DNA of 64,000 bases from Candidatus Thalassarchaeaceae archaeon (lineage in GTDB: Archaea > Thermoplasmatota > Poseidoniia > Poseidoniales > Thalassarchaeaceae), in contig JASMKR010000035.1 in NCBI GenBank assembly GCA_030749075.1, positions 15,858 through 79,857 of the forward strand, written 5' to 3'. This document shows positions 1 through 64,000 of the stretch, piece by piece (within the stretch, counting starts at the first letter, position 1; each line of letters begins with the position of its first letter). The notes under the pieces were generated by a model that was not told where the DNA came from, did no database searches, and worked only from the letters and a program-made list of their open reading frames with translations. Made by a program: the position numbers and the translations under genes.

Positions 1-477
1 CACACCCGGGAGTTTTCGCACAAGAGGATAGCGAGGGACAAGAGGGGCTACTTCTGTTTCTCATTCGTCAGGAATCCTTACAAGAGGTTGGTTTCTAGTT
101 ATCGAAACAAGTTCAACAAGGAAGATGAGGCACGATTCCTCTACTCCAACTACCTATTCGGCTACCTTCGAAACGATGACTCGTTCGAAGAATTCGTCAG
201 GAAGGTCACACGGCTTCCAGACTTCTTGTGCGACAGGCACTTCAAGACCCAGCACAGCATCATCTTCTCCCGTGGTGCCAAGATGGACCACGTGGGCAAG
301 GTCGAGGACCTCCCCGCTGACTACGAGGAGATCCGCGAGCGCTACGATTTCAATGATCTCAAGATACTCAACAAGTCACGCGGGACAAGCTCCGATGAAC
401 TGCTGACTGATGAGGTCAAGGGACTCATCCACAAACGCTTCAAGAAGGACTTCGACGCCTTCGGCTACGAAAGATAG
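1..477 (+). CDS. sulfotransferase-family protein, C-terminal part (gene starts upstream of window)
   Basis: Frame 1 is open from nt 1 (HTREFSHKRIARDKRGYFCFSFVRNPYKRLVSSY...), so the listed 88..477 ORF is only the tail. The FxFVRNPYxRLVSxY stretch matches the Sulfotransfer_2-type carbohydrate sulfotransferase signature as I remember it. Confidence 0.6.
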   Translation, partial: HTREFSHKRIARDKRGYFCFSFVRNPYKRLVSSYRNKFNKEDEARFLYSNYLFGYLRNDDSFEEFVRKVTRLPDFLCDRHFKTQHSIIFSRGAKMDHVGKVEDLPADYEEIRERYDFNDLKILNKSRGTSSDELLTDEVKGLIHKRFKKDFDAFGYER

Positions 478-3400
478 AACGTAACATTCGCTTGATCGAC
501 CTTGAAGGCCTCAATGTCGGCTGGGTGCTTTCCCTCATTGAGCGAGGCTATGCCCGCTCGCGTCTCGGACTTCACATGCTCCCAGTCGTCGTCTGCGAGA
601 TCAAGCCCGTCGACCCACACCGAGAGCCCTATGGTCGCCTCGACATCAAGGTCGAGTTGCTTGCGCTTGGCCTGTACGCGCCGGATTATGTCTCGGGCGA
701 GACCCTTGGAGAGCAGGGAGGAATCGATGTCCAAATCAAGCACTAGAGAGACGTCTCCGGCGTCGTGCGAGATGGTGTGAGCCGCAAAACCGTCCTTCTC
801 TACGCGTCTGACCTCGATGTCATCGGACGTTATCTCGTACCCGGCCAAAGCGGCGATTCCGGCCTCTATCTCGAGCAGTAGTTCATCGGGTTCTGCTAGG
901 TCCAGTTGCGCTAGAACGGAAGAAAGGTCGCCGCGGCACTTGGCACCTAGAGACTTTCTATTCGGGGCCAGCACAATCTTCTGAAATGTGTCGAGATCGT
1001 CCTCAGTGGTCAGAACCTCGACGTTGAGTTCCTCGGCTAGGATATCATGAAATCTCGAGAGGTCGGGACCTCCGACGATCCACCCCGATCGGCACGGGAG
1101 GCGTTGTCTGCGATCTGCCTCGACTCTTATGCGCCGGCCGGTCTCGGCCAGCTCGCGAACCAGTGACATCCCCTGTTCGAGCGCGTGGTCGCGCGGTGAG
1201 AGGTCGCGCTCTACCAGTGGAGAGCCGGGGGGCCAGTCGGCTAGATGGACGGAGGAACCTGTGAGCCCGCGATGGATGGAGTCGGGCATGAATGGGGAAA
1301 CCGGCGCCATCAGTCGACAAACGATTAGCAACACCTCGTGTAAAGTGTGCTGGCAGGCTCGCTTGTCGGTGCTGTCCGATTCATCCCAAAGGCGCCTTCG
1401 CGAGCGCCGGACGTACCAATTGGATAGGTCGTTGATCACAAAGGCCTCGAGGACGCGTCCAGCCTTGTGGAATTCCCACGCAACGAAGTGCTCGTGATAT
1501 TCGTCGGCCATGCCCGATGCCTTGGATACGATCCAGCAATCAAGCGGACTGCGTTGTGAGACGGGCACGAATCCCGACTCGTCATCCGCATCAAAACCGT
1601 CTAGTGCGGCGTAGTCGGCGTGGAAGCGGTAGACGTTCCACAATGTGAGGAACATCTTGGCATAGGACTCTCTGACCCCGTTGGGATCGAAATTGGTCGG
1701 CGACCACGGCGCGCTCTGCGTTGTCATGTACCAACGTATCGAGTCCGCGCCCTCTTTGTTGAAGTGGTTCCACGGGTCGACGACATTGCCCTTCGACTTG
1801 CTCATCTTCTTGCCTTCCTTGTCGAGGATGTGGCCTAGTGAGAGGCAGCGGTGGTAGCAGGTGCTGTCGAACACAGCCGTAGAGACTGCAAGCAGCGAGT
1901 AGAACCAGCCTCGCGTTTGGTCGACGGCCTCGCAGATGTAGTCGACCGGGAAAGAGCTGGAGAATCGGTCCTCGTTCTCGAACGGGTAGTGCCACTGGGC
2001 GAAGAAGGCGCAGCCCGAGTCGAACCAGCAGTCCATTACGTAGGGCTCGCGCACCATCTCGCCCGAGCATCCGTCCGAGGGGCAATGGAGCTTGACATCG
2101 TCCACGTAGGGCCGATGAAGCTCGGGGGGCGCAGGCGAGTCGTCTGTCTTCATCGAGGCCATCTCCTCGATGCTGCCGATGCAGTGCTCGTGACCGCAGT
2201 CGGGGCATATCCAAACCGGAATAGGGGTGCCCCAGTAGCGTTCGCGGCTGATTGCCCAGTCCTTGATATTCGAGAGCCACTCCCCCATGCGCTTGGTGCC
2301 GGTCCACTCGGGAGCCCATTCAACCTCGGAGTTGTGCTGCATTATCTCATCGCGCACAGCAGTCATGCGGACGAACCAACTGTCCATCGCGTAGTACAGC
2401 AGTGGGTGGTCGGTGCGCCAGCAGTGCGGGTAGTCGTGGGTGTAAGTGTGCTCGCGGTACAGCAGGTCCTGGTTGGCGAGGTGGTCGATGATATCGGAGT
2501 CGCAGTCCTTTACATAGCGACCGTCGAGCAGGTGATGGGTCCCGGAGACGAAGGAGCCGTCAATGCCGACAGTATGCTGGGCTGGGAAGCCGACCTCCAT
2601 TCCGAGGTTGTAGTCCTCCTCGCCGTACATCACTGCTGTATGGACCACACCGGTCCCGTCGGTGGTGGTCACGAAATCGGCTGCGACTACTGTCCAAGCA
2701 CTCTCGGAGTCCCCCCTATCGACTGCGTCTGGGAATAGCGGGTGGTAGGGCTTGCCGATGAGTTGCGAGCCAGAGAACTCGTCGATGATCTCTATCTGAT
2801 GGCGTAGCACGTCAGCGAGCAGGTCCTTGGCGAGAATCAACTCCTCTCCGACCTCGGCACCACCGCGCCCGTCCCAAGAGCCTGATGGAGGCTCAGTGAT
2901 ACGGATGCGGCAATAGGTGACATCAGGGGAGACCGCTAGGCCGACGTTGCCTGGCAGGGTCCACGGCGTAGTCGTCCAAGCGAGGACGGAGGCATCGTCA
3001 TCGACAAGTTCGAACTTGATGTAGACAGCAGGCTCTGAGACCTCCTTATAGCCCAGCGAGACCTCGTGTGTGGAGTAGCTGGTCCCCGTCTGGGGGCAGT
3101 ATGGCAGGACCTTGTGACCACGGAAGAGCAATCCCCTTTCGAACATCTGCTTGAGTGACCACCATGCCGACTCGATGTACTCGTCGTGCAGAGTGACGTA
3201 GGGGTCATCCTTCATTTCGATCCAGAAGCCCATGCGCTCGGTCATCTCGCGCCAAGCCTTCTCGTAAGTCCAAACGCTCTCCTTGCATTGCTCGTTGAAG
3301 GCCTCCATTCCGTAGTTCTCGATGGCCTCGTTGGACATCAGGTCGAGCTGCTTCTGAACCTCTATCTCGACAGGGAGGCCGTGAGTGTCCCAGCCTCCTT

Positions 3401-3650
3401 TGCGGTCGACGATGTGCCCCTCCATGGTCTTCCATCGGCAAACCATGTCCTTGAACAGCCTCGAGATGACGTGGTGAATGCCCGGTCGGCCGTTTGCCGT
3501 GGGGGGTCCCTCGAGGAAGGTGAAGGGGTTGTCTCCGTCTCGACGCGCCTCGATGGTCGCCTCAAAGGTCCCCTCTGCATTCCAGGTCTCCATCAAGGCA
3601 TTCTCTAGGGCGACCGGGTCGAGTTCACCAGGTGGATTGGGTACTCCCAT
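465..3650 (-). CDS. ileS: isoleucyl-tRNA synthetase (type 2)
   Basis: 1061-aa ORF with a class I aaRS HIGH-type motif (GPPTANGRPGIHHVISR) and a KMSKS motif (KKMSKSKGN). Length and layout fit IleRS. Nested antisense ORFs are ignored. Confidence 0.93.
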   Translation of the reverse strand: MGVPNPPGELDPVALENALMETWNAEGTFEATIEARRDGDNPFTFLEGPPTANGRPGIHHVISRLFKDMVCRWKTMEGHIVDRKGGWDTHGLPVEIEVQKQLDLMSNEAIENYGMEAFNEQCKESVWTYEKAWREMTERMGFWIEMKDDPYVTLHDEYIESAWWSLKQMFERGLLFRGHKVLPYCPQTGTSYSTHEVSLGYKEVSEPAVYIKFELVDDDASVLAWTTTPWTLPGNVGLAVSPDVTYCRIRITEPPSGSWDGRGGAEVGEELILAKDLLADVLRHQIEIIDEFSGSQLIGKPYHPLFPDAVDRGDSESAWTVVAADFVTTTDGTGVVHTAVMYGEEDYNLGMEVGFPAQHTVGIDGSFVSGTHHLLDGRYVKDCDSDIIDHLANQDLLYREHTYTHDYPHCWRTDHPLLYYAMDSWFVRMTAVRDEIMQHNSEVEWAPEWTGTKRMGEWLSNIKDWAISRERYWGTPIPVWICPDCGHEHCIGSIEEMASMKTDDSPAPPELHRPYVDDVKLHCPSDGCSGEMVREPYVMDCWFDSGCAFFAQWHYPFENEDRFSSSFPVDYICEAVDQTRGWFYSLLAVSTAVFDSTCYHRCLSLGHILDKEGKKMSKSKGNVVDPWNHFNKEGADSIRWYMTTQSAPWSPTNFDPNGVRESYAKMFLTLWNVYRFHADYAALDGFDADDESGFVPVSQRSPLDCWIVSKASGMADEYHEHFVAWEFHKAGRVLEAFVINDLSNWYVRRSRRRLWDESDSTDKRACQHTLHEVLLIVCRLMAPVSPFMPDSIHRGLTGSSVHLADWPPGSPLVERDLSPRDHALEQGMSLVRELAETGRRIRVEADRRQRLPCRSGWIVGGPDLSRFHDILAEELNVEVLTTEDDLDTFQKIVLAPNRKSLGAKCRGDLSSVLAQLDLAEPDELLLEIEAGIAALAGYEITSDDIEVRRVEKDGFAAHTISHDAGDVSLVLDLDIDSSLLSKGLARDIIRRVQAKRKQLDLDVEATIGLSVWVDGLDLADDDWEHVKSETRAGIASLNEGKHPADIEAFKVDQANVTFYLS

Positions 3651-3682
3651 CGAACCATTCGACCAACGGCGCTGTATTGAAT

Positions 3683-4423
3683 ATGCCTCGTTCGCCCATA
3701 GGGCGAATTTATCGATTAGCAGGTTTCAATAGTGGCCGTCTAAACGGTCAGAGCGTGTCCGACACCGCAACCATCGCTGTAAGCGGAATGACCTGCACTG
3801 GATGCTCGGGGAGGGTGAGGGGGGCGCTAGAATCGCTTGAAGGGGTTCTCGCTGCAGAAGTCTCTCACGAGACGGGGCAAGCGATAGTGACTCACGATGG
3901 AGTAGACAGACCTGCTCTGGTAGGCGCCATCACGGAAGTTGGCTATTCCGCTGATGGTGAGGCCATGGATACGGAGTTCAACTGGGGGGATGGTTCGGTG
4001 TGGCGGCAGTCGGCACACAATACAAAGTGGTGCCTGATTGGATGCTCCATCGGCGAGTTCGGTACCTTGGCCGCCTACTCTGTATTCTCGATAGGTGCCT
4101 CGGTAGTGACTGGCTCCAACCTCTATTTCCTACTACTTATTCTCCCTCTCGTTAATGGCCTGATAACCAGCGTGATGCTGGAGACTGGCATACTGATGCG
4201 TGGCCAGATGGACTTCAGGAATGCCCTTTCCACCGCACTCGGAATGTCATTCATCTCCATGCTGATGATGGAAATAGCAATGGAGATCACGGATCTGTGG
4301 TTTACTGGAGGCGAACTGGGCTTGTACCCAATCGCAATTCCATTCATGCTTCTCGTCGGCTTCCTGACACCTTGGCCGTACAACTATTGGCGGCTCAAGA
4401 AGTTCGGCGTGGCATGCCACTGA
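3683..4423 (+). CDS. heavy-metal-associated (HMA) domain fused to a DUF4396-like membrane domain
   Basis: HMA motif IAVSGMTCTGCSGRVRGALESLEGV (CxxC) is followed by a multi-helix membrane body with TKWCLIGCSIGEFG (CxxGCxxGE, recalled as the DUF4396 signature). The track start 3632 would overlap the ileS start head-to-head, so the ATG at 3683 is preferred. Confidence 0.7.
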   Translation: MPRSPIGRIYRLAGFNSGRLNGQSVSDTATIAVSGMTCTGCSGRVRGALESLEGVLAAEVSHETGQAIVTHDGVDRPALVGAITEVGYSADGEAMDTEFNWGDGSVWRQSAHNTKWCLIGCSIGEFGTLAAYSVFSIGASVVTGSNLYFLLLILPLVNGLITSVMLETGILMRGQMDFRNALSTALGMSFISMLMMEIAMEITDLWFTGGELGLYPIAIPFMLLVGFLTPWPYNYWRLKKFGVACH

Positions 4424-4469
4424 GCGAGGTCCGGCAACCTTGAATGCCCCCTTTCCCCCCTGAGGGTCG

Positions 4470-6191
4470 ATGGCTGGGCTCGTTGCGCTCCTGCAACTGA
4501 ACCCAATAGTCGGTGACATCGAGTTCAATGTCGCTGAGATCGAACGGGCGAGTGCCCTTGCCGCTACAAAGGGTGCTGTGCTTGCTTGGACCAGCGAACT
4601 GGCAGTGTGTGGCTATCCACCGCGAGACCTCTTGCTCGAGGAAGGATTCGTGAACAGGTGTCAAGATGCTGCTAGCGCAGTCCAATCCCCCATTCCGACG
4701 CTAGTGGGAACTCCGATTGATTCTGGCTCCGAGCGCACCAAGCCGGCCAACGGCGCGGTTCGAGTCGGGCCGGATGGGTCAAGCGAAGTGGTCTGTCGCA
4801 AGCAACTGCTTCCTACTTACGACGTGTTCGACGAGGCCCGCTACTTCGAGGGAAATCACGATGCGGGCCTCGCTAACGCTGCGGGCATGCACCTCGGGGT
4901 GACAATATGCGAGGACGCATGGCAGCATGTAGGAGACGTCCCCAACGACTACCTCACCGATCCCATCGAGCAGCTGGCCGAATGGCAGCAGAGCGACGGT
5001 CCGCTTAACCTAACGGTCAACCTGTCTGCAAGCCCCTACCACCTAGCCAAGGAGGGAGGGAGGGCGACTCTGGCTAGGGCGGCCGCAGGTACCCTAGGAC
5101 ATCCCTTCGCCCTTTGCAACCAGGTGGGCGGTAATGATGATCTGGTCTTTGACGGCCGCTCGGTGGTGGCATGGCCCAATGGAGTGGTTGTTCAGGCACC
5201 GGGATGGTGTAGCGGCATACTTCTGTTCGAAATAGGCAATCCTGCTTCATCGGAGTGGGTCCCCCTAGAAACAGCGACGCCCCACGATGGCTGCGATTGC
5301 AATTGCCAGATCGTCGAGGACGGGTTTCCTCAAGTTCCCGAGGCTGGCAGCGACCTGCTTTGCGCAGTCACTTGCGGCCTCAGGGATTACTGCAGGAAGT
5401 CTGGAATAAGGAGCCTGGTTCTCGGGATGTCGGGAGGAATAGACTCAGCCGTATGCACCGCCATAGCGGCGAGAGCCATGGGCCCTGAGAACGTTCTTGG
5501 CCTTTCAATGCCAAGCAAGCACTCTAGTAAACACTCCATCGACGATGCGATTGCGACCGCACGGGCCCTGGAAGTAGAGCTTCTGTCAATGCCAATCAAT
5601 GAGCTCCACGAGGAGGCAGAGGAGACTCTAGCAGCCGAACTTGAGGGTGGCAATCCCGTCGCTGCTGAGAATCTCCAAGCGAGGATACGTGGTATGCTGG
5701 TGATGGGGGCGGCGAACGCCAGAGGCTCGATGGCCGTGGCCACGGGAAACAAGTCCGAGCTGGCCGTGGGATACTGCACCCTGTACGGGGACATGAACGG
5801 GGGTTACGCGCCACTAGGAGACCTCTACAAGACTCAGGTTTACGAGTTGGCGGAAGCGATAAATGAAGATGCCAAGTCCTCGGGCAGACTCCTACCCATT
5901 ACCGCATCAACGATAGCCAAGCCGCCCTCAGCAGAGCTCTCGCCCGACCAAGTTGACCAAGACACGCTTCCCCCATACGACATACTCGATGAGATTCTGA
6001 GGGCCCTCATAGAGGATGGTGCCTCGCCTGAAAGAGTCGTTTCGGCAGGTCATGATCAATCCACGGTTTCATGGGTGGACGAGCACCTCGAAGCGAGCGA
6101 GCACAAGCGCTGGCAGATGCCTCCGGCTCCACGAGTGAGCGAGAGGGCTTTCGGGCAGGGCTGGCGTCAGCCACTGGCTGTCAAGAGGTAG
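4470..6191 (+). CDS. nadE: glutamine-dependent NAD+ synthetase
   Basis: N-terminal nitrilase/CN-hydrolase domain (GVTICEDAW catalytic Cys context) plus a C-terminal NAD synthetase with PP-loop GMSGGIDSAV. 573 aa. Confidence 0.92.
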   Translation: MAGLVALLQLNPIVGDIEFNVAEIERASALAATKGAVLAWTSELAVCGYPPRDLLLEEGFVNRCQDAASAVQSPIPTLVGTPIDSGSERTKPANGAVRVGPDGSSEVVCRKQLLPTYDVFDEARYFEGNHDAGLANAAGMHLGVTICEDAWQHVGDVPNDYLTDPIEQLAEWQQSDGPLNLTVNLSASPYHLAKEGGRATLARAAAGTLGHPFALCNQVGGNDDLVFDGRSVVAWPNGVVVQAPGWCSGILLFEIGNPASSEWVPLETATPHDGCDCNCQIVEDGFPQVPEAGSDLLCAVTCGLRDYCRKSGIRSLVLGMSGGIDSAVCTAIAARAMGPENVLGLSMPSKHSSKHSIDDAIATARALEVELLSMPINELHEEAEETLAAELEGGNPVAAENLQARIRGMLVMGAANARGSMAVATGNKSELAVGYCTLYGDMNGGYAPLGDLYKTQVYELAEAINEDAKSSGRLLPITASTIAKPPSAELSPDQVDQDTLPPYDILDEILRALIEDGASPERVVSAGHDQSTVSWVDEHLEASEHKRWQMPPAPRVSERAFGQGWRQPLAVKR

Positions 6192-6199
6192 GTTATCAC

Positions 6200-6352
6200 A
6201 TGGACGAGGATGCCGGCCCGCCCGAGCACTACAGAAAGAAGCGGGACCTCTACAGTGGAATGTTGCTACAGTCGTTGTACTGGGCCCTTAGGAGTGCAAT
6301 TGTGGTTGTGGTGGTGCTTGGTCTCCTAGCCATGTTCAGCCCCCTGCTTTGA
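6200..6352 (+). CDS. possible 50-aa tail-anchored membrane peptide
   Basis: ATG lies 9 nt after the nadE stop. MDEDAGPPEHYRKKRD... is followed by one hydrophobic helix (AIVVVVVLGLLAMF). No recognisable family and the ORF is short. Confidence 0.25.
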   Translation: MDEDAGPPEHYRKKRDLYSGMLLQSLYWALRSAIVVVVVLGLLAMFSPLL

Positions 6353-6361
6353 TACTCCCCC

Positions 6362-7258
6362 TCATTTCCTCTTGTCTTCGACTTTCTTCTTGTATGCCGC
6401 TGTAGAATCCGCTTCGGTCCACCCATCCAAGAAGAGCCCCCCGCCCTTGTGGACGCCACCCCTCACGTTCCCTTTCCGAGGTTTCCTGTCTTGATTGCGA
6501 GACAATAGGTGGCGGCTAAAGGACTTGGGGAGGCCATCCGCACCCCGTTCAGACTGGGAGAGTGAGTATGCCCTCCATTCGGCTTTGGGTCCTGACTTCT
6601 TCACGGTGATAGGGTCCCCGTCATCCCCCATAGTCAAACCAAGAACAGCGCCCAAGGCCAATAGTAGCAGTGAGCAGAACATGGAAGTATGGCCCGTTCT
6701 GAACCCCCCAATAATCATCTCAATCAGACCTGAGAGGAAGGGGTCAGGTTCCTCCTCGTGCTCCTCGACGAGTCTGACGAAATCGTCTGCCTCCAAGCTG
6801 TAGTTCCCCCTGCTGCACTGCGATTCTGACTCATTGACGGGATGATGGCAGATCTGCCCTACATAGACCATGGACTGATCGACTAGTTCGGCCCTCTCGA
6901 ATCCTAACTCGCACAGTGGATTGAAGGTGTTGTTTGTGTGGCTGAAGTTGGAGGGCTTCTCTGCACCTTCCGACCATACCAGCAATGTGAGATTCTGGCA
7001 CGAGTCCCACATCCCGTTCCCGTCGAGATCGACGTAATCGCCGAAGACGTAGGCCGCCCAACCAAGATTTTCGGTGCCCAATGAGTCATCGAAGAACAAA
7101 GTCCCGTTGACTCCGCTAAATGCAAATGTGGGGGATGAATCATCCGAATCACTGGATTCGCCGATAGGCAACTCAGTTCCAGTGATGATGACCAAGACAC
7201 TAACAAATAACACGACCGTGCCGATTGCCGCAGTCAGGTTCGCTATCGGATGCACCAC
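6362..7258 (-). CDS. hypothetical bitopic membrane protein with Cys- and sequon-rich ectodomain
   Basis: 298-aa ORF with an N-terminal helix (AAIGTVVLFVSVLVIITG), a ~170-aa domain carrying several N-x-S/T sequons and Cys residues, a second helix (FCSLLLLALGAVLGL) and a basic tail. No family recognised. Confidence 0.5.
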   Translation of the reverse strand: MVHPIANLTAAIGTVVLFVSVLVIITGTELPIGESSDSDDSSPTFAFSGVNGTLFFDDSLGTENLGWAAYVFGDYVDLDGNGMWDSCQNLTLLVWSEGAEKPSNFSHTNNTFNPLCELGFERAELVDQSMVYVGQICHHPVNESESQCSRGNYSLEADDFVRLVEEHEEEPDPFLSGLIEMIIGGFRTGHTSMFCSLLLLALGAVLGLTMGDDGDPITVKKSGPKAEWRAYSLSQSERGADGLPKSFSRHLLSRNQDRKPRKGNVRGGVHKGGGLFLDGWTEADSTAAYKKKVEDKRK

Positions 7259-7325
7259 GACTCCCTATCAGCCGCACGGGGTCTATGCTCAAGGGCATTA
7301 CGTTGGGAGGCTATCCTTCGGCCCC

Positions 7326-7778
7326 CTACTGGAAGGCGATTGCGTAAGCCGCTACCAACATCACCAGAATCCACAGCTTCGCCATTCGTTTGCGTCGTCG
7401 CGGCGAGTTGCCTGAGAGCGTGACCCTGAACAGAGTTAGAGTCGAGACCATTCCAAAACCAAAGGTAACCACAAGTGCGTTCGAACCCATTGCCCAATGG
7501 AATCCTTCGTCGGTCGCGGAGGATGTCGAGCTGCCTTCCTCATCCAGTGGGCCTCCCTCGCCAGCACCGTCCTCGACAGCGTTCACCCCTAGGAAGAGCA
7601 GGGCTAGGGCGACCAAGCTAGTTACCTGCCCGATTAGCAAGAAGGAGGAGGAGGCATCTCCCCGCCCCCCACGCCACTTGTGAATCGGGGCTCGTTTGGA
7701 TTTGGTACGTTCGTCCCCTTTCTTTCGATAGGAGGAGTCGTCGCGGTTAGACCAGCGTGACCTTGGGGACGTCCCCAT
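7326..7778 (-). CDS. hypothetical small membrane protein
   Basis: 150-aa ORF with a basic N-terminus and about three hydrophobic helices. No motif recognised. Confidence 0.35.
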   Translation of the reverse strand: MGTSPRSRWSNRDDSSYRKKGDERTKSKRAPIHKWRGGRGDASSSFLLIGQVTSLVALALLFLGVNAVEDGAGEGGPLDEEGSSTSSATDEGFHWAMGSNALVVTFGFGMVSTLTLFRVTLSGNSPRRRKRMAKLWILVMLVAAYAIAFQ

Positions 7779-7836
7779 GGACTGGAAAGTAAGACTGTGC
7801 TTAATTGGCTTGCGCGTGGTGGCTTCAGAGGTATTC

Positions 7837-8370
7837 TCACTCTTCGGATGAGGTTCCCTCGATTCGCCTTAGGATATCCCTGATCTCGACCAGCACGTTC
7901 TCGGAGGATGAGGTTTGGGTTTGCATTGAGGTCGCTTCGACGCCCTTGTGCGCGATTCCATCACGCTGCCTGAGGACGAGGTCACGGAAGCCGAGGGCGT
8001 CGGAGACTCCGGTTAGCGAGGCGCTTCCGCCACCACCACTGCCTCCTGCGGTCTCGATTGTTAGGTGGCAGAGGCCCATAGCGCTGAGAATCGGGCCCTC
8101 GATTACAGCCATGTCGGTGATCTTGTCGAGAGGGATGTTCTGCTGCTTCTTGAACAGCCATCCCTTGCGGACGTTTAGGGAGCGGTCCGTCAGGTCCATC
8201 CCGAGGTTCTCGTACTGTTTCTTATGGACAAAGTACCCGATAATAACCCACACGGGAATCAATAAGACTCCGACCATAGTGACTAGAAGCATGAAATTGG
8301 CCATCAACCACCAGTAGATAATCAGCCTCCTGTCGAACTGTGCAGAAGCGAGCATCCTGTGCTCACCCAT
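7837..8370 (-). CDS. membrane protein with bacterial PH-like (bPH_2/DUF304, YdbS/YdbT-like) domain
   Basis: Two N-terminal helices are followed by YENLGMDLTDRSLNVRKGWLFKKQQNIPLDKITDMAVIEGPILSAMGLCHLTIETAG, the pattern I recognise for bPH_2. Confidence 0.6.
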   Translation of the reverse strand: MGEHRMLASAQFDRRLIIYWWLMANFMLLVTMVGVLLIPVWVIIGYFVHKKQYENLGMDLTDRSLNVRKGWLFKKQQNIPLDKITDMAVIEGPILSAMGLCHLTIETAGGSGGGGSASLTGVSDALGFRDLVLRQRDGIAHKGVEATSMQTQTSSSENVLVEIRDILRRIEGTSSEE

Positions 8371-8404
8371 AGTTTACCGGCTATTCCCAACTACTTGAGG
8401 ATGA

Positions 8405-8782
8405 TTGGAGTGGGAGAACATACTCAAGTCCCGGCACCCACGGACAATCGTGGATTACGTAGGGATGTTGCAGACGGCTTCCCTGAGCCTTTGCAGCCTC
8501 GCTGTGGTTCTCTGGATGTCCATAGGGACACTCTCGCGCACGACCGAGCGCGAGACGCTGGCCCAGCGTACCATCGCTGCCATGTGCCTCGCATCTGCTG
8601 TGTTGCTATTCGCTCTACACCACGCTGGCGGGGAGCTCTGGGGTTCGAGGAACGTCGCTAGACTCTTCGCTGTCGTCGCGGTAATCGTGGCTCTCGCCTC
8701 GATGATGAACATCAAGGGCAAGGACGTCCAAGGGGAGTCGAATCCCCATTCAATCATGAGGAGCCGTCGAGAGGAGGAATGA
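8405..8782 (+). CDS. hypothetical small membrane protein
   Basis: 125-aa ORF with three hydrophobic segments. No motif recognised. Confidence 0.35.
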   Translation: MEWENILKSRHPRTIVDYVGMLQTASLSLCSLAVVLWMSIGTLSRTTERETLAQRTIAAMCLASAVLLFALHHAGGELWGSRNVARLFAVVAVIVALASMMNIKGKDVQGESNPHSIMRSRREEE

Positions 8783-8784
8783 GG

Positions 8785-9060
8785 CTACCCCGCGTTCAAC
8801 TTGTCATCGATGAAGGAGCGCATGTAAGCCGGAAGCTCCCCGTTAACGAATACGACGTCCTCGACCTCATCCAGCATCATCAATGAGTAGTAGATCTGCA
8901 TCGCAGTCATCGGGGTGGCGCTGCAGCCCGTACAGCCGCCCTCGAGGGAGATCATGACCACCCCGTCGGCAGTGTCTACTACGTTGACTACCCCGTCATG
9001 AGCATCCAATACCACTTGGACGGGCCCCACCGAGTCCAGGATTAGTTGCTTATCGACCAC
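8785..9060 (-). CDS. NifU/Nfu-like Fe-S cluster scaffold domain protein
   Basis: 91 aa with ISLEGGCTGCSATPMT, matching the GxCxGC motif of Nfu/NifU C-terminal domains. Confidence 0.72.
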   Translation of the reverse strand: MVDKQLILDSVGPVQVVLDAHDGVVNVVDTADGVVMISLEGGCTGCSATPMTAMQIYYSLMMLDEVEDVVFVNGELPAYMRSFIDDKLNAG

Positions 9061-9122
9061 AGGGTCACCTTCGCACCGCTCTTGAGCGGGGGGCTTTCAA
9101 ACACTTGCCCTCTCGGAGCGTC

Positions 9123-10022
9123 ATGGGAGCCGGAACCCGGGTTCTTCTCATCGACCTGCTGGTCGAGCGCTCGGAATTCGGGCATGGGGGGAATCAGGAG
9201 ATTGTGCGCCCCATTGCTGACTCGGGGAGTGTTGAGGTGCTGCTGGTGACTCCGCAGATGCAGTCCGAGGAAGCGGGTCGGCGTGCCCAGGAGGCTGGCG
9301 AGGTCGCTATCACAGAGGAGGATGTCCCCCACTGGGACGATGACTTCGGATTCTGGGCCGAATGCGTAGTCGAAATGGGCGGCAACAGGGTCACGTTCAG
9401 ACGAATAGCCATGCCCCTGCACGGCGAAGATTCACCGACTGCAGAGTGGTTGGGCAGTATTGCACCCGATGCGGTCATCTGCTCCGGGTCACGTCGAAAC
9501 GTCTCGATCTGGGAAGACTGGATGGATTGCGGCGCCGCCTTATTGAGATCCGCTATCTCAATAGGAATTCCCACTCTGGGAATCTGCTTCGGCCACCAAC
9601 TCCTCTGCAAGGCGCTTGGGGCAACCGTAGAAAGGGCCGACTCGCTATCCAACGGTGTCTGGGATCTGGATCTGACTGAAGAGGGCGATTCAGACGAGCT
9701 CTTCGCCTCGAGGCGGTCGGGTGGGGAGGGCTCACCAGTCGTCCTCTTCACACACAGAGACCATGTGATGTCGGTGCCTGAGTGTTGCACTCTGCTAGGT
9801 AGCACGGAACACAATGGCGTCACAGCCGTGAGAGTCAACAGCGAAGATGGCGTCTCTTTGCCGGCTTGGGGCGTCCAGTTCCATCCCGAGGCTGCCAAGG
9901 CTCGTATAGAGCGCGCCTTCGAGTGGGGACACATCACTCGCGAGGAGCTTGTGTCGTTCCAGCGAGAACATGACGGAGCTGGCATTCTCGAATCCTTCGC
10001 GGCTGTGATCACGGGCCACTAA
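9123..10022 (+). CDS. class I glutamine amidotransferase-like protein
   Basis: GATase1 nucleophile elbow LGICFGHQLL and downstream VQFHPE (His/Glu of the triad). ATG at 9123 (MGAGTRVLLIDL) is preferred over 9105. Confidence 0.78.
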   Translation: MGAGTRVLLIDLLVERSEFGHGGNQEIVRPIADSGSVEVLLVTPQMQSEEAGRRAQEAGEVAITEEDVPHWDDDFGFWAECVVEMGGNRVTFRRIAMPLHGEDSPTAEWLGSIAPDAVICSGSRRNVSIWEDWMDCGAALLRSAISIGIPTLGICFGHQLLCKALGATVERADSLSNGVWDLDLTEEGDSDELFASRRSGGEGSPVVLFTHRDHVMSVPECCTLLGSTEHNGVTAVRVNSEDGVSLPAWGVQFHPEAAKARIERAFEWGHITREELVSFQREHDGAGILESFAAVITGH

Positions 10023-10102
10023 GTGATTACCCGAAACCTCCGAAAATGGTGGATTTGGATTAAATACGTAACTCGGGTCGCCGGGGCGACGCAGGTGAGG
10101 AC

Positions 10103-12157
10103 ATGATTGAGAACATACCGGAAATCGCAGCTGCAACTGCAGTCCTAGGACTTGCAATCGCTGTGCTGCTCTACACTCAGATAGAGAAATTGAAGATTGA
10201 CAATCCCACTGTAGCTGACATCACCCAGCAGATCAGGGACGGGGCGATGGCATTCTTGTTCGCTGAATACCGATACCTAGCCGTCTTCATCGTTGTCGTA
10301 GCAGGGTTGCTCTTCTTGAACCCCGATACGGGCAATCAGACCGTGCTCGCCTTCCTGGCTGGCGCTGCCGCTTCCGTGGCAGCTGGCTTCAGCGGGATGC
10401 GAGCAGCCACAAGCGCCAACGGCCGCACGGCCATGGCTGCAGCATCGGGCGGGCAGCCAGCCGCCCTAGAGGTCTCCTACAACGGAGGCGCGGTGATGGG
10501 TCTCTCGGTCGGTGGCCTCGGGCTGCTTGGCATCTCGTTGATGGCCATGTGGCTTGGAACCGGCCCCGAGGTTCAGAACATCGCTGGATTCGGCATGGGG
10601 GCCTCCTCTATCGCGCTGTTCGCCCGCGTGGGCGGTGGCATCTACACCAAGGCCGCTGACGTCGGCGCCGACCTCGTCGGCAAGGTCGAGGCGGGGATCC
10701 CTGAGGACGACCCGCGCAACCCCGGCGTCATCGCCGACAACGTGGGTGACAACGTTGGGGACGTCGCTGGGATGGGCGCCGACATCTTCGAGTCCTTCGT
10801 AGGCTCAATCATCGCTGCCATGGTTATCGCCGAGGCCTCGGGGATGCACTCCGATTACATCACCCTCCCGATCTTCCTCGGGCTAGTGGGATACGCCGCT
10901 TCGATCGTCGGCGTATTCAGCATGAAGGTGTTCAAGGGGGGCGATGCCGCTGCGGCACTGCGAAACACGACTTTCATCGGCGCAGCCCTCTTTTGGGCCG
11001 CCGGCTGGTTCGGCATAGGCTACCTGGAGCTTGAGACAGGCACAGACCCAATGCAGGCAGTGATTGCCGGCTCGATCGTCGGGATCCTCATCGGTCTCGT
11101 GACCGAGTTCTACACCGGGATAGAGCCCGTCTTCGGGATTCCCGTGAAGGCCATTCCCCACATCGGAAAGATGTCCAAGACTGGCCCTGCCACCAACGCC
11201 ATCGCAGGCCTCTCGGTTGGCATGATGTCCACTTTCATACCGATTCTCCTCATCGCGGGCGGCATCTTCGTTGCCAACGAAGTGATGGATGACGGAAGTG
11301 CTATGGCCGCTGATCTGGGACTCTATGGAATCGCCATGGCCGCGATGGGGATGCTCGCGACCGTGGGAGTCACCATGACCGTAGACGCCTATGGGCCAGT
11401 CGCCGACAACGCGGGCGGCATCTCCGAGATGAGCGAGCTAGGCCCTGATGTCAGAGAGATTACAGACAGCCTCGACAGCATCGGCAACACCACTGCTGCC
11501 ATCGGCAAGGGCTTCGCGATAGGCAGCGCAGCGCTCACCGCGCTCGCGCTCTTCGCCGCCTTCGGCACCGCGGCCCAACTCGAGGCCTCGGACCTAACCC
11601 TCACAGACCCGATGGTCGTCGTTGGGCTACTAATCGGTGGCTCGCTGCCATTCGTGGTCGCTGCCATGACCATGACCTCGGTCGGGAAGGCAGCCGGTGA
11701 CATGGTGATCGAGATCCGTCGGCAGTTTCGGGAGATTGAGGGCCTGCTAGAAGGCAGGGAAGGGGTCAAGCCCGATTCCATGACCTGCATAGACATCTCC
11801 ACACAGGCTGCCCTGCGCGAGATGGTGATGCCCGGATTGACTGCGGTCTCGGCTCCCGTGGTCGTCGGATACGCCCTCGGTCCTGCCGCCCTCGGCGGCC
11901 TGTTGGCGGGCGCGCTGGTGACGGGTGTGCTGATGGCCCTCTTCATGGCCAACGCTGGCGGTGCGTGGGACAACGCGAAGAAGGCCATCGAGCAAGGGCA
12001 CATCGAAGGCGCTGCGAAGGGGGACCCCTCTCACGACGCCGCTGTCATTGGCGACACCATAGGGGACCCGTTCAAGGACACTAGCGGGCCATCGCTGAAC
12101 ATCCTGATCAAGCTGATGTCGATCGTCTCGGTCGTCATCGCACCCGGACTTATCTGA
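10103..12157 (+). CDS. hppA: membrane-bound proton/sodium-translocating pyrophosphatase, K+-dependent type
   Basis: 684 aa and polytopic. Signature [20 protein letters not shown], with [15 protein letters not shown] carrying Ala (not Lys) at the K+-dependence position. Confidence 0.94.
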
Positions 12158-12206
12158 GTACTCCGAGTAGCGTCAGACTCTTGGCCAAGGCTGAGGACGG
12201 GGTATC

Positions 12207-13157
12207 ATGCGCTCAGCCCGGGCACTGGCCCTCGCGATGCTCGTGCTCGTAGCGAGCATGGCCGGCTGCGCGGGCTCGGATGGCGAGGTCGATTCGGATT
12301 CCATCAACGTCCCGACCTGGCAGATTGGGGACTGGTGGCTCTACACGTTCTCGACCCCCGACTACAGCGACGACACGGCTAGGCTCGTCGTGGCGAGCGA
12401 TGGCGAGGAGAGCGGCACTGCCTACATGTTGGCTATCTCGAGCTTGGCTGAGGCCAGGCGGCACGCTGTGCTCAACCACAACCCATTCCTCGGAAGGGTC
12501 ACGCACTCTGGCCTGAGTGCCTTCGAGAACGGGGTGGCCCAGCCAGTGCTGTCGTTCCCGATCGAGAAGGGGGGGTCATGGGGCTTCACACTGTTCTCTA
12601 CTGAGTGGACTGCATCGGTGACAGGGGTCACGGGCGGAACGGCCATTATTGCGGGTGCCGCGTCTGACGGCTCGAGGTTGGACTACGTGTACGACAGCGG
12701 GATCGGCTACTTCTCCTCCTTCATATGGGCGGATGCCTCGGGAACGGAGCAACTCAGGATGATGGTGGCCGATCAGGGTTCTGGGCATATCGGGGACGTC
12801 TACTTCGTCAGGGGGGGTGACCTGTTCAGCGAAATCTGGGAGGACCCTGGCACAGACTTGGAGTTCCGTGACACATTCCTCGTCAGCGACCACCCCAGCG
12901 ACGGCGAGTGGGACGAGATGGTCTATTTCATCGACGCAGAGTGCGGCAGCGGCTCTTCCAGCATCACACTGACTCTGCGGGATCACCTATCTGCATCCGC
13001 TCTGGAGCGGATTTGGGGGCCCGGGGCAAGCGAGACGGGGACTTTGGGCACGATTCCATACCCCTCGGGGGAGTACACCCTGACAGCGACCTTCACCGGC
13101 ACCGCGTTCCTGCGGGTCATAATCGCGGGCGGCATCACCGAGTCGTGGAGCCTCTAG
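12207..13157 (+). CDS. hypothetical secreted lipoprotein
   Basis: Signal peptide with a lipobox-like LVASMAGCAGS, followed by a 290-aa soluble domain with no family recognised. Confidence 0.5.
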   Translation: MRSARALALAMLVLVASMAGCAGSDGEVDSDSINVPTWQIGDWWLYTFSTPDYSDDTARLVVASDGEESGTAYMLAISSLAEARRHAVLNHNPFLGRVTHSGLSAFENGVAQPVLSFPIEKGGSWGFTLFSTEWTASVTGVTGGTAIIAGAASDGSRLDYVYDSGIGYFSSFIWADASGTEQLRMMVADQGSGHIGDVYFVRGGDLFSEIWEDPGTDLEFRDTFLVSDHPSDGEWDEMVYFIDAECGSGSSSITLTLRDHLSASALERIWGPGASETGTLGTIPYPSGEYTLTATFTGTAFLRVIIAGGITESWSL

Positions 13158-13495
13158 AGGTAATCGATAAGGTTGTCCGAGCCTCCCACGAACACCGGCT
13201 CTTCGCCCCTCAAGTCGAACACTACCGGAACCGTTCGGTGTCCCGTCTGACTGACCACCGCTTGCCTGAGCCCATCGTGATGATCGAGGTTGACATCGGT
13301 GAAGCTCAGTTCTTTGGATTCGAGGACCCTGAAGGCGAATGAGCAGAAGGGGCAGATGGTCTGGGTGAAGACCAAGAAGTCGGTCTCAGTCCCTATAATT
13401 ATCTCACGAAACTGCGACAGGCTCACCGCCCCCTTCTTGGTCAGACCACCATCCAGACTCGCCCAAATCGTCCGGAAGGACAGCGTCCACGGCAT
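13154..13495 (-). CDS. glutaredoxin-like protein
   Basis: FTQTICPFCSFAFRVL (CPxC) and TVPVVF...VGGSDNL match the glutaredoxin fold motifs. The ATG at 13495 overlaps the upstream gene by 92 nt. An in-frame GTG at 13426 is an alternative start. Confidence 0.72.
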   Translation of the reverse strand: MPWTLSFRTIWASLDGGLTKKGAVSLSQFREIIIGTETDFLVFTQTICPFCSFAFRVLESKELSFTDVNLDHHDGLRQAVVSQTGHRTVPVVFDLRGEEPVFVGGSDNLIDYL

Positions 13496-16400
13496 CCTTC
13501 TCCTCGAGCACTCTATTGCACTCTTCCGGGTCGATGAAGATTAGGAAGAAGACTGTGAACATTGTGAGTGCTGCCCCCACGTATATCGTGGTGCTGTAAT
13601 TGTTGTCAAAAATCTGCAGCATCCTGCCAGTGAAGGTGTATGCCATCACTCCTGAGAGGTTGAACATTGACATGTATGCGGTGAATTGTGTCCCTCCGAC
13701 CTTGCTCCATGTCATCTTCATGCAGACAGCAATCACACATATCCAAGCAACTCCGTTTACTAGGCCTCGAATAATCAGATAGGCCGTCATAACCACTGTG
13801 TTGGTCCAGAATGGTTCCAGTACCGCCAGCATAGCATTGCACACCGCAAGGCTTGTGAAGCCGATCATTGCCACCCTTCTGACCCCGAACTTATCTCCCA
13901 GCATACCCCCTGCAATCTGGCCGGTCATGACTGCAAGGATGACGATACCGCCAACGATGACGTTGTAATCCTCCTGTTCCCATCCTGCCCGATTGATGAA
14001 TATATCAATCACGATTGGGTCTATGAAAAGGTACAGTTCGGACAGAAGGCACAGGAAAATAAGCATGAAAGAGGATCTTAGGTGGAATGCCTTGGTAAGA
14101 TTGAAACTTGTCTGAGCAAGAGTCCTGCGGGGTCCTTGGGGCAACATCGAGAATGGGTTAAAGACTCGAGGTATTGAGACCGTCCTAGCGATTAAGGCAG
14201 TGATAATGGCTAGAACGATCCCGTAGAATGCGATCGACTTTGCTGTCCCGTATAGTGGAACGGTCAGGTCAACTGAAATTATCGCAAATAACAGCCCAGC
14301 AACAAAGATGGTTAGGGATACAATAGTCAGCAGGGCTGCGAGTGAGATTCTTTCGTCGAATGTTGACCTACCCACCGCCCGAGCCGCCCACCATCTGGAT
14401 TCTTCTGGCTCCTCCCAGTATAGCCTCTCATCCACTTCAAATTCAGATACCCCGTAAGAATCCGTGGATTCAGGATATAGTGATTCTTGATTGGATGGTC
14501 TTGACCATGGGAATAGGCGGGTGCCGGGTTTCTCGTACAGGAACATTGGAAGAATCATGATCAGAAGCAGGATGGGGAGTTGTATGGAGAGCATCCCCTT
14601 GATGCCGATCGTCTTGGCGAATCCGCCAAGGACCGCGCCACCGACAATCATCCCGCCTCGCTTGGACGCGAACATGTACCCGTTTGCCTTCGAGACCTCG
14701 TCATCCCGAAGAACGTCCACTGCGAGGGCGTCGGTGCTGACGTCCTGCAGGGAAGCGAAGATGTTGTGCACGAACATTAGCTTGATCACTAGGTCGATCT
14801 GCCCCGTCAAGTCCGGGACAAAAAGGAGAGTCCCAATTGTGACGGCCATTCCAAACTGGGCGAATAATATCCACAGCCTACGGGAACCGAATTGGGGTAG
14901 GCTCAACGTGTCGATGACGGGCCCCCATATCCACTTGAAGGTCCAAGGCAAGGCGACGGTTGCGAATAACAAACCAATCTCTTGGGGGGTAAACCCGTTG
15001 TCCGAGAGATATGATGCGAAGGCGACAGTCGCGAACCCCCATGGGAGGCCTTGGGCGAAGTAAAGGACACACAACGAGACCATCCTTCTGAGTCTGTTCT
15101 CAGTCAGGCTCTGTCCGTCGAACCACTCCTCAACAAGTTGTTCTCTGTTGTAGAGCACGTATGCTAACAGGGGCAGTAAGATTAGCGACAGCCCGATAAT
15201 CAGAATTCTCGAGCTGCTCGAACCGGTTGCTTCTGCCGGTGCTACCATATCCAGAAGGATGACCCTGCGGGCATCCACTGGGGATATGTGGTCGTCATCG
15301 ACAATCAGACGGGCGTAGATGGTCGTGTTTCCAGACTCGTTGTGCGGGTCCAGCTTGATCCCCCACTGGGCCCAGTCGCCCAACGGGGAGGAGTCTTCCG
15401 CCGCCCTCCACTGGCTACCACCGACGCGGACCTGAACCTCGCCCTGACCGGGGGCCGCGCCCGAGGCGGTGCCCGATAGGTAGCTCTGGTTGAGCACCTC
15501 GTCCATCGAGTTAATGTCCATCGAGACGTTCAGGGAGCGGTCAATGCTTCCTGCGGCCTCAACGAAGGCGACGGGGTCGGCCTGGCCGTAACCGAACTCG
15601 TTGTCTGGTCTCGTCTCCAGCAGGCTGCAGTCATTGAGTCCCGCGTCTCCGAAGAGGGAGACCTCACGCTCGATCGACTTGTCGGACACGATGGCCTTCA
15701 ACTCGGAAGGAGTGAGGTCTGGGTTGGCTTGAATCATCAGGGCGGCAATGCCGGCCATCAGGGGGGTTGCCATGCTGGTGCCGGACTTGCTGGTATAGCC
15801 GTCCTGGGTGGCAGCGTCGGGGGCCATAATGCTGGAGCCGATGGTGGCGACGTCCGGTTTGACGCGGAGGTCCGAGGTGTACCCGCGGCTGCTGTAGATG
15901 GCGAGGCTGAGGTCCTTGTCGAGGCTCGCCACCGTAATCGGCAGGCGCGCATCGCCGGGGCTGTCTATGGTATTGCAGCCGACTAAGGTAGCGCCTCCGA
16001 ACTCGTTGCCAGCAGAGAGGGTAGTGATGATGCCGGCCTCGACCACCATGTCCATCTGTCGGCTCCAGGCGGAGTTTCCGTCATTGTCGACGTGGATCTC
16101 GAACTGCTGCTCACCCAGAGACGAGGTAACGATGTCAATGCCGTACTTGTCCCTGTTGTCTATGGCCCACTGGGCGCCCTCTATGACGTCCTCTATGTCG
16201 CCGTCGCAGCAGGCAAGGATGTTGATCAGATAGGCTCCGGGAGCGGCTCCGACGTAGCGCAGGCCGGTATCGGGGTCGGTCTGGCCGCCGCCGGTGCCTG
16301 CGGCGATGCCCGCGACGTGGGATCCGTGGGTGCTGGAGTCGTAGGAGGTAGACGGGTCCTGCTCCTCGTCGGTGAAGACAGCATCGTAGAACGCGATGAT

Positions 16401-17099
16401 CTTCGGGTCGCAATCCCTCGGTATCGGCCCCGGGTCAGGGTCGAGGGGGTCTGGGGGGTCGTCTAGGCAGGTGAAGGGGTCGTCATCCATGTCGTTGAGG
16501 CCCTCGTGGTCACCTCTGATCCCCGTATCTAGGACTGCGATAACGGAGCCCGTCCCATCCAGACCGAGGTCCGTCCAGACGTTATCGACGCCCATCGTGG
16601 GCACCGCTTCGTGCATGTCGGGCTCGGCCAGTCCCAGGTCCTCGACCATCACCACGCCGGGCAGAGTGCGCACGCCATCGGGATCGAGGAGTATCTCGAA
16701 GGGCACTGTCGCTGCCACGGTGTCGAGGTACTTCGCCCTGAAAGTGACCTCGGCCCCTAGATTCTCAATTGCACTTACGTCTGCATCGGAGGGATGGTGG
16801 TCGTAGTCCACGAAGACCCTCGCGCTGCCAGCAGGCGCACGTCGCCACCAGTCCTGCTGAACCTCCGCGGGCTGCTCGATCAGCCACTCGAGACGGTCAT
16901 CGAGGGAGTTTGAGTCCTTATCCCTGCTCCAGTGCAGCCACCATAATGCATGGATCTCAGACTCCACGCTAGCTACCCACTCGCCATCGGCGTCGTAGCC
17001 ACCCCTCTCGTTCGACTCGGGTACGATGGAGGAGGCGGAGAGCGGTGCGACTAGCGTGAGCACCAAGAAGGAAGCGAGGAGGGCCCGGCGTCCGCTCAT
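13404..17099 (-). CDS. fusion protein: secreted subtilisin-like S8 peptidase ectodomain plus AmpG/PAT-type MFS permease
   Basis: Continuous frame. Signal peptide MSGRRALLASFLVLTLVAPLSASS. S8 triad: VIAVLDTGI (Asp codon 16527-16529), THGSHVAG (His 16326-16328), SGTSMATPLMAG (Ser 15774-15776). A linker helix at ~15150-15206 is followed by an MFS body with LYFAQGLPWGF and LPWTFKWIWGPVIDTLSLPQFGSRRLW (AmpG-like). Start set at the ATG at 17099 rather than 17156. Confidence 0.85.
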   Translation of the reverse strand: MSGRRALLASFLVLTLVAPLSASSIVPESNERGGYDADGEWVASVESEIHALWWLHWSRDKDSNSLDDRLEWLIEQPAEVQQDWWRRAPAGSARVFVDYDHHPSDADVSAIENLGAEVTFRAKYLDTVAATVPFEILLDPDGVRTLPGVVMVEDLGLAEPDMHEAVPTMGVDNVWTDLGLDGTGSVIAVLDTGIRGDHEGLNDMDDDPFTCLDDPPDPLDPDPGPIPRDCDPKIIAFYDAVFTDEEQDPSTSYDSSTHGSHVAGIAAGTGGGQTDPDTGLRYVGAAPGAYLINILACCDGDIEDVIEGAQWAIDNRDKYGIDIVTSSLGEQQFEIHVDNDGNSAWSRQMDMVVEAGIITTLSAGNEFGGATLVGCNTIDSPGDARLPITVASLDKDLSLAIYSSRGYTSDLRVKPDVATIGSSIMAPDAATQDGYTSKSGTSMATPLMAGIAALMIQANPDLTPSELKAIVSDKSIEREVSLFGDAGLNDCSLLETRPDNEFGYGQADPVAFVEAAGSIDRSLNVSMDINSMDEVLNQSYLSGTASGAAPGQGEVQVRVGGSQWRAAEDSSPLGDWAQWGIKLDPHNESGNTTIYARLIVDDDHISPVDARRVILLDMVAPAEATGSSSSRILIIGLSLILLPLLAYVLYNREQLVEEWFDGQSLTENRLRRMVSLCVLYFAQGLPWGFATVAFASYLSDNGFTPQEIGLLFATVALPWTFKWIWGPVIDTLSLPQFGSRRLWILFAQFGMAVTIGTLLFVPDLTGQIDLVIKLMFVHNIFASLQDVSTDALAVDVLRDDEVSKANGYMFASKRGGMIVGGAVLGGFAKTIGIKGMLSIQLPILLLIMILPMFLYEKPGTRLFPWSRPSNQESLYPESTDSYGVSEFEVDERLYWEEPEESRWWAARAVGRSTFDERISLAALLTIVSLTIFVAGLLFAIISVDLTVPLYGTAKSIAFYGIVLAIITALIARTVSIPRVFNPFSMLPQGPRRTLAQTSFNLTKAFHLRSSFMLIFLCLLSELYLFIDPIVIDIFINRAGWEQEDYNVIVGGIVILAVMTGQIAGGMLGDKFGVRRVAMIGFTSLAVCNAMLAVLEPFWTNTVVMTAYLIIRGLVNGVAWICVIAVCMKMTWSKVGGTQFTAYMSMFNLSGVMAYTFTGRMLQIFDNNYSTTIYVGAALTMFTVFFLIFIDPEECNRVLEEKDAVDAVLPDDLGESGWWSDQEGGGEPVAVS

Positions 17100-17145
17100 G
17101 GGCCTACGGGCCCATGGTCCTGTTTGAGGATTCGGACTTTGCAAC

Positions 17146-18018
17146 TCAACCGGCAATCCGCACGCCCTCGTCGTCGTAGTTCCACTCTATGAGTTCCCAG
17201 CCGACCCCCTCTATCGAGGCAATGGTGTCGTCTCTGCCTGAAGGAGAGCAGAGAAGGGCTGCGCATCCCCCGCCACCGGCTCCCAGCGCTTTCCAGGCAG
17301 CTAGGGAGCCACTCTCGAGCAATGGCTCTACCACTCCTCTGAAGGGGTCGTGCAAGGTGGTGTCGATCATGTCGACTCCCTCGCAGACATCCTTGAAGGA
17401 CTGCACCACGAGATCTCTTCGGTCTTGCTGCAGGCCATTGGCCATCGGGCGTGCCGCGGCGCGTATCCTGTGAAGCCCATCGATGACTGATTCGTTGCCC
17501 TCCGCGTAACTCCCCCAAACGGAGTCCTGGATGTCCCCGGAGCGTCGACTGGTTCCAGAGTACGCGACGAGCAGGTGCTTGCGTAGCCAAATCCTAGCGG
17601 ATCGCATCGGCTCGAAGGGGATTATCTCGACAGAATCCCCAAAGAAGAGCAGGTGGTTGAACCCCCCCCTAGCCGAGGCCCAGTGGTCCTGCCTGCCGCA
17701 GAAGTTTCCTCCATCGGCCTCCATCTGGAAGGCGATTTCGGCCAACTCCTCCGGGTGCTTGTCCTCACCGCATGACATTATGGCGGCCATAGCGACGTTC
17801 AACGCGCCACTAGTCCCTAGGCCGGATCCCCGAGGAGTCTCGAAGGTGCTCCCAAAGTCTCTCGCACCGCTGCCGGGAGTTCCTGTGACACGAACGTAAC
17901 GGTTGATTGCGAAGTTGACCACCTCTCCACCGAAGTCATTGGAGTATGGATCCACATCGGACCAGCCCCCAGCGAGATCGACTCTGACAGGCGCAGAGGC
18001 TTCTATTTGGGGTTCCAT
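17146..18018 (-). CDS. GHMP-family sugar kinase (COG2605 / HddA-like)
   Basis: APVRVDLAGGWSDVDPY at the N-terminus and the GHMP motif PRGSGLGTSGA. The internal ATG at 18018 (MEPQIEAS...) is preferred because 18168 would overlap ribB. Confidence 0.72.
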   Translation of the reverse strand: MEPQIEASAPVRVDLAGGWSDVDPYSNDFGGEVVNFAINRYVRVTGTPGSGARDFGSTFETPRGSGLGTSGALNVAMAAIMSCGEDKHPEELAEIAFQMEADGGNFCGRQDHWASARGGFNHLLFFGDSVEIIPFEPMRSARIWLRKHLLVAYSGTSRRSGDIQDSVWGSYAEGNESVIDGLHRIRAAARPMANGLQQDRRDLVVQSFKDVCEGVDMIDTTLHDPFRGVVEPLLESGSLAAWKALGAGGGGCAALLCSPSGRDDTIASIEGVGWELIEWNYDDEGVRIAG

Positions 18019-18095
18019 GAGGTCTTGCGGGGCTACTACGCATAGATATGTGCTACGACCGAAAATATCGGGTATCGATGGCCCCTCCGCAAAGC

Positions 18096-18809
18096 ATGGC
18101 GTCAATCCTTGAGCGGGCGGTAGCGGCCTTCGCCGCGGGCAAACCGGTGATGATTTTCGACTCGGCATTCAGGGAACAGGAGACGGATCTGTTGTGGCCT
18201 GCAACTGCAGCAACCCCTGAAGTAATGAGAAGGCTACGTGGGGATTGCGGGGGACTGCTCTTCCTCGCCATCGGCAATGAGGTGGGAGAGTTGTTTGGGC
18301 TTCCATGGCTGCAGGATATCCACACACACAAGGCACTGGTGGCTGAACACCCGGTGCTCGGCCAGTTGATTACTGATGACCTGCAGTATGACACGAGGTC
18401 GGCCTTCACCCTCTCCCTCAACCACCGCGAGACCTACACGGGAATCACCGACAAGGACCGCTCCCTGACCACTAGACGTTTCGGCGAGTTGACTCGGGAC
18501 CTGATTAAGGGGGGCTTAGGCAGTGACGCTGCTGTCACCGCCCTAGGCTCAGAGTTCAGGACACCGGGGCACATCCCGGTGTGCAGGGAATCACCGGGAG
18601 GCTTGAAAACGCGCCAGGGGCATACAGAACTAGCTGTGGCAATCGCCAGGCTAGCAGGACGAACTCCGTGCACGATCGGAGCTGAAATGCTGGAGCCAGA
18701 CGGCGATGGTGCACTTTCGGTCGACGAGGCCCGGCGCTACGCTGTACGGCACGGAGTGCCAATGATCACAGGGGATGACATCACCAAGGCGATGGATGCG
18801 AAGGATTGA
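18096..18809 (+). CDS. ribB: 3,4-dihydroxy-2-butanone-4-phosphate synthase
   Basis: ILERAVAAFAAGKPVMIFDSAFREQETDLLWPA and HTELAVAIARLAG fit DHBP synthase. It is followed by other rib genes. Confidence 0.85.
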   Translation: MASILERAVAAFAAGKPVMIFDSAFREQETDLLWPATAATPEVMRRLRGDCGGLLFLAIGNEVGELFGLPWLQDIHTHKALVAEHPVLGQLITDDLQYDTRSAFTLSLNHRETYTGITDKDRSLTTRRFGELTRDLIKGGLGSDAAVTALGSEFRTPGHIPVCRESPGGLKTRQGHTELAVAIARLAGRTPCTIGAEMLEPDGDGALSVDEARRYAVRHGVPMITGDDITKAMDAKD

Positions 18810-18833
18810 GACAGGGCGAACGGCTGGAGGCTT

Positions 18834-19298
18834 GTGACAATGGTACGGGTGATGGCTGTCGGAATCTTCGACCTGCTCCACGCGGGTCATCTGCACTATG
18901 TCGAGCAGGCTAGGTCACTGGGCGATGAGCTCGTGGTTGTCGTGGCACACGATGATACCGTTCGCAAGCAGAAGCACGAACCTATCACCGGTCAGGAACT
19001 GCGTCGAAGGATGGTCGAAGGACTCAAGCCCGTGGACCAGGCCATTGTGGGAAATCCCCCCAACTTTTCCATCTTCGAGATTCTGGAGACCGTGAAGCCC
19101 GACCTTATCGCCCTCGGCTATGACCAGAAGCACTCGATAGAGTCGATTCGTGGGGGGCTTTCGAAGCACGGCTACGGACACGTCGAGGTCGTTCGCGTGG
19201 AGGGGCTGTCTGACGACCTCGACGGAACCAGGAAAATCATCTCTCGAATTCTGGACCTATGGTCGGGTTCTGAGGGTGGCCCCTACGAGGAGGACTAG
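18834..19298 (+). CDS. ribL: archaeal FAD synthetase (FMN adenylyltransferase, RibL type)
   Basis: Cytidylyltransferase-fold motif VMAVGIFDLLHAGHLHYVEQAR, ~150 aa, in rib-cluster context. GTG at 18834 or ATG at 18840/18852 are possible starts. Confidence 0.82.
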   Translation: MTMVRVMAVGIFDLLHAGHLHYVEQARSLGDELVVVVAHDDTVRKQKHEPITGQELRRRMVEGLKPVDQAIVGNPPNFSIFEILETVKPDLIALGYDQKHSIESIRGGLSKHGYGHVEVVRVEGLSDDLDGTRKIISRILDLWSGSEGGPYEED

Positions 19299-19299
19299 G

Positions 19300-19956
19300 G
19301 TGTACACCGGAATCGTCGCTGGAGCCGCCCCGGTTACCGGGGTTGATGATGGTGAAGGAATCCGAACTCTGACAATCGACCTAGATGGATTCTGCGAAGG
19401 GCTTCAGACCGGTGCGAGCGTAGCACTGGACGGGGTTTGTATGACGGTTGTGTCCATCGATGGAACGGAGGTCCGCTTCGATGCTATAGAGGAGACTCTA
19501 GGGCGGACGACACTTGGGGGGCTCAGCGTTGGAGGAATGGTCAACGTTGAGCGTTCCCTGAAGGTGGGCGATGAGCTCGGTGGGCACATACTCTCGGGCC
19601 ACGTCATGGCCACAGCGAGAATCATCGGCAGGGAAGAGCGCGGTGAGGGGCTGGACCTGCTGGTTGTTAATCCGGCCAATGCCCTACCTTTCATCATTGA
19701 GAAGGGATTCATCGGCATCGACGGAATGTCCCTGACGATTGGCGAGGTTTCGGAAGAAGACTTCGCACTGCACATAATCCCTGAGACCCTGAGAGTGACT
19801 ACGATAGGCAGCAAGGAAATAGGTGACAGCGTCAACATAGAGGTGGACTATCGGACTCAGGCGGTTATTGAGACGGTGATGAGGGGACTGACTCTCCCAC
19901 ACCCACTCGACTACCCCCCCCCTCAAGACCAATACGAAATGGGGGGCGATTTGTGA
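19300..19956 (+). CDS. ribE: riboflavin synthase, eubacterial (two lumazine-binding repeats) type
   Basis: A GTG start 1 nt after the ribL stop gives VYTGIVAGAA... (compare MFTGIV) and ELGGHILSGHV in the first repeat. It lies in the frame of the track ORF 19150..19956. Confidence 0.83.
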   Translation: MYTGIVAGAAPVTGVDDGEGIRTLTIDLDGFCEGLQTGASVALDGVCMTVVSIDGTEVRFDAIEETLGRTTLGGLSVGGMVNVERSLKVGDELGGHILSGHVMATARIIGREERGEGLDLLVVNPANALPFIIEKGFIGIDGMSLTIGEVSEEDFALHIIPETLRVTTIGSKEIGDSVNIEVDYRTQAVIETVMRGLTLPHPLDYPPPQDQYEMGGDL

Positions 19957-20348
19957 ATCTGGGAATTGTGTGCGGGTCATTCCATCGCGAGGAAGTAGGG
20001 AGGATGCTGGATTTCGCCAAGGACGAGGCTGCTTCGAAGAACTGGGAAGTTGGCGAGGTAATTTGGGTTCCGGGTTCCATGGAAGCCCCTCTAGCGCTCG
20101 AACGGCTGCTCCAACACGAGGACATCCAAGGAGCCGTAGTCCTCGGAATTATCGAGAGGGGAGAGACCGATCACGGGCTGGTTATGGGTCAGTCGGTCAC
20201 TCAGGCGATCATCGAGCTTCAAATCAAGCATAACAAGCCCATAGGGCTCGGTATTATTGGACCCGGGGCTGAACCAGAGCACATTGGGCCACGTCTGGAA
20301 CCGCATGCAAGGGCCGCTGTCGGAGCGGTAGCAGCGATGGTCGAGTAA
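19953..20348 (+). CDS. ribH: 6,7-dimethyl-8-ribityllumazine synthase
   Basis: 131 aa. NLGIVCGSFHREE...VPGSMEAPLA fits lumazine synthase. GTGA start/stop overlap with ribE. Confidence 0.85.
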   Translation: MNLGIVCGSFHREEVGRMLDFAKDEAASKNWEVGEVIWVPGSMEAPLALERLLQHEDIQGAVVLGIIERGETDHGLVMGQSVTQAIIELQIKHNKPIGLGIIGPGAEPEHIGPRLEPHARAAVGAVAAMVE

Positions 20349-21209
20349 TCACAGCCTCGTCGCCTTGAGGGTGAATGACAGAGGAATCGGCACGTGGCCC
20401 TCCTTGAGTCGCCAATAATTCGGTTGCGAGGGCTCGAAGAGCTCGGGCCAAGGATGGAAGAATAGTTCGTCTCGCTCGTTGATGAGATCGATTCGAAAGC
20501 CGTTCTCTAGAAGCGCGTTCATTATTGTGTCATACCTGTACTCCCAACAGTGAGTAGTGCGCTCAATGTCAGCCCCCTCCGAGGCATAGCTGCCTTCACC
20601 AATCTCTGAAACCGGGCCCTCGTTGAACAAATCGTACTTCAGAGCCAGTCGAGGGGGTTCTGATTCCTTCTTCAAATCGAGTGCATTAAGCATCGGGGTG
20701 CTCTCCTCAAGATACAGCACCCCTCCCTGCTTGGTCAGAGCAGCGCACACTCGTGCCCACTCGTATAGGTCAGGAAGCCAACACAATGCCCCGCGGCCCG
20801 TGTACAGTATGTCGAAGCGTTCCCCACCCAGTGCCTCGACGGCGTCGCTGACACTGCTGACGATGAACCGGGAGTCATCAATCCCGAGAATGTCGGCGAA
20901 TCGCTCGGCCTCGGCTATGGCGTTCGGGGAGAAGTCGAGGCCAGTCACCCGCGCGCCCTCGCGCGCCCACGATAGCGTGTCGGTACCTATGTGGCACTGC
21001 ATGTGGAGCAGCGTCTTGCCCTCGACCGAGCCCACCTCCTCGATCTCCCACGGGGCCAGTTTCGACTCACCTGCCAGCCATTGCTCGATCCGGTAGAATT
21101 CCGCACCACTACCCTGCGCGTGCAAGTGAGCCATCGCATCCCAGGACTCTAGATTCTCGCGAATCGCCTCCTCATCGTCCGCGGGCGGCGGGGCGGTTCT
21201 CCAAGCCAT
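20349..21209 (-). CDS. class I SAM-dependent methyltransferase
   Basis: SAM-binding motif region LLHMQCHIGTDTLSWAREGARVTGLDFSPNAI. The internal ATG at 21209 (MAWRTAPP...) is preferred. Confidence 0.72.
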   Translation of the reverse strand: MAWRTAPPPADDEEAIRENLESWDAMAHLHAQGSGAEFYRIEQWLAGESKLAPWEIEEVGSVEGKTLLHMQCHIGTDTLSWAREGARVTGLDFSPNAIAEAERFADILGIDDSRFIVSSVSDAVEALGGERFDILYTGRGALCWLPDLYEWARVCAALTKQGGVLYLEESTPMLNALDLKKESEPPRLALKYDLFNEGPVSEIGEGSYASEGADIERTTHCWEYRYDTIMNALLENGFRIDLINERDELFFHPWPELFEPSQPNYWRLKEGHVPIPLSFTLKATRL

Positions 21210-21339
21210 GCTCGTGCGTCGGGGATTCTTGATGAAACCCTGTCGGCAGTGCGAGGATGCGATTATTCCTCTATCGCGAATCGTTTTCAGAAGTTTTTCA
21301 GAGGCAGGGTTGAAGGACGTCCCACCATTGGGGACGCTC

Positions 21340-22269
21340 GTGGGCGACGATGTGCGCAAATTGGTGATCATTGGATCCGGCCCGGCTGGCTACACCGCTG
21401 GTTTGTATGCCTCCCGGGCCCTATTGGATCCCCTCATGTTCGCCGGATACATGTCAGGTGGCCAATTGATGCTCACCTCCGAGGTTGAGAACTTCCCCGG
21501 ATATCCCCGGGGAGTGGAGGGGCCGGCCATGATGGTCCACATGAGGGAGCAAGCCGAGCGCTTCGGGCTTGAGGTACAAGACAAGAATGTTGAGAGGGTC
21601 GACCTCACTGAGCGGCCTTTCGGCGTTTGGGTCGAGGGGGAGGAAATTCGGGCGGAGGCAATCATCATCTGCACCGGGGCAGAGGCTATCTGGCTAGGAG
21701 TCGAGGGGGAGGATGCGCAGAAGGGCAGGGGGATTTCGACCTGCGCCACATGTGATGGCGCTTTCTTCCGCGACGAGGAGGTCATCGTCGTCGGCGGCGG
21801 GGACTCGGCCATGGAGGAGGCTACATTCCTGACCCGCTTCGCCAGCAAGGTCACCATTGTCCACCGGCGCGAAGGCTTCCGTGCTTCGAAGGTGATGTAC
21901 GAGAGGGCCTCCAATCACCCCAAAATCGACATCATGACATTCAGGCAGGTAAAGAGATGGCTCTCCGACGATAACGGTCTAACTGGGGCCATTTTGGAGG
22001 ACCCGCGAGATGGCTCTGTGGAGGAGATCTCATGCACTGGCGCTTTCATCGCTATCGGTCATGAGCCCATTACCGGATTCCTAGGGGGTCAAGTCGAGAC
22101 CGACGCAGAGGGATACATCATCCACAGTGAGAACACCATGACTAGCGTGGCCGGGGTTTTCGCCGCTGGCGACGTCGTCGACAAGCGCTACCGGCAGGCG
22201 ATTACCGCCGCAGGCATGGGCTGTCAATCAGCCATGGACGCTGAGAAGTGGCTGGAAGGCCATCACTGA
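21340..22269 (+). CDS. trxB: thioredoxin-disulfide reductase
   Basis: FAD motif VIIGSGPAGYTAG, redox-active CATCDGAFF, NADPH motifs VVGGGDSAMEEA and HRREGFRAS. The start is uncertain (GTG at 21340 chosen; the track ATG at 21208 would abut the divergent gene). Confidence 0.9.
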   Translation: MGDDVRKLVIIGSGPAGYTAGLYASRALLDPLMFAGYMSGGQLMLTSEVENFPGYPRGVEGPAMMVHMREQAERFGLEVQDKNVERVDLTERPFGVWVEGEEIRAEAIIICTGAEAIWLGVEGEDAQKGRGISTCATCDGAFFRDEEVIVVGGGDSAMEEATFLTRFASKVTIVHRREGFRASKVMYERASNHPKIDIMTFRQVKRWLSDDNGLTGAILEDPRDGSVEEISCTGAFIAIGHEPITGFLGGQVETDAEGYIIHSENTMTSVAGVFAAGDVVDKRYRQAITAAGMGCQSAMDAEKWLEGHH

Positions 22270-22278
22270 GGTCCCGTT

Positions 22279-22692
22279 ATGGACAGCGTCGACGTATTCG
22301 ACGACATCGGTACTTGGCAGGAAAGGAGCTGGCTGAGCCACAGAATGGCCGATGGGGTGTACCTCCTGCACACTGGAATAACGCTCTACTGTGCTTTCGC
22401 ATGGCTCGGCCCCCACGACTGGATGCTCTGGGGGGTCGTGATCATCTACGGCTCTACCGAGATGCTGTGGCTGTTCAGGGACAGTTTCTGTGTACTCACT
22501 GACCTCGAACGACACCTACGCGGCGTTCCAAAGCCGGACTCATACCTTGAGCAGAACTTCATCCGCAGATTGCTCCTTTCTCTTTTTCGCAAGGACATTG
22601 TCCCAGAGGTGGCCAAGTCAGTTACAAGGGCATGGGGGCGGATTGGCTTTCTGGTGGCATCCGTTCGACTCTTCGTACCAAGCGTCCCATGA
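22279..22692 (+). CDS. hypothetical membrane protein
   Basis: 137-aa ORF with 2-3 hydrophobic segments and no family recognised. Confidence 0.35.
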   Translation: MDSVDVFDDIGTWQERSWLSHRMADGVYLLHTGITLYCAFAWLGPHDWMLWGVVIIYGSTEMLWLFRDSFCVLTDLERHLRGVPKPDSYLEQNFIRRLLLSLFRKDIVPEVAKSVTRAWGRIGFLVASVRLFVPSVP

Positions 22693-22743
22693 AGAGTCAG
22701 CCTGACCGAAGCACACTTGGACAGAACGCACCCTCGGTAGACC

Positions 22744-23847
22744 GTGTCTGACGGACTTGATGGGGCCCAGAGGGAGCGCTACGCTCGACATCTAGTCCTT
22801 CCAGACGTAGGCGAAGAGGGGCAATCTCGTCTACTGGGGGCATCCGTTCTCGTTGTCGGTGCGGGAGGCCTTGGCTCCCCAGCATTGCTTTATCTCGCAG
22901 CAGCCGGAGTGGGCAAGATTGGGATTGTTGATCTCGACGTGGTCAGTGTGTCGAATCTACAGAGGCAGATCATCCATAGCACTTCCACCATTGGCGACTC
23001 CAAGGCGTCTTCCGCGGCAAGGAGAGTCTCGGACCTCAATCCCGACGTCCTTGTGGAGGCAATCGAGCAGAGGCTGGACCATGGCAACGCCCTCGACATC
23101 ATCAAGAGATACGATGTGGTACTGGACGGTACTGACAACTTCGATTCTCGCTATTTGATAGGAGACGCTTGCGAGGTGTTAGGCAAACCATGGGTGTTCG
23201 GTAGCATCCACAGGTTCGATGGACAGGTTTCGATGTTCAATCTTGATGGTGGGCCTAATTACCGCGACCTATTTCCCGAACCACCCCCGCTTGAGTTTGC
23301 CCCTAACTGCGCAGAGGCAGGAGTGCTTGGGGTGCTTCCCGGGCTCGTGGGGACGATACAGGCGACAGAGGCGATAAAGGCTATTCTAGGCATTGGTGGG
23401 TCGCTCTGTGGCAAGCTCCTCACCATAGACGCATTAACTATGGAAATGCGCACCCTTTCTTTCTCTGCCAACCCAGATAGGGTGCGAGTTTCGTCTCTCG
23501 AGAAGTCAAAAGGAGCAATGTTCTCGGAAATTAGCCCAAAGGACTACGTAAGTCGCCTTGAGAACGGTTGGGCGCCTTTTCTCCTAGACGTCCGCAGGGC
23601 AGAAGAGGAGGATATTGTCTCGATAGCTGGAACCGACCTGCGAATCCAACATTCCCAGGTTCTCGGGAGGATCGATGAGATTCCAAGGGACAGGGATGTG
23701 GTAATCTACTGCAGAGTTGGAAGCAGATCCGCTGCAGTAGCCCGATTTCTCTCCGAGTATGGGCGACTGGACAATAGTATCTACAACCTCAGTGGGGGCA
23801 TCCATGCGTGGTCAGAAACCGTAGATTCTAGTTTCATAAAATACTAA
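22744..23847 (+). CDS. MoeB/ThiF/Uba4-like E1 adenylyltransferase with C-terminal rhodanese domain
   Basis: ERYARHLVLPDVGEEGQSRL, the nucleotide loop VVGAGGLGSPALLYLAAAGVG and NLQRQ. The C-terminal rhodanese has the active-site loop YCRVGSRS. GTG start. Confidence 0.87.
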   Translation: MSDGLDGAQRERYARHLVLPDVGEEGQSRLLGASVLVVGAGGLGSPALLYLAAAGVGKIGIVDLDVVSVSNLQRQIIHSTSTIGDSKASSAARRVSDLNPDVLVEAIEQRLDHGNALDIIKRYDVVLDGTDNFDSRYLIGDACEVLGKPWVFGSIHRFDGQVSMFNLDGGPNYRDLFPEPPPLEFAPNCAEAGVLGVLPGLVGTIQATEAIKAILGIGGSLCGKLLTIDALTMEMRTLSFSANPDRVRVSSLEKSKGAMFSEISPKDYVSRLENGWAPFLLDVRRAEEEDIVSIAGTDLRIQHSQVLGRIDEIPRDRDVVIYCRVGSRSAAVARFLSEYGRLDNSIYNLSGGIHAWSETVDSSFIKY

Positions 23848-24015
23848 TTGTGGTAATTTTTTCAATAATACAGTATTTATTTGTGGTAAATTTGTATAAA
23901 TTATGCCCATTATTGTGACATGTCGACTACTGACGTGCAATATTATTGTATAGATGTGGTTTATTTAGTCTTAAACAACCGATTAATTGTTGTACTATTA
24001 CTTCATCGATCCGAT
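23848..24015. promoter_or_regulatory. AT-rich intergenic island with TATA-like box and three copies of TGTGGT(W)3TTT
   Basis: About 170 nt that are far more AT-rich than the flanks. tgtggtaatttt (23849-23860), tgtggtaaattt (23882-23893), tgtggtttattt (23955-23966), and tataaatt at 23895-23902. Confidence 0.5.
23857..23862 (+). terminator. oligo-T tract (T6) 10 nt after the E1-like gene stop
   Basis: taattttttc lies directly downstream of the stop at 23845-23847. Archaeal terminators are typically oligo-T runs. Confidence 0.35.
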
Positions 24016-26895
24016 ATGAGTTATGCACGTCGAGGCATCTGGAAGTGCCCCTCCTGCTCCAAGCATCAGGTATGGAAGACGAGGAACGCGGGAGTCAATC
24101 ATCTCGACCGGAGGTGCGGAAGCTGCGGCGATAGGATCAGAGTAACGCTTGATCGTTCCAATTCCGGTCAGGGGCGTTTGCGAACTGTCGATATTTGGGA
24201 GAGGGGGGCTGCAATCAGCTTGAATGAGCTGGAAGAGGAAGTAGGGCGCAGGGACGAAGGAAGGGGGGGTCGAGCGGAGCGCTTTGACGAAGGGGCGGAC
24301 AAATTGCTTGAGGCGGTAACGCAAGCAGATTTGCCTGTCATTTGGGGTGCTGGTTGGAGGGCCAAGGAGGCACTCTCGTTTCCAAGGCCCTTGAAATCCA
24401 AAGAAGTGAGAGCGCAGTTGCTTACTTTCATCGCTGAACGTCACGACGGACACCTGAATGTCATCGCGGACTGCTGGGATGGGGAGGGAGTGCGGGCCAC
24501 CTTCGATGGAGTGGAATTCCACGAGTTCTCGGACAGCCTGCTGGAAAGAATCGGGGAGCATCTGGCAGAGCGCTTGCTGGGACCGCAACTGGCGACTCTT
24601 GAGAAGACTGAAATCATTCCCATGAGGTCTGGGAGGATTTACCTAGACCGACGTGCTGCGCGGTTTCTGCTGGACGTCTCGCTATGCTTGAGGAGAATTG
24701 CGCACTACGCCTCGATTACGCTTGAGCAACGAATGGAATGGCAGCGATGGATGATGCGGACAAGGTTGGTCGACGAGCAGCTGAAGGACCTCTTCGGAAA
24801 CGGCTTGCCAACGCCGGATGGAGGTAGTTTCGGTGGAAAGGGTTTCCAATCCACGTGGCAGGAGGGCATAGTCGCATGCGCCTCTTCTCTCAGGAGAGCT
24901 GTCGATATGCCCCCCGAAGAACGCCGCAGTGCCGATATCGTGGCACCGATGATCCGCGATGTCGGTCTCGCGCTAGCAATGGGCCAGACTCCCTCCGAGA
25001 TACTCGTCGCTCAGATGGGGAAGTCCGCCTCCTACATGGACGGCGGACATTCGGGAAGTGGTGGCAGAGATCTGCACATAGGTAACTGGGAGAAGGGGGT
25101 CCTTCCGCCAACTGCTCCACTACCTATAGCCAGCGCCACGACCACGGGCGTGGCTCTGGCTGCCAAGCATCTGGGGATAGACCGATTCCACCTTGCTCCC
25201 GTCGGGGAGGGGTGCAGTAGCAGCGGGGAGTTCTGGGAGGCGATGAACTTCGCTGGAGCCCGCGGCCTTCCCATCTGCTTCATGATACAGAATAACCAGA
25301 TTGCACTGGATACATTCGTCGTGAGTCAATCTGGGGCGGAGACCTTCGGCGATAAGGGACATGCGATGGGGATTCCATCATGGACAATCGACGGCTCGGA
25401 TCCGGCCAATTTCTACTCCTCGACGGCCGTGGCTCGTGAATTTGCCACGACCGGCGGTGGGGCTACCCTGATTCATGTCGAGACCATGCGGGGCTGTGGT
25501 CACGCGCACCATCACGATGACCTCTATCTTGGTGCTGCAAGCGGCAATCCACCTGGCTACGTTGACCGTGGGTTACTCTCCTACTGGGCAGACAAGGATC
25601 CAATTCCCAATCACAGGGAACTCCTAATCCACTTGGGTGCGAGCGAAGGGGCTCTAGTGGAAATGGCGGCCGAGGAGGAATCGCTGGTGGAGGCCGCGAG
25701 GGCCGATCTAGAGAAGATGGCTTGGCCCACGGGACATTCGGTGACCAAGGGCGTCACCTCTTTGCACGATGCTCCCAGCCATGCTCAGCAACTAGGGAGG
25801 ATGCAGGATAAGGGAGGGCGTGTAGAATCCCCCCTTGCCCCGGGTGAGCTCGCTCTAAAGTTCTCGGAGGCCTCAAACTCCTGGACGTACAGCCGGGCCA
25901 TCCAGAACGGAATGGTGGCAATAGCCGAGAAATATCCCAAACAGGCCATATTCATGGGGGAGGACATGGAGGTTGCTGGAGCCTTTGGTATGAATCTCCC
26001 GCTCAAGGCCAAGGGGCACCAAGGCAAACTGCTGGACATGCCTCTGTCCGAGGCGATAATCATCCATTCCGCTACCGGGGCCGCACTTGGAGGGATGCGC
26101 CCCCTGACTGAGATTCAATTTGGCGGCTTCGCGGCTCTTGCGATGAATCCCCTAATCAACAACGCAGCCCAACTTCGGTGGAGATGGGGTGGCGAGGTAC
26201 CAATGACCGTAAGGATTCCACTGGGGGCCAAGACTCGCAGTGGTCCCTTCCATGCCAACATGATCGAATCGTGGTTCATCAATGACCCGGGGCTCGTCAT
26301 CGTGTTTCCCAGCACCCCTCAGGACGCGTACGATCTGCTAATCGAGTCGCACTCCTTGCCGGACCCTGTAGTCTACCTAGAGCACATTGGACTGTACGGT
26401 CTGAGGGGGGGTAAGACTGGGTGGGGGAAGTCAATCAACCAACTAGTAGACACTGAATCCGTACACCAGAGGCTCTCTGGGGGCCAGACCTCTGTCGGCG
26501 AAGCGAAGGTTGTGCGTGGGGGTCGGGATCTGACCATTATTTCCTGGGGAGCGATGGTCCACGTCGCCCTGGAGGCTTGTTCAGAGGCCTCCAATAAGGG
26601 TGTTGAGGTCGAGGTCATTGACCTCAGGACCCTCGTCCCCCTTGACGCGCGGACTTGCGTCGAGTCGGTTCGTCGTACGGGAAAGCTGCTTATTCTGCAA
26701 GAATCTCAGTGGTCAGGGGGGTTTGGACATACGGTCAGCAGCAGAATCATCGAAGAGGCATTCTGGAGCTTGGAATGTCCCCCAGTAGTCATTGGAGCTC
26801 TAGATACCCCGGTGCCCTTCTCTCCTACTTTGGAGGATCACACGATTCCTTCTGTTGAACTGGTCTCGCGCCATATTGAGGTAGCATGCGCTTGA
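24016..26895 (+). CDS. fused 2-oxoacid dehydrogenase E1 component (alpha + beta) with N-terminal zinc-ribbon domain
   Basis: CPSC...CGSC (24046-24126) opens a ~200-aa unknown domain. The E1 alpha TPP motif is GEGCSSSGEFWEAMNFAGARGLPICFMIQNN (25204-25286). E1 beta/transketolase-like: FMGEDMEVAGAFG, DMPLSEAIIIHSATGAALGGMRPLTEIQFGGFA. ATG at 24016 is preferred over 23920. Confidence 0.83.
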   Translation: MSYARRGIWKCPSCSKHQVWKTRNAGVNHLDRRCGSCGDRIRVTLDRSNSGQGRLRTVDIWERGAAISLNELEEEVGRRDEGRGGRAERFDEGADKLLEAVTQADLPVIWGAGWRAKEALSFPRPLKSKEVRAQLLTFIAERHDGHLNVIADCWDGEGVRATFDGVEFHEFSDSLLERIGEHLAERLLGPQLATLEKTEIIPMRSGRIYLDRRAARFLLDVSLCLRRIAHYASITLEQRMEWQRWMMRTRLVDEQLKDLFGNGLPTPDGGSFGGKGFQSTWQEGIVACASSLRRAVDMPPEERRSADIVAPMIRDVGLALAMGQTPSEILVAQMGKSASYMDGGHSGSGGRDLHIGNWEKGVLPPTAPLPIASATTTGVALAAKHLGIDRFHLAPVGEGCSSSGEFWEAMNFAGARGLPICFMIQNNQIALDTFVVSQSGAETFGDKGHAMGIPSWTIDGSDPANFYSSTAVAREFATTGGGATLIHVETMRGCGHAHHHDDLYLGAASGNPPGYVDRGLLSYWADKDPIPNHRELLIHLGASEGALVEMAAEEESLVEAARADLEKMAWPTGHSVTKGVTSLHDAPSHAQQLGRMQDKGGRVESPLAPGELALKFSEASNSWTYSRAIQNGMVAIAEKYPKQAIFMGEDMEVAGAFGMNLPLKAKGHQGKLLDMPLSEAIIIHSATGAALGGMRPLTEIQFGGFAALAMNPLINNAAQLRWRWGGEVPMTVRIPLGAKTRSGPFHANMIESWFINDPGLVIVFPSTPQDAYDLLIESHSLPDPVVYLEHIGLYGLRGGKTGWGKSINQLVDTESVHQRLSGGQTSVGEAKVVRGGRDLTIISWGAMVHVALEACSEASNKGVEVEVIDLRTLVPLDARTCVESVRRTGKLLILQESQWSGGFGHTVSSRIIEEAFWSLECPPVVIGALDTPVPFSPTLEDHTIPSVELVSRHIEVACA

Positions 26896-26926
26896 CCAAA
26901 TCCTCAATCCCACCTAGCAAACAGTC

Positions 26927-27883
26927 ATGTGCGTCTCTTCTCCGGAATGCGATGTGGATGCTGTATACGTTCTGATTGGTTTCGTCTTTCTGATGGGTGG
27001 GGGCGAGGGGCTCGTGCAAGGGGCAATTAGAATTTCAGGCAGACTCCAGGTTCCCCCTCTTCTGATTGGTTTTACTATAGTCGCCATTGGCACGTCGCTG
27101 CCCGAGCTTGCAGTCGCGCTTGAGGCTGTCAGACAGAGTTCGCCTGAGATTGCTGTGGGCGGCGTAATTGGCTCAAATGTAGCCAACGTGATGTTAGTCC
27201 TGGGAACCGCTGCCGTCCTCGGGGTGTGCTCCGACCCGGATGAGGGAATCAAGAGGGACGCAGTTGCGGTAATGGCCGCGACTCTGGTTCTACTGGCCAT
27301 TGTGTTGATTGGGGGGGCCTCGCAGATGGTTGGTTTCGGCATGATCGTCGCTCTAGCAGGGTACTACTGTTACGCATACATCGATGCAACCAGAACAGGC
27401 GAGGAGGTTGAGGTCGGTCACTCTTGGCTTCCTGATCGCTTGGATCTGGCCGTGCCGTCTTGCATAGCTGGAGGTTGGATGATCTGGATGGGAGCTGAAT
27501 TTCTCGTCAAAGGTGCCACTGGAATCGCTGAGAGCTACGGAATCTCCGAAGCGGTGATTGGACTATCGATGGTCGCCCTTGGCACCTCCCTTCCCGAGCT
27601 GGCAGTGACCCTAGTAGCAGGTCTGCGAGGACAAGGTGGGGTGGCGATAGGCAATGTCCTGGGATCGAATGTAATCAACATCCTGGGTATCCTCGGCGCC
27701 GCGGCTATCGTCGGCGGGGGTTTGGGAATCTCCAGCTCCTTCGCCGAGAGGGACGTATGGGTAGTCCTGGCAACCTCCGGAATCATTGCTGGCATGCTAT
27801 TGGGAGAACGGAAAATGGGCAAAGGCATCGGTTCGACGATGATCTTCGGCTACTTGGCTTACATCATCATTCTATACCTCTAA
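26927..27883 (+). CDS. Ca2+/Na+ (cation) antiporter, CaCA/YrbG family
   Basis: Polytopic protein with two alpha-repeat motifs: GTSLPELAVALEA and GTSLPELAVTLVA. Confidence 0.85.
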   Translation: MCVSSPECDVDAVYVLIGFVFLMGGGEGLVQGAIRISGRLQVPPLLIGFTIVAIGTSLPELAVALEAVRQSSPEIAVGGVIGSNVANVMLVLGTAAVLGVCSDPDEGIKRDAVAVMAATLVLLAIVLIGGASQMVGFGMIVALAGYYCYAYIDATRTGEEVEVGHSWLPDRLDLAVPSCIAGGWMIWMGAEFLVKGATGIAESYGISEAVIGLSMVALGTSLPELAVTLVAGLRGQGGVAIGNVLGSNVINILGILGAAAIVGGGLGISSSFAERDVWVVLATSGIIAGMLLGERKMGKGIGSTMIFGYLAYIIILYL

Positions 27884-27901
27884 TACGAGTGACTCCACCG
27901 T

Positions 27902-28486
27902 ATGACCGTGGTCGGATCACAAGTCGGGTGCGTCGTCTTGGCCGCGGGATCGAGCAAGCGTATGGGGCGAGAAAAGGCACTGGTCAAGATCGGACAGGAG
28001 ACCCTGGTGGGTTTGACGGTACGCAGACTGGCGGCGTATGGGATATCACCGGTAATCGTTACCAGATCGGACATAGAGGGGGAGATTGCGAAAGCGGCCC
28101 CATCCAGCAAGGTGCTTGTCAATCCTAGCCCGGATACCGGCAGGACCGGTACCCTACAAATCGGCATCGCCGAACTCGATGCGGGGATGGGCACTGGCTA
28201 CATGCTCCTGGTAGTCCCCGTTGACCGCCCAGGCTTCTCGGACTCCACCCTAAGATCGCTCATCTCTTCCAAGCAGACCAGTTGCCCGGAGAAGGACGGG
28301 AGGGGAGGTCACCCCCTGATTATTTCAGCGGATGACATTGGAAGGATTCGGGATTCCCCTCCCAATGTCCCATTGCGCAATTTGGTGGAACCAGAAAGAT
28401 TCGAAGTCAATGACCCACTCTTGCACCTGAACGTTGACTCTCCGATCGATCTGATAGAACTATCAGATTCCCTGACCGAACTGTGA
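27902..28486 (+). CDS. molybdenum cofactor nucleotidyltransferase (MobA/MocA-like)
   Basis: NTP_transf_3 N-terminus GCVVLAAGSSKRMGREKALV, ~190 aa, close to XdhC and the Mo-hydroxylase subunits. Confidence 0.78.
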   Translation: MTVVGSQVGCVVLAAGSSKRMGREKALVKIGQETLVGLTVRRLAAYGISPVIVTRSDIEGEIAKAAPSSKVLVNPSPDTGRTGTLQIGIAELDAGMGTGYMLLVVPVDRPGFSDSTLRSLISSKQTSCPEKDGRGGHPLIISADDIGRIRDSPPNVPLRNLVEPERFEVNDPLLHLNVDSPIDLIELSDSLTEL

Positions 28487-28543
28487 ATGATGGTTTGATA
28501 CGCATAATATTCTTCTGTCGTTGGCTTCCCGGGGGGGCATAAT

Positions 28544-29362
28544 ATGGACATCATTGGCTTCATCGAGGGTTTCGATCCAATCCAACAAGCCCTAATCGCA
28601 GGCCTATTCACCTGGTTACTAACCGCGGCAGGCGCAGCTCTCGTGATCTTCTTCAAAGAACTGGATAGGAAGGTCCTAGATGCGATGCTAGGCTTCGCAG
28701 CAGGAGTGATGATTGCGGCCAGTTTCTGGTCGCTGCTATCCCCTGCTCTGGAAATGTCAGAGGGCGGGAACCTGCCGGTCTGGTTCCCAGCGCTTGTCGG
28801 TTTCCTGATGGGAGGCATCTGCATGAGGCTGATTGACATGTTCCTGCCTCACCTTCACCCTGGAGCCCCTCCCGAAGAGGCGGAGGGTGTCGAGAATAGC
28901 TGGCGCAGAAGCATGCTTTTGATTTCGGCAATTACTCTGCACAACATTCCAGAGGGGCTCGCCATCGGTGTCGCCTTCGGTGCGGCTGCTTCTGGATACG
29001 AGGGTGCGACCGTGGGTGCCGCAGTGGCTCTGGCAATAGGCATAGGCATCCAAAACTTCCCAGAAGGAGCTGCAGTCTCGCTGCCTCTCAGGCGTGAGGG
29101 GCTCTCCAGGAGGTCCTGCTTCCTGTGGGGGCAGTTATCCGCTACCGTTGAGCCTGTAGCCGCCGTCTTGGGAGCTGCACTGGTAATAGCCGCAACACCA
29201 ATTCTTCCCTATGCCCTCTCCTTCGCTGCAGGCGCGATGATCTTCGTGGTGGTAGAAGAGCTGGTCCCGGAATCCCACAGAGGAGGGAATGGCGACATCG
29301 CCACGATGGGAGTAATGCTCGGGTTCGCTGTAATGATGGTGCTCGACGTCGCTTTCGGTTGA
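28544..29362 (+). CDS. ZIP-family divalent metal transporter (ZupT-like)
   Basis: ITLHNIPEGLAIGVAFG and IGIQNFPEGAAVSLPL motifs in an 8-helix layout. Confidence 0.87.
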   Translation: MDIIGFIEGFDPIQQALIAGLFTWLLTAAGAALVIFFKELDRKVLDAMLGFAAGVMIAASFWSLLSPALEMSEGGNLPVWFPALVGFLMGGICMRLIDMFLPHLHPGAPPEEAEGVENSWRRSMLLISAITLHNIPEGLAIGVAFGAAASGYEGATVGAAVALAIGIGIQNFPEGAAVSLPLRREGLSRRSCFLWGQLSATVEPVAAVLGAALVIAATPILPYALSFAAGAMIFVVVEELVPESHRGGNGDIATMGVMLGFAVMMVLDVAFG

Positions 29363-29408
29363 TTCCTCTCTGCGCAAGCACAAAGGAACACATCCCCCTC
29401 TCAGGTAC

Positions 29409-30254
29409 GTGACCCGTGCTGTCCTAACATGGATGCTGGATAGGCTCGATGAGGGTGAGCGTGTTGCCATAGCCTCGGTGATTGAGGCAAGGGGCAGCGT
29501 ACCGGGAAAGCCGGGATCCAGGCTGGCTATGACGTCTGGCGGTGCAAAGTTCGGCACTGTGGGGGGGGCGGGTCTGGAGCTAGAGGTCGAGGGCGCCCTC
29601 AACAATCTGCTAAACGGGTTCGAGGGGCATTCGCGCAAAATGGGGGGCAAAATACAGACATTTGTCCTCTACAAGGACGGGAAGGGAAAAGAAGTGAGAG
29701 CGCTGGACAGCCTTTGCGGCGGTCGCGTTACCGTCGCTATGGAGGTCATTGAACCGATGCCGCACATTCTGATCGTAGGAGGCGGCCATGTCTGCCGCTC
29801 CATAGCCACCGTAAGCGATGCTCTAGATTGGTCCCACAGTGTGTTCGATGTCAGGCCCGAATACGCCACAGGGGAGCGTTTTCCCACGGCAAGCGAATTG
29901 CATGCTTCTTCCGTCGCCGAGTTTCTGCATTCAGAGGGCGAGCAAACGCTAGTCAGATTCTCGGACGTGCTTCTACTTGGGCATGACTGGGCTATCGATC
30001 AAGAGATGCTAATTGGCCTTCTCGAAAAGCGCGGTGAATCGGAAAGGCCTAGGATTGGCGCAATTGGATCCAAATCCAAGTGGAAATCGTTCAGGAAGGC
30101 AGCCATCGAATCGGGCCTCGCAGAAAATTTGGTGGATTCGGTCAGGTGCCCCATTGGTCTGGATATTGGTGCTGACTCGCCGGAGGAAATCGCGTTGTCG
30201 GTGTGCGCAGAGCTGCTCTCGCTGGAACGAGGGGTTAATCCAGCCGAAGGCTGA
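29409..30254 (+). CDS. XdhC/CoxI-family Mo-cofactor insertion chaperone
   Basis: The N-terminal XdhC_CoxI pattern (VAIASVIEARGSVPGKPGSRLAM) is followed by the Rossmann part ILIVGGGHVCRSIA. GTG start. Confidence 0.83.
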   Translation: MTRAVLTWMLDRLDEGERVAIASVIEARGSVPGKPGSRLAMTSGGAKFGTVGGAGLELEVEGALNNLLNGFEGHSRKMGGKIQTFVLYKDGKGKEVRALDSLCGGRVTVAMEVIEPMPHILIVGGGHVCRSIATVSDALDWSHSVFDVRPEYATGERFPTASELHASSVAEFLHSEGEQTLVRFSDVLLLGHDWAIDQEMLIGLLEKRGESERPRIGAIGSKSKWKSFRKAAIESGLAENLVDSVRCPIGLDIGADSPEEIALSVCAELLSLERGVNPAEG

Positions 30255-30280
30255 AATCGCAGCCGTGTTGTGACTAGCTC

Positions 30281-31495
30281 GTGCGCCTGTGGACCGTGCT
30301 CATGGTCGTTCTCGTTATTTCGGCACCCCTCAGTGGCTGCCTCTGGGAGGAAGAAGTCCCTCCAGAGGCGATAGAGGAGCCCACTCACTTCGGGGCATTT
30401 AGTGTGGTCGCGCCAATAGACACGGGAATAAACGTCTATCACGATCACTTCGCAATGAATGATTCCTACCCAATTTGGCTACTTGACGGTATGGGGGTCA
30501 ACATGGTCTGTGATATCGCGAAAAACGGCACTTGGCAGGAGCGCTACGATGCTGACCGGGAGAGTTGCTGGGATGTAATCGAGGCAGGTGACATCGTCTG
30601 GTTCAGAGGATCTCGAATTATTGGGACCTCTCCCGATGACAATACCGACATCCCCATTCTGGATGACCCCGACGACGGCCATGGAAGCGCTGTCACAGGC
30701 GCGGTGCTCAATGCCAATCCGGATGCCGTTATTTTCTTCGTCGAGGGGTTCAGCGATGCCGCGGTGCTCGCGGCTGCTAACCAGCCACTAGTGGACATCA
30801 TCACTACCAGCTTCGGACCCATTCTTTCGGTACCAGTCCCCGGAATAGAGGATGCCACCAAGGTTGCTGTCATCCAGAAGAAGAAACTCCACACGGGTGC
30901 GGCTGACAACTCGCCCTCACCCGCGGTGCAGGACTCTACATCCGGCCCTCCATGGAGCATCGGGGTTTCGGGATACGCAGAGGAGGGGGACGATCAGAAG
31001 GAGACGATGAGCGGGTCATATCCTGACGTGGCGGCCGATTGGACACAGGTGCTGCCGAACCATGACGACATTGATGGATACCACGAGACTTCCGGAACCT
31101 CGTTCGCCACACCACGCACTGCAGGATTGCTGTCAAAGGTGCTAATGCGATTGCGTTCAGAGTTTGGGGATGGCTCCTCTGGGGCAGATCCGACCATCAG
31201 GGGGGGCCAACTGGTGAACGGCACCAACTTCACACTGACTAATGACGACCTCAGAAACGCCCTCAACCGATCCGGATGGTATCCCTCATTCTCAACTTGG
31301 GACCCACTCTCGGGAACCACTCCCATTTCACCAATCGCACCTTGTACCCAAGTAGGTTGGGGAGTAGTCAACGAGAGTAACGTACTGCCCATGATTGAGC
31401 ATCTGAATGAGACGGCGTCGATGGCTCAACGGTCAAGCGATGTCACGATATGCATGGAAGCAAACCAAGCGATTCGAGAGGCATACTGGACTTGA
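30281..31495 (+). CDS. secreted subtilisin-like S8 peptidase (lipobox signal)
   Basis: Signal LVISAPLSGC. Triad contexts VVAPIDTGINVYHDHF (Asp), DDGHGSAVTGAVL (His) and ETSGTSFATPRTAGLLS (Ser). GTG start. Confidence 0.78.
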   Translation: MRLWTVLMVVLVISAPLSGCLWEEEVPPEAIEEPTHFGAFSVVAPIDTGINVYHDHFAMNDSYPIWLLDGMGVNMVCDIAKNGTWQERYDADRESCWDVIEAGDIVWFRGSRIIGTSPDDNTDIPILDDPDDGHGSAVTGAVLNANPDAVIFFVEGFSDAAVLAAANQPLVDIITTSFGPILSVPVPGIEDATKVAVIQKKKLHTGAADNSPSPAVQDSTSGPPWSIGVSGYAEEGDDQKETMSGSYPDVAADWTQVLPNHDDIDGYHETSGTSFATPRTAGLLSKVLMRLRSEFGDGSSGADPTIRGGQLVNGTNFTLTNDDLRNALNRSGWYPSFSTWDPLSGTTPISPIAPCTQVGWGVVNESNVLPMIEHLNETASMAQRSSDVTICMEANQAIREAYWT

Positions 31496-31538
31496 TTGGT
31501 TCGACGGATTCAAATGCCAAATATTTTCCCGCAATGGT

Positions 31539-32186
31539 ATGAGAAAGGTTCTCCTGAGATGGAAGATTGCCTCACTCGGCGGGTCCAAGGAGATTTCTCG
31601 CATCTTGGAAATTGCTGAGCGAATCGAGGTCCTCGGTCACCTATCACTCGGAGAGGATGGCGTTACCCAACTGGCTGAGGTCAAGATGCGCGAGGGGCAC
31701 GAGCTCCATGAGTTATCCGAATTGGATAGTTTCGAGGTGCTGGAGGAGCACGAGGAGGACGAGGATGGAGTACTAGCCAGCATCCTATGCACACACCCCC
31801 TCGCAAGGACGGCCATCGAGCTCTCGAACATTCATGTGCACCCGCCATATGGTATTGATTCCAAACGGGGATTGGAGCTCCGTATGTCGGGGCTCTCTGA
31901 CTCTATTCGCAGGTATATCGGATTGATTCGAGCAGTCATTCCCCCGGACAGTATCAGCGTTCAGACCTTCAAGACAGCGAATCACAATGGATGGTCCGAG
32001 TTCCTCACGCCCAAGCAGAGGGAGGTGCTGAAACTCGCTGTTCGAAAGGGGTACTACGAAGATGGCTCGAAAGTGACCCTCAAGCAGCTTGCTGATGAGA
32101 TGGAAATCGCCAGAAGCACACTCGGAGAGCATTTGAAGAGAGTGGAGTCTGAGGTCATGAAGAGAGTAGGCGAAGAGTTGGTTTGA
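31539..32186 (+). CDS. HTH_10 (bacterio-opsin activator-like) transcription regulator
   Basis: C-terminal LTPKQREVLKLAVRKGYYEDGSKVTLKQLADEMEIARSTLGEHLKRVESEVMKRV is the HTH_10 pattern. ATG at 31539 avoids overlap with the peptidase gene. Confidence 0.75.
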   Translation: MRKVLLRWKIASLGGSKEISRILEIAERIEVLGHLSLGEDGVTQLAEVKMREGHELHELSELDSFEVLEEHEEDEDGVLASILCTHPLARTAIELSNIHVHPPYGIDSKRGLELRMSGLSDSIRRYIGLIRAVIPPDSISVQTFKTANHNGWSEFLTPKQREVLKLAVRKGYYEDGSKVTLKQLADEMEIARSTLGEHLKRVESEVMKRVGEELV

Positions 32187-32265
32187 ATATCACAACGACA
32201 CCTACCGAATGCTCAAAGGATGACTGTGCTTGTGTCGGCATAACATGGCGCAGTTCCGGCTACCT

Positions 32266-32814
32266 ATGCTTCCCCCACCTGACAAGGTGCCATGGTCTGC
32301 AACTGTTAACGGCATGACCGTCTCCGTGCCGATAGACAGCAATGCCATCCTTCTGGACGTGCTCAGGGACCAGGTAGGCAGCCTCGGCACCAAGCGTGGC
32401 TGCGATATGGGCACCTGCGGATGTTGCAGCGTCCTGGTTGACGGGGTTCCCAAGTTGTCCTGCCTGACGCTGGCCCAAGAGGCGACCGGATATGGGATCA
32501 CCACGGTCGAGGGGCTAGCGGACGGCCACCACCTTCACCCAATCCAAAAGACATTCACGGAGTGCGGAGGGAGTCAGTGCGGCTTCTGCACACCCGGCTT
32601 CCTCGTGGTGATCTCCGCGCTTCTGGATGAGAATCCGACTCCTAATGACGACGAGATCAAGGGCGCCATCGAGGGGAACCTGTGTAGGTGCACCGGATAC
32701 CAGCAAATCGTCGACTCCGTACGGGCTGCCTCCGAGATCCTCGTCTCAGGGGAGGGGGTCGCTGATTCTACGGCGGCCAAGAGCGACCCCCATCCAGGAT
32801 ACATAGGGGATTGA
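32266..32814 (+). CDS. Mo-hydroxylase (xanthine dehydrogenase/CODH family) 2Fe-2S small subunit
   Basis: Two [2Fe-2S] motifs: CDMGTCGCCSV, and CGFCTPGF...CRCTGY. Starts at 32230, 32245 or 32266 are possible. Confidence 0.9.
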   Translation: MLPPPDKVPWSATVNGMTVSVPIDSNAILLDVLRDQVGSLGTKRGCDMGTCGCCSVLVDGVPKLSCLTLAQEATGYGITTVEGLADGHHLHPIQKTFTECGGSQCGFCTPGFLVVISALLDENPTPNDDEIKGAIEGNLCRCTGYQQIVDSVRAASEILVSGEGVADSTAAKSDPHPGYIGD

Positions 32815-32823
32815 GGCGATTTC

Positions 32824-35583
32824 ATGAGTGAGGACAAGGACAGAGTGGAGGGCTACCGCCAGCAGAGCGGTAAACTGCCCTTCTCGCGTCCGGGTTCTGG
32901 TGGCAGCCGCAGGATGAGCGAACCACGTGACGAGGGTGCCATAGAGCGTGTCAAAGGAGCCAGCGGGCACAAGCACAACGATCTGGTAACCGGGTCAGCC
33001 GTCGGAAGGGCCACTGCTCTGGTGGACGGACGCTGGAAGGTGACAGGACAGGCGCAGTACGGCGACGACGTCCGCCTTCCCGGCGAGTTATTCGGCAGAA
33101 TCGTTCGTTCTAAGCACCACTACGCCAGGGTGCTGTCCATCGACGTCTCGGCGGCTGTGGAGTTGCCGGGGGTGGTCGCTGTGGCCACCGGGCAGGATGC
33201 CAGAGGGAGATTCGGTGTGCTTCCTGTGACCAAGGACGAGCACGCGATGGCTCGCGAGAAGGTGCGACACGTGGGCGATCTGATTGCCTGCGTCGCCGCT
33301 GTCGACGAGGCAACGGCGAGGGAGGCGGTGCGCCTCATTGAGGTCGAGTACGAGGAGCTCGAAGCCATCCACGACATGCGGCAGGGGCTTGAGGAGGCCG
33401 TCGAGCCTATCCATGACAGGGGCAAGTACCACATCGGCTCCTCGAATGTCCAGAAGAGGGTGTTCCAGGAATTCGGTGACATCGGGGGCATGACCGCCAA
33501 CGCCGTCGCCAGCCACAAATCCAACTGGTTATTCGCTGGTGCCAATCACGGATTCACCGAACCCCATGCTGTAGTCGCAAATTGGGATCCCTCGGGAAGA
33601 CTGACTCTGTATACCCCGCAGCAGGTCCCGCACTACGTCCACAGGGCTCTGGCTGATGTGCTTGAAATACCGATGCACCAGATCAATGTCTACCGGACCT
33701 TCGTGGGCGGTGGTTTTGGAGGAAAGTCCGATCCGTTCCCGCATGAAATGTGTGCTGCAATACTCTCTCGGAAGACCGGAAGACCGGTCAGGATAAACTT
33801 CGACCGCGAGGAGGTCTTCTGGGTTAATCGCGGGCGGCATCCCTCTCGGATCGAGATGAATCTACACGCCGACTCCGAGGGCAGGCTCTGTGGCATCGAG
33901 ACTGATGCCCTAATCGACGGTGGTGCCTTCGCCTCTTTCGGACACGTCACCACCTACTACAACGGTGTCCTGCACACCGCTCCCTACGAGATCGGCGCCT
34001 TCCACTACACCGGAGCACGAGTATGGACCAACAAACCTGCGAGTGGTGCGATGCGTGGTCACGGCGCGGTCAACTCGCGTTGCGCAGTCGAGGTCGGGAT
34101 GGATGATCTAGCCGAGCAACTGAGCGTCGATCCAATCACCCTGAGACTGGCAAATCTGCTGCCCCCGCACTCAGCCACAATCACAGGATTCAGGGTCACC
34201 AGCATCGGCATGCGCGAGTGCCTCGAGCGCGTCAGGCAGGCCTCGGACTGGGAGGAAAAGTTCCGCAAACTGCCCGATGGTCACGGAATCGGGATCGGTT
34301 GCGGTTTCTTCATCTCCGGCAGTGGGCTGCCGATCCACTGGGAGCCCAACAAGTTCCCCCACGCCACCGTCCACCTCAAAGTCGACATGGACGGAGGGGT
34401 CACCGTCCACACCGGCGCCGCTGAGATTGGACAGGGCTCTGACACCGTGATAGCCCAGTCGGTAGCCGAGGTGCTGGGACTCCCCCTCGACATAATCAGG
34501 ATTAGGAGCAGGGAGACGGATACCTCCCCCGTCGACCTTGGGTCGTACTCTTCTCGCGTGACTTTCATGAACGCCAACGCAGCGATCTCCGCAGCGATGG
34601 AGGTCCGGCAGGAATTGCTGGAAGCAGCAGCAGTGGTGACCGAGTCACCGGTCGGAAAACTTGTCATCGGCGACCGTCGCATCTACAGGCGGGATGACCC
34701 CTCAGTCGGAGTGTCATATCTAGAAGCACTTCACAAGGCGCAGGAAGACAGGGGCGCACTGGTTTCATCAGGTGCGTATCGGACGCCTCCGATGGGGCGG
34801 GTCCACAGGGGGGCCGGTGCTGGAATCGCCCCTGCCTACTCTTTCTCGGCCTATGTTGCCGAGGCCAAGGTTGACATCGAGACCGGTCAGACCCAAGTGC
34901 TCAAGGTATGGGCCGCGCACGACTGCGGCAAGGCTCTCAACCCCCTTTCTGTGAAGGGTCAGATGATTGGTTCATGCCACATGGGCCTGGGCCAGGTCCT
35001 TAGCGAGGAGATGAGATACGGCAGGAACGGTCACCTGATCAATCCCGACCTGCTTGATTACAAGATCCCGACCGTCCACGAGATGCCCGAAATAGTTCCC
35101 ATTATCGTGGAGTCCAACGACTCGGAGGGCCCGTTCGGTGCCAAGGAGGCCGGAGAGGGGCCTCTGCTGCCGATACTGCCCGCGGTGTGCAACGCCGTGT
35201 ACGATGCCATAGGAATCAGAACCAGCGAGTTGCCAATCACGCCAGACCGTATGCACAGGATGATCGAGGGGCGCTGCAAGGAAGAGGGGGTCTCCAGCCC
35301 GCTGGAACTGCCCTCCCCAAGGCTGGAGTTCTCGGAACTGCAAGGCGCTCTTGAGGCTCGTGCCGCCGAACACGAAAAGCGAGACCGGGCTCGCAGCACT
35401 GACCCAGATCCCACCCCTTACCACAACGGGGCGCTGTTCGGGTTCGACCCGGAAATCCCGGCTGACGAGCAGGATGGGGACTGGGTTGTCAGCGTGACGC
35501 CGAGTGCCGAGTACATCGGCAATCCCCGCTTGGCCGGCAGCGCGTGGAAGCATGCCGAGCGCCGCTATGGGGGCGATTCCTGA
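32824..35583 (+). CDS. Mo-hydroxylase family molybdopterin-binding large subunit, substrate unknown
   Basis: 919 aa. N-terminal GRATALVDGRWKVTGQAQYGDD, active-site region GAMRGHGAVN and C-terminal PFGAKEAGEGPLLP (catalytic Glu context). It carries extra N- and C-terminal extensions. Confidence 0.88.
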   Translation: MSEDKDRVEGYRQQSGKLPFSRPGSGGSRRMSEPRDEGAIERVKGASGHKHNDLVTGSAVGRATALVDGRWKVTGQAQYGDDVRLPGELFGRIVRSKHHYARVLSIDVSAAVELPGVVAVATGQDARGRFGVLPVTKDEHAMAREKVRHVGDLIACVAAVDEATAREAVRLIEVEYEELEAIHDMRQGLEEAVEPIHDRGKYHIGSSNVQKRVFQEFGDIGGMTANAVASHKSNWLFAGANHGFTEPHAVVANWDPSGRLTLYTPQQVPHYVHRALADVLEIPMHQINVYRTFVGGGFGGKSDPFPHEMCAAILSRKTGRPVRINFDREEVFWVNRGRHPSRIEMNLHADSEGRLCGIETDALIDGGAFASFGHVTTYYNGVLHTAPYEIGAFHYTGARVWTNKPASGAMRGHGAVNSRCAVEVGMDDLAEQLSVDPITLRLANLLPPHSATITGFRVTSIGMRECLERVRQASDWEEKFRKLPDGHGIGIGCGFFISGSGLPIHWEPNKFPHATVHLKVDMDGGVTVHTGAAEIGQGSDTVIAQSVAEVLGLPLDIIRIRSRETDTSPVDLGSYSSRVTFMNANAAISAAMEVRQELLEAAAVVTESPVGKLVIGDRRIYRRDDPSVGVSYLEALHKAQEDRGALVSSGAYRTPPMGRVHRGAGAGIAPAYSFSAYVAEAKVDIETGQTQVLKVWAAHDCGKALNPLSVKGQMIGSCHMGLGQVLSEEMRYGRNGHLINPDLLDYKIPTVHEMPEIVPIIVESNDSEGPFGAKEAGEGPLLPILPAVCNAVYDAIGIRTSELPITPDRMHRMIEGRCKEEGVSSPLELPSPRLEFSELQGALEARAAEHEKRDRARSTDPDPTPYHNGALFGFDPEIPADEQDGDWVVSVTPSAEYIGNPRLAGSAWKHAERRYGGDS

Positions 35584-36560
35584 TGCGGATGCCCCCGTTC
35601 TTGCTTCATACCCCCCAAACCTTGGACGGGGTGCTGGCCATCTCTAATGCACTCGCTGACTCTGGCCAAGAGTTTGACTGGGTCGCAGGAGGAACCGACT
35701 TGCTGCCCAACTACAAATGGCACCTGAATGTAAAGTCCCACGTAATCTCCCTAGCAAGGGTTTCGGAGCTCTCCGAGCTCTCGGACACCCACATAGGGGC
35801 TATGGTCAGACTCCAAGACCTAGTGGAGTCTGATACTGTGCACCCGCTGATATCCAGCGTTTCTAGGAAGATTGCCAGCGTAATGCTGCGACGTTCCGGA
35901 ACAGTCGGAGGCAATATCTGCCTTGATACCCGGTGTTTCTGGTTCAACCAGTCTGAGGAGTGGCGTGAGTCAATAGATTGGTGTTACAAGTGCGATTGCG
36001 GAACTGGAGCCGACTGCAGGGTCATCCCTCACCAAAACAAGCTCTGCGTCGCCACCTACCAAGCCGATCTCGCACCAGCACTGATGTGCCTCGGGGCATC
36101 AATACATCTGGTCTCATCTGGAGGTTCTCGCTCGATGGCACTGTCGGAGTTCTTCCGAGAAGATGGAATCACAAGGAACGTCCTTGAGCCAGGAGAGCTT
36201 GTTACCCACCTGACACTACCAAAAGACGCATCAGAGTGGAAGGGTGACTACCAGAAACTCAGGCAGCGTGAGGCTTGGGACTTCCCTGAAGCCGGTGTGG
36301 TTGTCGCATGGAGGGGAGAGGGGGGGGGCCCTACAGACCTGCGAGTGGCGACAACAGGACTGGGAGCAGTTCCGGTACTGCACCAAGAGGCCTCCTCCGT
36401 GCTAGATCAATGGGAGGGCGAGGCCAGCGTTGAAGCATTGGCAGAATCCATCCAAAAGGCAGTAAAACCTGTTCTGAATACTTGGTTCCCCCCTTCATAC
36501 AGACGAAAAATGGTCAAGGTCTTAACAAAGCGGGCGAGTAGGGGCCTACTGGTGAGGTAA
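35583..36560 (+). CDS. Mo-hydroxylase family FAD-binding medium subunit
   Basis: TGATG overlap with the large subunit. AGGTDLLPNYK and RSGTVGGNICL fit the FAD_binding_5/CO-dehydrogenase flavoprotein pattern. Confidence 0.85.
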   Translation: MRMPPFLLHTPQTLDGVLAISNALADSGQEFDWVAGGTDLLPNYKWHLNVKSHVISLARVSELSELSDTHIGAMVRLQDLVESDTVHPLISSVSRKIASVMLRRSGTVGGNICLDTRCFWFNQSEEWRESIDWCYKCDCGTGADCRVIPHQNKLCVATYQADLAPALMCLGASIHLVSSGGSRSMALSEFFREDGITRNVLEPGELVTHLTLPKDASEWKGDYQKLRQREAWDFPEAGVVVAWRGEGGGPTDLRVATTGLGAVPVLHQEASSVLDQWEGEASVEALAESIQKAVKPVLNTWFPPSYRRKMVKVLTKRASRGLLVR

Positions 36561-37516
36561 TGGAGCGAAGCGCGCGCTCGCTGTTGCTTTCAGTGGCAAT
36601 ACTTGCCCTTCTGGTGCCAGCAAGCCCCCTGAGGGGACAGGGTCTCGACGCATGGGATCTCGGGATAATATACCCCGGGGATGATGCGGAGACTCCTTTC
36701 GAAATCTCTAGGGATGGCACCGTTAGGGTAGAGTTCTTCGTAGAGAACTCCGGATTCGTGGAAATTGAATTAGAATTTGAGTACGAAATCCCATTTGGCG
36801 GAGAGCATGATGCGCCCGAAAGCGCCACCGTCGCCGCCGGATCGAACGAGACGTTTGACCTGAAAGTGAGTGATATCGACGTGTTCAACTTCGAAGCGAG
36901 GCAGGAGGATTCGTTCTCCATTACGGCGACGGTCATTGCGCGGCAGGGCGTTCCGGTTCCGGATCCGCTCAACACACAACAGAGTGAGGAGGGTGATCTC
37001 GTCATCCCCACGATCTATGACTTGAGCATTGAAGTCGATGATCCGCTGGGTCCAATGAACGCTGGAACGGATGCCATCCTAAGGGTGTCTATCACCAACA
37101 CAGGGAACGTCCAAGATAAGGCGGGGGACATCGAAGTCTCCGATGACTGCCCCCTACTCACCACCGATAATGGGCTCGATGAACTGATGATGGGCAACAT
37201 AATGCCAGGAAAGTCCAAACAGGCTGATCTAAAGGTCAAAGCATCCGAGAGCCATCCCAAACGGCACTGTGACGTCACGGTGACAGTCTCCTCCAATGGG
37301 GCCATGAACTCGGGCGAATCGGTCGTAGTGAGCGATGAGGTGCGAGTCTCGGTGGAGCCCCCCCCCACAAACGAGGAGGTGCCGGAGGAAGACGAGCCTG
37401 ATGACCCCGAAGAAGTTCTGAGCTCCAATCTTCCAGCTCCCGGAGTGCTAACAATTATTCTGGGGTTCATCGCGGCTCTGTCGAAAAATTCCAAGAAACT
37501 GCGAAAGCGGAAATAA
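36560..37516 (+). CDS. secreted, C-terminally anchored surface protein with two CARDB-like beta domains
   Basis: Signal peptide, NAGTDAILRVSITNTGNVQD-type strand pattern, an acidic Pro-rich stalk and the tail LPAPGVLTIILGFIAALSKNSKKLRKRK. TAATG overlap with the preceding gene. Confidence 0.55.
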   Translation: MERSARSLLLSVAILALLVPASPLRGQGLDAWDLGIIYPGDDAETPFEISRDGTVRVEFFVENSGFVEIELEFEYEIPFGGEHDAPESATVAAGSNETFDLKVSDIDVFNFEARQEDSFSITATVIARQGVPVPDPLNTQQSEEGDLVIPTIYDLSIEVDDPLGPMNAGTDAILRVSITNTGNVQDKAGDIEVSDDCPLLTTDNGLDELMMGNIMPGKSKQADLKVKASESHPKRHCDVTVTVSSNGAMNSGESVVVSDEVRVSVEPPPTNEEVPEEDEPDDPEEVLSSNLPAPGVLTIILGFIAALSKNSKKLRKRK

Positions 37517-37552
37517 GAGACTACGCCTATTTTATAGATTATGAAAATGAAC

Positions 37553-37565
37553 GTTGCTCAGCAAC
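37553..37565. promoter_or_regulatory. 13-nt perfect palindrome GTTGCTCAGCAAC downstream of a TATA-like box
   Basis: ttttatagatta at ~37530-37541, with the palindrome about 20 nt later, in the 123-nt gap before the DUF4350-like/MoxR genes. Confidence 0.3.
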
Positions 37566-37639
37566 ATATAACCGTGATTCATCGGTCGCAACCACGCTAT
37601 AGGTGAGTTCTCGCGCTCTCTTTATTGGGGTTTGGTACT

Positions 37640-39250
37640 ATGTCTGAAAACAATGACCAGGAGAAGAGGTTCAACACCTACGTCATCTCATCGCTGGCAG
37701 TGACATCGGCATTGTTACTTCTGCTTCCAATGCTATTCGTCATAGGCAAGGACACGGCCTACTCCGCCTACGAGGTAGAGGAGCTCTACCAAGTGTCCGA
37801 TATGAGGGACACGCTCTCAGGGGAAGAGCTCTATTTCGTTGCAAACACAATGTCAACACCCATGCTAGTGAACGATTGGAAGGACCCCCACAGGACGCTG
37901 CTTGCAATTATCGGGCCAGAGAAGCCCATTGACGATACCGAGGCAGATGAGATCTACAAGTTCGTCACAGAGCGGGGCGGCAAGGTCATCGTGGCTGCTG
38001 ACAACACAAACGCGAATAGGCTCGCTAACAAGTTCGGAGTCACTTTCTTCAATGATCCGATGCTGGACGAGAAGCAACACTGGGTGGTTCATGACCAACT
38101 CGGCCAAGCACCCACGATATCGTGGAAGAACGTCTGGAGTGCCGCATCAGTGACGCAAGATGTCGACCAAATGTCTCCTGGTGCGATGATGCAGGGCTGC
38201 ACGACCTTCCAAATCGAGAACTACAACCCAATCGACTGTCGTATCCCGGTAATGTTCAGATCACCAACAGGTCTGAGGTTTGAGCCACTGCTCCTTGATA
38301 CCGAGGACCCGGGTCATCGCAAGATTATGACCTTAGGCAAGGCCTCCACATCGGCTTTCATCGATATCCTAGGCACTGGCGAAGGCACCGATCCAAGAAA
38401 CCCGGCTCCCGGTGACCTGCGACTGGTGATGAGGTTCGACTACCCGGGAATCGATGTCTTTGATGAGTTACCGGTCGAGGGAAGGGGCACGTTCTCATCT
38501 GGAGTGGGGGAGCTAGAAGTCACGGGCAGCATAGTATTCGTGTCTGACGAGGAGGTCTTCTCGAATCTCCTTTGGTCTCTCGATGTCGCCGAGGGAGAAG
38601 GTCTCAGCAAGGATTGCAAATCCGTGGGGGACTATACTCTGAACAACTGCTGGACCAAGGAGATTCTGAACAATAACGAGTGGAGTGGCAATGATCGGTA
38701 CTTCGGACTCTTAATCTATGACATGATGGAATTCGATAACATCAATCTCTCTGCTCAGGTGAGGCAGGGTGATTTCGCGGGTGATAAGTCAAACTTTCAA
38801 ATCGTTTTCGATGAGAGCCGACATGTTACCGGGGTGATCTCAGCACCCTTCGTGGAGACCATGGGCACGGTAGTCCTGCTGACATCTAATGAATTCCTGA
38901 AGTGGCTTGTCGTCCTGAATGTGGGCCTCCTGCTCCTCGTGGCGATGATGATAGTGCCGGAGAGGGAGAACTGGAGGCACGTTTTCGATCTGACCAGATT
39001 CAACAAGAGGCCCAACAAACTCGATCCCGGTACCTATCGCAAACGAGTTCAACAGGCCCTCTTTACCAAGATAAGGGTCCAAAACGATCTTACTCGTGAT
39101 CAGATGGCTGCAAAGCCCCCGCCTGAGATTCAGGCATTGATCGGGGACCCACGCCTTGTGGAATTGGCTTATAGCCAAAGCCGCACGTACTCGCCCCAAG
39201 AGTTGCGCAAGCTTATGCATGCCATTAGAAGATGGGGAAAGGAAAACTGA
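37640..39250 (+). CDS. membrane-anchored hypothetical protein, possibly DUF4350/GldG-like (MoxR-operon associated)
   Basis: N-terminal and C-terminal helices flank a large ectodomain. LLAIIGPEKPIDDTEADEIYKFVTERGGKVIVAADN resembles the DUF4350 core. It sits in front of MoxR/DUF58. Confidence 0.5.
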   Translation: MSENNDQEKRFNTYVISSLAVTSALLLLLPMLFVIGKDTAYSAYEVEELYQVSDMRDTLSGEELYFVANTMSTPMLVNDWKDPHRTLLAIIGPEKPIDDTEADEIYKFVTERGGKVIVAADNTNANRLANKFGVTFFNDPMLDEKQHWVVHDQLGQAPTISWKNVWSAASVTQDVDQMSPGAMMQGCTTFQIENYNPIDCRIPVMFRSPTGLRFEPLLLDTEDPGHRKIMTLGKASTSAFIDILGTGEGTDPRNPAPGDLRLVMRFDYPGIDVFDELPVEGRGTFSSGVGELEVTGSIVFVSDEEVFSNLLWSLDVAEGEGLSKDCKSVGDYTLNNCWTKEILNNNEWSGNDRYFGLLIYDMMEFDNINLSAQVRQGDFAGDKSNFQIVFDESRHVTGVISAPFVETMGTVVLLTSNEFLKWLVVLNVGLLLLVAMMIVPERENWRHVFDLTRFNKRPNKLDPGTYRKRVQQALFTKIRVQNDLTRDQMAAKPPPEIQALIGDPRLVELAYSQSRTYSPQELRKLMHAIRRWGKEN

Positions 39251-39260
39251 CAGTGGAGAG

Positions 39261-40322
39261 ATGAAAATGAATGCAACACAACCGGCAGAAGGAAAGCAGG
39301 CACCGACTTTAGGCGGTCATGAAAGCGCGCTCGCGAAAAAGGCACAGGCTGCTCGAGGTTCGAGCAAGATGGATGAGGTATTGACCGCCACCGGAGCGAT
39401 GGGACAGGCTATCAGTACTGAGGTCCAGAAGGTCATCGTCGGCAAGGAACACGTGATTGACAACGTCATGGTCGATATCCTCTCCAACGGGAACCTACTG
39501 TTCGAAGACTTCCCCGGGCTCGCTAAGACCCTGATGACGAATACCTTCGCTGACGCCCTCGGGTGCGATTTCAAGCGAGTTCAATTCACCCCCGACTTGC
39601 TTCCTGCCGATATCACCGGGACCAATATCTACGACGCCAAGAAGGGCGAATTCACCTTCAAGCCGGGACCCATCTTCTGCAACCTTCTACTCTCGGACGA
39701 GATCAACAGAGCGCCGCCTAAGACGCAGGCTGCTCTCCTTGAGGCCATGCAGGAACTACAAGTCACGGTCGGCGTAGTCACCCACAAACTGCCTGCACCT
39801 TTCCTAACCATGGCAACCCAGAACCCCGTTGAACAGGAAGGTACCTACCCACTGCCTGAGGCACAACTCGATCGCTTCATGATGAAAATGATGGTCGGAT
39901 ATCCCGACAGGGCCGACGAGGACGAGATCCTCCAACGTAGAATCGCCAGGAAGAAGGACGAGGTCGAGGTCAACACCATCACTGAGCCGAGCATAGTTGT
40001 GAAGATGCAGAAATCCTGCGAGGAAGTCTACGTCGATCCCGCAATCAGGATGTACATGGTCGAGATCGTCGCGCGGACCAGAGAGGACCCGCGTGTCCTG
40101 GTAGGGTCCTCGCCTCGTGGCTCACAGGCACTCCTGAAGACCGGTCGAGCCGCTGCAGCGATGCGCGGTCGGGACTTTGTTACGCCTGATGACGTGAAAT
40201 CCATCGCGGAACTTGCTGTGGCTCACCGGTTGATTCTCAAGCCCGAACACCAGATCAAGGGGCTTGAGAGTGGCAAGGTCATCCGGGAAATACTTCGTCA
40301 GGTCCCTGTCCCGACGGTCTAG
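39261..40322 (+). CDS. MoxR-family AAA+ ATPase
   Basis: Walker A variant LFEDFPGLAKT, Walker B LLSDEINRAPPKTQAALLEAMQELQVTV, and C-terminal SPRGSQALLKTGRAAAAMRGRDFVTPDDV. Confidence 0.9.
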   Translation: MKMNATQPAEGKQAPTLGGHESALAKKAQAARGSSKMDEVLTATGAMGQAISTEVQKVIVGKEHVIDNVMVDILSNGNLLFEDFPGLAKTLMTNTFADALGCDFKRVQFTPDLLPADITGTNIYDAKKGEFTFKPGPIFCNLLLSDEINRAPPKTQAALLEAMQELQVTVGVVTHKLPAPFLTMATQNPVEQEGTYPLPEAQLDRFMMKMMVGYPDRADEDEILQRRIARKKDEVEVNTITEPSIVVKMQKSCEEVYVDPAIRMYMVEIVARTREDPRVLVGSSPRGSQALLKTGRAAAAMRGRDFVTPDDVKSIAELAVAHRLILKPEHQIKGLESGKVIREILRQVPVPTV

Positions 40323-40346
40323 GAGTCCATTCGGGAGTAGGGAGAA

Positions 40347-41666
40347 ATGGCATGGAGCAGGAAGTCGGCGATGTTCGCATCGCTGTCAATCGCCATGTAT
40401 CTCTTGGGCCTCGTTCTGCGTAACCAGCAATTGGTTACCGTCGCTGTAGTCTTGCTCTCATTCCTTACTTGGGCTGCAATGAGGACTGCCCACGGCGACG
40501 TCTCCTCGACTGGAAGGAGGATTGAGGATGCGAACATAGACGAGGGCATCCAACTCCAGAACATCACCGCCATGCGCAAGATCTCGGCTGCTCGCGTCTT
40601 CGAGGATGGTGAAATCGATGTCACAGTGCGATTACAGAATCGCTCAAACATCTCTAAGGTTCTCGAGTTGCGCGATCGCGTGCCTGAGGTTATGAGAATT
40701 AAGAAGGGTGCCAACTACGTTCTGATGGAGATAGGCCCCCAGAGGGAGACCGAGATCTCCTATACCATCGAGGCTCCACTCAGAGGCTTCTACACCATAG
40801 GTCCAGTTTGCATCAGGGTCCAAGATGAGTTCGGACTGTTCCACAACGAGCGTGAGATTCAGCTCTACGACGATTTCCTCGTGTTCCCCAAGATGGAAGA
40901 CATAAAGGATGCGTTGATCAAAAGCAGGGTCCCGAAGATTTTCACTGGGGCTGTAAACATAAGGAACCCCGGTGAAGGCTCGAACTTCTACAACCTCAGG
41001 GAGTACCTCCCAGGGGACCCGATGAAGAAAATCAACTGGAAAGCTACGGCTCGGCAGGATGGGAAGATGATGGTTAACGAGTTCGAGCGAGATGCGGTCA
41101 GCGACGTGATTCTCATTGTTGACAGTAGAGAGGTGAGCGAGACCGGCCCAGTCAGCCGAAACTCGCTCGTATCCAGCACCCGGGCCGCAGCTAGTCTCTC
41201 TCAGTACTTCCTCTCTCGCCGTGACTCAGTAGGGCTGGTGGTTTACGGGGACGAAATAGTGTCAGTCGACAGGGACACCGGAAAGAAGCAGTTGTACATC
41301 CTTCTGACGAAACTCGCCGGCGCCATGGCCAAGGGAAACACTCCGCTCAAGATTGTCACCAATCGAATCATGCCCCACATCCACCGAGGCAGCCCGATCA
41401 TCATCCTCTCATCCCTCGAGGACGATCCGACTATCGTGGATGCGGTGCGCGACCTAAGGGCCAGAAGTTTTGAGGTCACGATTCTCTCCCCTAGCAGCCT
41501 CGAGTTCGAGTTCGACGCTAGGAGGCTCGACAGGACTGGTTACGAGGTCCTCAAGACCGAACGCGACATTCTGATGACCGAGCTTAGAGGCTTGGGGGCG
41601 TATGTGATGGATTGGGAGCCGGACATGCTTCTGTACACGGCACTCGCAGGAGCAAGGGGATTCTGA
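40347..41666 (+). CDS. DUF58 (vWA-like) protein with two N-terminal TM helices
   Basis: GEGSNFYNLREYLPGDPMKKINWKATAR is the DUF58 signature, followed by a vWA-like VILIVDSREV. Confidence 0.87.
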   Translation: MAWSRKSAMFASLSIAMYLLGLVLRNQQLVTVAVVLLSFLTWAAMRTAHGDVSSTGRRIEDANIDEGIQLQNITAMRKISAARVFEDGEIDVTVRLQNRSNISKVLELRDRVPEVMRIKKGANYVLMEIGPQRETEISYTIEAPLRGFYTIGPVCIRVQDEFGLFHNEREIQLYDDFLVFPKMEDIKDALIKSRVPKIFTGAVNIRNPGEGSNFYNLREYLPGDPMKKINWKATARQDGKMMVNEFERDAVSDVILIVDSREVSETGPVSRNSLVSSTRAAASLSQYFLSRRDSVGLVVYGDEIVSVDRDTGKKQLYILLTKLAGAMAKGNTPLKIVTNRIMPHIHRGSPIIILSSLEDDPTIVDAVRDLRARSFEVTILSPSSLEFEFDARRLDRTGYEVLKTERDILMTELRGLGAYVMDWEPDMLLYTALAGARGF

Positions 41667-41675
41667 GGTGAGTTG

Positions 41676-42608
41676 ATGGCGGAACAGGATGATGGCAAGG
41701 GGCCGGTGGATACCTCGAATCTATACGAGGGAAAGGTGGTCCGATCTTCTGCCCCCAGTCGAAGAAAGGCCGCTGGCACACTGAAGAAGAGCACAGACAT
41801 ACCCGAAGACGCCGTACCCGAAGTGCTCGTACCAAGTTGGGTCGAGACCATCTTCGGTGGACCGGTGGTAGCGAAGAGGGATTTCCTGTCTCCCGACAGG
41901 ATGGTTGTTTCTCTCCAAGTATGGTCGTCAGCCACCCTTCTGATTCTCTGCTTCCTCACGTTCATGCTTACTCCCGTGTCTGGGACCGCATGGTTCGCTG
42001 TCTCGAATATTATAGGAATCGAATCACTGGGCGTGGTGATTCACCTAGGACTAATGCTGATTGGGCTGGTTGGAGGATTCTATGGAGTATTCCAGCGTGA
42101 TCAGCGTGCGATTCTGGCGTCGTACATCGCACTCATCCTCGTAACTATCAGATTCGCTGGGAGCAAGGTTGAGTTCGGCTTGAGTTTCCTGCCCGAAGGA
42201 GAGGTGATTCAGAAGATCCTCCTGATTTTCTACGCCATCTTCCTAGTCATGTACATCGAGATTTCCAGTGGGATCATTCGATTCTCCATTCTGGACACCT
42301 CCATCCGGACTGGGGAGGTATACGTGATGAACGTCAACAAGATCTCGGGGAGATACAGTCGAGCTCTGGGCGTCACACCTGCGATTGCTGGATTCGTGGC
42401 GATGCTGACCCTCTTCATCAACCTCATCGTTCCGGCCTTCGTGGGCATCTTCGATCAGGTGGCGGCGAACAGACTGAGGGAGAGCGTCGAGCTGACTAGC
42501 GTCTATGGGGTCGCTCTGGGAACGATACTGGTCTTCATGATAATCGCATCCATGTTCGCAGTCAATCTTCCACTCAGGATTCAGGAGTACCTCGAACGTC
42601 AGTCCTGA
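41676..42608 (+). CDS. hypothetical polytopic membrane protein (last gene of MoxR module)
   Basis: About 310 aa with a charged N-terminus and 6-7 hydrophobic helices. No motif recognised. Confidence 0.5.
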   Translation: MAEQDDGKGPVDTSNLYEGKVVRSSAPSRRKAAGTLKKSTDIPEDAVPEVLVPSWVETIFGGPVVAKRDFLSPDRMVVSLQVWSSATLLILCFLTFMLTPVSGTAWFAVSNIIGIESLGVVIHLGLMLIGLVGGFYGVFQRDQRAILASYIALILVTIRFAGSKVEFGLSFLPEGEVIQKILLIFYAIFLVMYIEISSGIIRFSILDTSIRTGEVYVMNVNKISGRYSRALGVTPAIAGFVAMLTLFINLIVPAFVGIFDQVAANRLRESVELTSVYGVALGTILVFMIIASMFAVNLPLRIQEYLERQS

Positions 42609-43708
42609 TTGCCCAAGAATCCGCCCACCATGCCAAGGTCACAAACCACAAGCATGGCTACTGCCTCCACCACTGGAGCGGCCCTTGGTCCGATGACGGG
42701 ATCGTGCCTGCCACCGACCTTGAGAGCCCGAATCTCATTGCTAGGAAGGTGCAATGTGAATTGCTCTCGTGGAATGCTGCTTGGAGGTTTGAAGTGAACC
42801 CTCACACGAATCGGGGCCCCGGTTGAACGCCCTCCGAGTGCCCCATCAGAATCACCATTGTCGGACCCTTCGGGAACGGGCGATTCAACCCCGGGGAGCC
42901 ATGCGTCATTGTTCTCCGAACCTCGCATCATCGACGATTCAAAACCATGTGAGAACTCTACAGCGCGAGCGCCTGGAATCGCCATCAGACCACGTGCCAA
43001 TGCTGGCTCGATGCCGTCGAACCAAGGCTCACCGACTCCAATGGGAAGGCCCTCTATCAGGAGTTCGACGACTGAGCCTATGGTGTCACGGTCCCCACGA
43101 ATTGATTTCAGGTAGTCCGAGATTAGGGAGGAGGCCTCGGGGTCCCTGCAGTTCAGTCTCCCCATGTCGCTATCCATATCCAAGGGAGTGGTTCGATCCA
43201 GTTCGAAGAGCGGCCTTGCGGCAATCTCACCTACACTGTGCAAATGCGCGTTGCACGACCATCCGACAGAGTCCAGAATGCCTCGTACTTGACTTCCAGC
43301 AGCCACGAGGCCAAGGGTCAGGCGAGCGGATTGTGAACCCCCTCCCCGGGGGTCGTTCGCACCGCCAGAGCGGATGAACTCGCCCATATCGGAATGCCCG
43401 GGTCGAGGATGATCCGGGAGGAACTCGTAATCAGAGGAACGGGCGTCCGAGTTTCGTGCCATCATCAGGATTGGCCAGCCAGTTGCCTTCCCCTCAAAAA
43501 CCCCAGAAAGGATCTCGCAATCGTCCAACTCGGAGCGAGAGGAGAGCCCCTTTCGTCCAGGCTTGCGCGAAGCGAGGTTTCTCGCAAGAGTCACAGGATC
43601 GATCGGAGTGCCCGGAGGGACTCCCTCGAAGAGCGCTCCAACACAGGTTCCATGGCTCTCTCCGAATAGTGTCACACGCAGCCGATCGCCTAGAGACATA
43701 CCCATCAC
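42599..43708 (-). CDS. aroC: chorismate synthase
   Basis: N-terminal LRVTLFGESHG, then GRSSARETxx-like SQSARLTLGLV, at ~370 aa. Confidence 0.92.
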   Translation of the reverse strand: MMGMSLGDRLRVTLFGESHGTCVGALFEGVPPGTPIDPVTLARNLASRKPGRKGLSSRSELDDCEILSGVFEGKATGWPILMMARNSDARSSDYEFLPDHPRPGHSDMGEFIRSGGANDPRGGGSQSARLTLGLVAAGSQVRGILDSVGWSCNAHLHSVGEIAARPLFELDRTTPLDMDSDMGRLNCRDPEASSLISDYLKSIRGDRDTIGSVVELLIEGLPIGVGEPWFDGIEPALARGLMAIPGARAVEFSHGFESSMMRGSENNDAWLPGVESPVPEGSDNGDSDGALGGRSTGAPIRVRVHFKPPSSIPREQFTLHLPSNEIRALKVGGRHDPVIGPRAAPVVEAVAMLVVCDLGMVGGFLGNQD

Positions 43709-44562
43709 AAAACCTCCTCACTGATTGTCTCGCAGGTGATGAACCTGGTTGAAATAACCTCGAGTCCAGCATCAGAAAGGTTCGAGATTAGTGTCTGTGA
43801 ATCTTGGGGGTAGCAGACTACAGCAATTGTCGAGCCAGAGCCGCTGATGCCGGCTGCTATCGCCCCAGTGGCGATGCAAAGGTTGCATAATCGAAGGGCT
43901 TCGAAGTCTTCGGTAGCTGCCGCCACTGCCATTCCATTGGCAGATAGGGCCTCCAGTGGGAAACCACTGGCAAGCGATGCCAGAGCCCTTTCGAAGAGAT
44001 GATGGTGCTGGTTGAACGAGTCGAGCTTGATCCTAGACTTCCTCTCTCCGCGAAGCCCGAGTAGGACGATCAGGCCTTGTTCCATGTCGCCCTCGAGCAA
44101 TACTGACTTGGATGATTTCTGTTCGGGGTCGACTAGTTTCCATCCAGGGCAGAGCGCCGCCCAGACGTCATCCAAGCTACCGGTGAGGGTGCAATTCGCT
44201 CTCCTCTGGGCAGAAACGGCTAGATCTGCGATTTCGTGGTCAGATAGGCCAGCCCACGAAGACTCGTTCAGCGCTCGCAGAGCGGCACACGCTAGAGATG
44301 AACTGGACTTGAGGCCTTGGCCCACTGGCAGTTCGCTCTCGACGATCCATCCGTACGATTCAGCAGAGGGGAGTCCGGCTAAGCGCCAGCATGCCAGTAC
44401 GGAGTCAAGCAAACCATGCTCGTCGTCCTCAACTGTACATGGCTCATCTAGTAGTCTTACGGTAGTCTGCAAATCCACACCCACCGAGCATCCCTTGCCC
44501 AAGCCCAAGGCGTGGAGAATGGAAATCCCTCCATTGGCGACTCCAAACCCCAGTACGGTCAT
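43705..44562 (-). CDS. aroK: archaeal GHMP-type shikimate kinase
   Basis: GGISILHALGLGKGCSVGVDL and the GHMP motif PVGQGLKSSSSLACA. ATGA overlaps with both neighbours. Confidence 0.8.
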   Translation of the reverse strand: MTVLGFGVANGGISILHALGLGKGCSVGVDLQTTVRLLDEPCTVEDDEHGLLDSVLACWRLAGLPSAESYGWIVESELPVGQGLKSSSSLACAALRALNESSWAGLSDHEIADLAVSAQRRANCTLTGSLDDVWAALCPGWKLVDPEQKSSKSVLLEGDMEQGLIVLLGLRGERKSRIKLDSFNQHHHLFERALASLASGFPLEALSANGMAVAAATEDFEALRLCNLCIATGAIAAGISGSGSTIAVVCYPQDSQTLISNLSDAGLEVISTRFITCETISEEVL

Positions 44563-45539
44563 TTCTCAATCGTGCCCCCTTCAAGTGCGAGTCCCACGTG
44601 TCTCATTCTTAGATCTCTAAGAACGGAAATCTCGTCCCCAGAAGCGAGATCGGTGAGTGATATATTTCCGCCACCAGGAGTCACTAGGCGTACTGTCTCG
44701 GCCTGTTGGGCGATAATCTGCCCTTCGAATTCTTGCGAGAGGTATCGAACCAGGAGAAATGGTCGCCGCTCGATCTTTAGGCGTCCTATGGTCACCGGCC
44801 TCTGCGAGCCATCTGGCAATACGATGGCTACATCATCGCCGGCGCTGAGTTCGCTTAGGTACTTGGTCGAGCCGTCAGCCATGAGGGCATACGAGTGGAC
44901 AGCCCCCGCATTTACCCTGAACGGCCTAGTGGGGACGTATTCACTGGGGACGGTCTCACCGTGAACCAAGCATAGCAATCCAGAAACAGAGCCGATTGCC
45001 ATCCCTTCTCCTTCGTCCAGCCTCTGAATCAGATCGATGCAGGCCCTCTCGCCGATTCCCCCATTCTCGATCGAGGTGATAACGGCTGAGGAGGTTTTCG
45101 CGGGGGGCGAGGAGGGGGCGTCTTCGGAGGGCACCCGTAATCCCACCACCTCGCTAGCTGCCCCCCATAGGTCATCTGCGACGAGTATCGCATCAACCCC
45201 ATAATCGAGGGCAAAGGCGGCGCCGGTAAGGTCGGCCTCGTTGATAATCGCGGCAGTAATCCTAGTTCCGCTGCCCCTGGATGCCGCTACGAGATTCTCA
45301 AGGGGGATCATCGTCCAATCCGAGCATCTGACCAAAATCCAAGGCACCATACCAATGAGTGAAAGTGCCTCTTCTTGAGACCGGAAATCGTCGAGTTTCA
45401 CCTCTGCTACGTCGTGAGCCCTTCCCCTCCAGACACGGTTGGCTTCATTCTTCTCCTTCTGACCACCAATTGAAGCATCGTGCCAAAGTTCCACGTATTC
45501 ACCCCAGATGACTCGCCGCTTCGGACGCACTTTCCCCAT
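44559..45539 (-). CDS. aroB': 3-dehydroquinate synthase type II (archaeal)
   Basis: 326 aa. WILVRCSDWTMIPLENLVAA matches the conserved W..IPLENL(I/V)A stretch of the archaeal DHQS-II family. It lies between aroA' and aroK. Confidence 0.75.
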   Translation of the reverse strand: MGKVRPKRRVIWGEYVELWHDASIGGQKEKNEANRVWRGRAHDVAEVKLDDFRSQEEALSLIGMVPWILVRCSDWTMIPLENLVAASRGSGTRITAAIINEADLTGAAFALDYGVDAILVADDLWGAASEVVGLRVPSEDAPSSPPAKTSSAVITSIENGGIGERACIDLIQRLDEGEGMAIGSVSGLLCLVHGETVPSEYVPTRPFRVNAGAVHSYALMADGSTKYLSELSAGDDVAIVLPDGSQRPVTIGRLKIERRPFLLVRYLSQEFEGQIIAQQAETVRLVTPGGGNISLTDLASGDEISVLRDLRMRHVGLALEGGTIEK

Positions 45540-46293
45540 TGTGAACTATTGCGCTGAGGGCCCTGACATGGTCTGCAGGGTCCTCGGCTCCGAAAACCTG
45601 GCGCCCTATGCACACGCCGGCGCCACCTGCGCCCATCGCCTGCTCGGCGATGCCCAATAGCTCAGTGAAGGATGTACCCCCGGGCCCTCCGGCGATAAGG
45701 ATCGGAATCGGAGCGGCCGAGGTGACGACGGAGAATGATTCTGGAGAGCCGGTCCACGGGACCTTGGCGATGTGGCACCCCAGTTCCCATGCCAAACGGA
45801 CAGCATGGGCGATTCCATGGGTGGAGTCGGTCGGGTCGAGCATGAGGTTGGGGCCGCGAGGGTATGCCATCCCCAGAACTGGAAGTCCGAGGGGATGCGC
45901 ATCAGAGGTCAATGAGCCCATGCGCTCGATCATGTCTGCCTCGGCATCCTCTCCGAGGTTGATTTGGGCTGAGAGGCCGGTGGCTCCGCGCGCGAGACAC
46001 TCTCCGGCTGTGGCCACGCTGACCTTGTCTTGAGCGCGCGTCCCACCGTGGACGGTGGAGGCCGAGACATGGCATACGAAGCCCCCCCAGCCCGTTCGTT
46101 CGACGTGGTGGCTGACAGCCCCCTTCTGGAGGACGACGGCGTCTGCGCCGCCGGCTATGGCAGCGTCAACGGCAGCGTCCGTATCTCCCAAGCCGGCTTC
46201 TGGATACCTCGAGGCGCTGTGGTCCATCGGAACCCAGACCCCCCTGCCGCCGGGCAGGAGGCGCTCGAGGCGCTCGGAGAGCGTTTCGACCAT
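45499..46293 (-). CDS. aroA': 2-amino-3,7-dideoxy-D-threo-hept-6-ulosonate synthase (class I aldolase family)
   Basis: DhnA/class I aldolase-like: VWVPMDHSAS and the Schiff-base Lys context IAKVPWTG. ATG at 46293 is preferred. Confidence 0.78.
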   Translation of the reverse strand: MVETLSERLERLLPGGRGVWVPMDHSASRYPEAGLGDTDAAVDAAIAGGADAVVLQKGAVSHHVERTGWGGFVCHVSASTVHGGTRAQDKVSVATAGECLARGATGLSAQINLGEDAEADMIERMGSLTSDAHPLGLPVLGMAYPRGPNLMLDPTDSTHGIAHAVRLAWELGCHIAKVPWTGSPESFSVVTSAAPIPILIAGGPGGTSFTELLGIAEQAMGAGGAGVCIGRQVFGAEDPADHVRALSAIVHNGESASEAASHLG

Positions 46294-46373
46294 GTATCGC
46301 CGCCAGCGCTTCACCACTTGAAAGGTGACGCACGATACCCTCCGGCCAGACAGCCGCTCCCACAGGGAGCGGA

Positions 46374-47153
46374 TCAAAGATCGAGATCGATTATCAGAGG
46401 AGCGTGGTCAGACACACCAAGGCCGCCTTCTCGTATCACCTCGGCGGATTTGAACAGGGGCCTTGCAGCGGCGTTGGCTAGAACGTAGTCTATCCTCCAA
46501 CCACGATCCTCCGCCCTCGCCCTGCCGCGAAATGACCACCAAGTGTAGGGGCCCTTTCGTGATCCATAGTGAATCCTATGCAGGTCGTACCAACCGATTG
46601 CTAGGAATCGGCTGAACCACTCGCGCTCATGATCGAGGAAGCCCGAGGTAGTTCGATTTCCGCTGGGGTTCCAGATGTCGTCCTCGGTGTGGGCTATGTT
46701 GAGGTCACCCACTAGGACCACGGGCTCAGCGGAGTCGAGGAACTGCTTGCTCCATGGCAGGAGATCCTCGAGCCACTCGTCCTTGTAGGCCTGGCGCTCT
46801 GGTCCGGAGCCGCCATTGGGCAGGTAGATGTTGATGCACGTCAGTGGGCCGCAGTTGGTAGTCAGAACCCGCCCCTCGGCATCCTCGGGGTCGAGCTTGG
46901 TTGCTATTCCACGACCGATTTCCTCCAGCCCAACCCGGGACATCGTAGCAACACCAGAATACCCCTTGCGTTCGGCCGGATGCCAGATAACCTCGTGCCT
47001 GTCAGGAAGAGACCAATCGGTTGGAAGTTGCTCAGGAAGAGCACGCACTTCTTGGAGTAACCAAATGTCTGCATCTATCCTCTCAATGAAGTCATCCAAG
47101 CCTTTGCGGATGGCGGCACGGATGCCGTTGACGTTCCAAGTCACTATGCGCAC
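46374..47153 (-). CDS. xth: exodeoxyribonuclease III
   Basis: MRIVTWNVNGIRA, LQEV, GDLNIAH and SDHAPL are the EEP/ExoIII motifs. Confidence 0.92.
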   Translation of the reverse strand: MRIVTWNVNGIRAAIRKGLDDFIERIDADIWLLQEVRALPEQLPTDWSLPDRHEVIWHPAERKGYSGVATMSRVGLEEIGRGIATKLDPEDAEGRVLTTNCGPLTCINIYLPNGGSGPERQAYKDEWLEDLLPWSKQFLDSAEPVVLVGDLNIAHTEDDIWNPSGNRTTSGFLDHEREWFSRFLAIGWYDLHRIHYGSRKGPYTWWSFRGRARAEDRGWRIDYVLANAAARPLFKSAEVIREGGLGVSDHAPLIIDLDL

Positions 47154-47162
47154 GGGCAGTCC

Positions 47163-49622
47163 TCACTGCGAGAGGTCTTTGACCTTCTCGACCAGTTCCA
47201 TCCTTTGGATTCTGTTCGCCCCATATGGGGTCAGTAAAACCGAGACGAGCACCACGATTCCAATCAACTCGGCTGCCACGTATGGATCAGCTTGCACAGT
47301 AAGGAAGAAGGCCCATTGGACGAATGAGTCAATCAGTGCCTGGGTCCCCACGATAGTGAAGATGAATGCTAGGACGCCCCCAATGAGCCCGATGGCGAGG
47401 TGCTCACCGAACATCATCCAGCGAATGCGACTTATCGGGGCGCCCAGTACCCTCAGAGTGGCGATCTCCGAATCACGCTCTGCAAGGTTCAGCAGAAGCG
47501 TGTTGAATAGGACCACGGCAGCGATGAGTATGCCCAAAAAGAGGATTGCGCCGAAGGCGGCCTGCTGCTGCTCAAGGAGTGACTCGAATGTTCGTATCAA
47601 ATCCTTCTTCTGGGTTATTCCCAAGGAGATGTCTCCCAGTTCGCTGTCGACCTCCACCCCCTCGGGAAGGTCGATCAGGATCGAGGTGGCTTCGATTCCG
47701 ATGACCTGCGCCAGATCCCCCCTGTGAAAGTAGATTGTACGAGAGACCTCTCCTTGCGTTATTCCCGTAATCTCGACCTGTTTGGCGGATGAGCCGAACA
47801 TCACAGTCTGAGTCTGCCCCACATCCCATTCCAGGAAAACATGCAGGCCCTCGTCGATGAGAATCTGTGTGGTGGCTGAACCGGCTGCTGGGATGCTGCC
47901 CTCCTTGAGGTCGAGGACCATCATTGCGTCATCCTCGATAGACAGCGTGTCCAACCCATAGGCGAGCAGGTATCTGGAGTCGCCCTCGGGGTTCCCTGGA
48001 AACATCAGCACCGACTCGTGAGCAGCCCCCCTCTCATCGGCCCAGTCAATGACCGCCGCCTCCCCTCCGAATGGGACGACGACCTGAGCGTCCCAGTTCT
48101 GTTTCTCCTTTATCCCTCCCACAGTCAAATCCTCCATGGTTTCCATCATCAGGGTCATGCTGCCGAAGAGTAGCATTGAGAGTCCGACAGCGATGAATGT
48201 GAAGGCGAGTCGGGTCGGCTTCCTGATACTGGATCTGATGGTTAGGCCGGCTGTGGCAGGGAGTCTGGATGTGAGCTTCTGGATGCGTCTGGACGAGATC
48301 CTGACCTCATGCTGCCCTCGCATGACCTCGAGGGGTTGGAGTCTTGATGCCTGAACGGCTGGAAGGATGCCAGAAATCATGACCACGATCATCGAAATCC
48401 CTCCAATCTGGATGACGAGGGGAGTCACATCCGCTGGATTCAGAATCGGGACCCCGATTATTTCCTCGTAGAAACCCAGCATCGCCGGGGCTCCCACGAG
48501 TACCCCCAGCAGGGCACCGAATGAACTGCCGATGAGCCCGATTACCAAGGGCATGAGGATATAACCCGGCATTATGGCACTTCTGGGAATGCCCAGGGTT
48601 CGCAGGATTGCAATCTCCCTCGCCTGCGACTGAACAAGCCTCTGGAGGCTCAGGAAGATGGTGATCCCAGCGATGATGGCTATCATCGCAGTGACTGGGA
48701 TGTACATCATCATCGCACCCTCGGCGTCAGCTCGTAGGAGCTCTACGGAGCTGACTCCCGAGCGGTCGTAGACCAGCGAGGGGGTGTCGTCGGCCTCGAT
48801 CAAGATCGATCTGATGCTGTCCACCAGCGCGCTGAGTTCCCCCCCCTCGTTCTCCGTGGTCGACTGCAGATCGTAATCGGGCGTGCCAACGATGTCAATC
48901 AGCAGCAGATTGGACGAGCCCGGACTGATATTGGCTAGGCGCTCGAGGCCTGTGGCGGAGAGGTAGCCGGTTGCGAAGGTGCCGGGTTCGGCAGGATAGA
49001 GGATTCCCTCCTGGGCAAAGTAGAGGTGGTTGGAGTGAAGGCCTATTCCCACGACCGTGAAGTCCATCCTTCCAGCTCCGGCTCCGATGGATATGGCGTC
49101 CCCAATGCCGATGTCCATCCCCTTTGCCACGCGCACGTCAATGACTATCTCGTCGTCTTCGGAAGCGGCTTGTCCGGAGCAGCAGTCGTGGTCGGGGAAC
49201 CAGACCCTGTCGACGTAGCCCTCGTCGACGCCATGCCATATGGCCGGGACGGGTTTTTCCTCGCCCGCCTCGTCGGTGTGGAACATCAGGCCGTCGAGCC
49301 TCATGCGAGGCTCGCACTCGTTCAGAACGAGTTCGGAGTCAGGCCACTGGTTCGCTATGTCCTCGCAGATCGAGTCGGAGTCGTCCTCATCCCAAGTCCC
49401 ACTCGGATTCTCGACCCAGACATCGGGAAGGTTGACCCCATCATCCGTGTCTGCATAGATGTCCCCGTACATCCCTGAGGCTGTGTGGGCGTAGGAAGCG
49501 AAGGAAATCCCCCCCAAAACGCCGACCGTCACCATCAGGACGACAGCGACGAGCATGATCTTCTTGCGCCACAGGCTCCTTGCGAGGCGCTTGGTCAGCA
49601 GAGCGAACACGGAGCACCTCAC
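47163..49622 (-). CDS. ABC transporter permease with two FtsX domains (MacB/YbbP-type)
   Basis: 819 aa. Two modules, each an N-terminal helix, a large extracytoplasmic domain and a 3-helix FtsX bundle (REIAILRTLGIPR and SEIATLRVLGAPI). Confidence 0.85.
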   Translation of the reverse strand: MRCSVFALLTKRLARSLWRKKIMLVAVVLMVTVGVLGGISFASYAHTASGMYGDIYADTDDGVNLPDVWVENPSGTWDEDDSDSICEDIANQWPDSELVLNECEPRMRLDGLMFHTDEAGEEKPVPAIWHGVDEGYVDRVWFPDHDCCSGQAASEDDEIVIDVRVAKGMDIGIGDAISIGAGAGRMDFTVVGIGLHSNHLYFAQEGILYPAEPGTFATGYLSATGLERLANISPGSSNLLLIDIVGTPDYDLQSTTENEGGELSALVDSIRSILIEADDTPSLVYDRSGVSSVELLRADAEGAMMMYIPVTAMIAIIAGITIFLSLQRLVQSQAREIAILRTLGIPRSAIMPGYILMPLVIGLIGSSFGALLGVLVGAPAMLGFYEEIIGVPILNPADVTPLVIQIGGISMIVVMISGILPAVQASRLQPLEVMRGQHEVRISSRRIQKLTSRLPATAGLTIRSSIRKPTRLAFTFIAVGLSMLLFGSMTLMMETMEDLTVGGIKEKQNWDAQVVVPFGGEAAVIDWADERGAAHESVLMFPGNPEGDSRYLLAYGLDTLSIEDDAMMVLDLKEGSIPAAGSATTQILIDEGLHVFLEWDVGQTQTVMFGSSAKQVEITGITQGEVSRTIYFHRGDLAQVIGIEATSILIDLPEGVEVDSELGDISLGITQKKDLIRTFESLLEQQQAAFGAILFLGILIAAVVLFNTLLLNLAERDSEIATLRVLGAPISRIRWMMFGEHLAIGLIGGVLAFIFTIVGTQALIDSFVQWAFFLTVQADPYVAAELIGIVVLVSVLLTPYGANRIQRMELVEKVKDLSQ

Positions 49623-50428
49623 CCAACCGGTTCGTCCGACACTATCACGCCGCTGTCTATCCTGACCACCCTAGTGGAGAACTGGATCAGGGACTCGTCG
49701 TGAGTCACGAAGACGCAGGTGATTCCCTCGGCCTCGCAGGCCTTGACGAGGACCTCCATCACCATGGCTGAGGTATTCGAGTCGAGGTTACCGGTCAACT
49801 CGTCTCCGAGCAGCAGGCGTGGGCTTTTGGCCAGACTGCGGGCGATAGCGACCCTCTGCTGCTGGCCGCCGCTGATCTCGGCGGGGAATCGGTCAATCTC
49901 CTCTTCTAGTCCGACTAGTCTGAGCAGGCTCCTTGCACGTTCCTCGTCACGTCCTCCCGCCAATTCCTGTATCAGTAGGAGGTTCTCCAGTACCGTGAGG
50001 TCCTGGAGGAGGTTGAAGAACTGGAAGACGTATCCGATGTTCTCTCTCCTGAATGTGGTCATCTCCTCGCTCGCCTTGGCAATAGGCCTGGAGTGGGTGA
50101 AGTACTCCAGTGGGTACATCACCACTGACTCGATTGGTCTTAACCACCAATCAATGATTCTCCGTCCAGTCAATAATCTGATTCGGGGTCTTGAGATAGC
50201 GCCCTTGGGCACATCCTTGCCATTGAATGAGTAGGAGCCACTGGTCGGGGTGTCGAGCGCAGAGAGGCAGTTGAGTAGCGTTGTCTTGCCGGATCCGGAT
50301 GGTCCGAGCAGGATGATGCGGTCTCCATCGAAAACCTCCAGATCCACCCCGTCTAGGGCCTTGACGGTACCTGAAGCCATGTGATAATGCCTTTCCACCC
50401 CCCTAATGTCGACTAGTGGTTGCACCAT
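49619..50428 (-). CDS. ABC transporter ATP-binding protein (MacB/LolD-like) with insertion
   Basis: Walker A GPSGSGKTT, signature ISGGQQQRVAIARSL and Walker B LLLGDELTGNLD. About 35 extra residues sit between Walker A and the Q-loop. Confidence 0.9.
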   Translation of the reverse strand: MVQPLVDIRGVERHYHMASGTVKALDGVDLEVFDGDRIILLGPSGSGKTTLLNCLSALDTPTSGSYSFNGKDVPKGAISRPRIRLLTGRRIIDWWLRPIESVVMYPLEYFTHSRPIAKASEEMTTFRRENIGYVFQFFNLLQDLTVLENLLLIQELAGGRDEERARSLLRLVGLEEEIDRFPAEISGGQQQRVAIARSLAKSPRLLLGDELTGNLDSNTSAMVMEVLVKACEAEGITCVFVTHDESLIQFSTRVVRIDSGVIVSDEPVG

Positions 50429-50484
50429 TATTCACCACCCACGTTGCACTCAAGTCGCTTCTTATTCAAACTAATTGCAAACTC

Positions 50485-52620
50485 TCATGATTCCGAGGCG
50501 CCAGCGAAGAATGCCATGGAGTCTCGGAACAGCTCCTCCCTTCGGTACCTCTTGTTATCCCTGATCTTCAGCCATGTGAAGGCGATCGCTAGTAGTATGA
50601 CGAACGGGATGAAGGCCTCGGCGTGGTAGCGCTCCATGAACTCGATAATCCCCCTCGCGGTATAGGCCCATGTTACCGAGGCCGCGGTGCCTCCGATGAA
50701 GCAGGCGGCCAGTACCCTCCGGAAGCGCATGCGGGCTACCAGCCCGAGCATCGCGCCTACGAGAACGCCGCTCGCCATGAAGGGAATCCACACGAAGACG
50801 ATCAGGCCCCAGAAGCCGTAGCGATCGATTCGGGAGCGGTTCTTGTGAGCGACGTACTCGACCGAGGATAGGATATCGCCCATGAACGGGTTCTGCAGCA
50901 GGGCTCCGGGAATGCCTCCGCGCCTCGCCACCATCGCCTCTCCGGTCAGCTCCGCCGTACCCTGCTCGACCCTTCCCGCCACCGCCCTGTCTGCTAGGGT
51001 GGACTTCTCGTTCCTAGCGCTGACCACGAGCGCACGACCGTCGATCAGGTCTCCGAGGTCAGACTGTAACTGCTGCCTCAAGTCCCCCTGGAGGTGCTCG
51101 TAGGTCGGCTTGAACAGGAAGTATGCGAACCTTGTGACCGGGCGGTAGATAACGCGCGCGAATACGGCGTCCTCGTCGGCCATGATGGCCGCTCCGTAAT
51201 CTGCCACGTCATGCCTCTTGAACCAGCGAGCCATGCTCTCATGGAATGCCTCCTCTAGGTTCCCAAATCGCCCCATGCGAGCAAAGAAGTCGCTGTAGTC
51301 ATCAGCCATTGGGACATCTGCAGAGTCGGTGGTAAACTGGTAGACGTTCCAGCCCGGGATCTCAGTCGGCCTGGAATCGGTGCAGACCGCCTTGATTTGC
51401 AGCGGGCGCATCTCACCGAAAATGCTGAACTCCGAGAGGATGTCCTTGATAATGGTGGCCTTGACGTCGATTGGGCTTACTATCGTCCTCCTCGTGGTCT
51501 TGTAGGTAAGGTAGACATCGACTGAAATCGCCCTGTCCTGAATCATCATCGAATCGTAGTCGGGACGTATGTGAAGCCTCTCGCTCGCCGATGCGATAGT
51601 CCTCCCTATCAGGCGTCGCATCTGCTCGCTCGAGAGGAGATCGTCGGCGTCCCTATGGTAGAGTCGATGCATTAGCGGGTACTGAACACATAGGAAGAAG
51701 ATAGACATCCCCAAGGAGATAGTTGCCATGTACCATGGTGGCACTTCGGCGCTGCCGCCGGTGAGCATCGCAGTTTCCCTGCCACCGACCCATTCGGCAC
51801 CCATGAGCACCCATCCCCAGCCACCTAACCGCTGAACAGTGAAACAAGCCCTAGGCTCATCATCGAACTTCTCCATGTTCTTGTGTATCTCCGTCGACCC
51901 CCACAGCGAGGAGGTCTCCCTGCTCTCCAGAAGAATTACGATCTCCTTCGAGACGTGGATGTCTCTGCTCGCTTCAGATGAGCGAGCGAGCGAGGTCAAC
52001 TCGTGGATTGTCAAGTTGGAGAGATCAGTAGCATCGTCAGTCCAAACGAATATCTCAATGGTGACGTCATACTCCCCTTCCCCTAGGGAGTCGTAGTCCA
52101 TAGTCAGCGATAGTTCACCCACTCCACCAATCCCAAGGACAGTTTGCTCGGAGTCGTTGGATAGTGTCAGTAGCATGATAGAAGATGCCGAAGTTGGGGC
52201 GTTTTGGCTGAGAACGCGGAGGTTCTGGCTCTGGTCAATCCAAGTCTCGAACCAAATCTCCTCAGTTTTGTCAATGCAGTCGGACGAATCGAGGAAGGTT
52301 CCTGAGACCGTGTCGTCAAGCGTGATCGAGTCCCCGAACAAGAGTCCCGACGAGGTTAGGAAGACGGAGCCGAAGAAGACCGCCCCGGCAACCAGGCCGA
52401 AAACAAGGGTGTAGTCATCGAAGGTCTGGGGGATGATTGTGTTGACCATGAAGCTGTTGTCGGGATTGGTCCTCCTGTCGCGAATCCTCTTGAGTTCCAA
52501 GTCGATTCGGTCTTCCTCGATTTCCCCCTCTGGCACCTCAGTTACCTCTGGACCGGTGCCCTCTCCAACGTCGGTGGGGGGGACTTCGGGGAAACCCGGG
52601 GAACCGCCATCGCTCGACAT
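50485..52620 (-). CDS. hypothetical 711-aa polytopic membrane protein; C-terminus resembles small multidrug-export (PF06695-like) domain
   Basis: Acidic Pro-rich N-terminus, a helix, a ~200-aa ectodomain, a helix pair, a ~300-aa cytoplasmic domain, then GLIVFVWIPFMASGVLVGAMLGLVARMRFRR...GGTAASVTW. Confidence 0.6.
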   Translation of the reverse strand: MSSDGGSPGFPEVPPTDVGEGTGPEVTEVPEGEIEEDRIDLELKRIRDRRTNPDNSFMVNTIIPQTFDDYTLVFGLVAGAVFFGSVFLTSSGLLFGDSITLDDTVSGTFLDSSDCIDKTEEIWFETWIDQSQNLRVLSQNAPTSASSIMLLTLSNDSEQTVLGIGGVGELSLTMDYDSLGEGEYDVTIEIFVWTDDATDLSNLTIHELTSLARSSEASRDIHVSKEIVILLESRETSSLWGSTEIHKNMEKFDDEPRACFTVQRLGGWGWVLMGAEWVGGRETAMLTGGSAEVPPWYMATISLGMSIFFLCVQYPLMHRLYHRDADDLLSSEQMRRLIGRTIASASERLHIRPDYDSMMIQDRAISVDVYLTYKTTRRTIVSPIDVKATIIKDILSEFSIFGEMRPLQIKAVCTDSRPTEIPGWNVYQFTTDSADVPMADDYSDFFARMGRFGNLEEAFHESMARWFKRHDVADYGAAIMADEDAVFARVIYRPVTRFAYFLFKPTYEHLQGDLRQQLQSDLGDLIDGRALVVSARNEKSTLADRAVAGRVEQGTAELTGEAMVARRGGIPGALLQNPFMGDILSSVEYVAHKNRSRIDRYGFWGLIVFVWIPFMASGVLVGAMLGLVARMRFRRVLAACFIGGTAASVTWAYTARGIIEFMERYHAEAFIPFVILLAIAFTWLKIRDNKRYRREELFRDSMAFFAGASES

Positions 52621-52767
52621 GTGAGGACATAGGATGATGGGGGTATATCTGTTGTTTGCAATGCCTCTCTGGCATCACTTGGGGCATGCGTGGGAACCGC
52701 CTCTCCAAATCACAAAGCAATTGCCCCCCCAGCAGGAAATTTCTTCATCTGAATGGCAATTTTAATG

Positions 52768-52788
52768 TCCTCCTACATAGTAGGAGGA
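52768..52788 (+). promoter_or_regulatory. perfect 9-bp stem / 3-nt loop hairpin covering the GGAGG upstream of the giant ORF
   Basis: tcctcctac-ata-gtaggagga ends 2 nt before the ATG at 52791. The right arm contains the SD-like aggagg. Confidence 0.45.
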
Positions 52789-52790
52789 GC

Positions 52791-55700
52791 ATGCCTAGTG
52801 GTAACGGGGCGCGGGTCCACCTGTCTCTCCTTCTCACTTCACTGATGGTTTTCCCCACATTGTTGTCTGTCGCCGCACTAACCCTAGAGCCGCAGACAGG
52901 TGATCTAGATTCGAAATCTTCAGGAGTCTCAAAGAACGGACCTAGGGCCTACTATAGCGAATTGGGCATCCCTCAAATTAACGATCCTTCACATGGATGG
53001 TGGAATTCAGACGGCGTTGGTGAGGCCTTGCTCTACCACCGGAAGGCAACCTACGTCCCCATTGAGGATTGGCAAACCACTACGGGAGAGCGCGTTCTTT
53101 CGGGATGGCATGTCCTAGGGCACGAGTACCCCATACCTAGCAATTGGAAGGATGACCTTAGCGAGATGGGGATTGAGTGTCAGACCTTTTACTCGCCCCA
53201 AGGATTCCACTGTGATGTTCCCGACCTTTCGGGCGGAGATCTGATGGAAGCCGGAGTCATAGGGGCCTTTCGACTAGATCCAACCGACAAGCTCGCTCCC
53301 GATGTGCTACCCCTGATCTGGGGAATGGTGGAATCTAACGCGATTATGGAGGGAGACCTGTTCGTGATCAATGTCCTGCTTTCCGGGGATTTCAATCGGG
53401 GCGATATCCTGTCAAGTCCTATCGACTTGAGAGAAATGTACGCAGGTAGGTTGGCCAAGATAGTTGCAGACGAGAAGGGGATGGAGTGGCTTGTGAACCA
53501 AGATTTCGTCGAGTGGATCGAACCGGATTATCCCGTACAGTTGTCCAACGACGAAGCTGCAGAAATCATCAATGTTGATTGGGTCGGTGACCCGTCGAAT
53601 ATGGGTGGTCCGCTGAACACCCTTTCGGGTTCGGGAGTTATCGTCGCGGTGGCGGACTCCGGCTTGGATACGGCAGAGTCGTGCGGCAGTACGATTAGTT
53701 ACGCCGCCAGTTTGTTAGATTGCAACTCGAAAAACGGCGACGTTCTCGATGACTTTGTAGGAAGGATTGCCTCGGTTCAGTCCTTCCATGGTTCTTGCTC
53801 GGATGACGGGCCCAGTGACGATCATGGGCATGGCACACACGTCACTGGATCGGTTCTGGGGGATGGTTCCAACTCTCTTCCAGATGGCGAGAACTTCGCT
53901 GGAATGGCCCCAGATGCCAACTTATACATGCAAGCGATCAAGTGCGGTGGCTCCCTGTACCCCCCATCCGACTACGAAAACGACCTGTTCCTTCCTGCTT
54001 ATGAGTTTGGGGCCAGAGTCCATACCAACTCATGGGGCACAGGTCCCTCCGGAAGCACCCCCAACTACTACAGCTCATCCACACTGATGGTCGACGAGGC
54101 GGCCTATGAGATGGACGACATGGTCATCCTCTACGCTATGGGGAACGATGGATCAGATGATAACTCGAACGGCGAGATTGACCTGGAATTCATGAACAGG
54201 CAAGCGACTGCGAAGAACATACTCTCCATAGGTGCCTCGGAGAACTTCAGACCGACTCTGACTGGAAGCACATGGGGCACCGCGAACAGTGACAACTGGG
54301 GGGCTTCGCCAATCAGCAGCGATTACCTTGCAAACAACATTGAGGGTCTGGCTGCATTCTCCAACCGAGGACCGACCGACGATGGCAGGATAAAGCCCGA
54401 CCTTGTAGCCCCTGGGACATATATCATCTCCACTAGGTCCGCTGAATCCGGCGCCAGCTGTATTGAAACTGGTTACGAAAACTACTGCTACAATCAGGGA
54501 ACATCCATGGCGACTCCGATTACCGCAGGCTCGACCGCACTGATACTGGAGTACCTCAACAATCAGGGCTACACTGACGATTTCACCAAGTCCAATGACC
54601 CAGCATCTGCCATGGTGAAGGCTATGATGGCGTCAGGGGCCCACGATATGGAAGGGCAGTACAGCACCGGCGGTGATGGTAAGAACGGGGCTGCAGACTC
54701 CGCGCCAAATCCTCATGAGGGCTGGGGCTTACTTGATCTCCAAGGGACTGTCGGGACATCCTTCATGGATGGAATCAGTATCGCTACTCAGGAGAGTCAC
54801 TCGATGAGGCTGACCGTTCCGGTCGGTATCCCTGAGTTCCGCGTTGTTCTCTCTTGGAATGACCCTCCTAACTCACCCTCAGCGGGCAAGCAACTTATCA
54901 ACGACCTAGACATTTTCCTGAAGAACCCCAGCGGTGCCACCTTCAATTACGTTAACGACGATGTAAACAACTTGGTTGGAGTGACTGTAGAAAGCCCAGA
55001 TGCTGGTGACTGGGAGGTTATTATCAACGGCGCCAACGTTGCCGATGGCCCGCAAATCTACTACGTCGCCGTGAGCAATGGACTCGTTATCACCGACATG
55101 AGGCATCCGGTTTCCGATACCCTCAACATCGCTGGTTTCCAATCTGGTTCCATTTTCACCGAGACCACGGTATCTGTTGGCGGGAACCACATATGCGCTA
55201 TTATCGACGATTCGTCCCTACAGTGCTGGGGTGACAACTCGTTTGGGCAAGTAGGGGATGGGACCACCACAGACAGGTTGACTATGACCTCTGTAGCACT
55301 GGACTCCGGCAGAACTGCAGTGTCCGTAAGCACGGGGGAGTCCTACACCTGCGCCACACTCGACGACTCGAGCCTGAGGTGCTGGGGGAGGAACAATAAG
55401 GGGCAGTTGGGAGATGGTACCACCACCAACTCCATTTCCCCTGTTTCCGTCGGTCTCGGTGGCTTCCCAGTCCAGGTTTCCTCAGGTCTAAGGCATACCT
55501 GCGCTGTTCTGACTGATGCCAGTTTGAAATGTTGGGGGGACAATGCGAACGGCCAGCTAGGTATCGGGTCAAACTCGGATAGCAGCACTCCAGTTACAGT
55601 CAGTTTCAGCGGTGGCAAGAAAGTGCTTGCTGTCTCCACTGGGGCTGCTCATACCTGTGCGGTGCTGGATGACAGGAGCCTGCAATGCTGGGGCGAGAAC

Positions 55701-58700
55701 GGGGATGGCCAACTTGGAATTGGGACTAATTCCGATAGCGATTCTCCGTCTGAAGTAACTGTAGGGGGCTATGTTGTTGCTGTCTCGGCAGGGGGGTCAC
55801 ATACCTGTGCTCTGATGGTAAACCAGGATCTCAAGTGCTGGGGCAGCAATAGCCAGGGCCAACTCGGGAGCGGGGACCAAGTTTCCCAGAACTCGCCAAC
55901 AACAGCAGTTCTTTCAGAAGTAATTTCTATTGATGTTGGGGGCGAACACTCGTGTGCGGTCAACCTCACCCAAACGTTGTACTGCTGGGGTGCGAATTCG
56001 GGCGGTCAGGTCGGGGATGGAACAACCAGTACCGCTACCTCGCCAACTATGATTAGCGTGGGTTCCTCATTGGGTGCAATATCAGTTTCCGCGGGTGGCT
56101 CTTTCTCTTGTGTCACGGCTAGCAACGACCTTCTAAGCTGCTGGGGCGGAGCGAGTTCGGATTCGATTTCAATAGGATCTTCGCCTAGCGAGATCGAGTT
56201 ATCACGCTGGACATACATCAATTCCGCGGAGAGAGATTTGGACGATGATGGGTCGCTGAACCTTTTCGACACTCATGGACCGGGGGACAATGATGGTGAT
56301 GGCTTCCCATCAGGGTCAAATGATGTGGATGACAGCAACCCCGCAAGAGCCGCTGACTGTAGTCCCGGCTCCTATGGCAGGTACATCTGCAAGGTGGCAA
56401 CTGTCGGATTCTTCGTCAGCGACCCGGGTAGCCTTGTGATGACGCCGGCCAGTTCTGGGCACTACGTCGATACTGACGGGGCTTCAATCGACACGCCCTG
56501 CGCGGTTGGAACATACCAAGAACGAACTGGTCAGACCTCATGCGACCCGTCGCGAGCTGGATACTACGTCGATCTGGAGGGGCAATCATCCGATACCCCC
56601 TGTCCGGGAGGTAAGTTCAACCCAAATACTGGTTCCATGTCTGAAGAAGACTGCACGGGGTCGGAACCGGGCTACAACGTGCCCATCCTAACCCAAATAA
56701 GTTCTGGCTCTTTCCATACATGCGCTATCCTCGACGACGGTTCGGTGAGTTGCTGGGGAGACAACGCGAATGGGCAACTGGGTGACGGCACTAGATCTGG
56801 GCACACCTCTCCGGAAACTGTCCTGCTACCTTTGGGCAAGTCCGCAGTAGCTATTTCCTCTGGATCATACCACACTTGCGCCGTCTTGGATGACGGTTCT
56901 CTACGGTGTTGGGGTAACAATGAATTCGGCCAACTCGGTGATGAAACTACAATCGAGAGGATTAGCCCAGTAAGTGTTGACCTCGGCTCGGGGAGGACTG
57001 CTGCGAGCGTGTCAGCTGGCGAGTCACATACCTGTGCTGTGCTCGATGATTCAAGCGTGAAGTGCTGGGGGGAGAATAGCAACGGGCAGCTGGGAGATGG
57101 AACTAGTACGAACCGCTTCAGCCCTGTTTCGATAGGGCTGGGTGACGGCAATACGGCCGTATCGGTGTCTTCGGGCTCTTACCATACCTGCGCCATTACG
57201 GACGAAAGGATGGTGAAGTGCTGGGGCGACAACTGGCATGGGCAATTGGGAGACGGCAGTACTGGAGACCGGTTTTCCCCTACGAAAATCGATTTGCCGA
57301 TTAATAGCAGCGCTGTGACCCTGTCATCTGGCTCTTTCCACACCTGCGTGGGCCTCAATGATGGATCCATGTTCTGTTGGGGATACAATGCATATGGGCA
57401 ACTTGGTAACGGGAACATGTCGAATAGCCACTCACCCTCTGCAGTGGGATTGATCGAGTCAGAATCCCCCACTCAAGTCTCTATTGGAATGTATCACAGC
57501 TGTGCACTTTTCGACAGCGGCAGCGTATCCTGCTGGGGCGGGAACTCAGAGGGACAGCTCGGGGATGGAGGTCAGATTGAAAGTTTGATTCCCCAAACCG
57601 TCGCCCTTCCCGCAGGAAAGGACGCGCTTTCAATCTCGATAGGGCAACGGCACTCCTGCGCTATTCTGAACGATGCGACTCTCTATTGTTGGGGCTACAA
57701 TGCCAACGGGCAACTCGGGGATGGAGGGACGACGAATCGCCTTTTGCCATCCAACATTGACTTGCGACATGGGTCAAGCGCCCAGATAGCATGCTCCCCG
57801 GGGACATTCCAGCCTAATGCGTCACAGACTTCTTGCATTCTCGCTGACAGGGGGTATAGCGTCCCCCTACAGGCTTCGCTCAATCAGACTGGCTGTACCA
57901 AGGGATACTATTCGAGTCTGAGGGGTCAGGAGTCATGCATTATGGCCTCGATTGGTTATTACGTGGACGAGAACCTAGCTGACTCACAAACTGCCTGTCC
58001 TCCGTTCAACTCCACTGTACAACGAGGTTCGAACAACTTCGATCTATGCAAGCCCGACTTCGACGGTGACATGTCTCCAGATGTGATTGATCTGGATGAC
58101 GATGCCGACGGCGTGGAGGATCGCTACGACTTCGATCCACTCGACCCTGAGGTCTCTATTGACTCCGACGGGGACTCGATTCCCGATAGCCTGGATAGCG
58201 ATGACGACAACGACGGCGTGAACGACACCACTGACAAATTTCCATACAACCAAGACGAATGGGAGGACAAGGACGAGGATGGAGTGGGGGACAACAGCGA
58301 CAACGATGACGATAACGACGGACGAGAAGACTCATTCGACGTGTTCCCCAACGATCCCGCGGAATGGTCGGATTTCGACGGGGACGGCATTGGCGACAAT
58401 GCCGATGAGGACGACGACAACGACGGCGTCAACGATGTTGACAACGACCCCTATGCCGATTTGGATGACGCGTTCCCGCTCGACAGTACGGAATGGATAG
58501 ATACCGATGACGACAGCATCGGCAACAACGCCGACACCGATGATGACGGGGACGGTTTCGATGATGAATTGGATGCGTTCCCTCTCGACCCAACGGAGTG
58601 GCTCGACAGTGATGGTGACACTTTCGGTGACAATTTCGACTGGGACGACAACAATCCATTCGAGTGGATGGATTCGGATGGAGATCAGATTGGTGATAAC

Positions 58701-59123
58701 TCGGACGAATGCCCTGATGAACAAGGATTGAACTCTAGCTTCGAGAACTTCGCTCACAAGTTGGCGTTGCCCGGAAACAAACTCGGATGCCCTCTTTTCG
58801 AAGGAGAGGTCGTGGTTGAGGAAGAAGAGATTGGTTTCACACTCTCAGACGTCGATGTCACGGATACCGACGGTGACGGTACAGTGGACCTCTTCGATCC
58901 CGACGATGATAATGACGGGATTCCTGATGAGGAGGATGGTAAGTTGGATCGGCGGACTGGCGAAGGGAAGTTCTCGAAGGACCCAACTAGGCCATTCGGA
59001 CAGAATACTTGGATTGTTATCTTGTTGAGCTTCGTATTCATCTCCATGATGGGACTCCGGTTATTCAGTTGGAAGAAAAGGAAGTTTGCTACGCTGAAGT
59101 CAAAGAGAATCAGGCTAGGATAA
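52791..59123 (+). CDS. giant membrane-anchored surface protein: S8 peptidase + 2 RCC1 propellers + Cys-rich ephrin-receptor-like repeats + thrombospondin type 3 Ca-binding repeats
   Basis: Signal-like N-terminus (HLSLLLTSLMVFPTLLSVAAL). S8 triad: VAVADSGLDT (Asp 53655-53657), HGHGTHVTG (His 53829-53831), GTSMATPITAG (Ser 54504-54506). A P/Fn-like domain (VVLSWNDPP...LINDLDIFL) and a C-terminal helix 59004-59065 with a basic tail. ATG at 52791 is preferred over 52656. Confidence 0.9.
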   Translation: MPSGNGARVHLSLLLTSLMVFPTLLSVAALTLEPQTGDLDSKSSGVSKNGPRAYYSELGIPQINDPSHGWWNSDGVGEALLYHRKATYVPIEDWQTTTGERVLSGWHVLGHEYPIPSNWKDDLSEMGIECQTFYSPQGFHCDVPDLSGGDLMEAGVIGAFRLDPTDKLAPDVLPLIWGMVESNAIMEGDLFVINVLLSGDFNRGDILSSPIDLREMYAGRLAKIVADEKGMEWLVNQDFVEWIEPDYPVQLSNDEAAEIINVDWVGDPSNMGGPLNTLSGSGVIVAVADSGLDTAESCGSTISYAASLLDCNSKNGDVLDDFVGRIASVQSFHGSCSDDGPSDDHGHGTHVTGSVLGDGSNSLPDGENFAGMAPDANLYMQAIKCGGSLYPPSDYENDLFLPAYEFGARVHTNSWGTGPSGSTPNYYSSSTLMVDEAAYEMDDMVILYAMGNDGSDDNSNGEIDLEFMNRQATAKNILSIGASENFRPTLTGSTWGTANSDNWGASPISSDYLANNIEGLAAFSNRGPTDDGRIKPDLVAPGTYIISTRSAESGASCIETGYENYCYNQGTSMATPITAGSTALILEYLNNQGYTDDFTKSNDPASAMVKAMMASGAHDMEGQYSTGGDGKNGAADSAPNPHEGWGLLDLQGTVGTSFMDGISIATQESHSMRLTVPVGIPEFRVVLSWNDPPNSPSAGKQLINDLDIFLKNPSGATFNYVNDDVNNLVGVTVESPDAGDWEVIINGANVADGPQIYYVAVSNGLVITDMRHPVSDTLNIAGFQSGSIFTETTVSVGGNHICAIIDDSSLQCWGDNSFGQVGDGTTTDRLTMTSVALDSGRTAVSVSTGESYTCATLDDSSLRCWGRNNKGQLGDGTTTNSISPVSVGLGGFPVQVSSGLRHTCAVLTDASLKCWGDNANGQLGIGSNSDSSTPVTVSFSGGKKVLAVSTGAAHTCAVLDDRSLQCWGENGDGQLGIGTNSDSDSPSEVTVGGYVVAVSAGGSHTCALMVNQDLKCWGSNSQGQLGSGDQVSQNSPTTAVLSEVISIDVGGEHSCAVNLTQTLYCWGANSGGQVGDGTTSTATSPTMISVGSSLGAISVSAGGSFSCVTASNDLLSCWGGASSDSISIGSSPSEIELSRWTYINSAERDLDDDGSLNLFDTHGPGDNDGDGFPSGSNDVDDSNPARAADCSPGSYGRYICKVATVGFFVSDPGSLVMTPASSGHYVDTDGASIDTPCAVGTYQERTGQTSCDPSRAGYYVDLEGQSSDTPCPGGKFNPNTGSMSEEDCTGSEPGYNVPILTQISSGSFHTCAILDDGSVSCWGDNANGQLGDGTRSGHTSPETVLLPLGKSAVAISSGSYHTCAVLDDGSLRCWGNNEFGQLGDETTIERISPVSVDLGSGRTAASVSAGESHTCAVLDDSSVKCWGENSNGQLGDGTSTNRFSPVSIGLGDGNTAVSVSSGSYHTCAITDERMVKCWGDNWHGQLGDGSTGDRFSPTKIDLPINSSAVTLSSGSFHTCVGLNDGSMFCWGYNAYGQLGNGNMSNSHSPSAVGLIESESPTQVSIGMYHSCALFDSGSVSCWGGNSEGQLGDGGQIESLIPQTVALPAGKDALSISIGQRHSCAILNDATLYCWGYNANGQLGDGGTTNRLLPSNIDLRHGSSAQIACSPGTFQPNASQTSCILADRGYSVPLQASLNQTGCTKGYYSSLRGQESCIMASIGYYVDENLADSQTACPPFNSTVQRGSNNFDLCKPDFDGDMSPDVIDLDDDADGVEDRYDFDPLDPEVSIDSDGDSIPDSLDSDDDNDGVNDTTDKFPYNQDEWEDKDEDGVGDNSDNDDDNDGREDSFDVFPNDPAEWSDFDGDGIGDNADEDDDNDGVNDVDNDPYADLDDAFPLDSTEWIDTDDDSIGNNADTDDDGDGFDDELDAFPLDPTEWLDSDGDTFGDNFDWDDNNPFEWMDSDGDQIGDNSDECPDEQGLNSSFENFAHKLALPGNKLGCPLFEGEVVVEEEEIGFTLSDVDVTDTDGDGTVDLFDPDDDNDGIPDEEDGKLDRRTGEGKFSKDPTRPFGQNTWIVILLSFVFISMMGLRLFSWKKRKFATLKSKRIRLG
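55173..56160 (+). repeat. RCC1-like repeat block 1 (6 clear blades plus 1 degenerate)
   Basis: Periodic ~50-aa units ending in CWG-x4-GQ(L/V)G-xG, e.g. LQCWGDNSFGQVGDG, LRCWGRNNKGQLGDG, LKCWGDNANGQLGIG. Confidence 0.85.
56697..57765 (+). repeat. RCC1-like repeat block 2 (7 blades)
   Basis: VSCWGDNANGQLGDG, LRCWGNNEFGQLGDE, VKCWGENSNGQLGDG, VKCWGDNWHGQLGDG, MFCWGYNAYGQLGNG, VSCWGGNSEGQLGDG, LYCWGYNANGQLGDG. Confidence 0.87.
58056..58725 (+). repeat. thrombospondin type 3-like acidic Ca-binding repeat array
   Basis: About 6 units of FPxDPxEWxDxDGDGIGDNxDxDDDNDGVxD. The DNA is visibly self-similar (gacgacgacaacgacggcgt-type strings). One more unit lies at ~58855-58935. Confidence 0.8.
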
Positions 59124-59137
59124 ACAGTGCGCCACAG

Positions 59138-59222
59138 TGGTGCAGGGGGCAGGATTCGAACCTGCGAAGCACTACGCACAGCGACCTGAACGCTGCCCCT
59201 TTGACCACTCGGGTACCCCTGC
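59138..59222 (-). tRNA. tRNA-Leu (anticodon CAG), class II, CCA encoded
   Basis: The reverse complement folds by hand. Acceptor GCAGGGG/CCCCTGC, anticodon arm CAGCG-TTCAGGT-CGCTG, 13-nt variable arm, T arm GCAGG-TTCGAAT-CCTGC, then ACCA. Confidence 0.9.
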
Positions 59223-59281
59223 TCAAATTGGCGCTGCTACTGTGGGACTTCAATGCAACGCAATGGGAAAGGAATGGTGAA

Positions 59282-59366
59282 TGGTGCAGGGGACAGGATT
59301 CGAACCTGCGAAGCACTACGCACTGGGACCTAAACCCAGCCCCTTTGACCACTCGGGTACCCCTGC
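59282..59366 (-). tRNA. tRNA-Leu (anticodon UAG), class II, CCA encoded
   Basis: Same body as the neighbouring tRNA. Anticodon arm CTGGG-TTTAGGT-CCCAG, T arm GCAGG-TTCGAAT-CCTGT (G-U closing pair), then ACCA. Confidence 0.9.
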
Positions 59367-59458
59367 TTGGTACCGTCCGAATAATTCCTCACCAAGAAGG
59401 CAACGGATGCGCGATAGTCAGCCCCATAGTGTCATAACCGGACTGCTTCGCCTCAAAG

Positions 59459-60481
59459 ATGGCTCGAATGGCACGAATAGGCATACTCGGTCTAGGTAAC
59501 TGGGGTACGGCCCTAGCTCATGTCTGGTGCAAGGATGGTCACAATGTTCTAGGCTGGACCATAGAGCAAGAAGTCTACGAGTCCCTCATGACGAAGAGTG
59601 AGAACGAGAAGTACCTGCCTGGTTATGAGATTCCCCATCTACAATCCACAATGAATATCGCCGACGTCACGGAGACTTGCGAAATCATAGTCCTAGCACT
59701 GCCCAGCGGTGCCATACTGGAGGTTATCGACGATTTGATTCCCCATCTTCGTCCATCGCACCTTCTAATCGATCTAGCGAAAGGGCTTGCCCCGAGGGAA
59801 GGGGGTGGTTCGGGAATGATCTCAGACGCGATAGAGAAGAGGCTTGCAACGGCCGAAATGTCTAATCCGGTTGTGGTGATGACAGGGCCCACCATCGCAA
59901 CGGAAGTGGCTCGTGGCGTCATGACCAACGCGCTGGTGGCGTGTCATGACAGGAGCGTGGCAGAGCGCGTAGCGGAGCGCCTCTCTACTGATTCACTGAT
60001 CCTGACACCGGCAGAGGATCCGTTGGGTGCCGAACTGTGGGGGGCGTACAAGAATGCTGTGGCGCTTGCCTGTGGACTAGTGGATGGGCTCAAGGAATCC
60101 ATAGGCGGTGATAATCTGAAAGCCGCGCTCGTTCTCTCTGGATACAGCGAGGGCATAGGGCTGCTGGGCGCCATGGGGGCTGATCCCGAGACTGCATTTG
60201 GACCGGCTGGAATAGGGGACCTGTACGTGACTGCAACCAGCCCTCGCAGCCGGAACCGGACGCTCGGGGAGAAGCTGGGCTCGGGGAAGAGCCTAGAGCA
60301 GGCTCTGAAAGAGATGCACATGGTGGCAGAAGGGGTGCGCGCAACACGGATGTTCCTCAGGAGGTCGGAGGATTTGGGTCATCAAACCCCGTTCCTCCAA
60401 TCTCTAGGAAGCCTGCTGGACGGAGAGATTGGCGTCGAGAAGGCAATCAGACTGATGGTAGAGGCCTACGGCAACCAATGA
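59459..60481 (+). CDS. gpsA: NAD(P)H-dependent sn-glycerol-3-phosphate dehydrogenase
   Basis: N-terminal RIGILGLGNWGTALA (GxGxWGxA), KNAVALACGLVDG and EGVRAT motifs, at 340 aa. Confidence 0.88.
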   Translation: MARMARIGILGLGNWGTALAHVWCKDGHNVLGWTIEQEVYESLMTKSENEKYLPGYEIPHLQSTMNIADVTETCEIIVLALPSGAILEVIDDLIPHLRPSHLLIDLAKGLAPREGGGSGMISDAIEKRLATAEMSNPVVVMTGPTIATEVARGVMTNALVACHDRSVAERVAERLSTDSLILTPAEDPLGAELWGAYKNAVALACGLVDGLKESIGGDNLKAALVLSGYSEGIGLLGAMGADPETAFGPAGIGDLYVTATSPRSRNRTLGEKLGSGKSLEQALKEMHMVAEGVRATRMFLRRSEDLGHQTPFLQSLGSLLDGEIGVEKAIRLMVEAYGNQ

Positions 60482-60522
60482 GGGGGCAGGGTTGATTGCC
60501 TGTACTCCATACGAGAGACAGA

Positions 60523-60750
60523 ATGGCAATAGAGGACCTCACAGACTTCGAGCTCCGGCTACTGAAGTGGATCTCGGCATCAGACTTCGTGGAGGTTCCA
60601 TGGTCCACTAAGCGTGCGGCTGAAGCTTTCAAGGTCGAAGAGAAGGAGGTTTACGAGGCACTAGCCGCACTGACCTTCAAGGTCCGCGACAACATCCAAA
60701 TTTTCTACGATGACGGGGCGATCAGAATGGTCGGAGATGACGTCTCCTAG
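60523..60750 (+). CDS. hypothetical 75-aa protein (possible small winged-helix protein)
   Basis: MAIEDLTDFELRLLKWIS...EKEVYEALAALTFKV. No family recognised. The ATG at 60523 is preferred to the TTG at 60496. Confidence 0.35.
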   Translation: MAIEDLTDFELRLLKWISASDFVEVPWSTKRAAEAFKVEEKEVYEALAALTFKVRDNIQIFYDDGAIRMVGDDVS

Positions 60751-61715
60751 TCCTCCTTTCCCGCTGAGAAGGGGAGGAAAACCTCTCTCCACCTCGGTCT
60801 TTGGACGCGCTCATCCTCCTCGATAAACCCCCTTCTAATTCGTAGTGATAACTGGTCGATCATTATCACAGAGACATACATCACCAGTATGAGTGCGAGC
60901 ACCCTATCGTACAGCTTGAAGGGCTCTAGGTAGTACAGCATATACCAGCCAATTCCACCGGCCCCTACTAGCCCAACTACTGAACCATGGCGGACATTGT
61001 ACTCAAACATGAACAACATCTGGCTAATCAGGGAGTTGCTGGCCTCAGGGATTGCGAAGTAACGAATAGTCTGCCACCGGGGTAGTCCCATGGCTCGGGC
61101 GACCTCCAGAGGTTCCCGGCTAACACCCTCTAGAGCCTCGTACTGAAGCTTTCCAAGATAGCCCACGGTGTATATGGTCATTGCAAGGACACCCGCAAGG
61201 GGACCTATGCCAACTAGAATTACGAAAATTAGGGCCCATATCAGAGAAGGGACCACACGGAGGGCAGCAAGGACCTGCCTAATCATCTGGGCGAGCCATT
61301 TTGGGGATAGGTTTGTCGCCGACATGGCGGCTAACGGAAGCGAAAGGGCCATTCCAAAAACTGTGGCTAGGAAGGCTATCTCGATAGTCTGTACCATCCC
61401 AACGATGGCTGGGCTACAAACCCAATCGATACTTGATTCACAGGGAGGATAAGCCCATGACGCCCTGTTGGTGAGGACTGAGAAATCGGGTGGCCATGCC
61501 TCGCCCCATATTACAAGAAGATTGGATGCTGCCTCACCAATCCTCGAAATGGAGATCCGTAGGTGTACGATTGCGAGAATGGAGAGGAGCGTGAAAACCA
61601 AAGTGACCTTGAGAAGAGTTCGCTTGGCGATTGCCTGAAGGGTGCGTTTGAAAACACTCAATTTACTTCCCCCCCAATTGAGGAAGACTGTGCTGGTCTG
61701 AAATCTCATCATCAC
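60747..61715 (-). CDS. phnE: phosphonate ABC transporter permease
   Basis: The EAA-loop region LEVARAMGLPRWQTIRYFAIPEA with a 6-helix body, downstream of phnD and phnC. The start is uncertain (53-nt overlap with phnC if 61715). Confidence 0.83.
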   Translation of the reverse strand: MMMRFQTSTVFLNWGGSKLSVFKRTLQAIAKRTLLKVTLVFTLLSILAIVHLRISISRIGEAASNLLVIWGEAWPPDFSVLTNRASWAYPPCESSIDWVCSPAIVGMVQTIEIAFLATVFGMALSLPLAAMSATNLSPKWLAQMIRQVLAALRVVPSLIWALIFVILVGIGPLAGVLAMTIYTVGYLGKLQYEALEGVSREPLEVARAMGLPRWQTIRYFAIPEASNSLISQMLFMFEYNVRHGSVVGLVGAGGIGWYMLYYLEPFKLYDRVLALILVMYVSVIMIDQLSLRIRRGFIEEDERVQRPRWREVFLPFSAGKED

Positions 61716-62433
61716 TCATTGGCAGTAACTTCTTGCCCTTTAGTTCCAATAGACGGTCACAGAAAGTACGTGCCCTAACTGGATTATGGTCCACAATCAA
61801 GATGGCGGACCTTTGGACCTTAGCCAGCCCCTTCAGTAGATCAATAATCTCACGGGCAGTGTCAGCATCGAGTTCGCCTAGGCACTCGTCGGCTAGGAGC
61901 AGCTTAGGAGACTGGACCATGGAGCGAGCAATGGCCACACGACGCTGCTGTCCCCCAGAGAGTTTATTCACGGACTCTAACGATTTGTCGTGAAGGCCCA
62001 CGGCATGGATAGCCGCCCTAGTCGCGTCACGCATCTCTCTGGAGGGTATCGAAAATAGCGTCTGAGCGAAGGTCGCCCCCGGAAGGGCCCCCATTAGGAC
62101 GTTGTAGCCCACTGACTGGTGACGCACTAGTCCAAGCCTCTGTGGAATCAACCCTATTGAGCCACGATTAATCGATGATAAGGGAATTCCGTCAAAGAGG
62201 ATGCTGCCGGATAGGTAGGGGACCAGACCTGCTATAGTCCTGATTAGGGTCGTCTTTCCTATTCCAGAGCGGCCGATGACACCTACGATTTCACCCGGAC
62301 TGATTTGAAGATTAAGGTCCTCAATTAGTGGCTGGGATTCGACGAACCCTAGGTCAACACCCGAGACGTCAAGGACGTTTCGAGCCACAGATTCCCCATC
62401 ACCCGCCGTACTTATCCTCGAAGTATGCCTCAA
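61663..62433 (-). CDS. phnC: phosphonate ABC transporter ATP-binding protein
   Basis: Walker A GRSGIGKTTL, signature LSGGQQRRVAIARS and Walker B LLLADECLGELD. Confidence 0.88.
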   Translation of the reverse strand: MRHTSRISTAGDGESVARNVLDVSGVDLGFVESQPLIEDLNLQISPGEIVGVIGRSGIGKTTLIRTIAGLVPYLSGSILFDGIPLSSINRGSIGLIPQRLGLVRHQSVGYNVLMGALPGATFAQTLFSIPSREMRDATRAAIHAVGLHDKSLESVNKLSGGQQRRVAIARSMVQSPKLLLADECLGELDADTAREIIDLLKGLAKVQRSAILIVDHNPVRARTFCDRLLELKGKKLLPMSDDEISDQHSLPQLGGK

Positions 62434-63373
62434 TTCCAGGTATGCTACTGATGGCTGTACTGTATGATCCCAAATGGCTCTCGGTATCCACGGCCGCGAG
62501 GCCGTCAGAATTGAGAACTGAGTGGATTATGGATTGGCCTTCAGTGCCCGTATTCAATGCTAGCAAGGCAGCAGTGATCACTGCTGCCTTTTCAGGGCTA
62601 ACCTGTTCCGGATTCAGCATCACTGGGTGGCTAGGAACCTGTCCGAAGTATGGTTCTAGCATTCGGTACTCGGATCTATCGAGGCACCAATCGTTACCCT
62701 CACAGTAATCCTCGAAAGAGCTTGTCTTAGCAAAGGCGATGTCTCCCTGCCCCTCCGTCATACACCTGAATGCCCCGCCATATCCATAGTAGGTGTCGCC
62801 ACTGGATGGAATGGTGGCATTACCGAAGTGGTTCTCAATTGTGGTCCTAAGGCTGTCGATGTCCTCTTTATCGCCTGAAATCTCAACAATTCCATTATCT
62901 ATCATGTAGCCCATAGGCATGAGCATACCTGCAGACTTCAGCCACCCAGTATGGCATGAGTCCTTACCTTCCAAATCATCCAGAGACTGGATATCACTAT
63001 CGGCTAGAACCCAAGCAGCGGCGACATAGAATGTTGATCCGTCTGATTTCTTGTCAGCTAGAATGGCGTCGAAGCCATGCTGCTGCCAAGACAGCCAGGC
63101 GGAACCACCGTCGAGGAATGCGATGTCTGCATGACCGAATCTCAATGCCTCAATCGCGGCAATGTCACTGGAAATCGGATAGATTTCCACATCCCATCCT
63201 GATTGCTGCGCGACGAAGTCTGCCAAGGCCTGAGGATTGGCTTCAACGTCTTCGTAGTCATCTTGAGTCTTGAAGGCGATTCTAATGATTTCATCCTCAT
63301 CCGAACCTAGACAACCAGAATTCATTGATAGAAGAATCAAGAAAGTAAGTATCACCGAAATCGATCTTTTCAT
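62399..63373 (-). CDS. phnD: phosphonate/phosphite ABC transporter substrate-binding lipoprotein
   Basis: Lipobox LLSMNSGCLGS, with IAAIEALRFGHADIAFLDGGSAWL and YYGYGGAFRC typical of the PhnD family. Confidence 0.85.
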   Translation of the reverse strand: MKRSISVILTFLILLSMNSGCLGSDEDEIIRIAFKTQDDYEDVEANPQALADFVAQQSGWDVEIYPISSDIAAIEALRFGHADIAFLDGGSAWLSWQQHGFDAILADKKSDGSTFYVAAAWVLADSDIQSLDDLEGKDSCHTGWLKSAGMLMPMGYMIDNGIVEISGDKEDIDSLRTTIENHFGNATIPSSGDTYYGYGGAFRCMTEGQGDIAFAKTSSFEDYCEGNDWCLDRSEYRMLEPYFGQVPSHPVMLNPEQVSPEKAAVITAALLALNTGTEGQSIIHSVLNSDGLAAVDTESHLGSYSTAISSIPGIEAYFEDKYGG

Positions 63374-63433
63374 TTTTGGGTACCCTAAATTTTCTAATAA
63401 TACAATTACTTTTGAATTTTGGGTATCCTAAAT
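63374..63433. repeat. two 17-nt direct repeats TTTTGGGTA(C/T)CCTAAAT in divergent promoter region
   Basis: Copy 1 at 63374-63390 and copy 2 at 63417-63433, with one mismatch and starts 43 nt apart. The AT-rich spacer lies between the phnD start and the next plus-strand ORF. Confidence 0.5.
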
Positions 63434-63459
63434 CTCAATATTTCCTGCGATAGAATCAT

Positions 63460-64000
63460 GACCTTGCTAATTACCAGTGGTTCATTGAACAGAGTTCGGA
63501 CTGCCTCGGCACTTGCCCTCACCCTGACGTTCATCATGATAATCTCGCTCTTTCCTCTACAATCGCATAGCCCATCGCTGGACGAGGTTGAGCAGCGACG
63601 TGAGCAGTTCGGAGGGGGGGGGTCGATAGAGGAGCAGTGCAGCTCCATTACCTTCGAGGACATGTTCATCTACGACAAGGCATTGTTCGATATCCAAGTC
63701 GACGAGGATTGGCAGACGGCCCAAGTCGCTGCTATGGCTTGGATCAACTGGACTCTGGCCGACGACATCAGAGACGACCTCGATGAGTATCTGGAGGGAA
63801 TCGTTCCCTCTGGAGGCGATGACTGGCTGTCGACTGACGAAGTTGGGGCAGTGATATTGATTGCAGCAGACTGCCTTCAATACAGCATAACCAGAATTGG
63901 CATCCGCGATGGGGCTGCTCACCGAGGGGGGGTGAGCGTGGACTGGAAGAACACCACTTGGCAGGATGATGGGATGGTTATCTCGGAGTACAATGGCGTC
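63460..64000 (+). CDS. hypothetical secreted/membrane-anchored protein, N-terminal part (runs off window)
   Basis: My own translation from the ATG at 63460 is open to nt 64000: MTLLITSGSLNRVRTASALALTLTFIMIISLF...EEQCSSITFEDMFIYDKALFDIQVDEDW.... It is absent from the ORF track because it has no stop. The competing minus-strand ORFs look spurious. Confidence 0.5.

Follow-up and report, generated by a model that had tools for sequence, protein, structure and literature searches.

The window, the whole analysed stretch of 64,000 nucleotides from a Thalassarchaeaceae (Marine Group IIb) archaeon, carries on its minus strand a gene which joins a subtilase (S8) head, one additional hydrophobic helix (TM0) and a permease of the major facilitator superfamily (MFS) in one reading frame. 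The genes at this locus are as follows.

10103..12157, plus strand: membrane H+-pyrophosphatase, a locus marker with conserved synteny (Pfam H_PPase, E 4e-242)
12207..13157, plus strand: 316-aa secreted, lipoprotein-like protein, always convergent to the fusion gene
13404..17099, minus strand: whole coding sequence of the S8-TM0-MFS fusion protein, 1231 aa plus stop
17146..18168, minus strand: sugar-kinase-like gene of the GHMP family, next upstream of the fusion gene on its strand, 46-bp gap

Reading frame and conservation of the fusion gene

In Poseidoniales the order sugar-type GHMP kinase, fusion gene, 316-aa lipoprotein-like protein and H+-pyrophosphatase is fixed, and the lipoprotein-like neighbour matched no family. 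The fusion gene forms part of the syntenic core, occupies a single locus and has housekeeping neighbours (riboflavin synthesis, sugar kinase, H+-PPase). The uninterrupted open reading frame spans 13404..17156 on the minus strand and comprises 1250 codons when counted from a TTG; starting from the ATG at 17099 it yields 1231 aa, and most close homologues measure 1226–1235 aa. The single minus-strand frame of about 1231 codons (13404–17099) described by the sequence-only reading is therefore borne out by the homologue lengths.

The homologue search returned 1355 matches. Among the 120 listed, all contained both the Peptidase_S8 and the MFS Pfam domains and 118 were 1223–1330 aa long; the two shorter ones (903 and 1166 aa) both originated from short contigs. 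As the sequence-only reading had proposed, fused and split orthologues were compared over 79 independent Poseidoniales genome loci. At 63 of them S8 and MFS lay in one open reading frame, and at none of the 79 was the junction split; the 63 stem from many projects, single-cell genomes and a long-read contig of 1.6 Mb among them. One relative (L046) is frameshifted, within the S8 domain and away from the junction. Furthermore, Marine Group III possesses a 49%-identical version of the S8-MFS fusion. That two neighbouring genes were merged by an assembly or frameshift error has a practically negligible probability, since the single frame is kept at 63 independent loci, single-cell and long-read assemblies included, and since the linker between both halves differs by tens of codons among homologues with the frame never broken. 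Evidently, the fusion is a genuine conserved single gene and not an assembly artefact.

Domains of the fusion protein

The protein is divided as follows, from the N-terminus onwards.

17031..17099, minus strand: signal peptide, residues 1–23 (MSGRRALLASFLVLTLVAPLSAS, then S), Sec-type (hydropathy, n-h-c layout of homologues)
16605..17030, minus strand: putative N-terminal pro-region, residues 24–~165 (AlphaFold secondary structure, Foldseek)
15585..16556, minus strand: Peptidase_S8 catalytic domain, residues 182–505 (Pfam E 1.1e-44; PDB 3afg E 3.3e-38)
16527–16529, 16326–16328, 16005–16007 and 15774–15776, minus strand: catalytic codons of Asp191, His258, Asn365 (oxyanion) and Ser442
15225..15584, minus strand: beta-sandwich (Ig-like/E-set) stalk, residues 506–625, with a Ser/Gly-rich tether at its end (AlphaFold, Foldseek)
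15150..15218, minus strand: TM0, residues 628–650, extra out-to-in helix, part of the permease chassis (hydropathy, AlphaFold)
15090..15149, minus strand: cytoplasmic linker, residues 651–670 (about 20–100 aa among homologues, frame kept)
14532..15089, minus strand: MFS N-bundle TM1–6, residues 671–856, with AmpG-type extended motif A and the TM4 pair D786/D790
14082..14531, minus strand: central region, residues 857–1006 (hydropathy, AlphaFold)
13530..14081, minus strand: MFS C-bundle TM7–12, residues 1007–1190, with a second motif A, GDKFGVRR
13407..13529, minus strand: acidic cytoplasmic tail, residues 1191–1231, with a conserved ...DLGE..WW..EGG motif

The signal peptide, which had already been described as cleavable-looking, shows a hydrophobic core at residues 8–26 of MSGRRALLASFLVLTLVAPLSASS by hydropathy, and its n-h-c layout is kept in the homologues. 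Sec-type export is more likely than Tat-type export, because the twin arginine is not invariant among the homologues, in which RR becomes RS, CR or RK. The core of the following segment (~64–154) takes the order beta-alpha-beta-beta-alpha-beta in the AlphaFold model (pLDDT 70–90), as subtilase propeptides do, and Foldseek matched it to ProN-Tk-SP (3afg); the Pfam search of the protein gave no Inhibitor_I9 match there. On the basis of the model the segment appears propeptide-like.

Profiles for the two halves had been suggested as a check and both gave clear matches (Peptidase_S8, E 1.1e-44; MFS_1, E 8.5e-28). PF00082 scored 153 bits (cut-off 21.8) and was covered over positions 1–288 of 288. 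D191 lies in LDTG, H258 in THGSH, N365 in SAGNE and S442 in GTSMATP. The triad codons named from the letters were exact, and the triad as well as the oxyanion Asn365 are invariant across 41 homologues with identities down to 64%. With respect to the full-profile match, the ordered triad motifs and the oxyanion Asn, the head is classed as a predicted Peptidase S8 (subtilase). In the AlphaFold model pLDDT is <50 for the catalytic domain and the head-to-permease geometry is unreliable.

What had been called a beta-rich spacer was modelled as a beta-sandwich at residues ~506–625 (pLDDT ~60–90 for its strands), with local Foldseek matches to Ig-like domains of SorT, GbpA, fn3 and PKD (E ~1e-4). It is followed by the extra hydrophobic helix that had been noticed ahead of the MFS part: ILIIGLSLILLPLLAYVLY at residues 632–650 has a Kyte-Doolittle value of 2.58 and AlphaFold places a helix at 628–650. 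Whether the head is S8, M28, a cupredoxin or an unknown domain, the proteins share a homologous TM0 motif. For PGF-CTERM/archaeosortase sorting, five TM0 segments were compared with NCBIfam and gave no match at E <= 10. The topology deduced before, with the protease outside, the extra helix leading inwards and the MFS part starting N-in, holds according to hydropathy and AlphaFold.

After TM0 both methods yield 6 + 2 + 6 = 14 helices, in line with the ~14-helix MFS body expected from the sequence-only reading. In the central region a disordered acidic loop is accompanied by two inserted helices (918–941 and 951–974) and an amphipathic helix. Pfam MFS_1 matched residues 676–971 (E 8.5e-28, 97.7 bits vs a cut-off of 33.4), and the two six-helix bundles with motif A between TM2–3 and again between TM8–9 place the body in the major facilitator superfamily. 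Acatn (PF13000) matched residues 676–757 (E 6e-9, 35.3 bits vs 23.7) over profile positions 5–87 of 546 only, and SLC33A1 structures matched in sequence (E 5e-7) in the N-bundle only.

The earlier assignment as an AmpG/PAT-type permease had been founded on a resemblance of the first MFS loop to the E. coli AmpG loop. This resemblance is real: phmmer aligned LPWTFKWIWGPVIDTLSLPQFGSRRLW to E. coli AmpG AYVFKFLWSPLMDRYTPPFFGRRRGW (9c3f, E 2.3e-11), and the best four Foldseek matches of the permease are AmpG structures. The extended motif A comprises K722, W725, P727, D730, G738, R740, R741 and W743; the equivalents of AmpG K62, W65, P67, D70, R80, R81, W83, D125 and D129 do not vary over 41 sequences, and G738 is likewise invariant. 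Thus the Lys/Asp/Asp cluster (K722, D786, D790) and the motif-A latch (D730, R740/R741) are kept as in AmpG. Three cavity positions are changed, each invariantly (Y59 to W, Y152 to K, K132 to A). The residue roles were assigned from the literature, in which Tyr59, Lys62, Asp125, Asp129, Lys132 and Tyr152 are the disaccharide-binding and proton-relay residues of AmpG (PMC11568325). While the affinity to AmpG stands in sequence and fold, AmpG orthology is ruled out by scores far under the family cut-offs (TIGR00901, 121 vs 350 bits; NF008238, 60.5 vs 756; NF008867, 71 vs 656), so that the permease is, from its sequence, AmpG-like but not AmpG. A role in murein recycling is not expected, because the host is an archaeon and archaea are devoid of murein. 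Likewise, Pfam gave no PTR2 (POT) match at E <= 0.1 and PepTst2, at Foldseek rank 38, matched no more than the general MFS fold. Judged by these sequence features, it is very probable that the architecture is correct and that both halves are functional.

Exchange of the outer head and proposed function

TM0 and MFS form a conserved chassis at a fixed Poseidoniales locus, while the outer head is exchanged between lineages. The heads found at this locus are S8, an M28 peptidase or a ~240-aa unknown domain, the latter having taken the place of S8 at the orthologous locus; chassis proteins with unknown domains as heads are P0124, P0126, P0130 and P0131, and related bodies carry a cupredoxin (plastocyanin-like) head (P0128). 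Neither the cupredoxin nor the ~240-aa head shows a hydrolase signature. The M28-TM0-MFS proteins (P0127 family) constitute a conserved family of their own at the same locus adjoining the H+-PPase, and a second M28 fusion sits on a more divergent MFS-like body. C-terminal additions to chassis proteins comprise a 3-keto-disaccharide-hydrolase domain and FG-GAP repeats. The permease bodies group by lineage and not by head type in a crude NJ tree, so that the cavity shows no obvious adaptation to the head. Stand-alone S8 relatives (P0135, P0143) possess a plain single C-terminal anchoring helix. This head-swapping at a fixed syntenic locus is a new finding of the present analysis; the modularity, the fixed locus and the spread across Marine Group II and III were all absent from the sequence-only reading.

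The best reading of the fusion, which we hold at about even odds, is a coupling of external digestion to product import. After export and propeptide removal the active protease would stay tethered a few nanometres over its own permease, at the opening that faces outwards, and would cut protein, dissolved or in particles, at the cell surface. Powered by the proton gradient, the permease would then import short peptides, possibly glycopeptides, before they are lost by diffusion. A cell without periplasm might thereby gain a private "digest-and-capture" device with 1:1 stoichiometry and co-localisation. This reading is favoured by M28, an unrelated peptidase class which is likewise fused to the TM0-MFS chassis at this locus and, in a second case, to the more divergent body. 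Marine Group II genomes were described as proteolytic and as dependent on amino acids from outside (PMC6461757). Extracellular peptidases of the S8 and M28 families were reported for them (PMC6864105), as was strong transcription of peptidase genes and of hppA (PMC9723583). In A. baumannii the periplasmic domain of AmpG1 binds the lytic transglycosylase Slt, and a coupling of cleavage and import was proposed (PMC13507758). Against product coupling stand the failed AmpG cut-offs, the unmatched canonical MFS peptide carriers (POT/PTR2), the heads that lack a hydrolase signature, the grouping of the permease bodies by lineage and the unreliable head-to-permease geometry of the model. Characterised relatives of the permease transport muropeptides, acetyl-CoA or siderophores, not plain peptides.

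Since the chassis also bears non-protease heads, fusion alone does not prove product channelling, and the existence of non-catalytic heads keeps alive the idea of a mere membrane platform, to which we assign a distinctly lower yet appreciable likelihood. TM0-MFS would then carry an unrelated small molecule and anchor or display assorted ecto-domains; digested protein would be taken up by other systems, and the fusion would mean co-expression and anchoring without hand-over. Chemically unrelated heads and C-terminal additions on one chassis fit this picture, as do the permease bodies that do not group by head type and the plain helix of P0135 and P0143, because of which anchoring alone is a common solution. 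On the other hand, the chassis recruited two independent peptidase classes, with M28 joined to two different bodies; a single helix is enough for anchoring, yet the 1:1 fusion persists through Marine Group II and III, and the permease itself is strongly constrained in its invariant residues.

It appears improbable that the subtilase is cleaved from TM0, by itself or by another enzyme, and acts as a free or S-layer-bound exoprotease independent of the permease. Subtilases such as Tk-SP and the halolysins routinely autoprocess propeptides and C-terminal extensions, and the Ser/Gly-rich tether ahead of TM0 might serve as a cleavage site. However, a conserved cleavage motif was not seen, the tether and TM0 are conserved under every head type, including non-protease heads incapable of self-cleavage, and an enzyme released into dilute sea water would forfeit its products. 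Very unlikely, finally, is an export in which the permease would release a precursor peptide or surface-protein segment to be trimmed by the external S8 domain, by analogy to LanT/LanP and peptidase-containing ABC exporters. Protease-transporter fusions for export do exist (C39-ABC transporters) and LanP enzymes are members of the S8 family; however, precursor-peptide or biosynthetic genes are absent nearby, where riboflavin synthesis, sugar kinase and H+-PPase genes are found, AmpG as the structurally closest relative is a proton-driven importer that has the motif-A latch in common, and the gene belongs to the syntenic core rather than to an accessory cluster.

Returning to the coupled reading, abundant, uncultured Marine Group II ocean archaea conserve a gene which combines an outward-facing subtilisin and an AmpG-like transporter in one chain and which probably lets the cell capture peptides cut by its own protease. 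Literature searches found no description of an S8-MFS protease-permease fusion, in agreement with the sequence-only reading, which knew of no characterised protease-MFS fusion.

Comparison with known systems

Tk-SP of Thermococcus kodakarensis (PDB 3afg) is the best solved match to the head and shares its layout of propeptide, S8 domain and C-terminal beta domain; Tk-SP and the membrane-anchored archaeal subtilases stop after the beta domain or one anchor helix, and none runs into a transporter. For the permease, no solved structure is a better match in sequence (E 2e-11) than AmpG (PDB 9c3f, 8zgz, 9j9z; PAT family, TC 2.A.1.25). Both have 14 helices, the extended motif A W-x-P-x-x-D...G-x-R-R-x-W and equivalents of Lys62, Asp125 and Asp129, and the two inserted helices resemble the internal two-helix insertion of P. 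aeruginosa and A. baumannii AmpG (PMC11568325). Unlike AmpG, the fusion shows sub-cut-off scores, the three cavity replacements, a murein-less archaeal host, the extra helix at the N-terminus and an extracellular enzyme head of 600 aa.

A. baumannii AmpG1-Slt likewise associates an AmpG-type permease physically with an extracytoplasmic hydrolase (PMC13507758). There the contact is non-covalent and the enzyme cleaves glycan for cell-wall recycling, whereas the archaeal fusion contains permease and protease in one polypeptide, and food from outside is the presumed substrate of the protease. Closest in construction is the M28-TM0-MFS family of marine Poseidoniales with the same chassis, TM0 motif and locus and likewise a peptidase head; it differs in its length of 869 aa and in its metallo-aminopeptidase-type head in place of a serine endopeptidase. 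Among peptidase-containing ABC exporters (C39 domain; PCAT1) protease and transporter also share one polypeptide; in these exporters the protease is cytoplasmic and removes leader peptides during secretion through an ABC exporter. In the brush border ACE2 or aminopeptidase N accompanies B0AT1/SLC6A19, and the ectopeptidase beside the carrier raises the local substrate concentration for uptake. The fusion shares this concept, while the brush-border complexes are eukaryotic and non-covalent and employ an unrelated carrier family for amino acids.

Architecture of the fusion protein and its relation to AmpG

The gene is encoded by an uninterrupted single ORF on the minus strand of the window (13404..17156), in which the ATG at 17099 gives a product of 1231 residues and is the likely start, because most close homologues comprise 1226-1235 residues. 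The following features are concerned:

13404-17099, minus strand: fusion gene (signal peptide, putative propeptide, S8 protease, stalk, extra helix TM0 at residues 628-650, MFS body)
13407-13529, minus strand: acidic cytoplasmic tail of the fusion protein (residues 1191-1231)

Pfam domain matches of the fusion protein
Domain; residues; E-value
Peptidase_S8; 182-505; 1.1e-44
MFS_1; 676-971; 8.5e-28
Acatn (short match); 676-757; -

The two halves thus belong to the S8 and MFS superfamilies. The top NCBIfam match, over residues 671-1181, was 'AmpG family muropeptide MFS transporter' (E 3.7e-35), at 121 bits far under the curated cut-off of 350; the permease does not belong to the AmpG family proper and is no AmpG orthologue. 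In the hydropathy profile the core of the signal peptide lies at residues 8-26 and a strong additional helix at residues 632-650; six helices come next, then a lengthy acidic loop, a pair of inserted helices and a final set of six. The AlphaFold model of the full chain agreed with this layout (1 + 6 + 2 + 6 helices, pLDDT 70-90). Evidently, the head, that is the extracellular domain, is exported, and the chain re-enters through TM0 into a permease that is intact and AmpG-like. Tat export was rejected because the RR pair varies among homologues, and the idea that TM0 is what remains of a sorting signal, PGF-CTERM or another, was discarded with no NCBIfam match. The acidic tail carries a conserved DLGE..WW..EGG motif, which is kept with S8 heads and with an uncharacterised head alike.

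Most of this design had been proposed by the sequence-only reading. Its single minus-strand frame ending at 13404, signal peptide, extra helix and MFS body of ~14 helices were all recovered, the triad codons it named fall exactly on Asp191, His258 and Ser442, and the beta-rich spacer it described came out as a beta-sandwich at residues ~520-620 in the AlphaFold model. The expected MFS/AmpG-type match of the permease half was likewise obtained, for the AmpG model under its cut-off. The stated resemblance of the first MFS loop to that of AmpG was also borne out by phmmer, which aligns LPWTFKWIWGPVIDTLSLPQFGSRRLW with AmpG AYVFKFLWSPLMDRYTPPFFGRRRGW (9c3f, E 2.3e-11).

Asp191, His258, Ser442 and the oxyanion Asn365 were invariant across 41 fusion proteins with identities as low as 64%, as were the motifs LDTG, THGSH, SAGNE and GTSMATP. 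The same catalytic columns were invariant in a 119-sequence alignment, so that the proposed triad survived both comparisons. Among solved structures the head comes closest to Tk-SP from Thermococcus kodakarensis (3afg, E 3.3e-38). For residues ~64-154 the model gave the succession beta-alpha-beta-beta-alpha-beta that characterises subtilase propeptides (pLDDT 70-90), and the local fold matches of the stalk (residues ~520-620) were Ig-like/E-set domains. The alignments used for structure prediction were shallow, with members of at least 64-72% identity. As the S8 catalytic domain came out at pLDDT <50, both in the full chain and as head alone, its identity rests on sequence; the fold matches of the head cover stalk and propeptide only, and the model gives no head-to-permease geometry.

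For the permease, the residues singled out in the cryo-EM study of E. coli AmpG (PMC11568325) were mapped via the phmmer alignment and checked in 41 sequences.

AmpG residues and their counterparts in the fusion protein (each counterpart invariant in 41 sequences)
AmpG residue; fusion protein; state
Lys62; K722; kept
Trp65; W725; kept
Pro67; P727; kept
Asp70 (motif A); D730; kept
Arg80 / Arg81; R740 / R741; kept
Trp83; W743; kept
Asp125; D786; kept
Asp129; D790; kept
Tyr59; W719; changed
Tyr152; K813; changed
Lys132; A793; changed

In a Foldseek search the top four hits were AmpG structures (9j9z, 8zbb, 8zgz and 9c3f), with other 14-helix MFS proteins ranking lower. We read the permease as an AmpG-like and probably proton-coupled carrier with a different substrate. 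Protease and permease thus both look functional.

Spread of the fusion and exchange of its head

Searching protein sequences yielded 1355 homologues. Each of the 120 listed (60-94% identity) contained Pfam domains for both Peptidase_S8 and MFS, and 118 of them measured 1223-1330 residues; the two shorter ones (903 and 1166) lie on short contigs. They stem from marine metagenomes, some being named Candidatus Thalassarchaeaceae or Euryarchaeota, and some had been annotated automatically by JGI as 'subtilisin family serine protease/MFS family permease'. Furthermore, when each GTDB species was surveyed through a single genome, 79 distinct loci emerged, which were compared by BLAST. Their labels are nearly all Poseidoniales, Thalassarchaeaceae or Marine Group II, and they include single-cell genomes and a 1.6-Mb long-read contig.

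State of the gene at the 79 loci
State; loci
S8 and MFS in one ORF; 63/79
Split at the S8/MFS junction; 0/79
Frameshift within the S8 domain; 1/79
Cut off by contig ends; 4/79
Other head on the same permease; 11/79

The survey of fused against split orthologues therefore sided with the single gene of the sequence-only reading. The cytoplasmic linker behind TM0 differs in length by tens of residues among homologues, and the frame is always intact. That two adjacent genes were wrongly joined in the assembly can be regarded as practically negligible. The nearest relative of the window's gene is found in the MAG SP208 (94% identity). A cluster of S8-MFS proteins named Marine Group III euryarchaeote or Poseidoniia archaeon (P0123) is 49% identical, and the fusion therefore spans the class; it is old and maintained.

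Two loci deserve separate mention. In the MAG UBA8684 the orthologue (L046:5782-9884) has a frameshift in the part of the S8 catalytic domain that separates its His and Ser regions, so that the gene is either a pseudogene or wrongly assembled. The other locus lies on a contig assigned to Candidatus Neomarinimicrobiota (NZWI01000049.1), which carries the archaeal fusion gene with the usual upstream order of DHBP synthase and GHMP kinase and stops inside the gene; this contig was probably placed in that MAG by faulty binning.

At 11 Thalassarchaeaceae loci the permease half alone matched, being 53-55% identical to that of the window. These loci encode proteins of 875-892 residues composed of a signal peptide, an uncharacterised domain of ~240 residues, TM0 and the permease. 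The gene order is that of the window: DHBP synthase, GHMP-type sugar kinase, the gene itself, a convergent secreted protein of 316-324 residues and H+-pyrophosphatase. In the window the neighbours of the fusion gene include:

10103-12157, plus strand: H+-pyrophosphatase
12207-13157, plus strand: secreted protein of 316 residues
~13154-13376, minus strand: glutaredoxin-like small ORF
17146-18168, minus strand: GHMP-type sugar kinase

The ~240-residue head, which takes the place of S8 at the orthologous locus (for example L069:5098-7752, plus strand; also L067-L079 and the proteins P0124, P0126 and P0131), is extracellular, contains Cys and bears the motif PYMYFWG..DL..CWNNFD ... FRMYYS; it also rides on a separate permease clade (P0131). 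It had no Pfam or NCBIfam match, and its descent from or relation to the S8 head or stalk was rejected at an hhalign probability of only 2.7%.

Further heads were sought by an all-against-library HMMER search and Pfam. Related TM0-MFS bodies were found to bear a Peptidase_M28 head (P0127, 869 residues), a plastocyanin-like cupredoxin head (P0128, 660 residues, on contigs up to 1.2 Mb), other uncharacterised head domains and some C-terminal additions. The M28 fusion constitutes a conserved family of about 57 clusters (55-100% identity) and occupies the same locus in other marine Poseidoniales, beside a 320-residue protein and H+-PPase (L080:7001-9610, plus strand). A second M28 family (P0333/P0335, 885-908 residues) is built on an MFS-like body that diverges further but keeps the AmpG-like motif A, WAQPVDR...GRRRSW; the C-terminal half of these proteins had no Pfam match.

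The TM0 motif GPIxFFIPF... is common to proteins with S8, uncharacterised, M28 and cupredoxin heads, so that the exchange point lies just outside TM0, which belongs to the permease. The idea that TM0 was formerly the C-terminal anchor of a stand-alone protease, suggested by the stand-alone S8 relatives P0135 and P0143, is weakened, since a motif shared by unrelated heads travels with the permease. In a crude neighbour-joining tree of permease bodies, the proteins with the ~240-residue head branch within the clade of S8-headed Thalassarchaeaceae proteins, a separate clade unites the M28, cupredoxin and other bodies, and the Marine Group III S8 body stands far off; heads have consequently been shuffled among chassis (TM0 plus MFS body). 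Head type can differ even between genomes with 95% identical H+-PPases, whose permeases are only 68% and 316-residue proteins only 55% identical. Judged from these identities, the surface-exposed pair of fusion and 316-residue protein evolves fast.

Neighbours and other features of the window

The 316-residue protein contains a lipobox-like Cys (MAGCAG) and is always convergent to the head-TM0-MFS gene, with which it may act as a partner. Searches of Pfam, NCBIfam and PDB found no relative. Right after the fusion stop, on the same strand, the glutaredoxin-like ORF (CPFC motif) starts at a TTG at ~13376 or at an ATG at 13495 that overlaps the end of the fusion. The M28 fusion at L080 likewise has a glutaredoxin gene behind it, there encoded on the opposite strand. 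Elsewhere the window contains:

52656-59123, plus strand: giant subtilase of 2155 residues
59138-59366, minus strand: tandem tRNA-Leu pair (CAG and TAG anticodons, 60 bp apart)

In the giant subtilase, Peptidase_S8 (residues 325-691) precedes 12-13 RCC1/RLD beta-propeller repeats together with an ephrin-receptor-like module; the protein is probably a further surface protease, with an unusual design.

Proposed function, alternatives and known systems

In the surface ocean, few archaea are as abundant as those of Marine Group II, which are uncultured and thought to feed on proteins and lipids. In the proposed mechanism the propeptide would be removed, the active protease would stay tethered above its own permease by the beta-sandwich stalk and a Ser/Gly-rich tether, protein would be cut at the cell surface, and the proton-driven permease would import the short products. 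We regard such coupling of surface digestion to uptake as having about an even chance of being correct. Its strongest indirect support is the recruitment of two unrelated peptidase classes to the chassis at the same locus. Tentatively, and with somewhat lower confidence, Poseidoniia (Marine Groups II/III) may possess a hitherto undescribed class of modular single-chain ecto-enzyme-permeases, in which exchangeable heads (subtilase, M28 aminopeptidase and others) on a fixed 15-helix AmpG-like proton symporter chassis hand their products straight to the permease. These abundant planktonic cells, which have no periplasm, would in this way harvest protein from sea water without hydrolysate loss, and head swaps would be one way for genera to differentiate in niche.

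Product coupling is weakened by the heads without hydrolase signature on the chassis, by the characterised relatives of the permease, which transport muropeptides, acetyl-CoA or siderophores, and by the lack of any Pfam match to classical POT peptide carriers. In particular, a role in digestion and import is difficult to square with the cupredoxin head. That the chassis serves only as an anchor or display scaffold for its heads is the strongest rival reading, though less likely in our estimate. Release of the head from the membrane by shedding appears improbable, and export of a substrate by the MFS body followed by trimming through the S8 head very improbable indeed.

Literature data fit a proteolytic lifestyle: Marine Group II is described as proteolytic and dependent on external amino acids (PMC6461757), as possessing extracellular S8 and M28 peptidases (PMC6864105) and as highly transcribing peptidase and hppA genes (PMC9723583). 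The 'subtilase' of the latter study (gene 558, SIMO Bin 19-2) was considered as expression evidence for the fusion and set aside as uninformative here, being a separate 2.4-kb S8 gene.

The domains themselves are well-known superfamilies, and automatic annotations already name both. New are the joining of a large extracytoplasmic enzyme via an extra helix to an AmpG-like carrier, the modular head exchange and the status as a core syntenic gene in Marine Groups II and III. In agreement with the earlier statement that no characterised protease-MFS fusion is known, the open-access literature searched, including Marine Group II genome and transcriptome papers, contained no mention of a peptidase-MFS fusion. 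A covalent ectoprotease-permease would offer a concrete, testable answer to how single-membrane cells retain extracellular hydrolysis products, would give the uncharacterised AmpG-like MFS clade its first substrate class and would help to judge how far the products released by marine exoenzymes are truly 'public'. The exchange of heads at a single locus may serve as a genomic marker of substrate niche among Poseidoniales genera, and for transporter biology the protein would be a rare MFS carrier with a large extracytoplasmic enzyme domain built in via an extra helix. A precedent within the AmpG family is provided by AmpG1 of A. baumannii, whose periplasmic domain binds Slt and for which coupling of cleavage and import was proposed by the authors (PMC13507758); that coupling is non-covalent, whereas here the enzyme is covalently fused to the carrier.

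Follow-up and report, generated by a model that had tools for sequence, protein, structure and literature searches.

We analysed a 64,000-nt window of contig JASMKR010000035.1, from a Candidatus Thalassarchaeaceae archaeon, and found in it a complete gene. On balance, its product is probably a type I membrane protein on the cell surface of MGIIb (Ca. Thalassarchaeaceae), where a long extracellular stalk would carry a KP-43-type subtilisin at its distal end to feed peptide uptake. Every part of the protein, and the kind of enzyme, is already known; the novelty is the arrangement of the domains, and the most plausible reading of the gene is the fusion of a protease head with a pre-existing cassette of RCC1, Ephrin-like and TSP3 modules with a transmembrane (TM) helix. 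Table 1 lists the features of the gene.

Table 1. Features of the subtilase gene (positions are those of the window, residues those of the 2110-aa protein)
Feature	Positions	Strand	Residues	Basis or remark
Gene for 2110-aa membrane-anchored subtilase, complete	52791..59123	+		Stop codon 59121-59123
GGAGG, Shine-Dalgarno-like	52783..52787	+		4 nt upstream of ATG at 52791; read directly from sequence
Signal peptide	52791..52880	+	1 to ~30	Basic n-region with R8, hydrophobic core aa 9-33 (hydropathy scan)
N-terminal region, putative pro-region	52881..53555	+	31 to ~255	Tandem alpha/beta subdomains
S8A subtilase catalytic domain	53556..54740	+	~256-650	Triad D289, H347, S572; oxyanion N452
C-terminal jelly-roll beta domain, KP-43-type	54741..55100	+	651-770	phmmer alignment reaches last KP-43 residue
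RCC1 propeller A	55131..56180	+	781-1130	GFQSGSIF lead-in, six canonical blades and one degenerate seventh
Acidic linker	56181..56357	+	1131-1189	DDDG and DNDGDG calcium-motif-like stretches, read from sequence
Cys-rich repeat set A, Ephrin_rec_like	56358..56690	+	1190-1300	Three conserved Cys pairs
RCC1 propeller B	56691..57785	+	1301-1665	Seven canonical 52-aa blades
Cys-rich repeat set B, Ephrin_rec_like	57786..58055	+	1666-1755	Pfam PF07699
TSP3-like, putatively calcium-binding Asp-rich array	58056..58940	+	1756-2050	31% Asp
Single C-terminal transmembrane helix	59007..59066	+	2073-2092	Hydropathy scan and family alignment
Basic cytoplasmic tail, SWKKRKFATLKSKRIRLG	59067..59120	+		Net charge +8

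The sequence is rich in repeats and its source is a metagenome-assembled genome, so a chimeric ORF or collapsed repeats, i.e. an artefact of assembly or gene calling, had to be considered. However, the identical 2110-aa protein is present on four contigs from independent assemblies (including an independent Logan assembly), identity between the repeats within its DNA is only 60-76%, conservation is uniform over the entire length, and at least 53 clusters (90% identity) share the full architecture in the same domain order, with lengths of 2056-2227 aa. The start MPSGN is common to homologues P0001, P0002, P0003 and P0005. An artefact has a negligible probability and is already effectively refuted; the ORF is a genuine gene, and the length that the earlier note had given with a caution about repeat collapse stands.

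The protease head resembles KP-43, the alkaline serine protease of Bacillus sp. KSM-KP43 (1wmd), a soluble, secreted enzyme of ~43 kDa. Pfam Peptidase_S8 spans aa 280-646 (E 8.5e-36), and the triad and the oxyanion asparagine are invariant in 56 sequences. The whole mature KP-43, with the same D-H-S triad, can be aligned end to end with aa 298-763 (phmmer E 1.9e-53, 32% identity), and its structure matches our model with a Foldseek TM of 0.90. Like our protein, KP-43 and SubHal (5fax) consist of a subtilisin fold and a C-terminal jelly-roll; we take this type to be the 'oxidant-stable' S8A subtilases (a name also used in the literature, PMC4660358). The jelly-roll domain is all-beta in the AF2 model (pLDDT 84-89), and its match to Pfam PPC is weak (17.2 bits). 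These results bear out the S8 domain with an intact triad and the following beta domain that had been proposed from the sequence; they argue against the processing of a specific surface ligand proposed with them, as the head looks like an ordinary degradative KP-43-type subtilase, not a specialised processing enzyme. Compared with KP-43, the archaeal protein is extended by ~1340 residues, which make up the propellers, the Cys-rich repeats and the TSP3 array, and by a membrane anchor, and its N-terminal region fits no described propeptide family. Another archaeal S8 protease that has both a propeptide and a beta-jelly-roll domain is Tk-SP of Thermococcus kodakarensis (3afg). ProN-Tk-SP is the third-best fold match (Foldseek E 2.5e-28), but it is much more distant than KP-43 (20% identity, TM 0.70). 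Tk-SP, pyrolysin and the tetrabrachion-bound STABLE protease, all archaeal envelope-associated subtilases, are not known to carry RCC1, Ephrin-like or TSP3 modules in the same polypeptide.

The signal-like N-terminus, modelled by AF2 as a single helix at aa 7-31 that leads into a disordered linker, is confirmed by the hydropathy scan, as is by Pfam the earlier statement that the ~270 aa in front of the protease belong to no known family (no match even at E<=1). Searching the PDB by fold with Foldseek gave nothing significant for this region (best E 0.04), the hits being weak local matches to furin/PC1/3 and other S8 prodomains. In the AF2 model it has the topology beta-alpha-beta-beta-alpha-beta, with a pLDDT of 83 overall and 90-98 in the core, and the full model aligns with the pro-form ProN-Tk-SP over more columns than with mature KP-43. 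We therefore regard the ~225-aa region as a putative pro-region, whose proposed end we set from the alignment with mature KP-43, in which residue 19 of that chain pairs with aa 278. Because it contains invariant residues, including the pair Cys130/Cys141, it may do more than help folding.

The protein contains only two hydrophobic segments, one at the N-terminus and one at the C-terminus. The latter is preceded by the conserved motif FSKDPxRPF and followed by the basic tail, which reads SWKKRK...KSKRIRLG and ends in a family-conserved [KR]S[KR][KR]IR[IL]x, in agreement with the single C-terminal helix and KKRK tail noticed before. The order of signal peptide, ectodomain, single TM helix and basic tail fits the suggested surface protease on a stalk. 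An extracellular location is also consistent with the 50 Cys, which occur in regularly spaced pairs conserved across the family, and with the net charge of the ectodomain (-238).

Between the jelly-roll and the TM helix lie two RCC1 propellers, two sets of Cys-rich repeats and the Asp-rich array. In the full protein, RCC1 accounts for 13 Pfam repeat stretches (WD40_RLD E 4e-146), and the canonical blade signature CWGxNxxGQLG occurs six times in propeller A and seven times in propeller B, which are 50% identical. Within propeller A the signatures are 49-52 aa apart, and its best WD40_RLD stretch is 792-1107 (RCC1 and RCC1_2 also match). The acidic linker has 57% mean identity in the family alignment. 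Each Cys-rich segment, searched alone, exceeds the PF07699 cut-off of 23.1 bits (35.6 bits for set A and 41.2 for set B; 33% identity between the sets), and the Cys residues of set A are kept in the family alignment. Both propellers and both repeat sets were therefore called correctly. The TSP3 call holds at the motif level: the strict motif DxDxDGxxDxxD was observed 8 times, where shuffled sequences would give 0.07, and it recurs every 35 aa (the type 3 repeats of thrombospondin/COMP likewise have a period of ~35 aa), whereas Pfam TSP_3 scores 22.6 bits, below its cut-off of 25. The NCBIfam thrombospondin-3 model of MtsC, a TSP3-repeat protein of Myxococcus, matches the array (E 9e-9), and its PDB sequence matches are exclusively COMP, TSP-1 and TSP-2. 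Unlike true type 3 repeats, the array mostly lacks the disulfide-forming Cys. Calcium may stiffen the stalk.

The full-length homologues are 47-86% identical, and the named ones are Ca. Thalassarchaeaceae; the family is deposited under names such as 'S8 family serine peptidase' and 'alpha-tubulin suppressor-like RCC1 family protein'. Mean identity is 54-67% over all modules (53 sequences aligned), which indicates similar purifying selection on each of them. Gene order around the gene is conserved as well, at 48-54% protein identity. The adjoining genes encode an ABC/FtsX pair and a membrane protein of 711 aa; no peptide transporter gene was found among them, a point against a role in feeding peptide uptake. 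Of the 150 best matches out of 1.84 billion cluster representatives, only this family unites S8 with RCC1, and the 149 non-family proteins there are all giants of the multi-RCC1 kind, found in public genomes and metagenomes; such proteins have been described in Clostridia (preprint 10.1101/2023.11.21.568195). Calling the domains eukaryote-like, as the earlier note did, is thus misleading. Its claim of an undescribed combination survives in part: we found no description of S8 with RCC1, or of the full arrangement, in the literature searched, but the protein is no singleton, being syntenic in a family deposited under generic names. Overall, the domains and the topology of that interpretation stood (TSP3 as qualified above), its 'eukaryote-like' label and specialised processing did not, and its binding propellers and calcium-stiffened stalk stay putative.

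The protease head is common to all Poseidoniales, and the stalk is swapped between families. A sister family in Poseidoniaceae (MGIIa; ~1870 aa, e.g. P0068 and P0091, 'S8 family serine peptidase [Poseidonia sp.]') resembles our protein from the N-terminal region through the S8 domain to the jelly-roll, at 37-43% identity and with the invariant residues in common, and again has a TSP3-type stalk and a C-terminal TM anchor. It lacks the RCC1 propellers and the Ephrin-like repeats, carries instead 17-28 TSP3 repeats that keep their Cys, and has a longer, different cytoplasmic tail and a different neighbourhood (an ABC exporter and an adjoining Peptidase_M28 gene). In Methanosarcinaceae/Methanolobus, most homologues that share the protease core have a strongly hydrophobic segment at their C-terminus. 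Conversely, marine metagenomes encode stand-alone proteins without the protease head (P0182, P0136, P0163, P0300 and P0132), in which the propeller directly follows the signal peptide; they have the same modules in the same order, including a PGFQxGSIF lead-in to the first propeller, with a varying number of propellers (up to ~19 blades counted). At least one of them, P0132 (MDB3870679.1), is deposited as 'Euryarchaeota archaeon', and the alignment of P0182 with our protein is collinear over aa 776-1736 (E 0, 38.8% identity); P0182 also has a signal peptide, TSP3 motifs and a TM helix of its own. Head and stalk can thus occur apart. Because the same head sits on another stalk in the sister family and the cassette exists without the protease, we favour an origin in which a Poseidoniales-wide head would have been joined to an older surface-protein cassette.

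Since the cassette occurs without a protease, the stalk functions autonomously, and adhesion could be the primary role: the RCC1, Cys-rich and TSP3 modules would bind particles, phytoplankton surfaces or other cells, and the S8 head would have only a secondary part, such as self-processing, release or shedding, or reshaping the bound surface locally. In line with this, 'thrombospondin genes' have been put forward as Poseidoniales adhesion factors (PMC6461757), and MtsC, whose model is the nearest NCBIfam TSP3 model, is a cell-cell cohesion protein. We consider such a role unlikely, though the strongest of the alternatives, as it is the head that is retained across Poseidoniales while stalks are exchanged, the head is nearest to a broad-specificity degradative enzyme with invariant catalytic residues, and none of the stalk modules has a known ligand.

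The layout also recalls furin and PC5/6, in which a prodomain, an S8 domain, a beta-barrel domain, Cys-rich repeats, a TM helix and a cytoplasmic tail follow each other, and furin and Kex2 structures are among the Foldseek matches (as is, weakly and locally, the PC1/3 prodomain for the N-terminal region). It is nevertheless improbable that the protein is a membrane-bound convertase, cutting other surface or secreted proteins at specific sites to mature them: furin and Kex2 reach a TM of 0.44-0.47 vs. 0.90 for KP-43, Pfam detected no P_proprotein domain, the sequence is S8A-like, and orthologous heads in other archaea and bacteria bear unrelated C-terminal parts. We give marginally less weight still to a main structural component of the MGIIb envelope, an S-layer-like canopy that incidentally carries a protease (cf. 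the tetrabrachion-protease complex of Staphylothermus marinus). It would suit this reading that the gene is conserved in one copy at a syntenic locus of the core genome and that the long stalk is anchored in the membrane by its C-terminus, an arrangement found in many S-layer proteins of archaea, and the envelope proteins of MGII are not yet known; against it, N-glycosylation sequons are depleted (8 observed vs. 21 expected), the C-terminus matches no known sorting-signal model, including PGF-CTERM and other archaeal ones, and neither lattice-forming domains nor very high expression are in evidence.

For the tethered nutritional protease that we favour, we propose the following sequence of events. 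The protein would be passed through Sec via its signal peptide, the pro-region would act as folding chaperone and inhibitor, and its removal, near aa 253-260, would probably be autocatalytic. The mature protease and jelly-roll would stay covalently tethered by the two propeller and Cys-rich modules, continued by the calcium-loaded TSP3-like array, the TM helix and the cytoplasmic tail. Propellers and Cys-rich repeats would be rigid spacers and probably binding modules too. The enzyme would cut dissolved or particle-bound proteins near the cell, whose own transporters could catch the peptides without diffusion loss.

Bacterial cell-envelope proteinases (lactocepin PrtP, C5a peptidase ScpA/ScpB, SpyCEP) follow the same working principle, with a pre-pro S8 protease at the outer end of a long, C-terminally anchored multi-domain spacer, and in lactic acid bacteria they supply oligopeptide uptake. 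The resemblance is functional and not one of family membership: they turn up as weaker sequence and fold matches (TM ~0.3), and the archaeal protein lacks the PA-domain insert, the Fn3-type A/B domains and the LPXTG wall anchor, having a TM helix as anchor and RCC1/Ephrin-like/TSP3 modules as spacer. North Sea MGII MAGs contain 1-4 extracellular S8 peptidases each (PMC6864105), and the S08A peptidases of deep-sea archaea (MG-I, -II and -III) form four groups in phylogeny, including the 'oxidant-stable proteases', and in the transcriptomes of MG-II and MG-III the transcripts of extracellular peptidase genes rank among the most abundant (PMC4660358). MGII seem to rely on proteins and peptides from their surroundings (PMC6461757, PMC6336850), and by analogy the most likely function of the protein is that of a cell-tethered extracellular protease that would feed peptide uptake.

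The giant gene, which codes for a predicted membrane-anchored S8 subtilase, is open over all of its 2110 codons. GGAGG (52783-52787) precedes its ATG at 52791 and its closest homologues share the start MPSGN, so that a longer ORF from a TTG at 52656 is unlikely and was rejected. The window sequence is also found within contig JASLMS010000005.1 of MAG GCA_030746395.1, and exactly the same protein is encoded on four contigs, one of them assembled independently by Logan from run SRR25584963. At only 60-76% identity, the internal DNA repeats give no cause to suspect collapse or chimerism, and with the identical protein on four contigs an assembly artefact is excluded.

Pfam's Peptidase_S8 (PF00082) covers aa 280-646 (E 8.5e-36; 124 bits, cut-off 21.8). 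D289, H347 and S572, which follow the Asp-His-Ser order of the triad in a subtilisin fold, and the oxyanion-hole Asn (N452) do not vary among 56 aligned sequences from both Poseidoniales families, confirming the intact S8 catalytic domain proposed before. By phmmer, aa 298-763 align with KP-43, a Bacillus alkaline protease (PDB 1wmd; 434-residue chain), from its residue 22 to residue 434, jelly-roll domain included, at E 1.9e-53. The AlphaFold model of aa 1-800 (pLDDT 72.7, pTM 0.76) also matches KP-43 in Foldseek (E 4.7e-38, target TM 0.90, 32% identity); the next fold match is the pro-form of Tk-SP, and streptococcal cell-envelope peptidases, furin and Kex2 are much poorer matches. The head (N-terminal region, S8 domain and jelly roll, aa ~31-770) thus has the KP-43-type arrangement of a subtilisin domain followed by a jelly-roll beta-barrel, alignable along the whole mature enzyme. 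For this reason the beta domain that the earlier note had called 'P/Fn-like' is present, but is a KP-43 jelly roll and not a P domain. On alignment and predicted fold, we place the enzyme among the degradative S8A subtilases and outside the kexins. KP-43-type enzymes are free, soluble and secreted, with a mass near 43 kDa once the prepro part is gone, whereas the giant protein continues after the jelly roll, in the same ORF, with ~1340 extra residues and a C-terminal TM helix.

Both RCC1 propellers suggested earlier were recovered by Pfam, with 387 bits for RCC1 over 13 stretches and 487 bits for WD40_RLD (cut-off 150, E 4e-146). The blades are 49-52 aa apart (six canonical and one degenerate in propeller A, seven in propeller B), and the two propellers share 50% identity; with tandem repeats of ~50 aa and a profile match, they are predicted to be of the seven-repeat RCC1 type. 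Each blade contains a conserved Cys pair (H-T/S-C ... C-W-G, 10 residues apart) that is kept family-wide, so that each blade of this extracellular propeller may hold one disulfide. The ephrin-receptor-like Cys repeats held up equally: when scanned separately, sets A and B score 35.6 and 41.2 bits for Ephrin_rec_like (PF07699; cut-off 23.1), and their Cys residues are conserved throughout the family. The thrombospondin type 3 array was supported in part. The Asp-rich region (31% Asp) contains 8 copies of the strict motif DxDxDGxxDxxD with a 35-aa period (0.07 expected from 2000 shuffles), and its only PDB sequence matches are COMP, TSP-1 and TSP-2, but TSP_3 (PF02412) scores 16.4 bits in the whole protein and 22.6 bits in the segment alone, under the gathering score of 25. 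Given this low score, yet a periodic motif and matches to COMP and the thrombospondins, we call the region TSP3-like, short of a proven TSP3 array. It has two Cys only (1974, 2000), whereas the sister family of ~1870-aa proteins in Poseidoniaceae has Cys in each repeat.

Only two segments are hydrophobic enough for the membrane, aa 9-33 (signal peptide) and aa 2073-2092, in keeping with the signal-like N-terminus and single C-terminal helix seen at first reading. The ectodomain is long and disulfide-rich with a net charge of -238, and the last 18 residues have a net charge of +8. Against the last 80 aa, no NCBIfam model gave a match even at E<=10, those of the archaeosortase/PGF-CTERM type included. 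Word-based searching of the final 64 aa retrieved three fragments only, and when ~150 kb of MGIIb (Ca. Thalassarchaeaceae) DNA was scanned by regex, no further ORF with the tail motif came up.

The N-terminal ~225 aa, already set apart as an unknown region, have no Pfam family even at E<=1. Modelled alone, they form a confident fold (pLDDT 83) of tandem beta-alpha-beta-beta-alpha-beta units. Foldseek gave nothing significant, the best being tandem RRM/ACT-type folds (E 0.04 or worse); weak local matches include the furin/PC1/3 prodomain (probability 0.66, TM 0.56) and chains of PAM protease and ProteinT protease entries. Residue 19 of mature KP-43 aligns with aa 278, and an ND-A--I motif starting at N253 (conserved >=90%) resembles the N-terminus of mature KP-43. 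The region also carries invariant Trp, Pro and Cys residues in the family alignment. As neither Pfam nor Foldseek gave a significant match, it is topology and position that point to a putative pro-region, which would be cleaved off near aa 253-260.

Searching 5.8 billion proteins, we found at least 53 clusters (90% identity) of the giant-protein family, of 1339-2227 aa (51 at 2056-2227 aa), with a common Pfam set and 47-86% identity. Conservation is even over all modules (54-67% mean identity) and every Cys pair is retained. A pattern scan of GTDB species genomes, a lower bound on the distribution, gave at least 3 RCC1-type loci among the 80 listed. The same neighbours were observed at a 54%-identity homologue and at least 3 GTDB species loci: a divergent 711-aa membrane protein, an ABC/FtsX pair, an Exo_endo_phos nuclease, archaeal ADH synthase, DHQS-II and, downstream, gpsA. 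From these comparisons the giant gene is a vertically inherited MGIIb core gene and no one-off. The 711-aa neighbour keeps its place in every Thalassarchaeaceae locus examined (57-69% identity); its family match (Sm_multidrug_ex) covers only the C-terminal 70 aa, and its first ~570 aa have none. No functional tie between the giant gene and its neighbours was established: Sm_multidrug_ex and ABC/FtsX are syntenic in the family, but the context of the sister gene is different.

Several other genes nearby were noted (see the table). The tRNA-Leu pair begins 15 nt past the stop codon of the giant gene. The conserved gpsA encodes a bacterial-type NAD-dependent glycerol-3-phosphate dehydrogenase in an archaeal genome; bacterial-type gpsA in MGII (Marine Group II, Poseidoniales) was reported earlier in the 'lipid divide' literature. 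A second very large gene lies on the same contig, ~3 kb past the right end of the window, and its product (2245 aa) has no Pfam hit on record.

Features of the giant gene, its surroundings and the sister gene (aa numbers refer to the giant protein; L, examined genomic loci)
Feature	Coordinates	Strand	Remark
S8-MFS ORF, 1250 aa	window 13404-17156	(-)	Peptidase_S8 aa 201-524; MFS aa 690-1200
FtsX-type permease, 819 aa	window 47163-49622		after the 711-aa gene
ABC ATPase	window 49619-50428		after the 711-aa gene
711-aa protein	window 50485-52620	(-)	divergent from the giant gene, 170 bp apart
Giant gene	window 52791-59123	(+)	2110-aa product
RCC1 blades	window 55131-57785		Cys pair in each blade
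Conserved [FW]S[KR]DPxRPF	aa 2061-2069		just outside the TM helix; conserved in the family
Cytoplasmic tail	window 59067-59120, aa 2093-2110	(+)	family-conserved end [KR]S[KR][KR]IR[IL]x
tRNA-Leu genes (anticodons CAG, TAG)	window 59138-59222 and 59282-59366	(-)	opposite strand to the giant gene
gpsA	window 59459-60481	(+)	conserved downstream of the giant gene
Second very large gene	L001 24215-26333		opposite strand
Sister gene	L004 8001-13625, loci L008-L046		

The sister family (Poseidoniaceae/Poseidonia) has the N-terminal region, S8 domain and jelly roll in common with the giant protein (37-43% identity). Its stalk lacks RCC1 and consists of 17-28 Cys-containing TSP3 repeats of ~55 aa (consensus CxDxDGDGxSDxxDxFPxDxxQWxDxDGDGxGDN), then a TM helix with a long tail. 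The sister gene has a divergent ABC exporter in at least 30 loci (69-89% identity) and a Peptidase_M28 gene downstream in at least 15. The 'thrombospondin genes' that have been reported from Poseidoniales may be members of this sister family. In Methanosarcinaceae and Methanolobus, too, the protease core is present, and most of these proteins have a C-terminal segment of strong hydrophobicity; many bacteria combine the core with C-terminal parts that are unrelated.

When aa 280-1300 were compared exhaustively, by HMMER, with 1.84 billion cluster representatives, 57,422 proteins matched (E<=1e-30), the best 150 of which are giant multi-RCC1 proteins (median 2814 aa). S8 and RCC1 were both covered in only one of these best 150, a giant-family member, and the two S8 active-site motifs occur together in none of the remaining 149. 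Several RCC1 proteins among the best 150 also have Ephrin_rec_like, TSP3 motifs and a C-terminal TM helix. Giant surface proteins without the protease head (P0182, P0136, P0163, P0300 and P0132) contain a signal peptide, PGFQxGSIF, RCC1 propellers, Ephrin_rec_like, TSP3 motifs and a TM helix. Over aa 776-1736 the giant protein is collinear with P0182 (1232 aa; 38.8% identity), whose signal peptide is followed by PGFQxGSIF, the motif that opens propeller A of the giant protein. P0132 (L086 6001-12075) was deposited as 'Euryarchaeota archaeon' (MAG GCA_028240785.1), and the P0136 cluster has two members with Tara Oceans names. These proteins look like a reusable stalk cassette, and the simplest reading of the origin of the giant gene is fusion of a Poseidoniales-wide protease head onto a pre-existing double-propeller surface protein.

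Another S8 fusion is encoded in the window, a 1250-aa ORF combining Peptidase_S8 (E 1e-44) with an AmpG/Acatn-like MFS transporter. The fusion is real and conserved: both Pfam domains are present in all 120 clusters among the matches listed, most of them full-length, at 60-94% identity. JGI names such clusters 'subtilisin family serine protease/MFS family permease' and NCBI 'MFS transporter [Ca. Thalassarchaeaceae]', and no description was found in the literature searched. The covalent fusion suggests extracellular proteolysis coupled directly to uptake.

The giant protein combines a secretory signal, an intact degradative protease and a long ectodomain with a single C-terminal anchor and positive-inside tail, all as predicted from its sequence. 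In the likeliest reading, it would be exported by Sec and then remove its pro-region autocatalytically, and the active protease would sit at the outer end of a stalk calcium-loaded in seawater, digesting proteins near the cell so that the products could be taken up rather than lost. Bacterial cell-envelope proteinases share this working logic. The Gram-positive ones (lactocepin / C5a peptidase type) have a PA insert, Fn3 spacers and LPXTG, whereas Pfam detects no PA or Fn3 domain in the giant protein, which ends in a TM helix and basic tail with no LPXTG; in the absence of all three the likeness is functional only, and cell-envelope proteinases match the giant protein weakly and partially. The tethered-protease picture fits the published view of MGII as protein-dependent heterotrophs (PMC6461757, PMC6336850). 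North Sea MGII MAGs have one to four extracellular S8 peptidases each (PMC6864105), deep-sea archaeal S08A genes include an 'oxidant-stable protease' group, and in MG-II and MG-III few transcripts are more abundant than those of extracellular peptidases (PMC4660358).

Adhesion as the primary role is a plausible alternative, because the cassette occurs without the head and TSP3 proteins were earlier proposed as MGII adhesion factors. A furin-like processing enzyme would have a similar domain layout, but kexin/furin (S8B) membership was rejected on sequence and fold (no Pfam P_proprotein (PF01483) hit; TM 0.44-0.47 for furin/Kex2 vs 0.90 for KP-43), and we consider such a role very unlikely. An S-layer-type structural role is most improbable: N-glycosylation sequons are depleted (8 vs 21 expected), which weakens the idea of an S-layer glycoprotein, and the last 80 aa carry no archaeal sorting signal known to NCBIfam. 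A broader reading would add to the tethered protease that the cassette is a general, as yet undescribed modular 'stalk' of planktonic Euryarchaeota surface proteins, bare or with differing heads, that the protease-tipped form is the main device of MGIIb for capturing and digesting high-molecular-weight protein or prey/phytoplankton surfaces, that the propellers are specific receptors, and that the N-terminal region and cytoplasmic tail regulate beyond propeptide and anchor; taken jointly, these proposals are unlikely to be all correct.

The earlier note did not recognise protease, double RCC1 and TSP3 together as a described combination. This stands insofar as no paper in the literature searched describes the S8, RCC1, Ephrin-like and TSP3 arrangement (we found generic mentions only, of MGII S8 peptidases and 'thrombospondin genes'), but at least 53 public clusters already carry it, those with names being called generically 'S8 family serine peptidase [Candidatus Thalassarchaeaceae archaeon]' or 'alpha-tubulin suppressor-like RCC1 family protein'. 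According to a preprint about giant genes, Clostridia have giant RCC1 proteins, and of the giant Omnitrophota proteins some have N-terminal S8 domains and others are rich in TSP3 repeats (10.1101/2023.11.21.568195). What is new is the domain arrangement; the kind of protein, a cell-anchored subtilase, is known.

The giant protein reveals no new biochemical principle, and its significance comes mainly from the ecological weight of MGII and from its clean head-on-cassette modularity, which clearly illustrates the construction of archaeal surface proteins from heads mounted on reusable stalk cassettes. The gene can be used as a marker in metatranscriptome and metaproteome studies, and the head is a tractable recombinant target. 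MGII are among the most abundant archaea of the surface ocean, uncultured and thought to live on high-molecular-weight protein, and one conserved giant protease in both MGII families, on lineage-specific stalks, offers a concrete candidate enzyme for this protein-based lifestyle.
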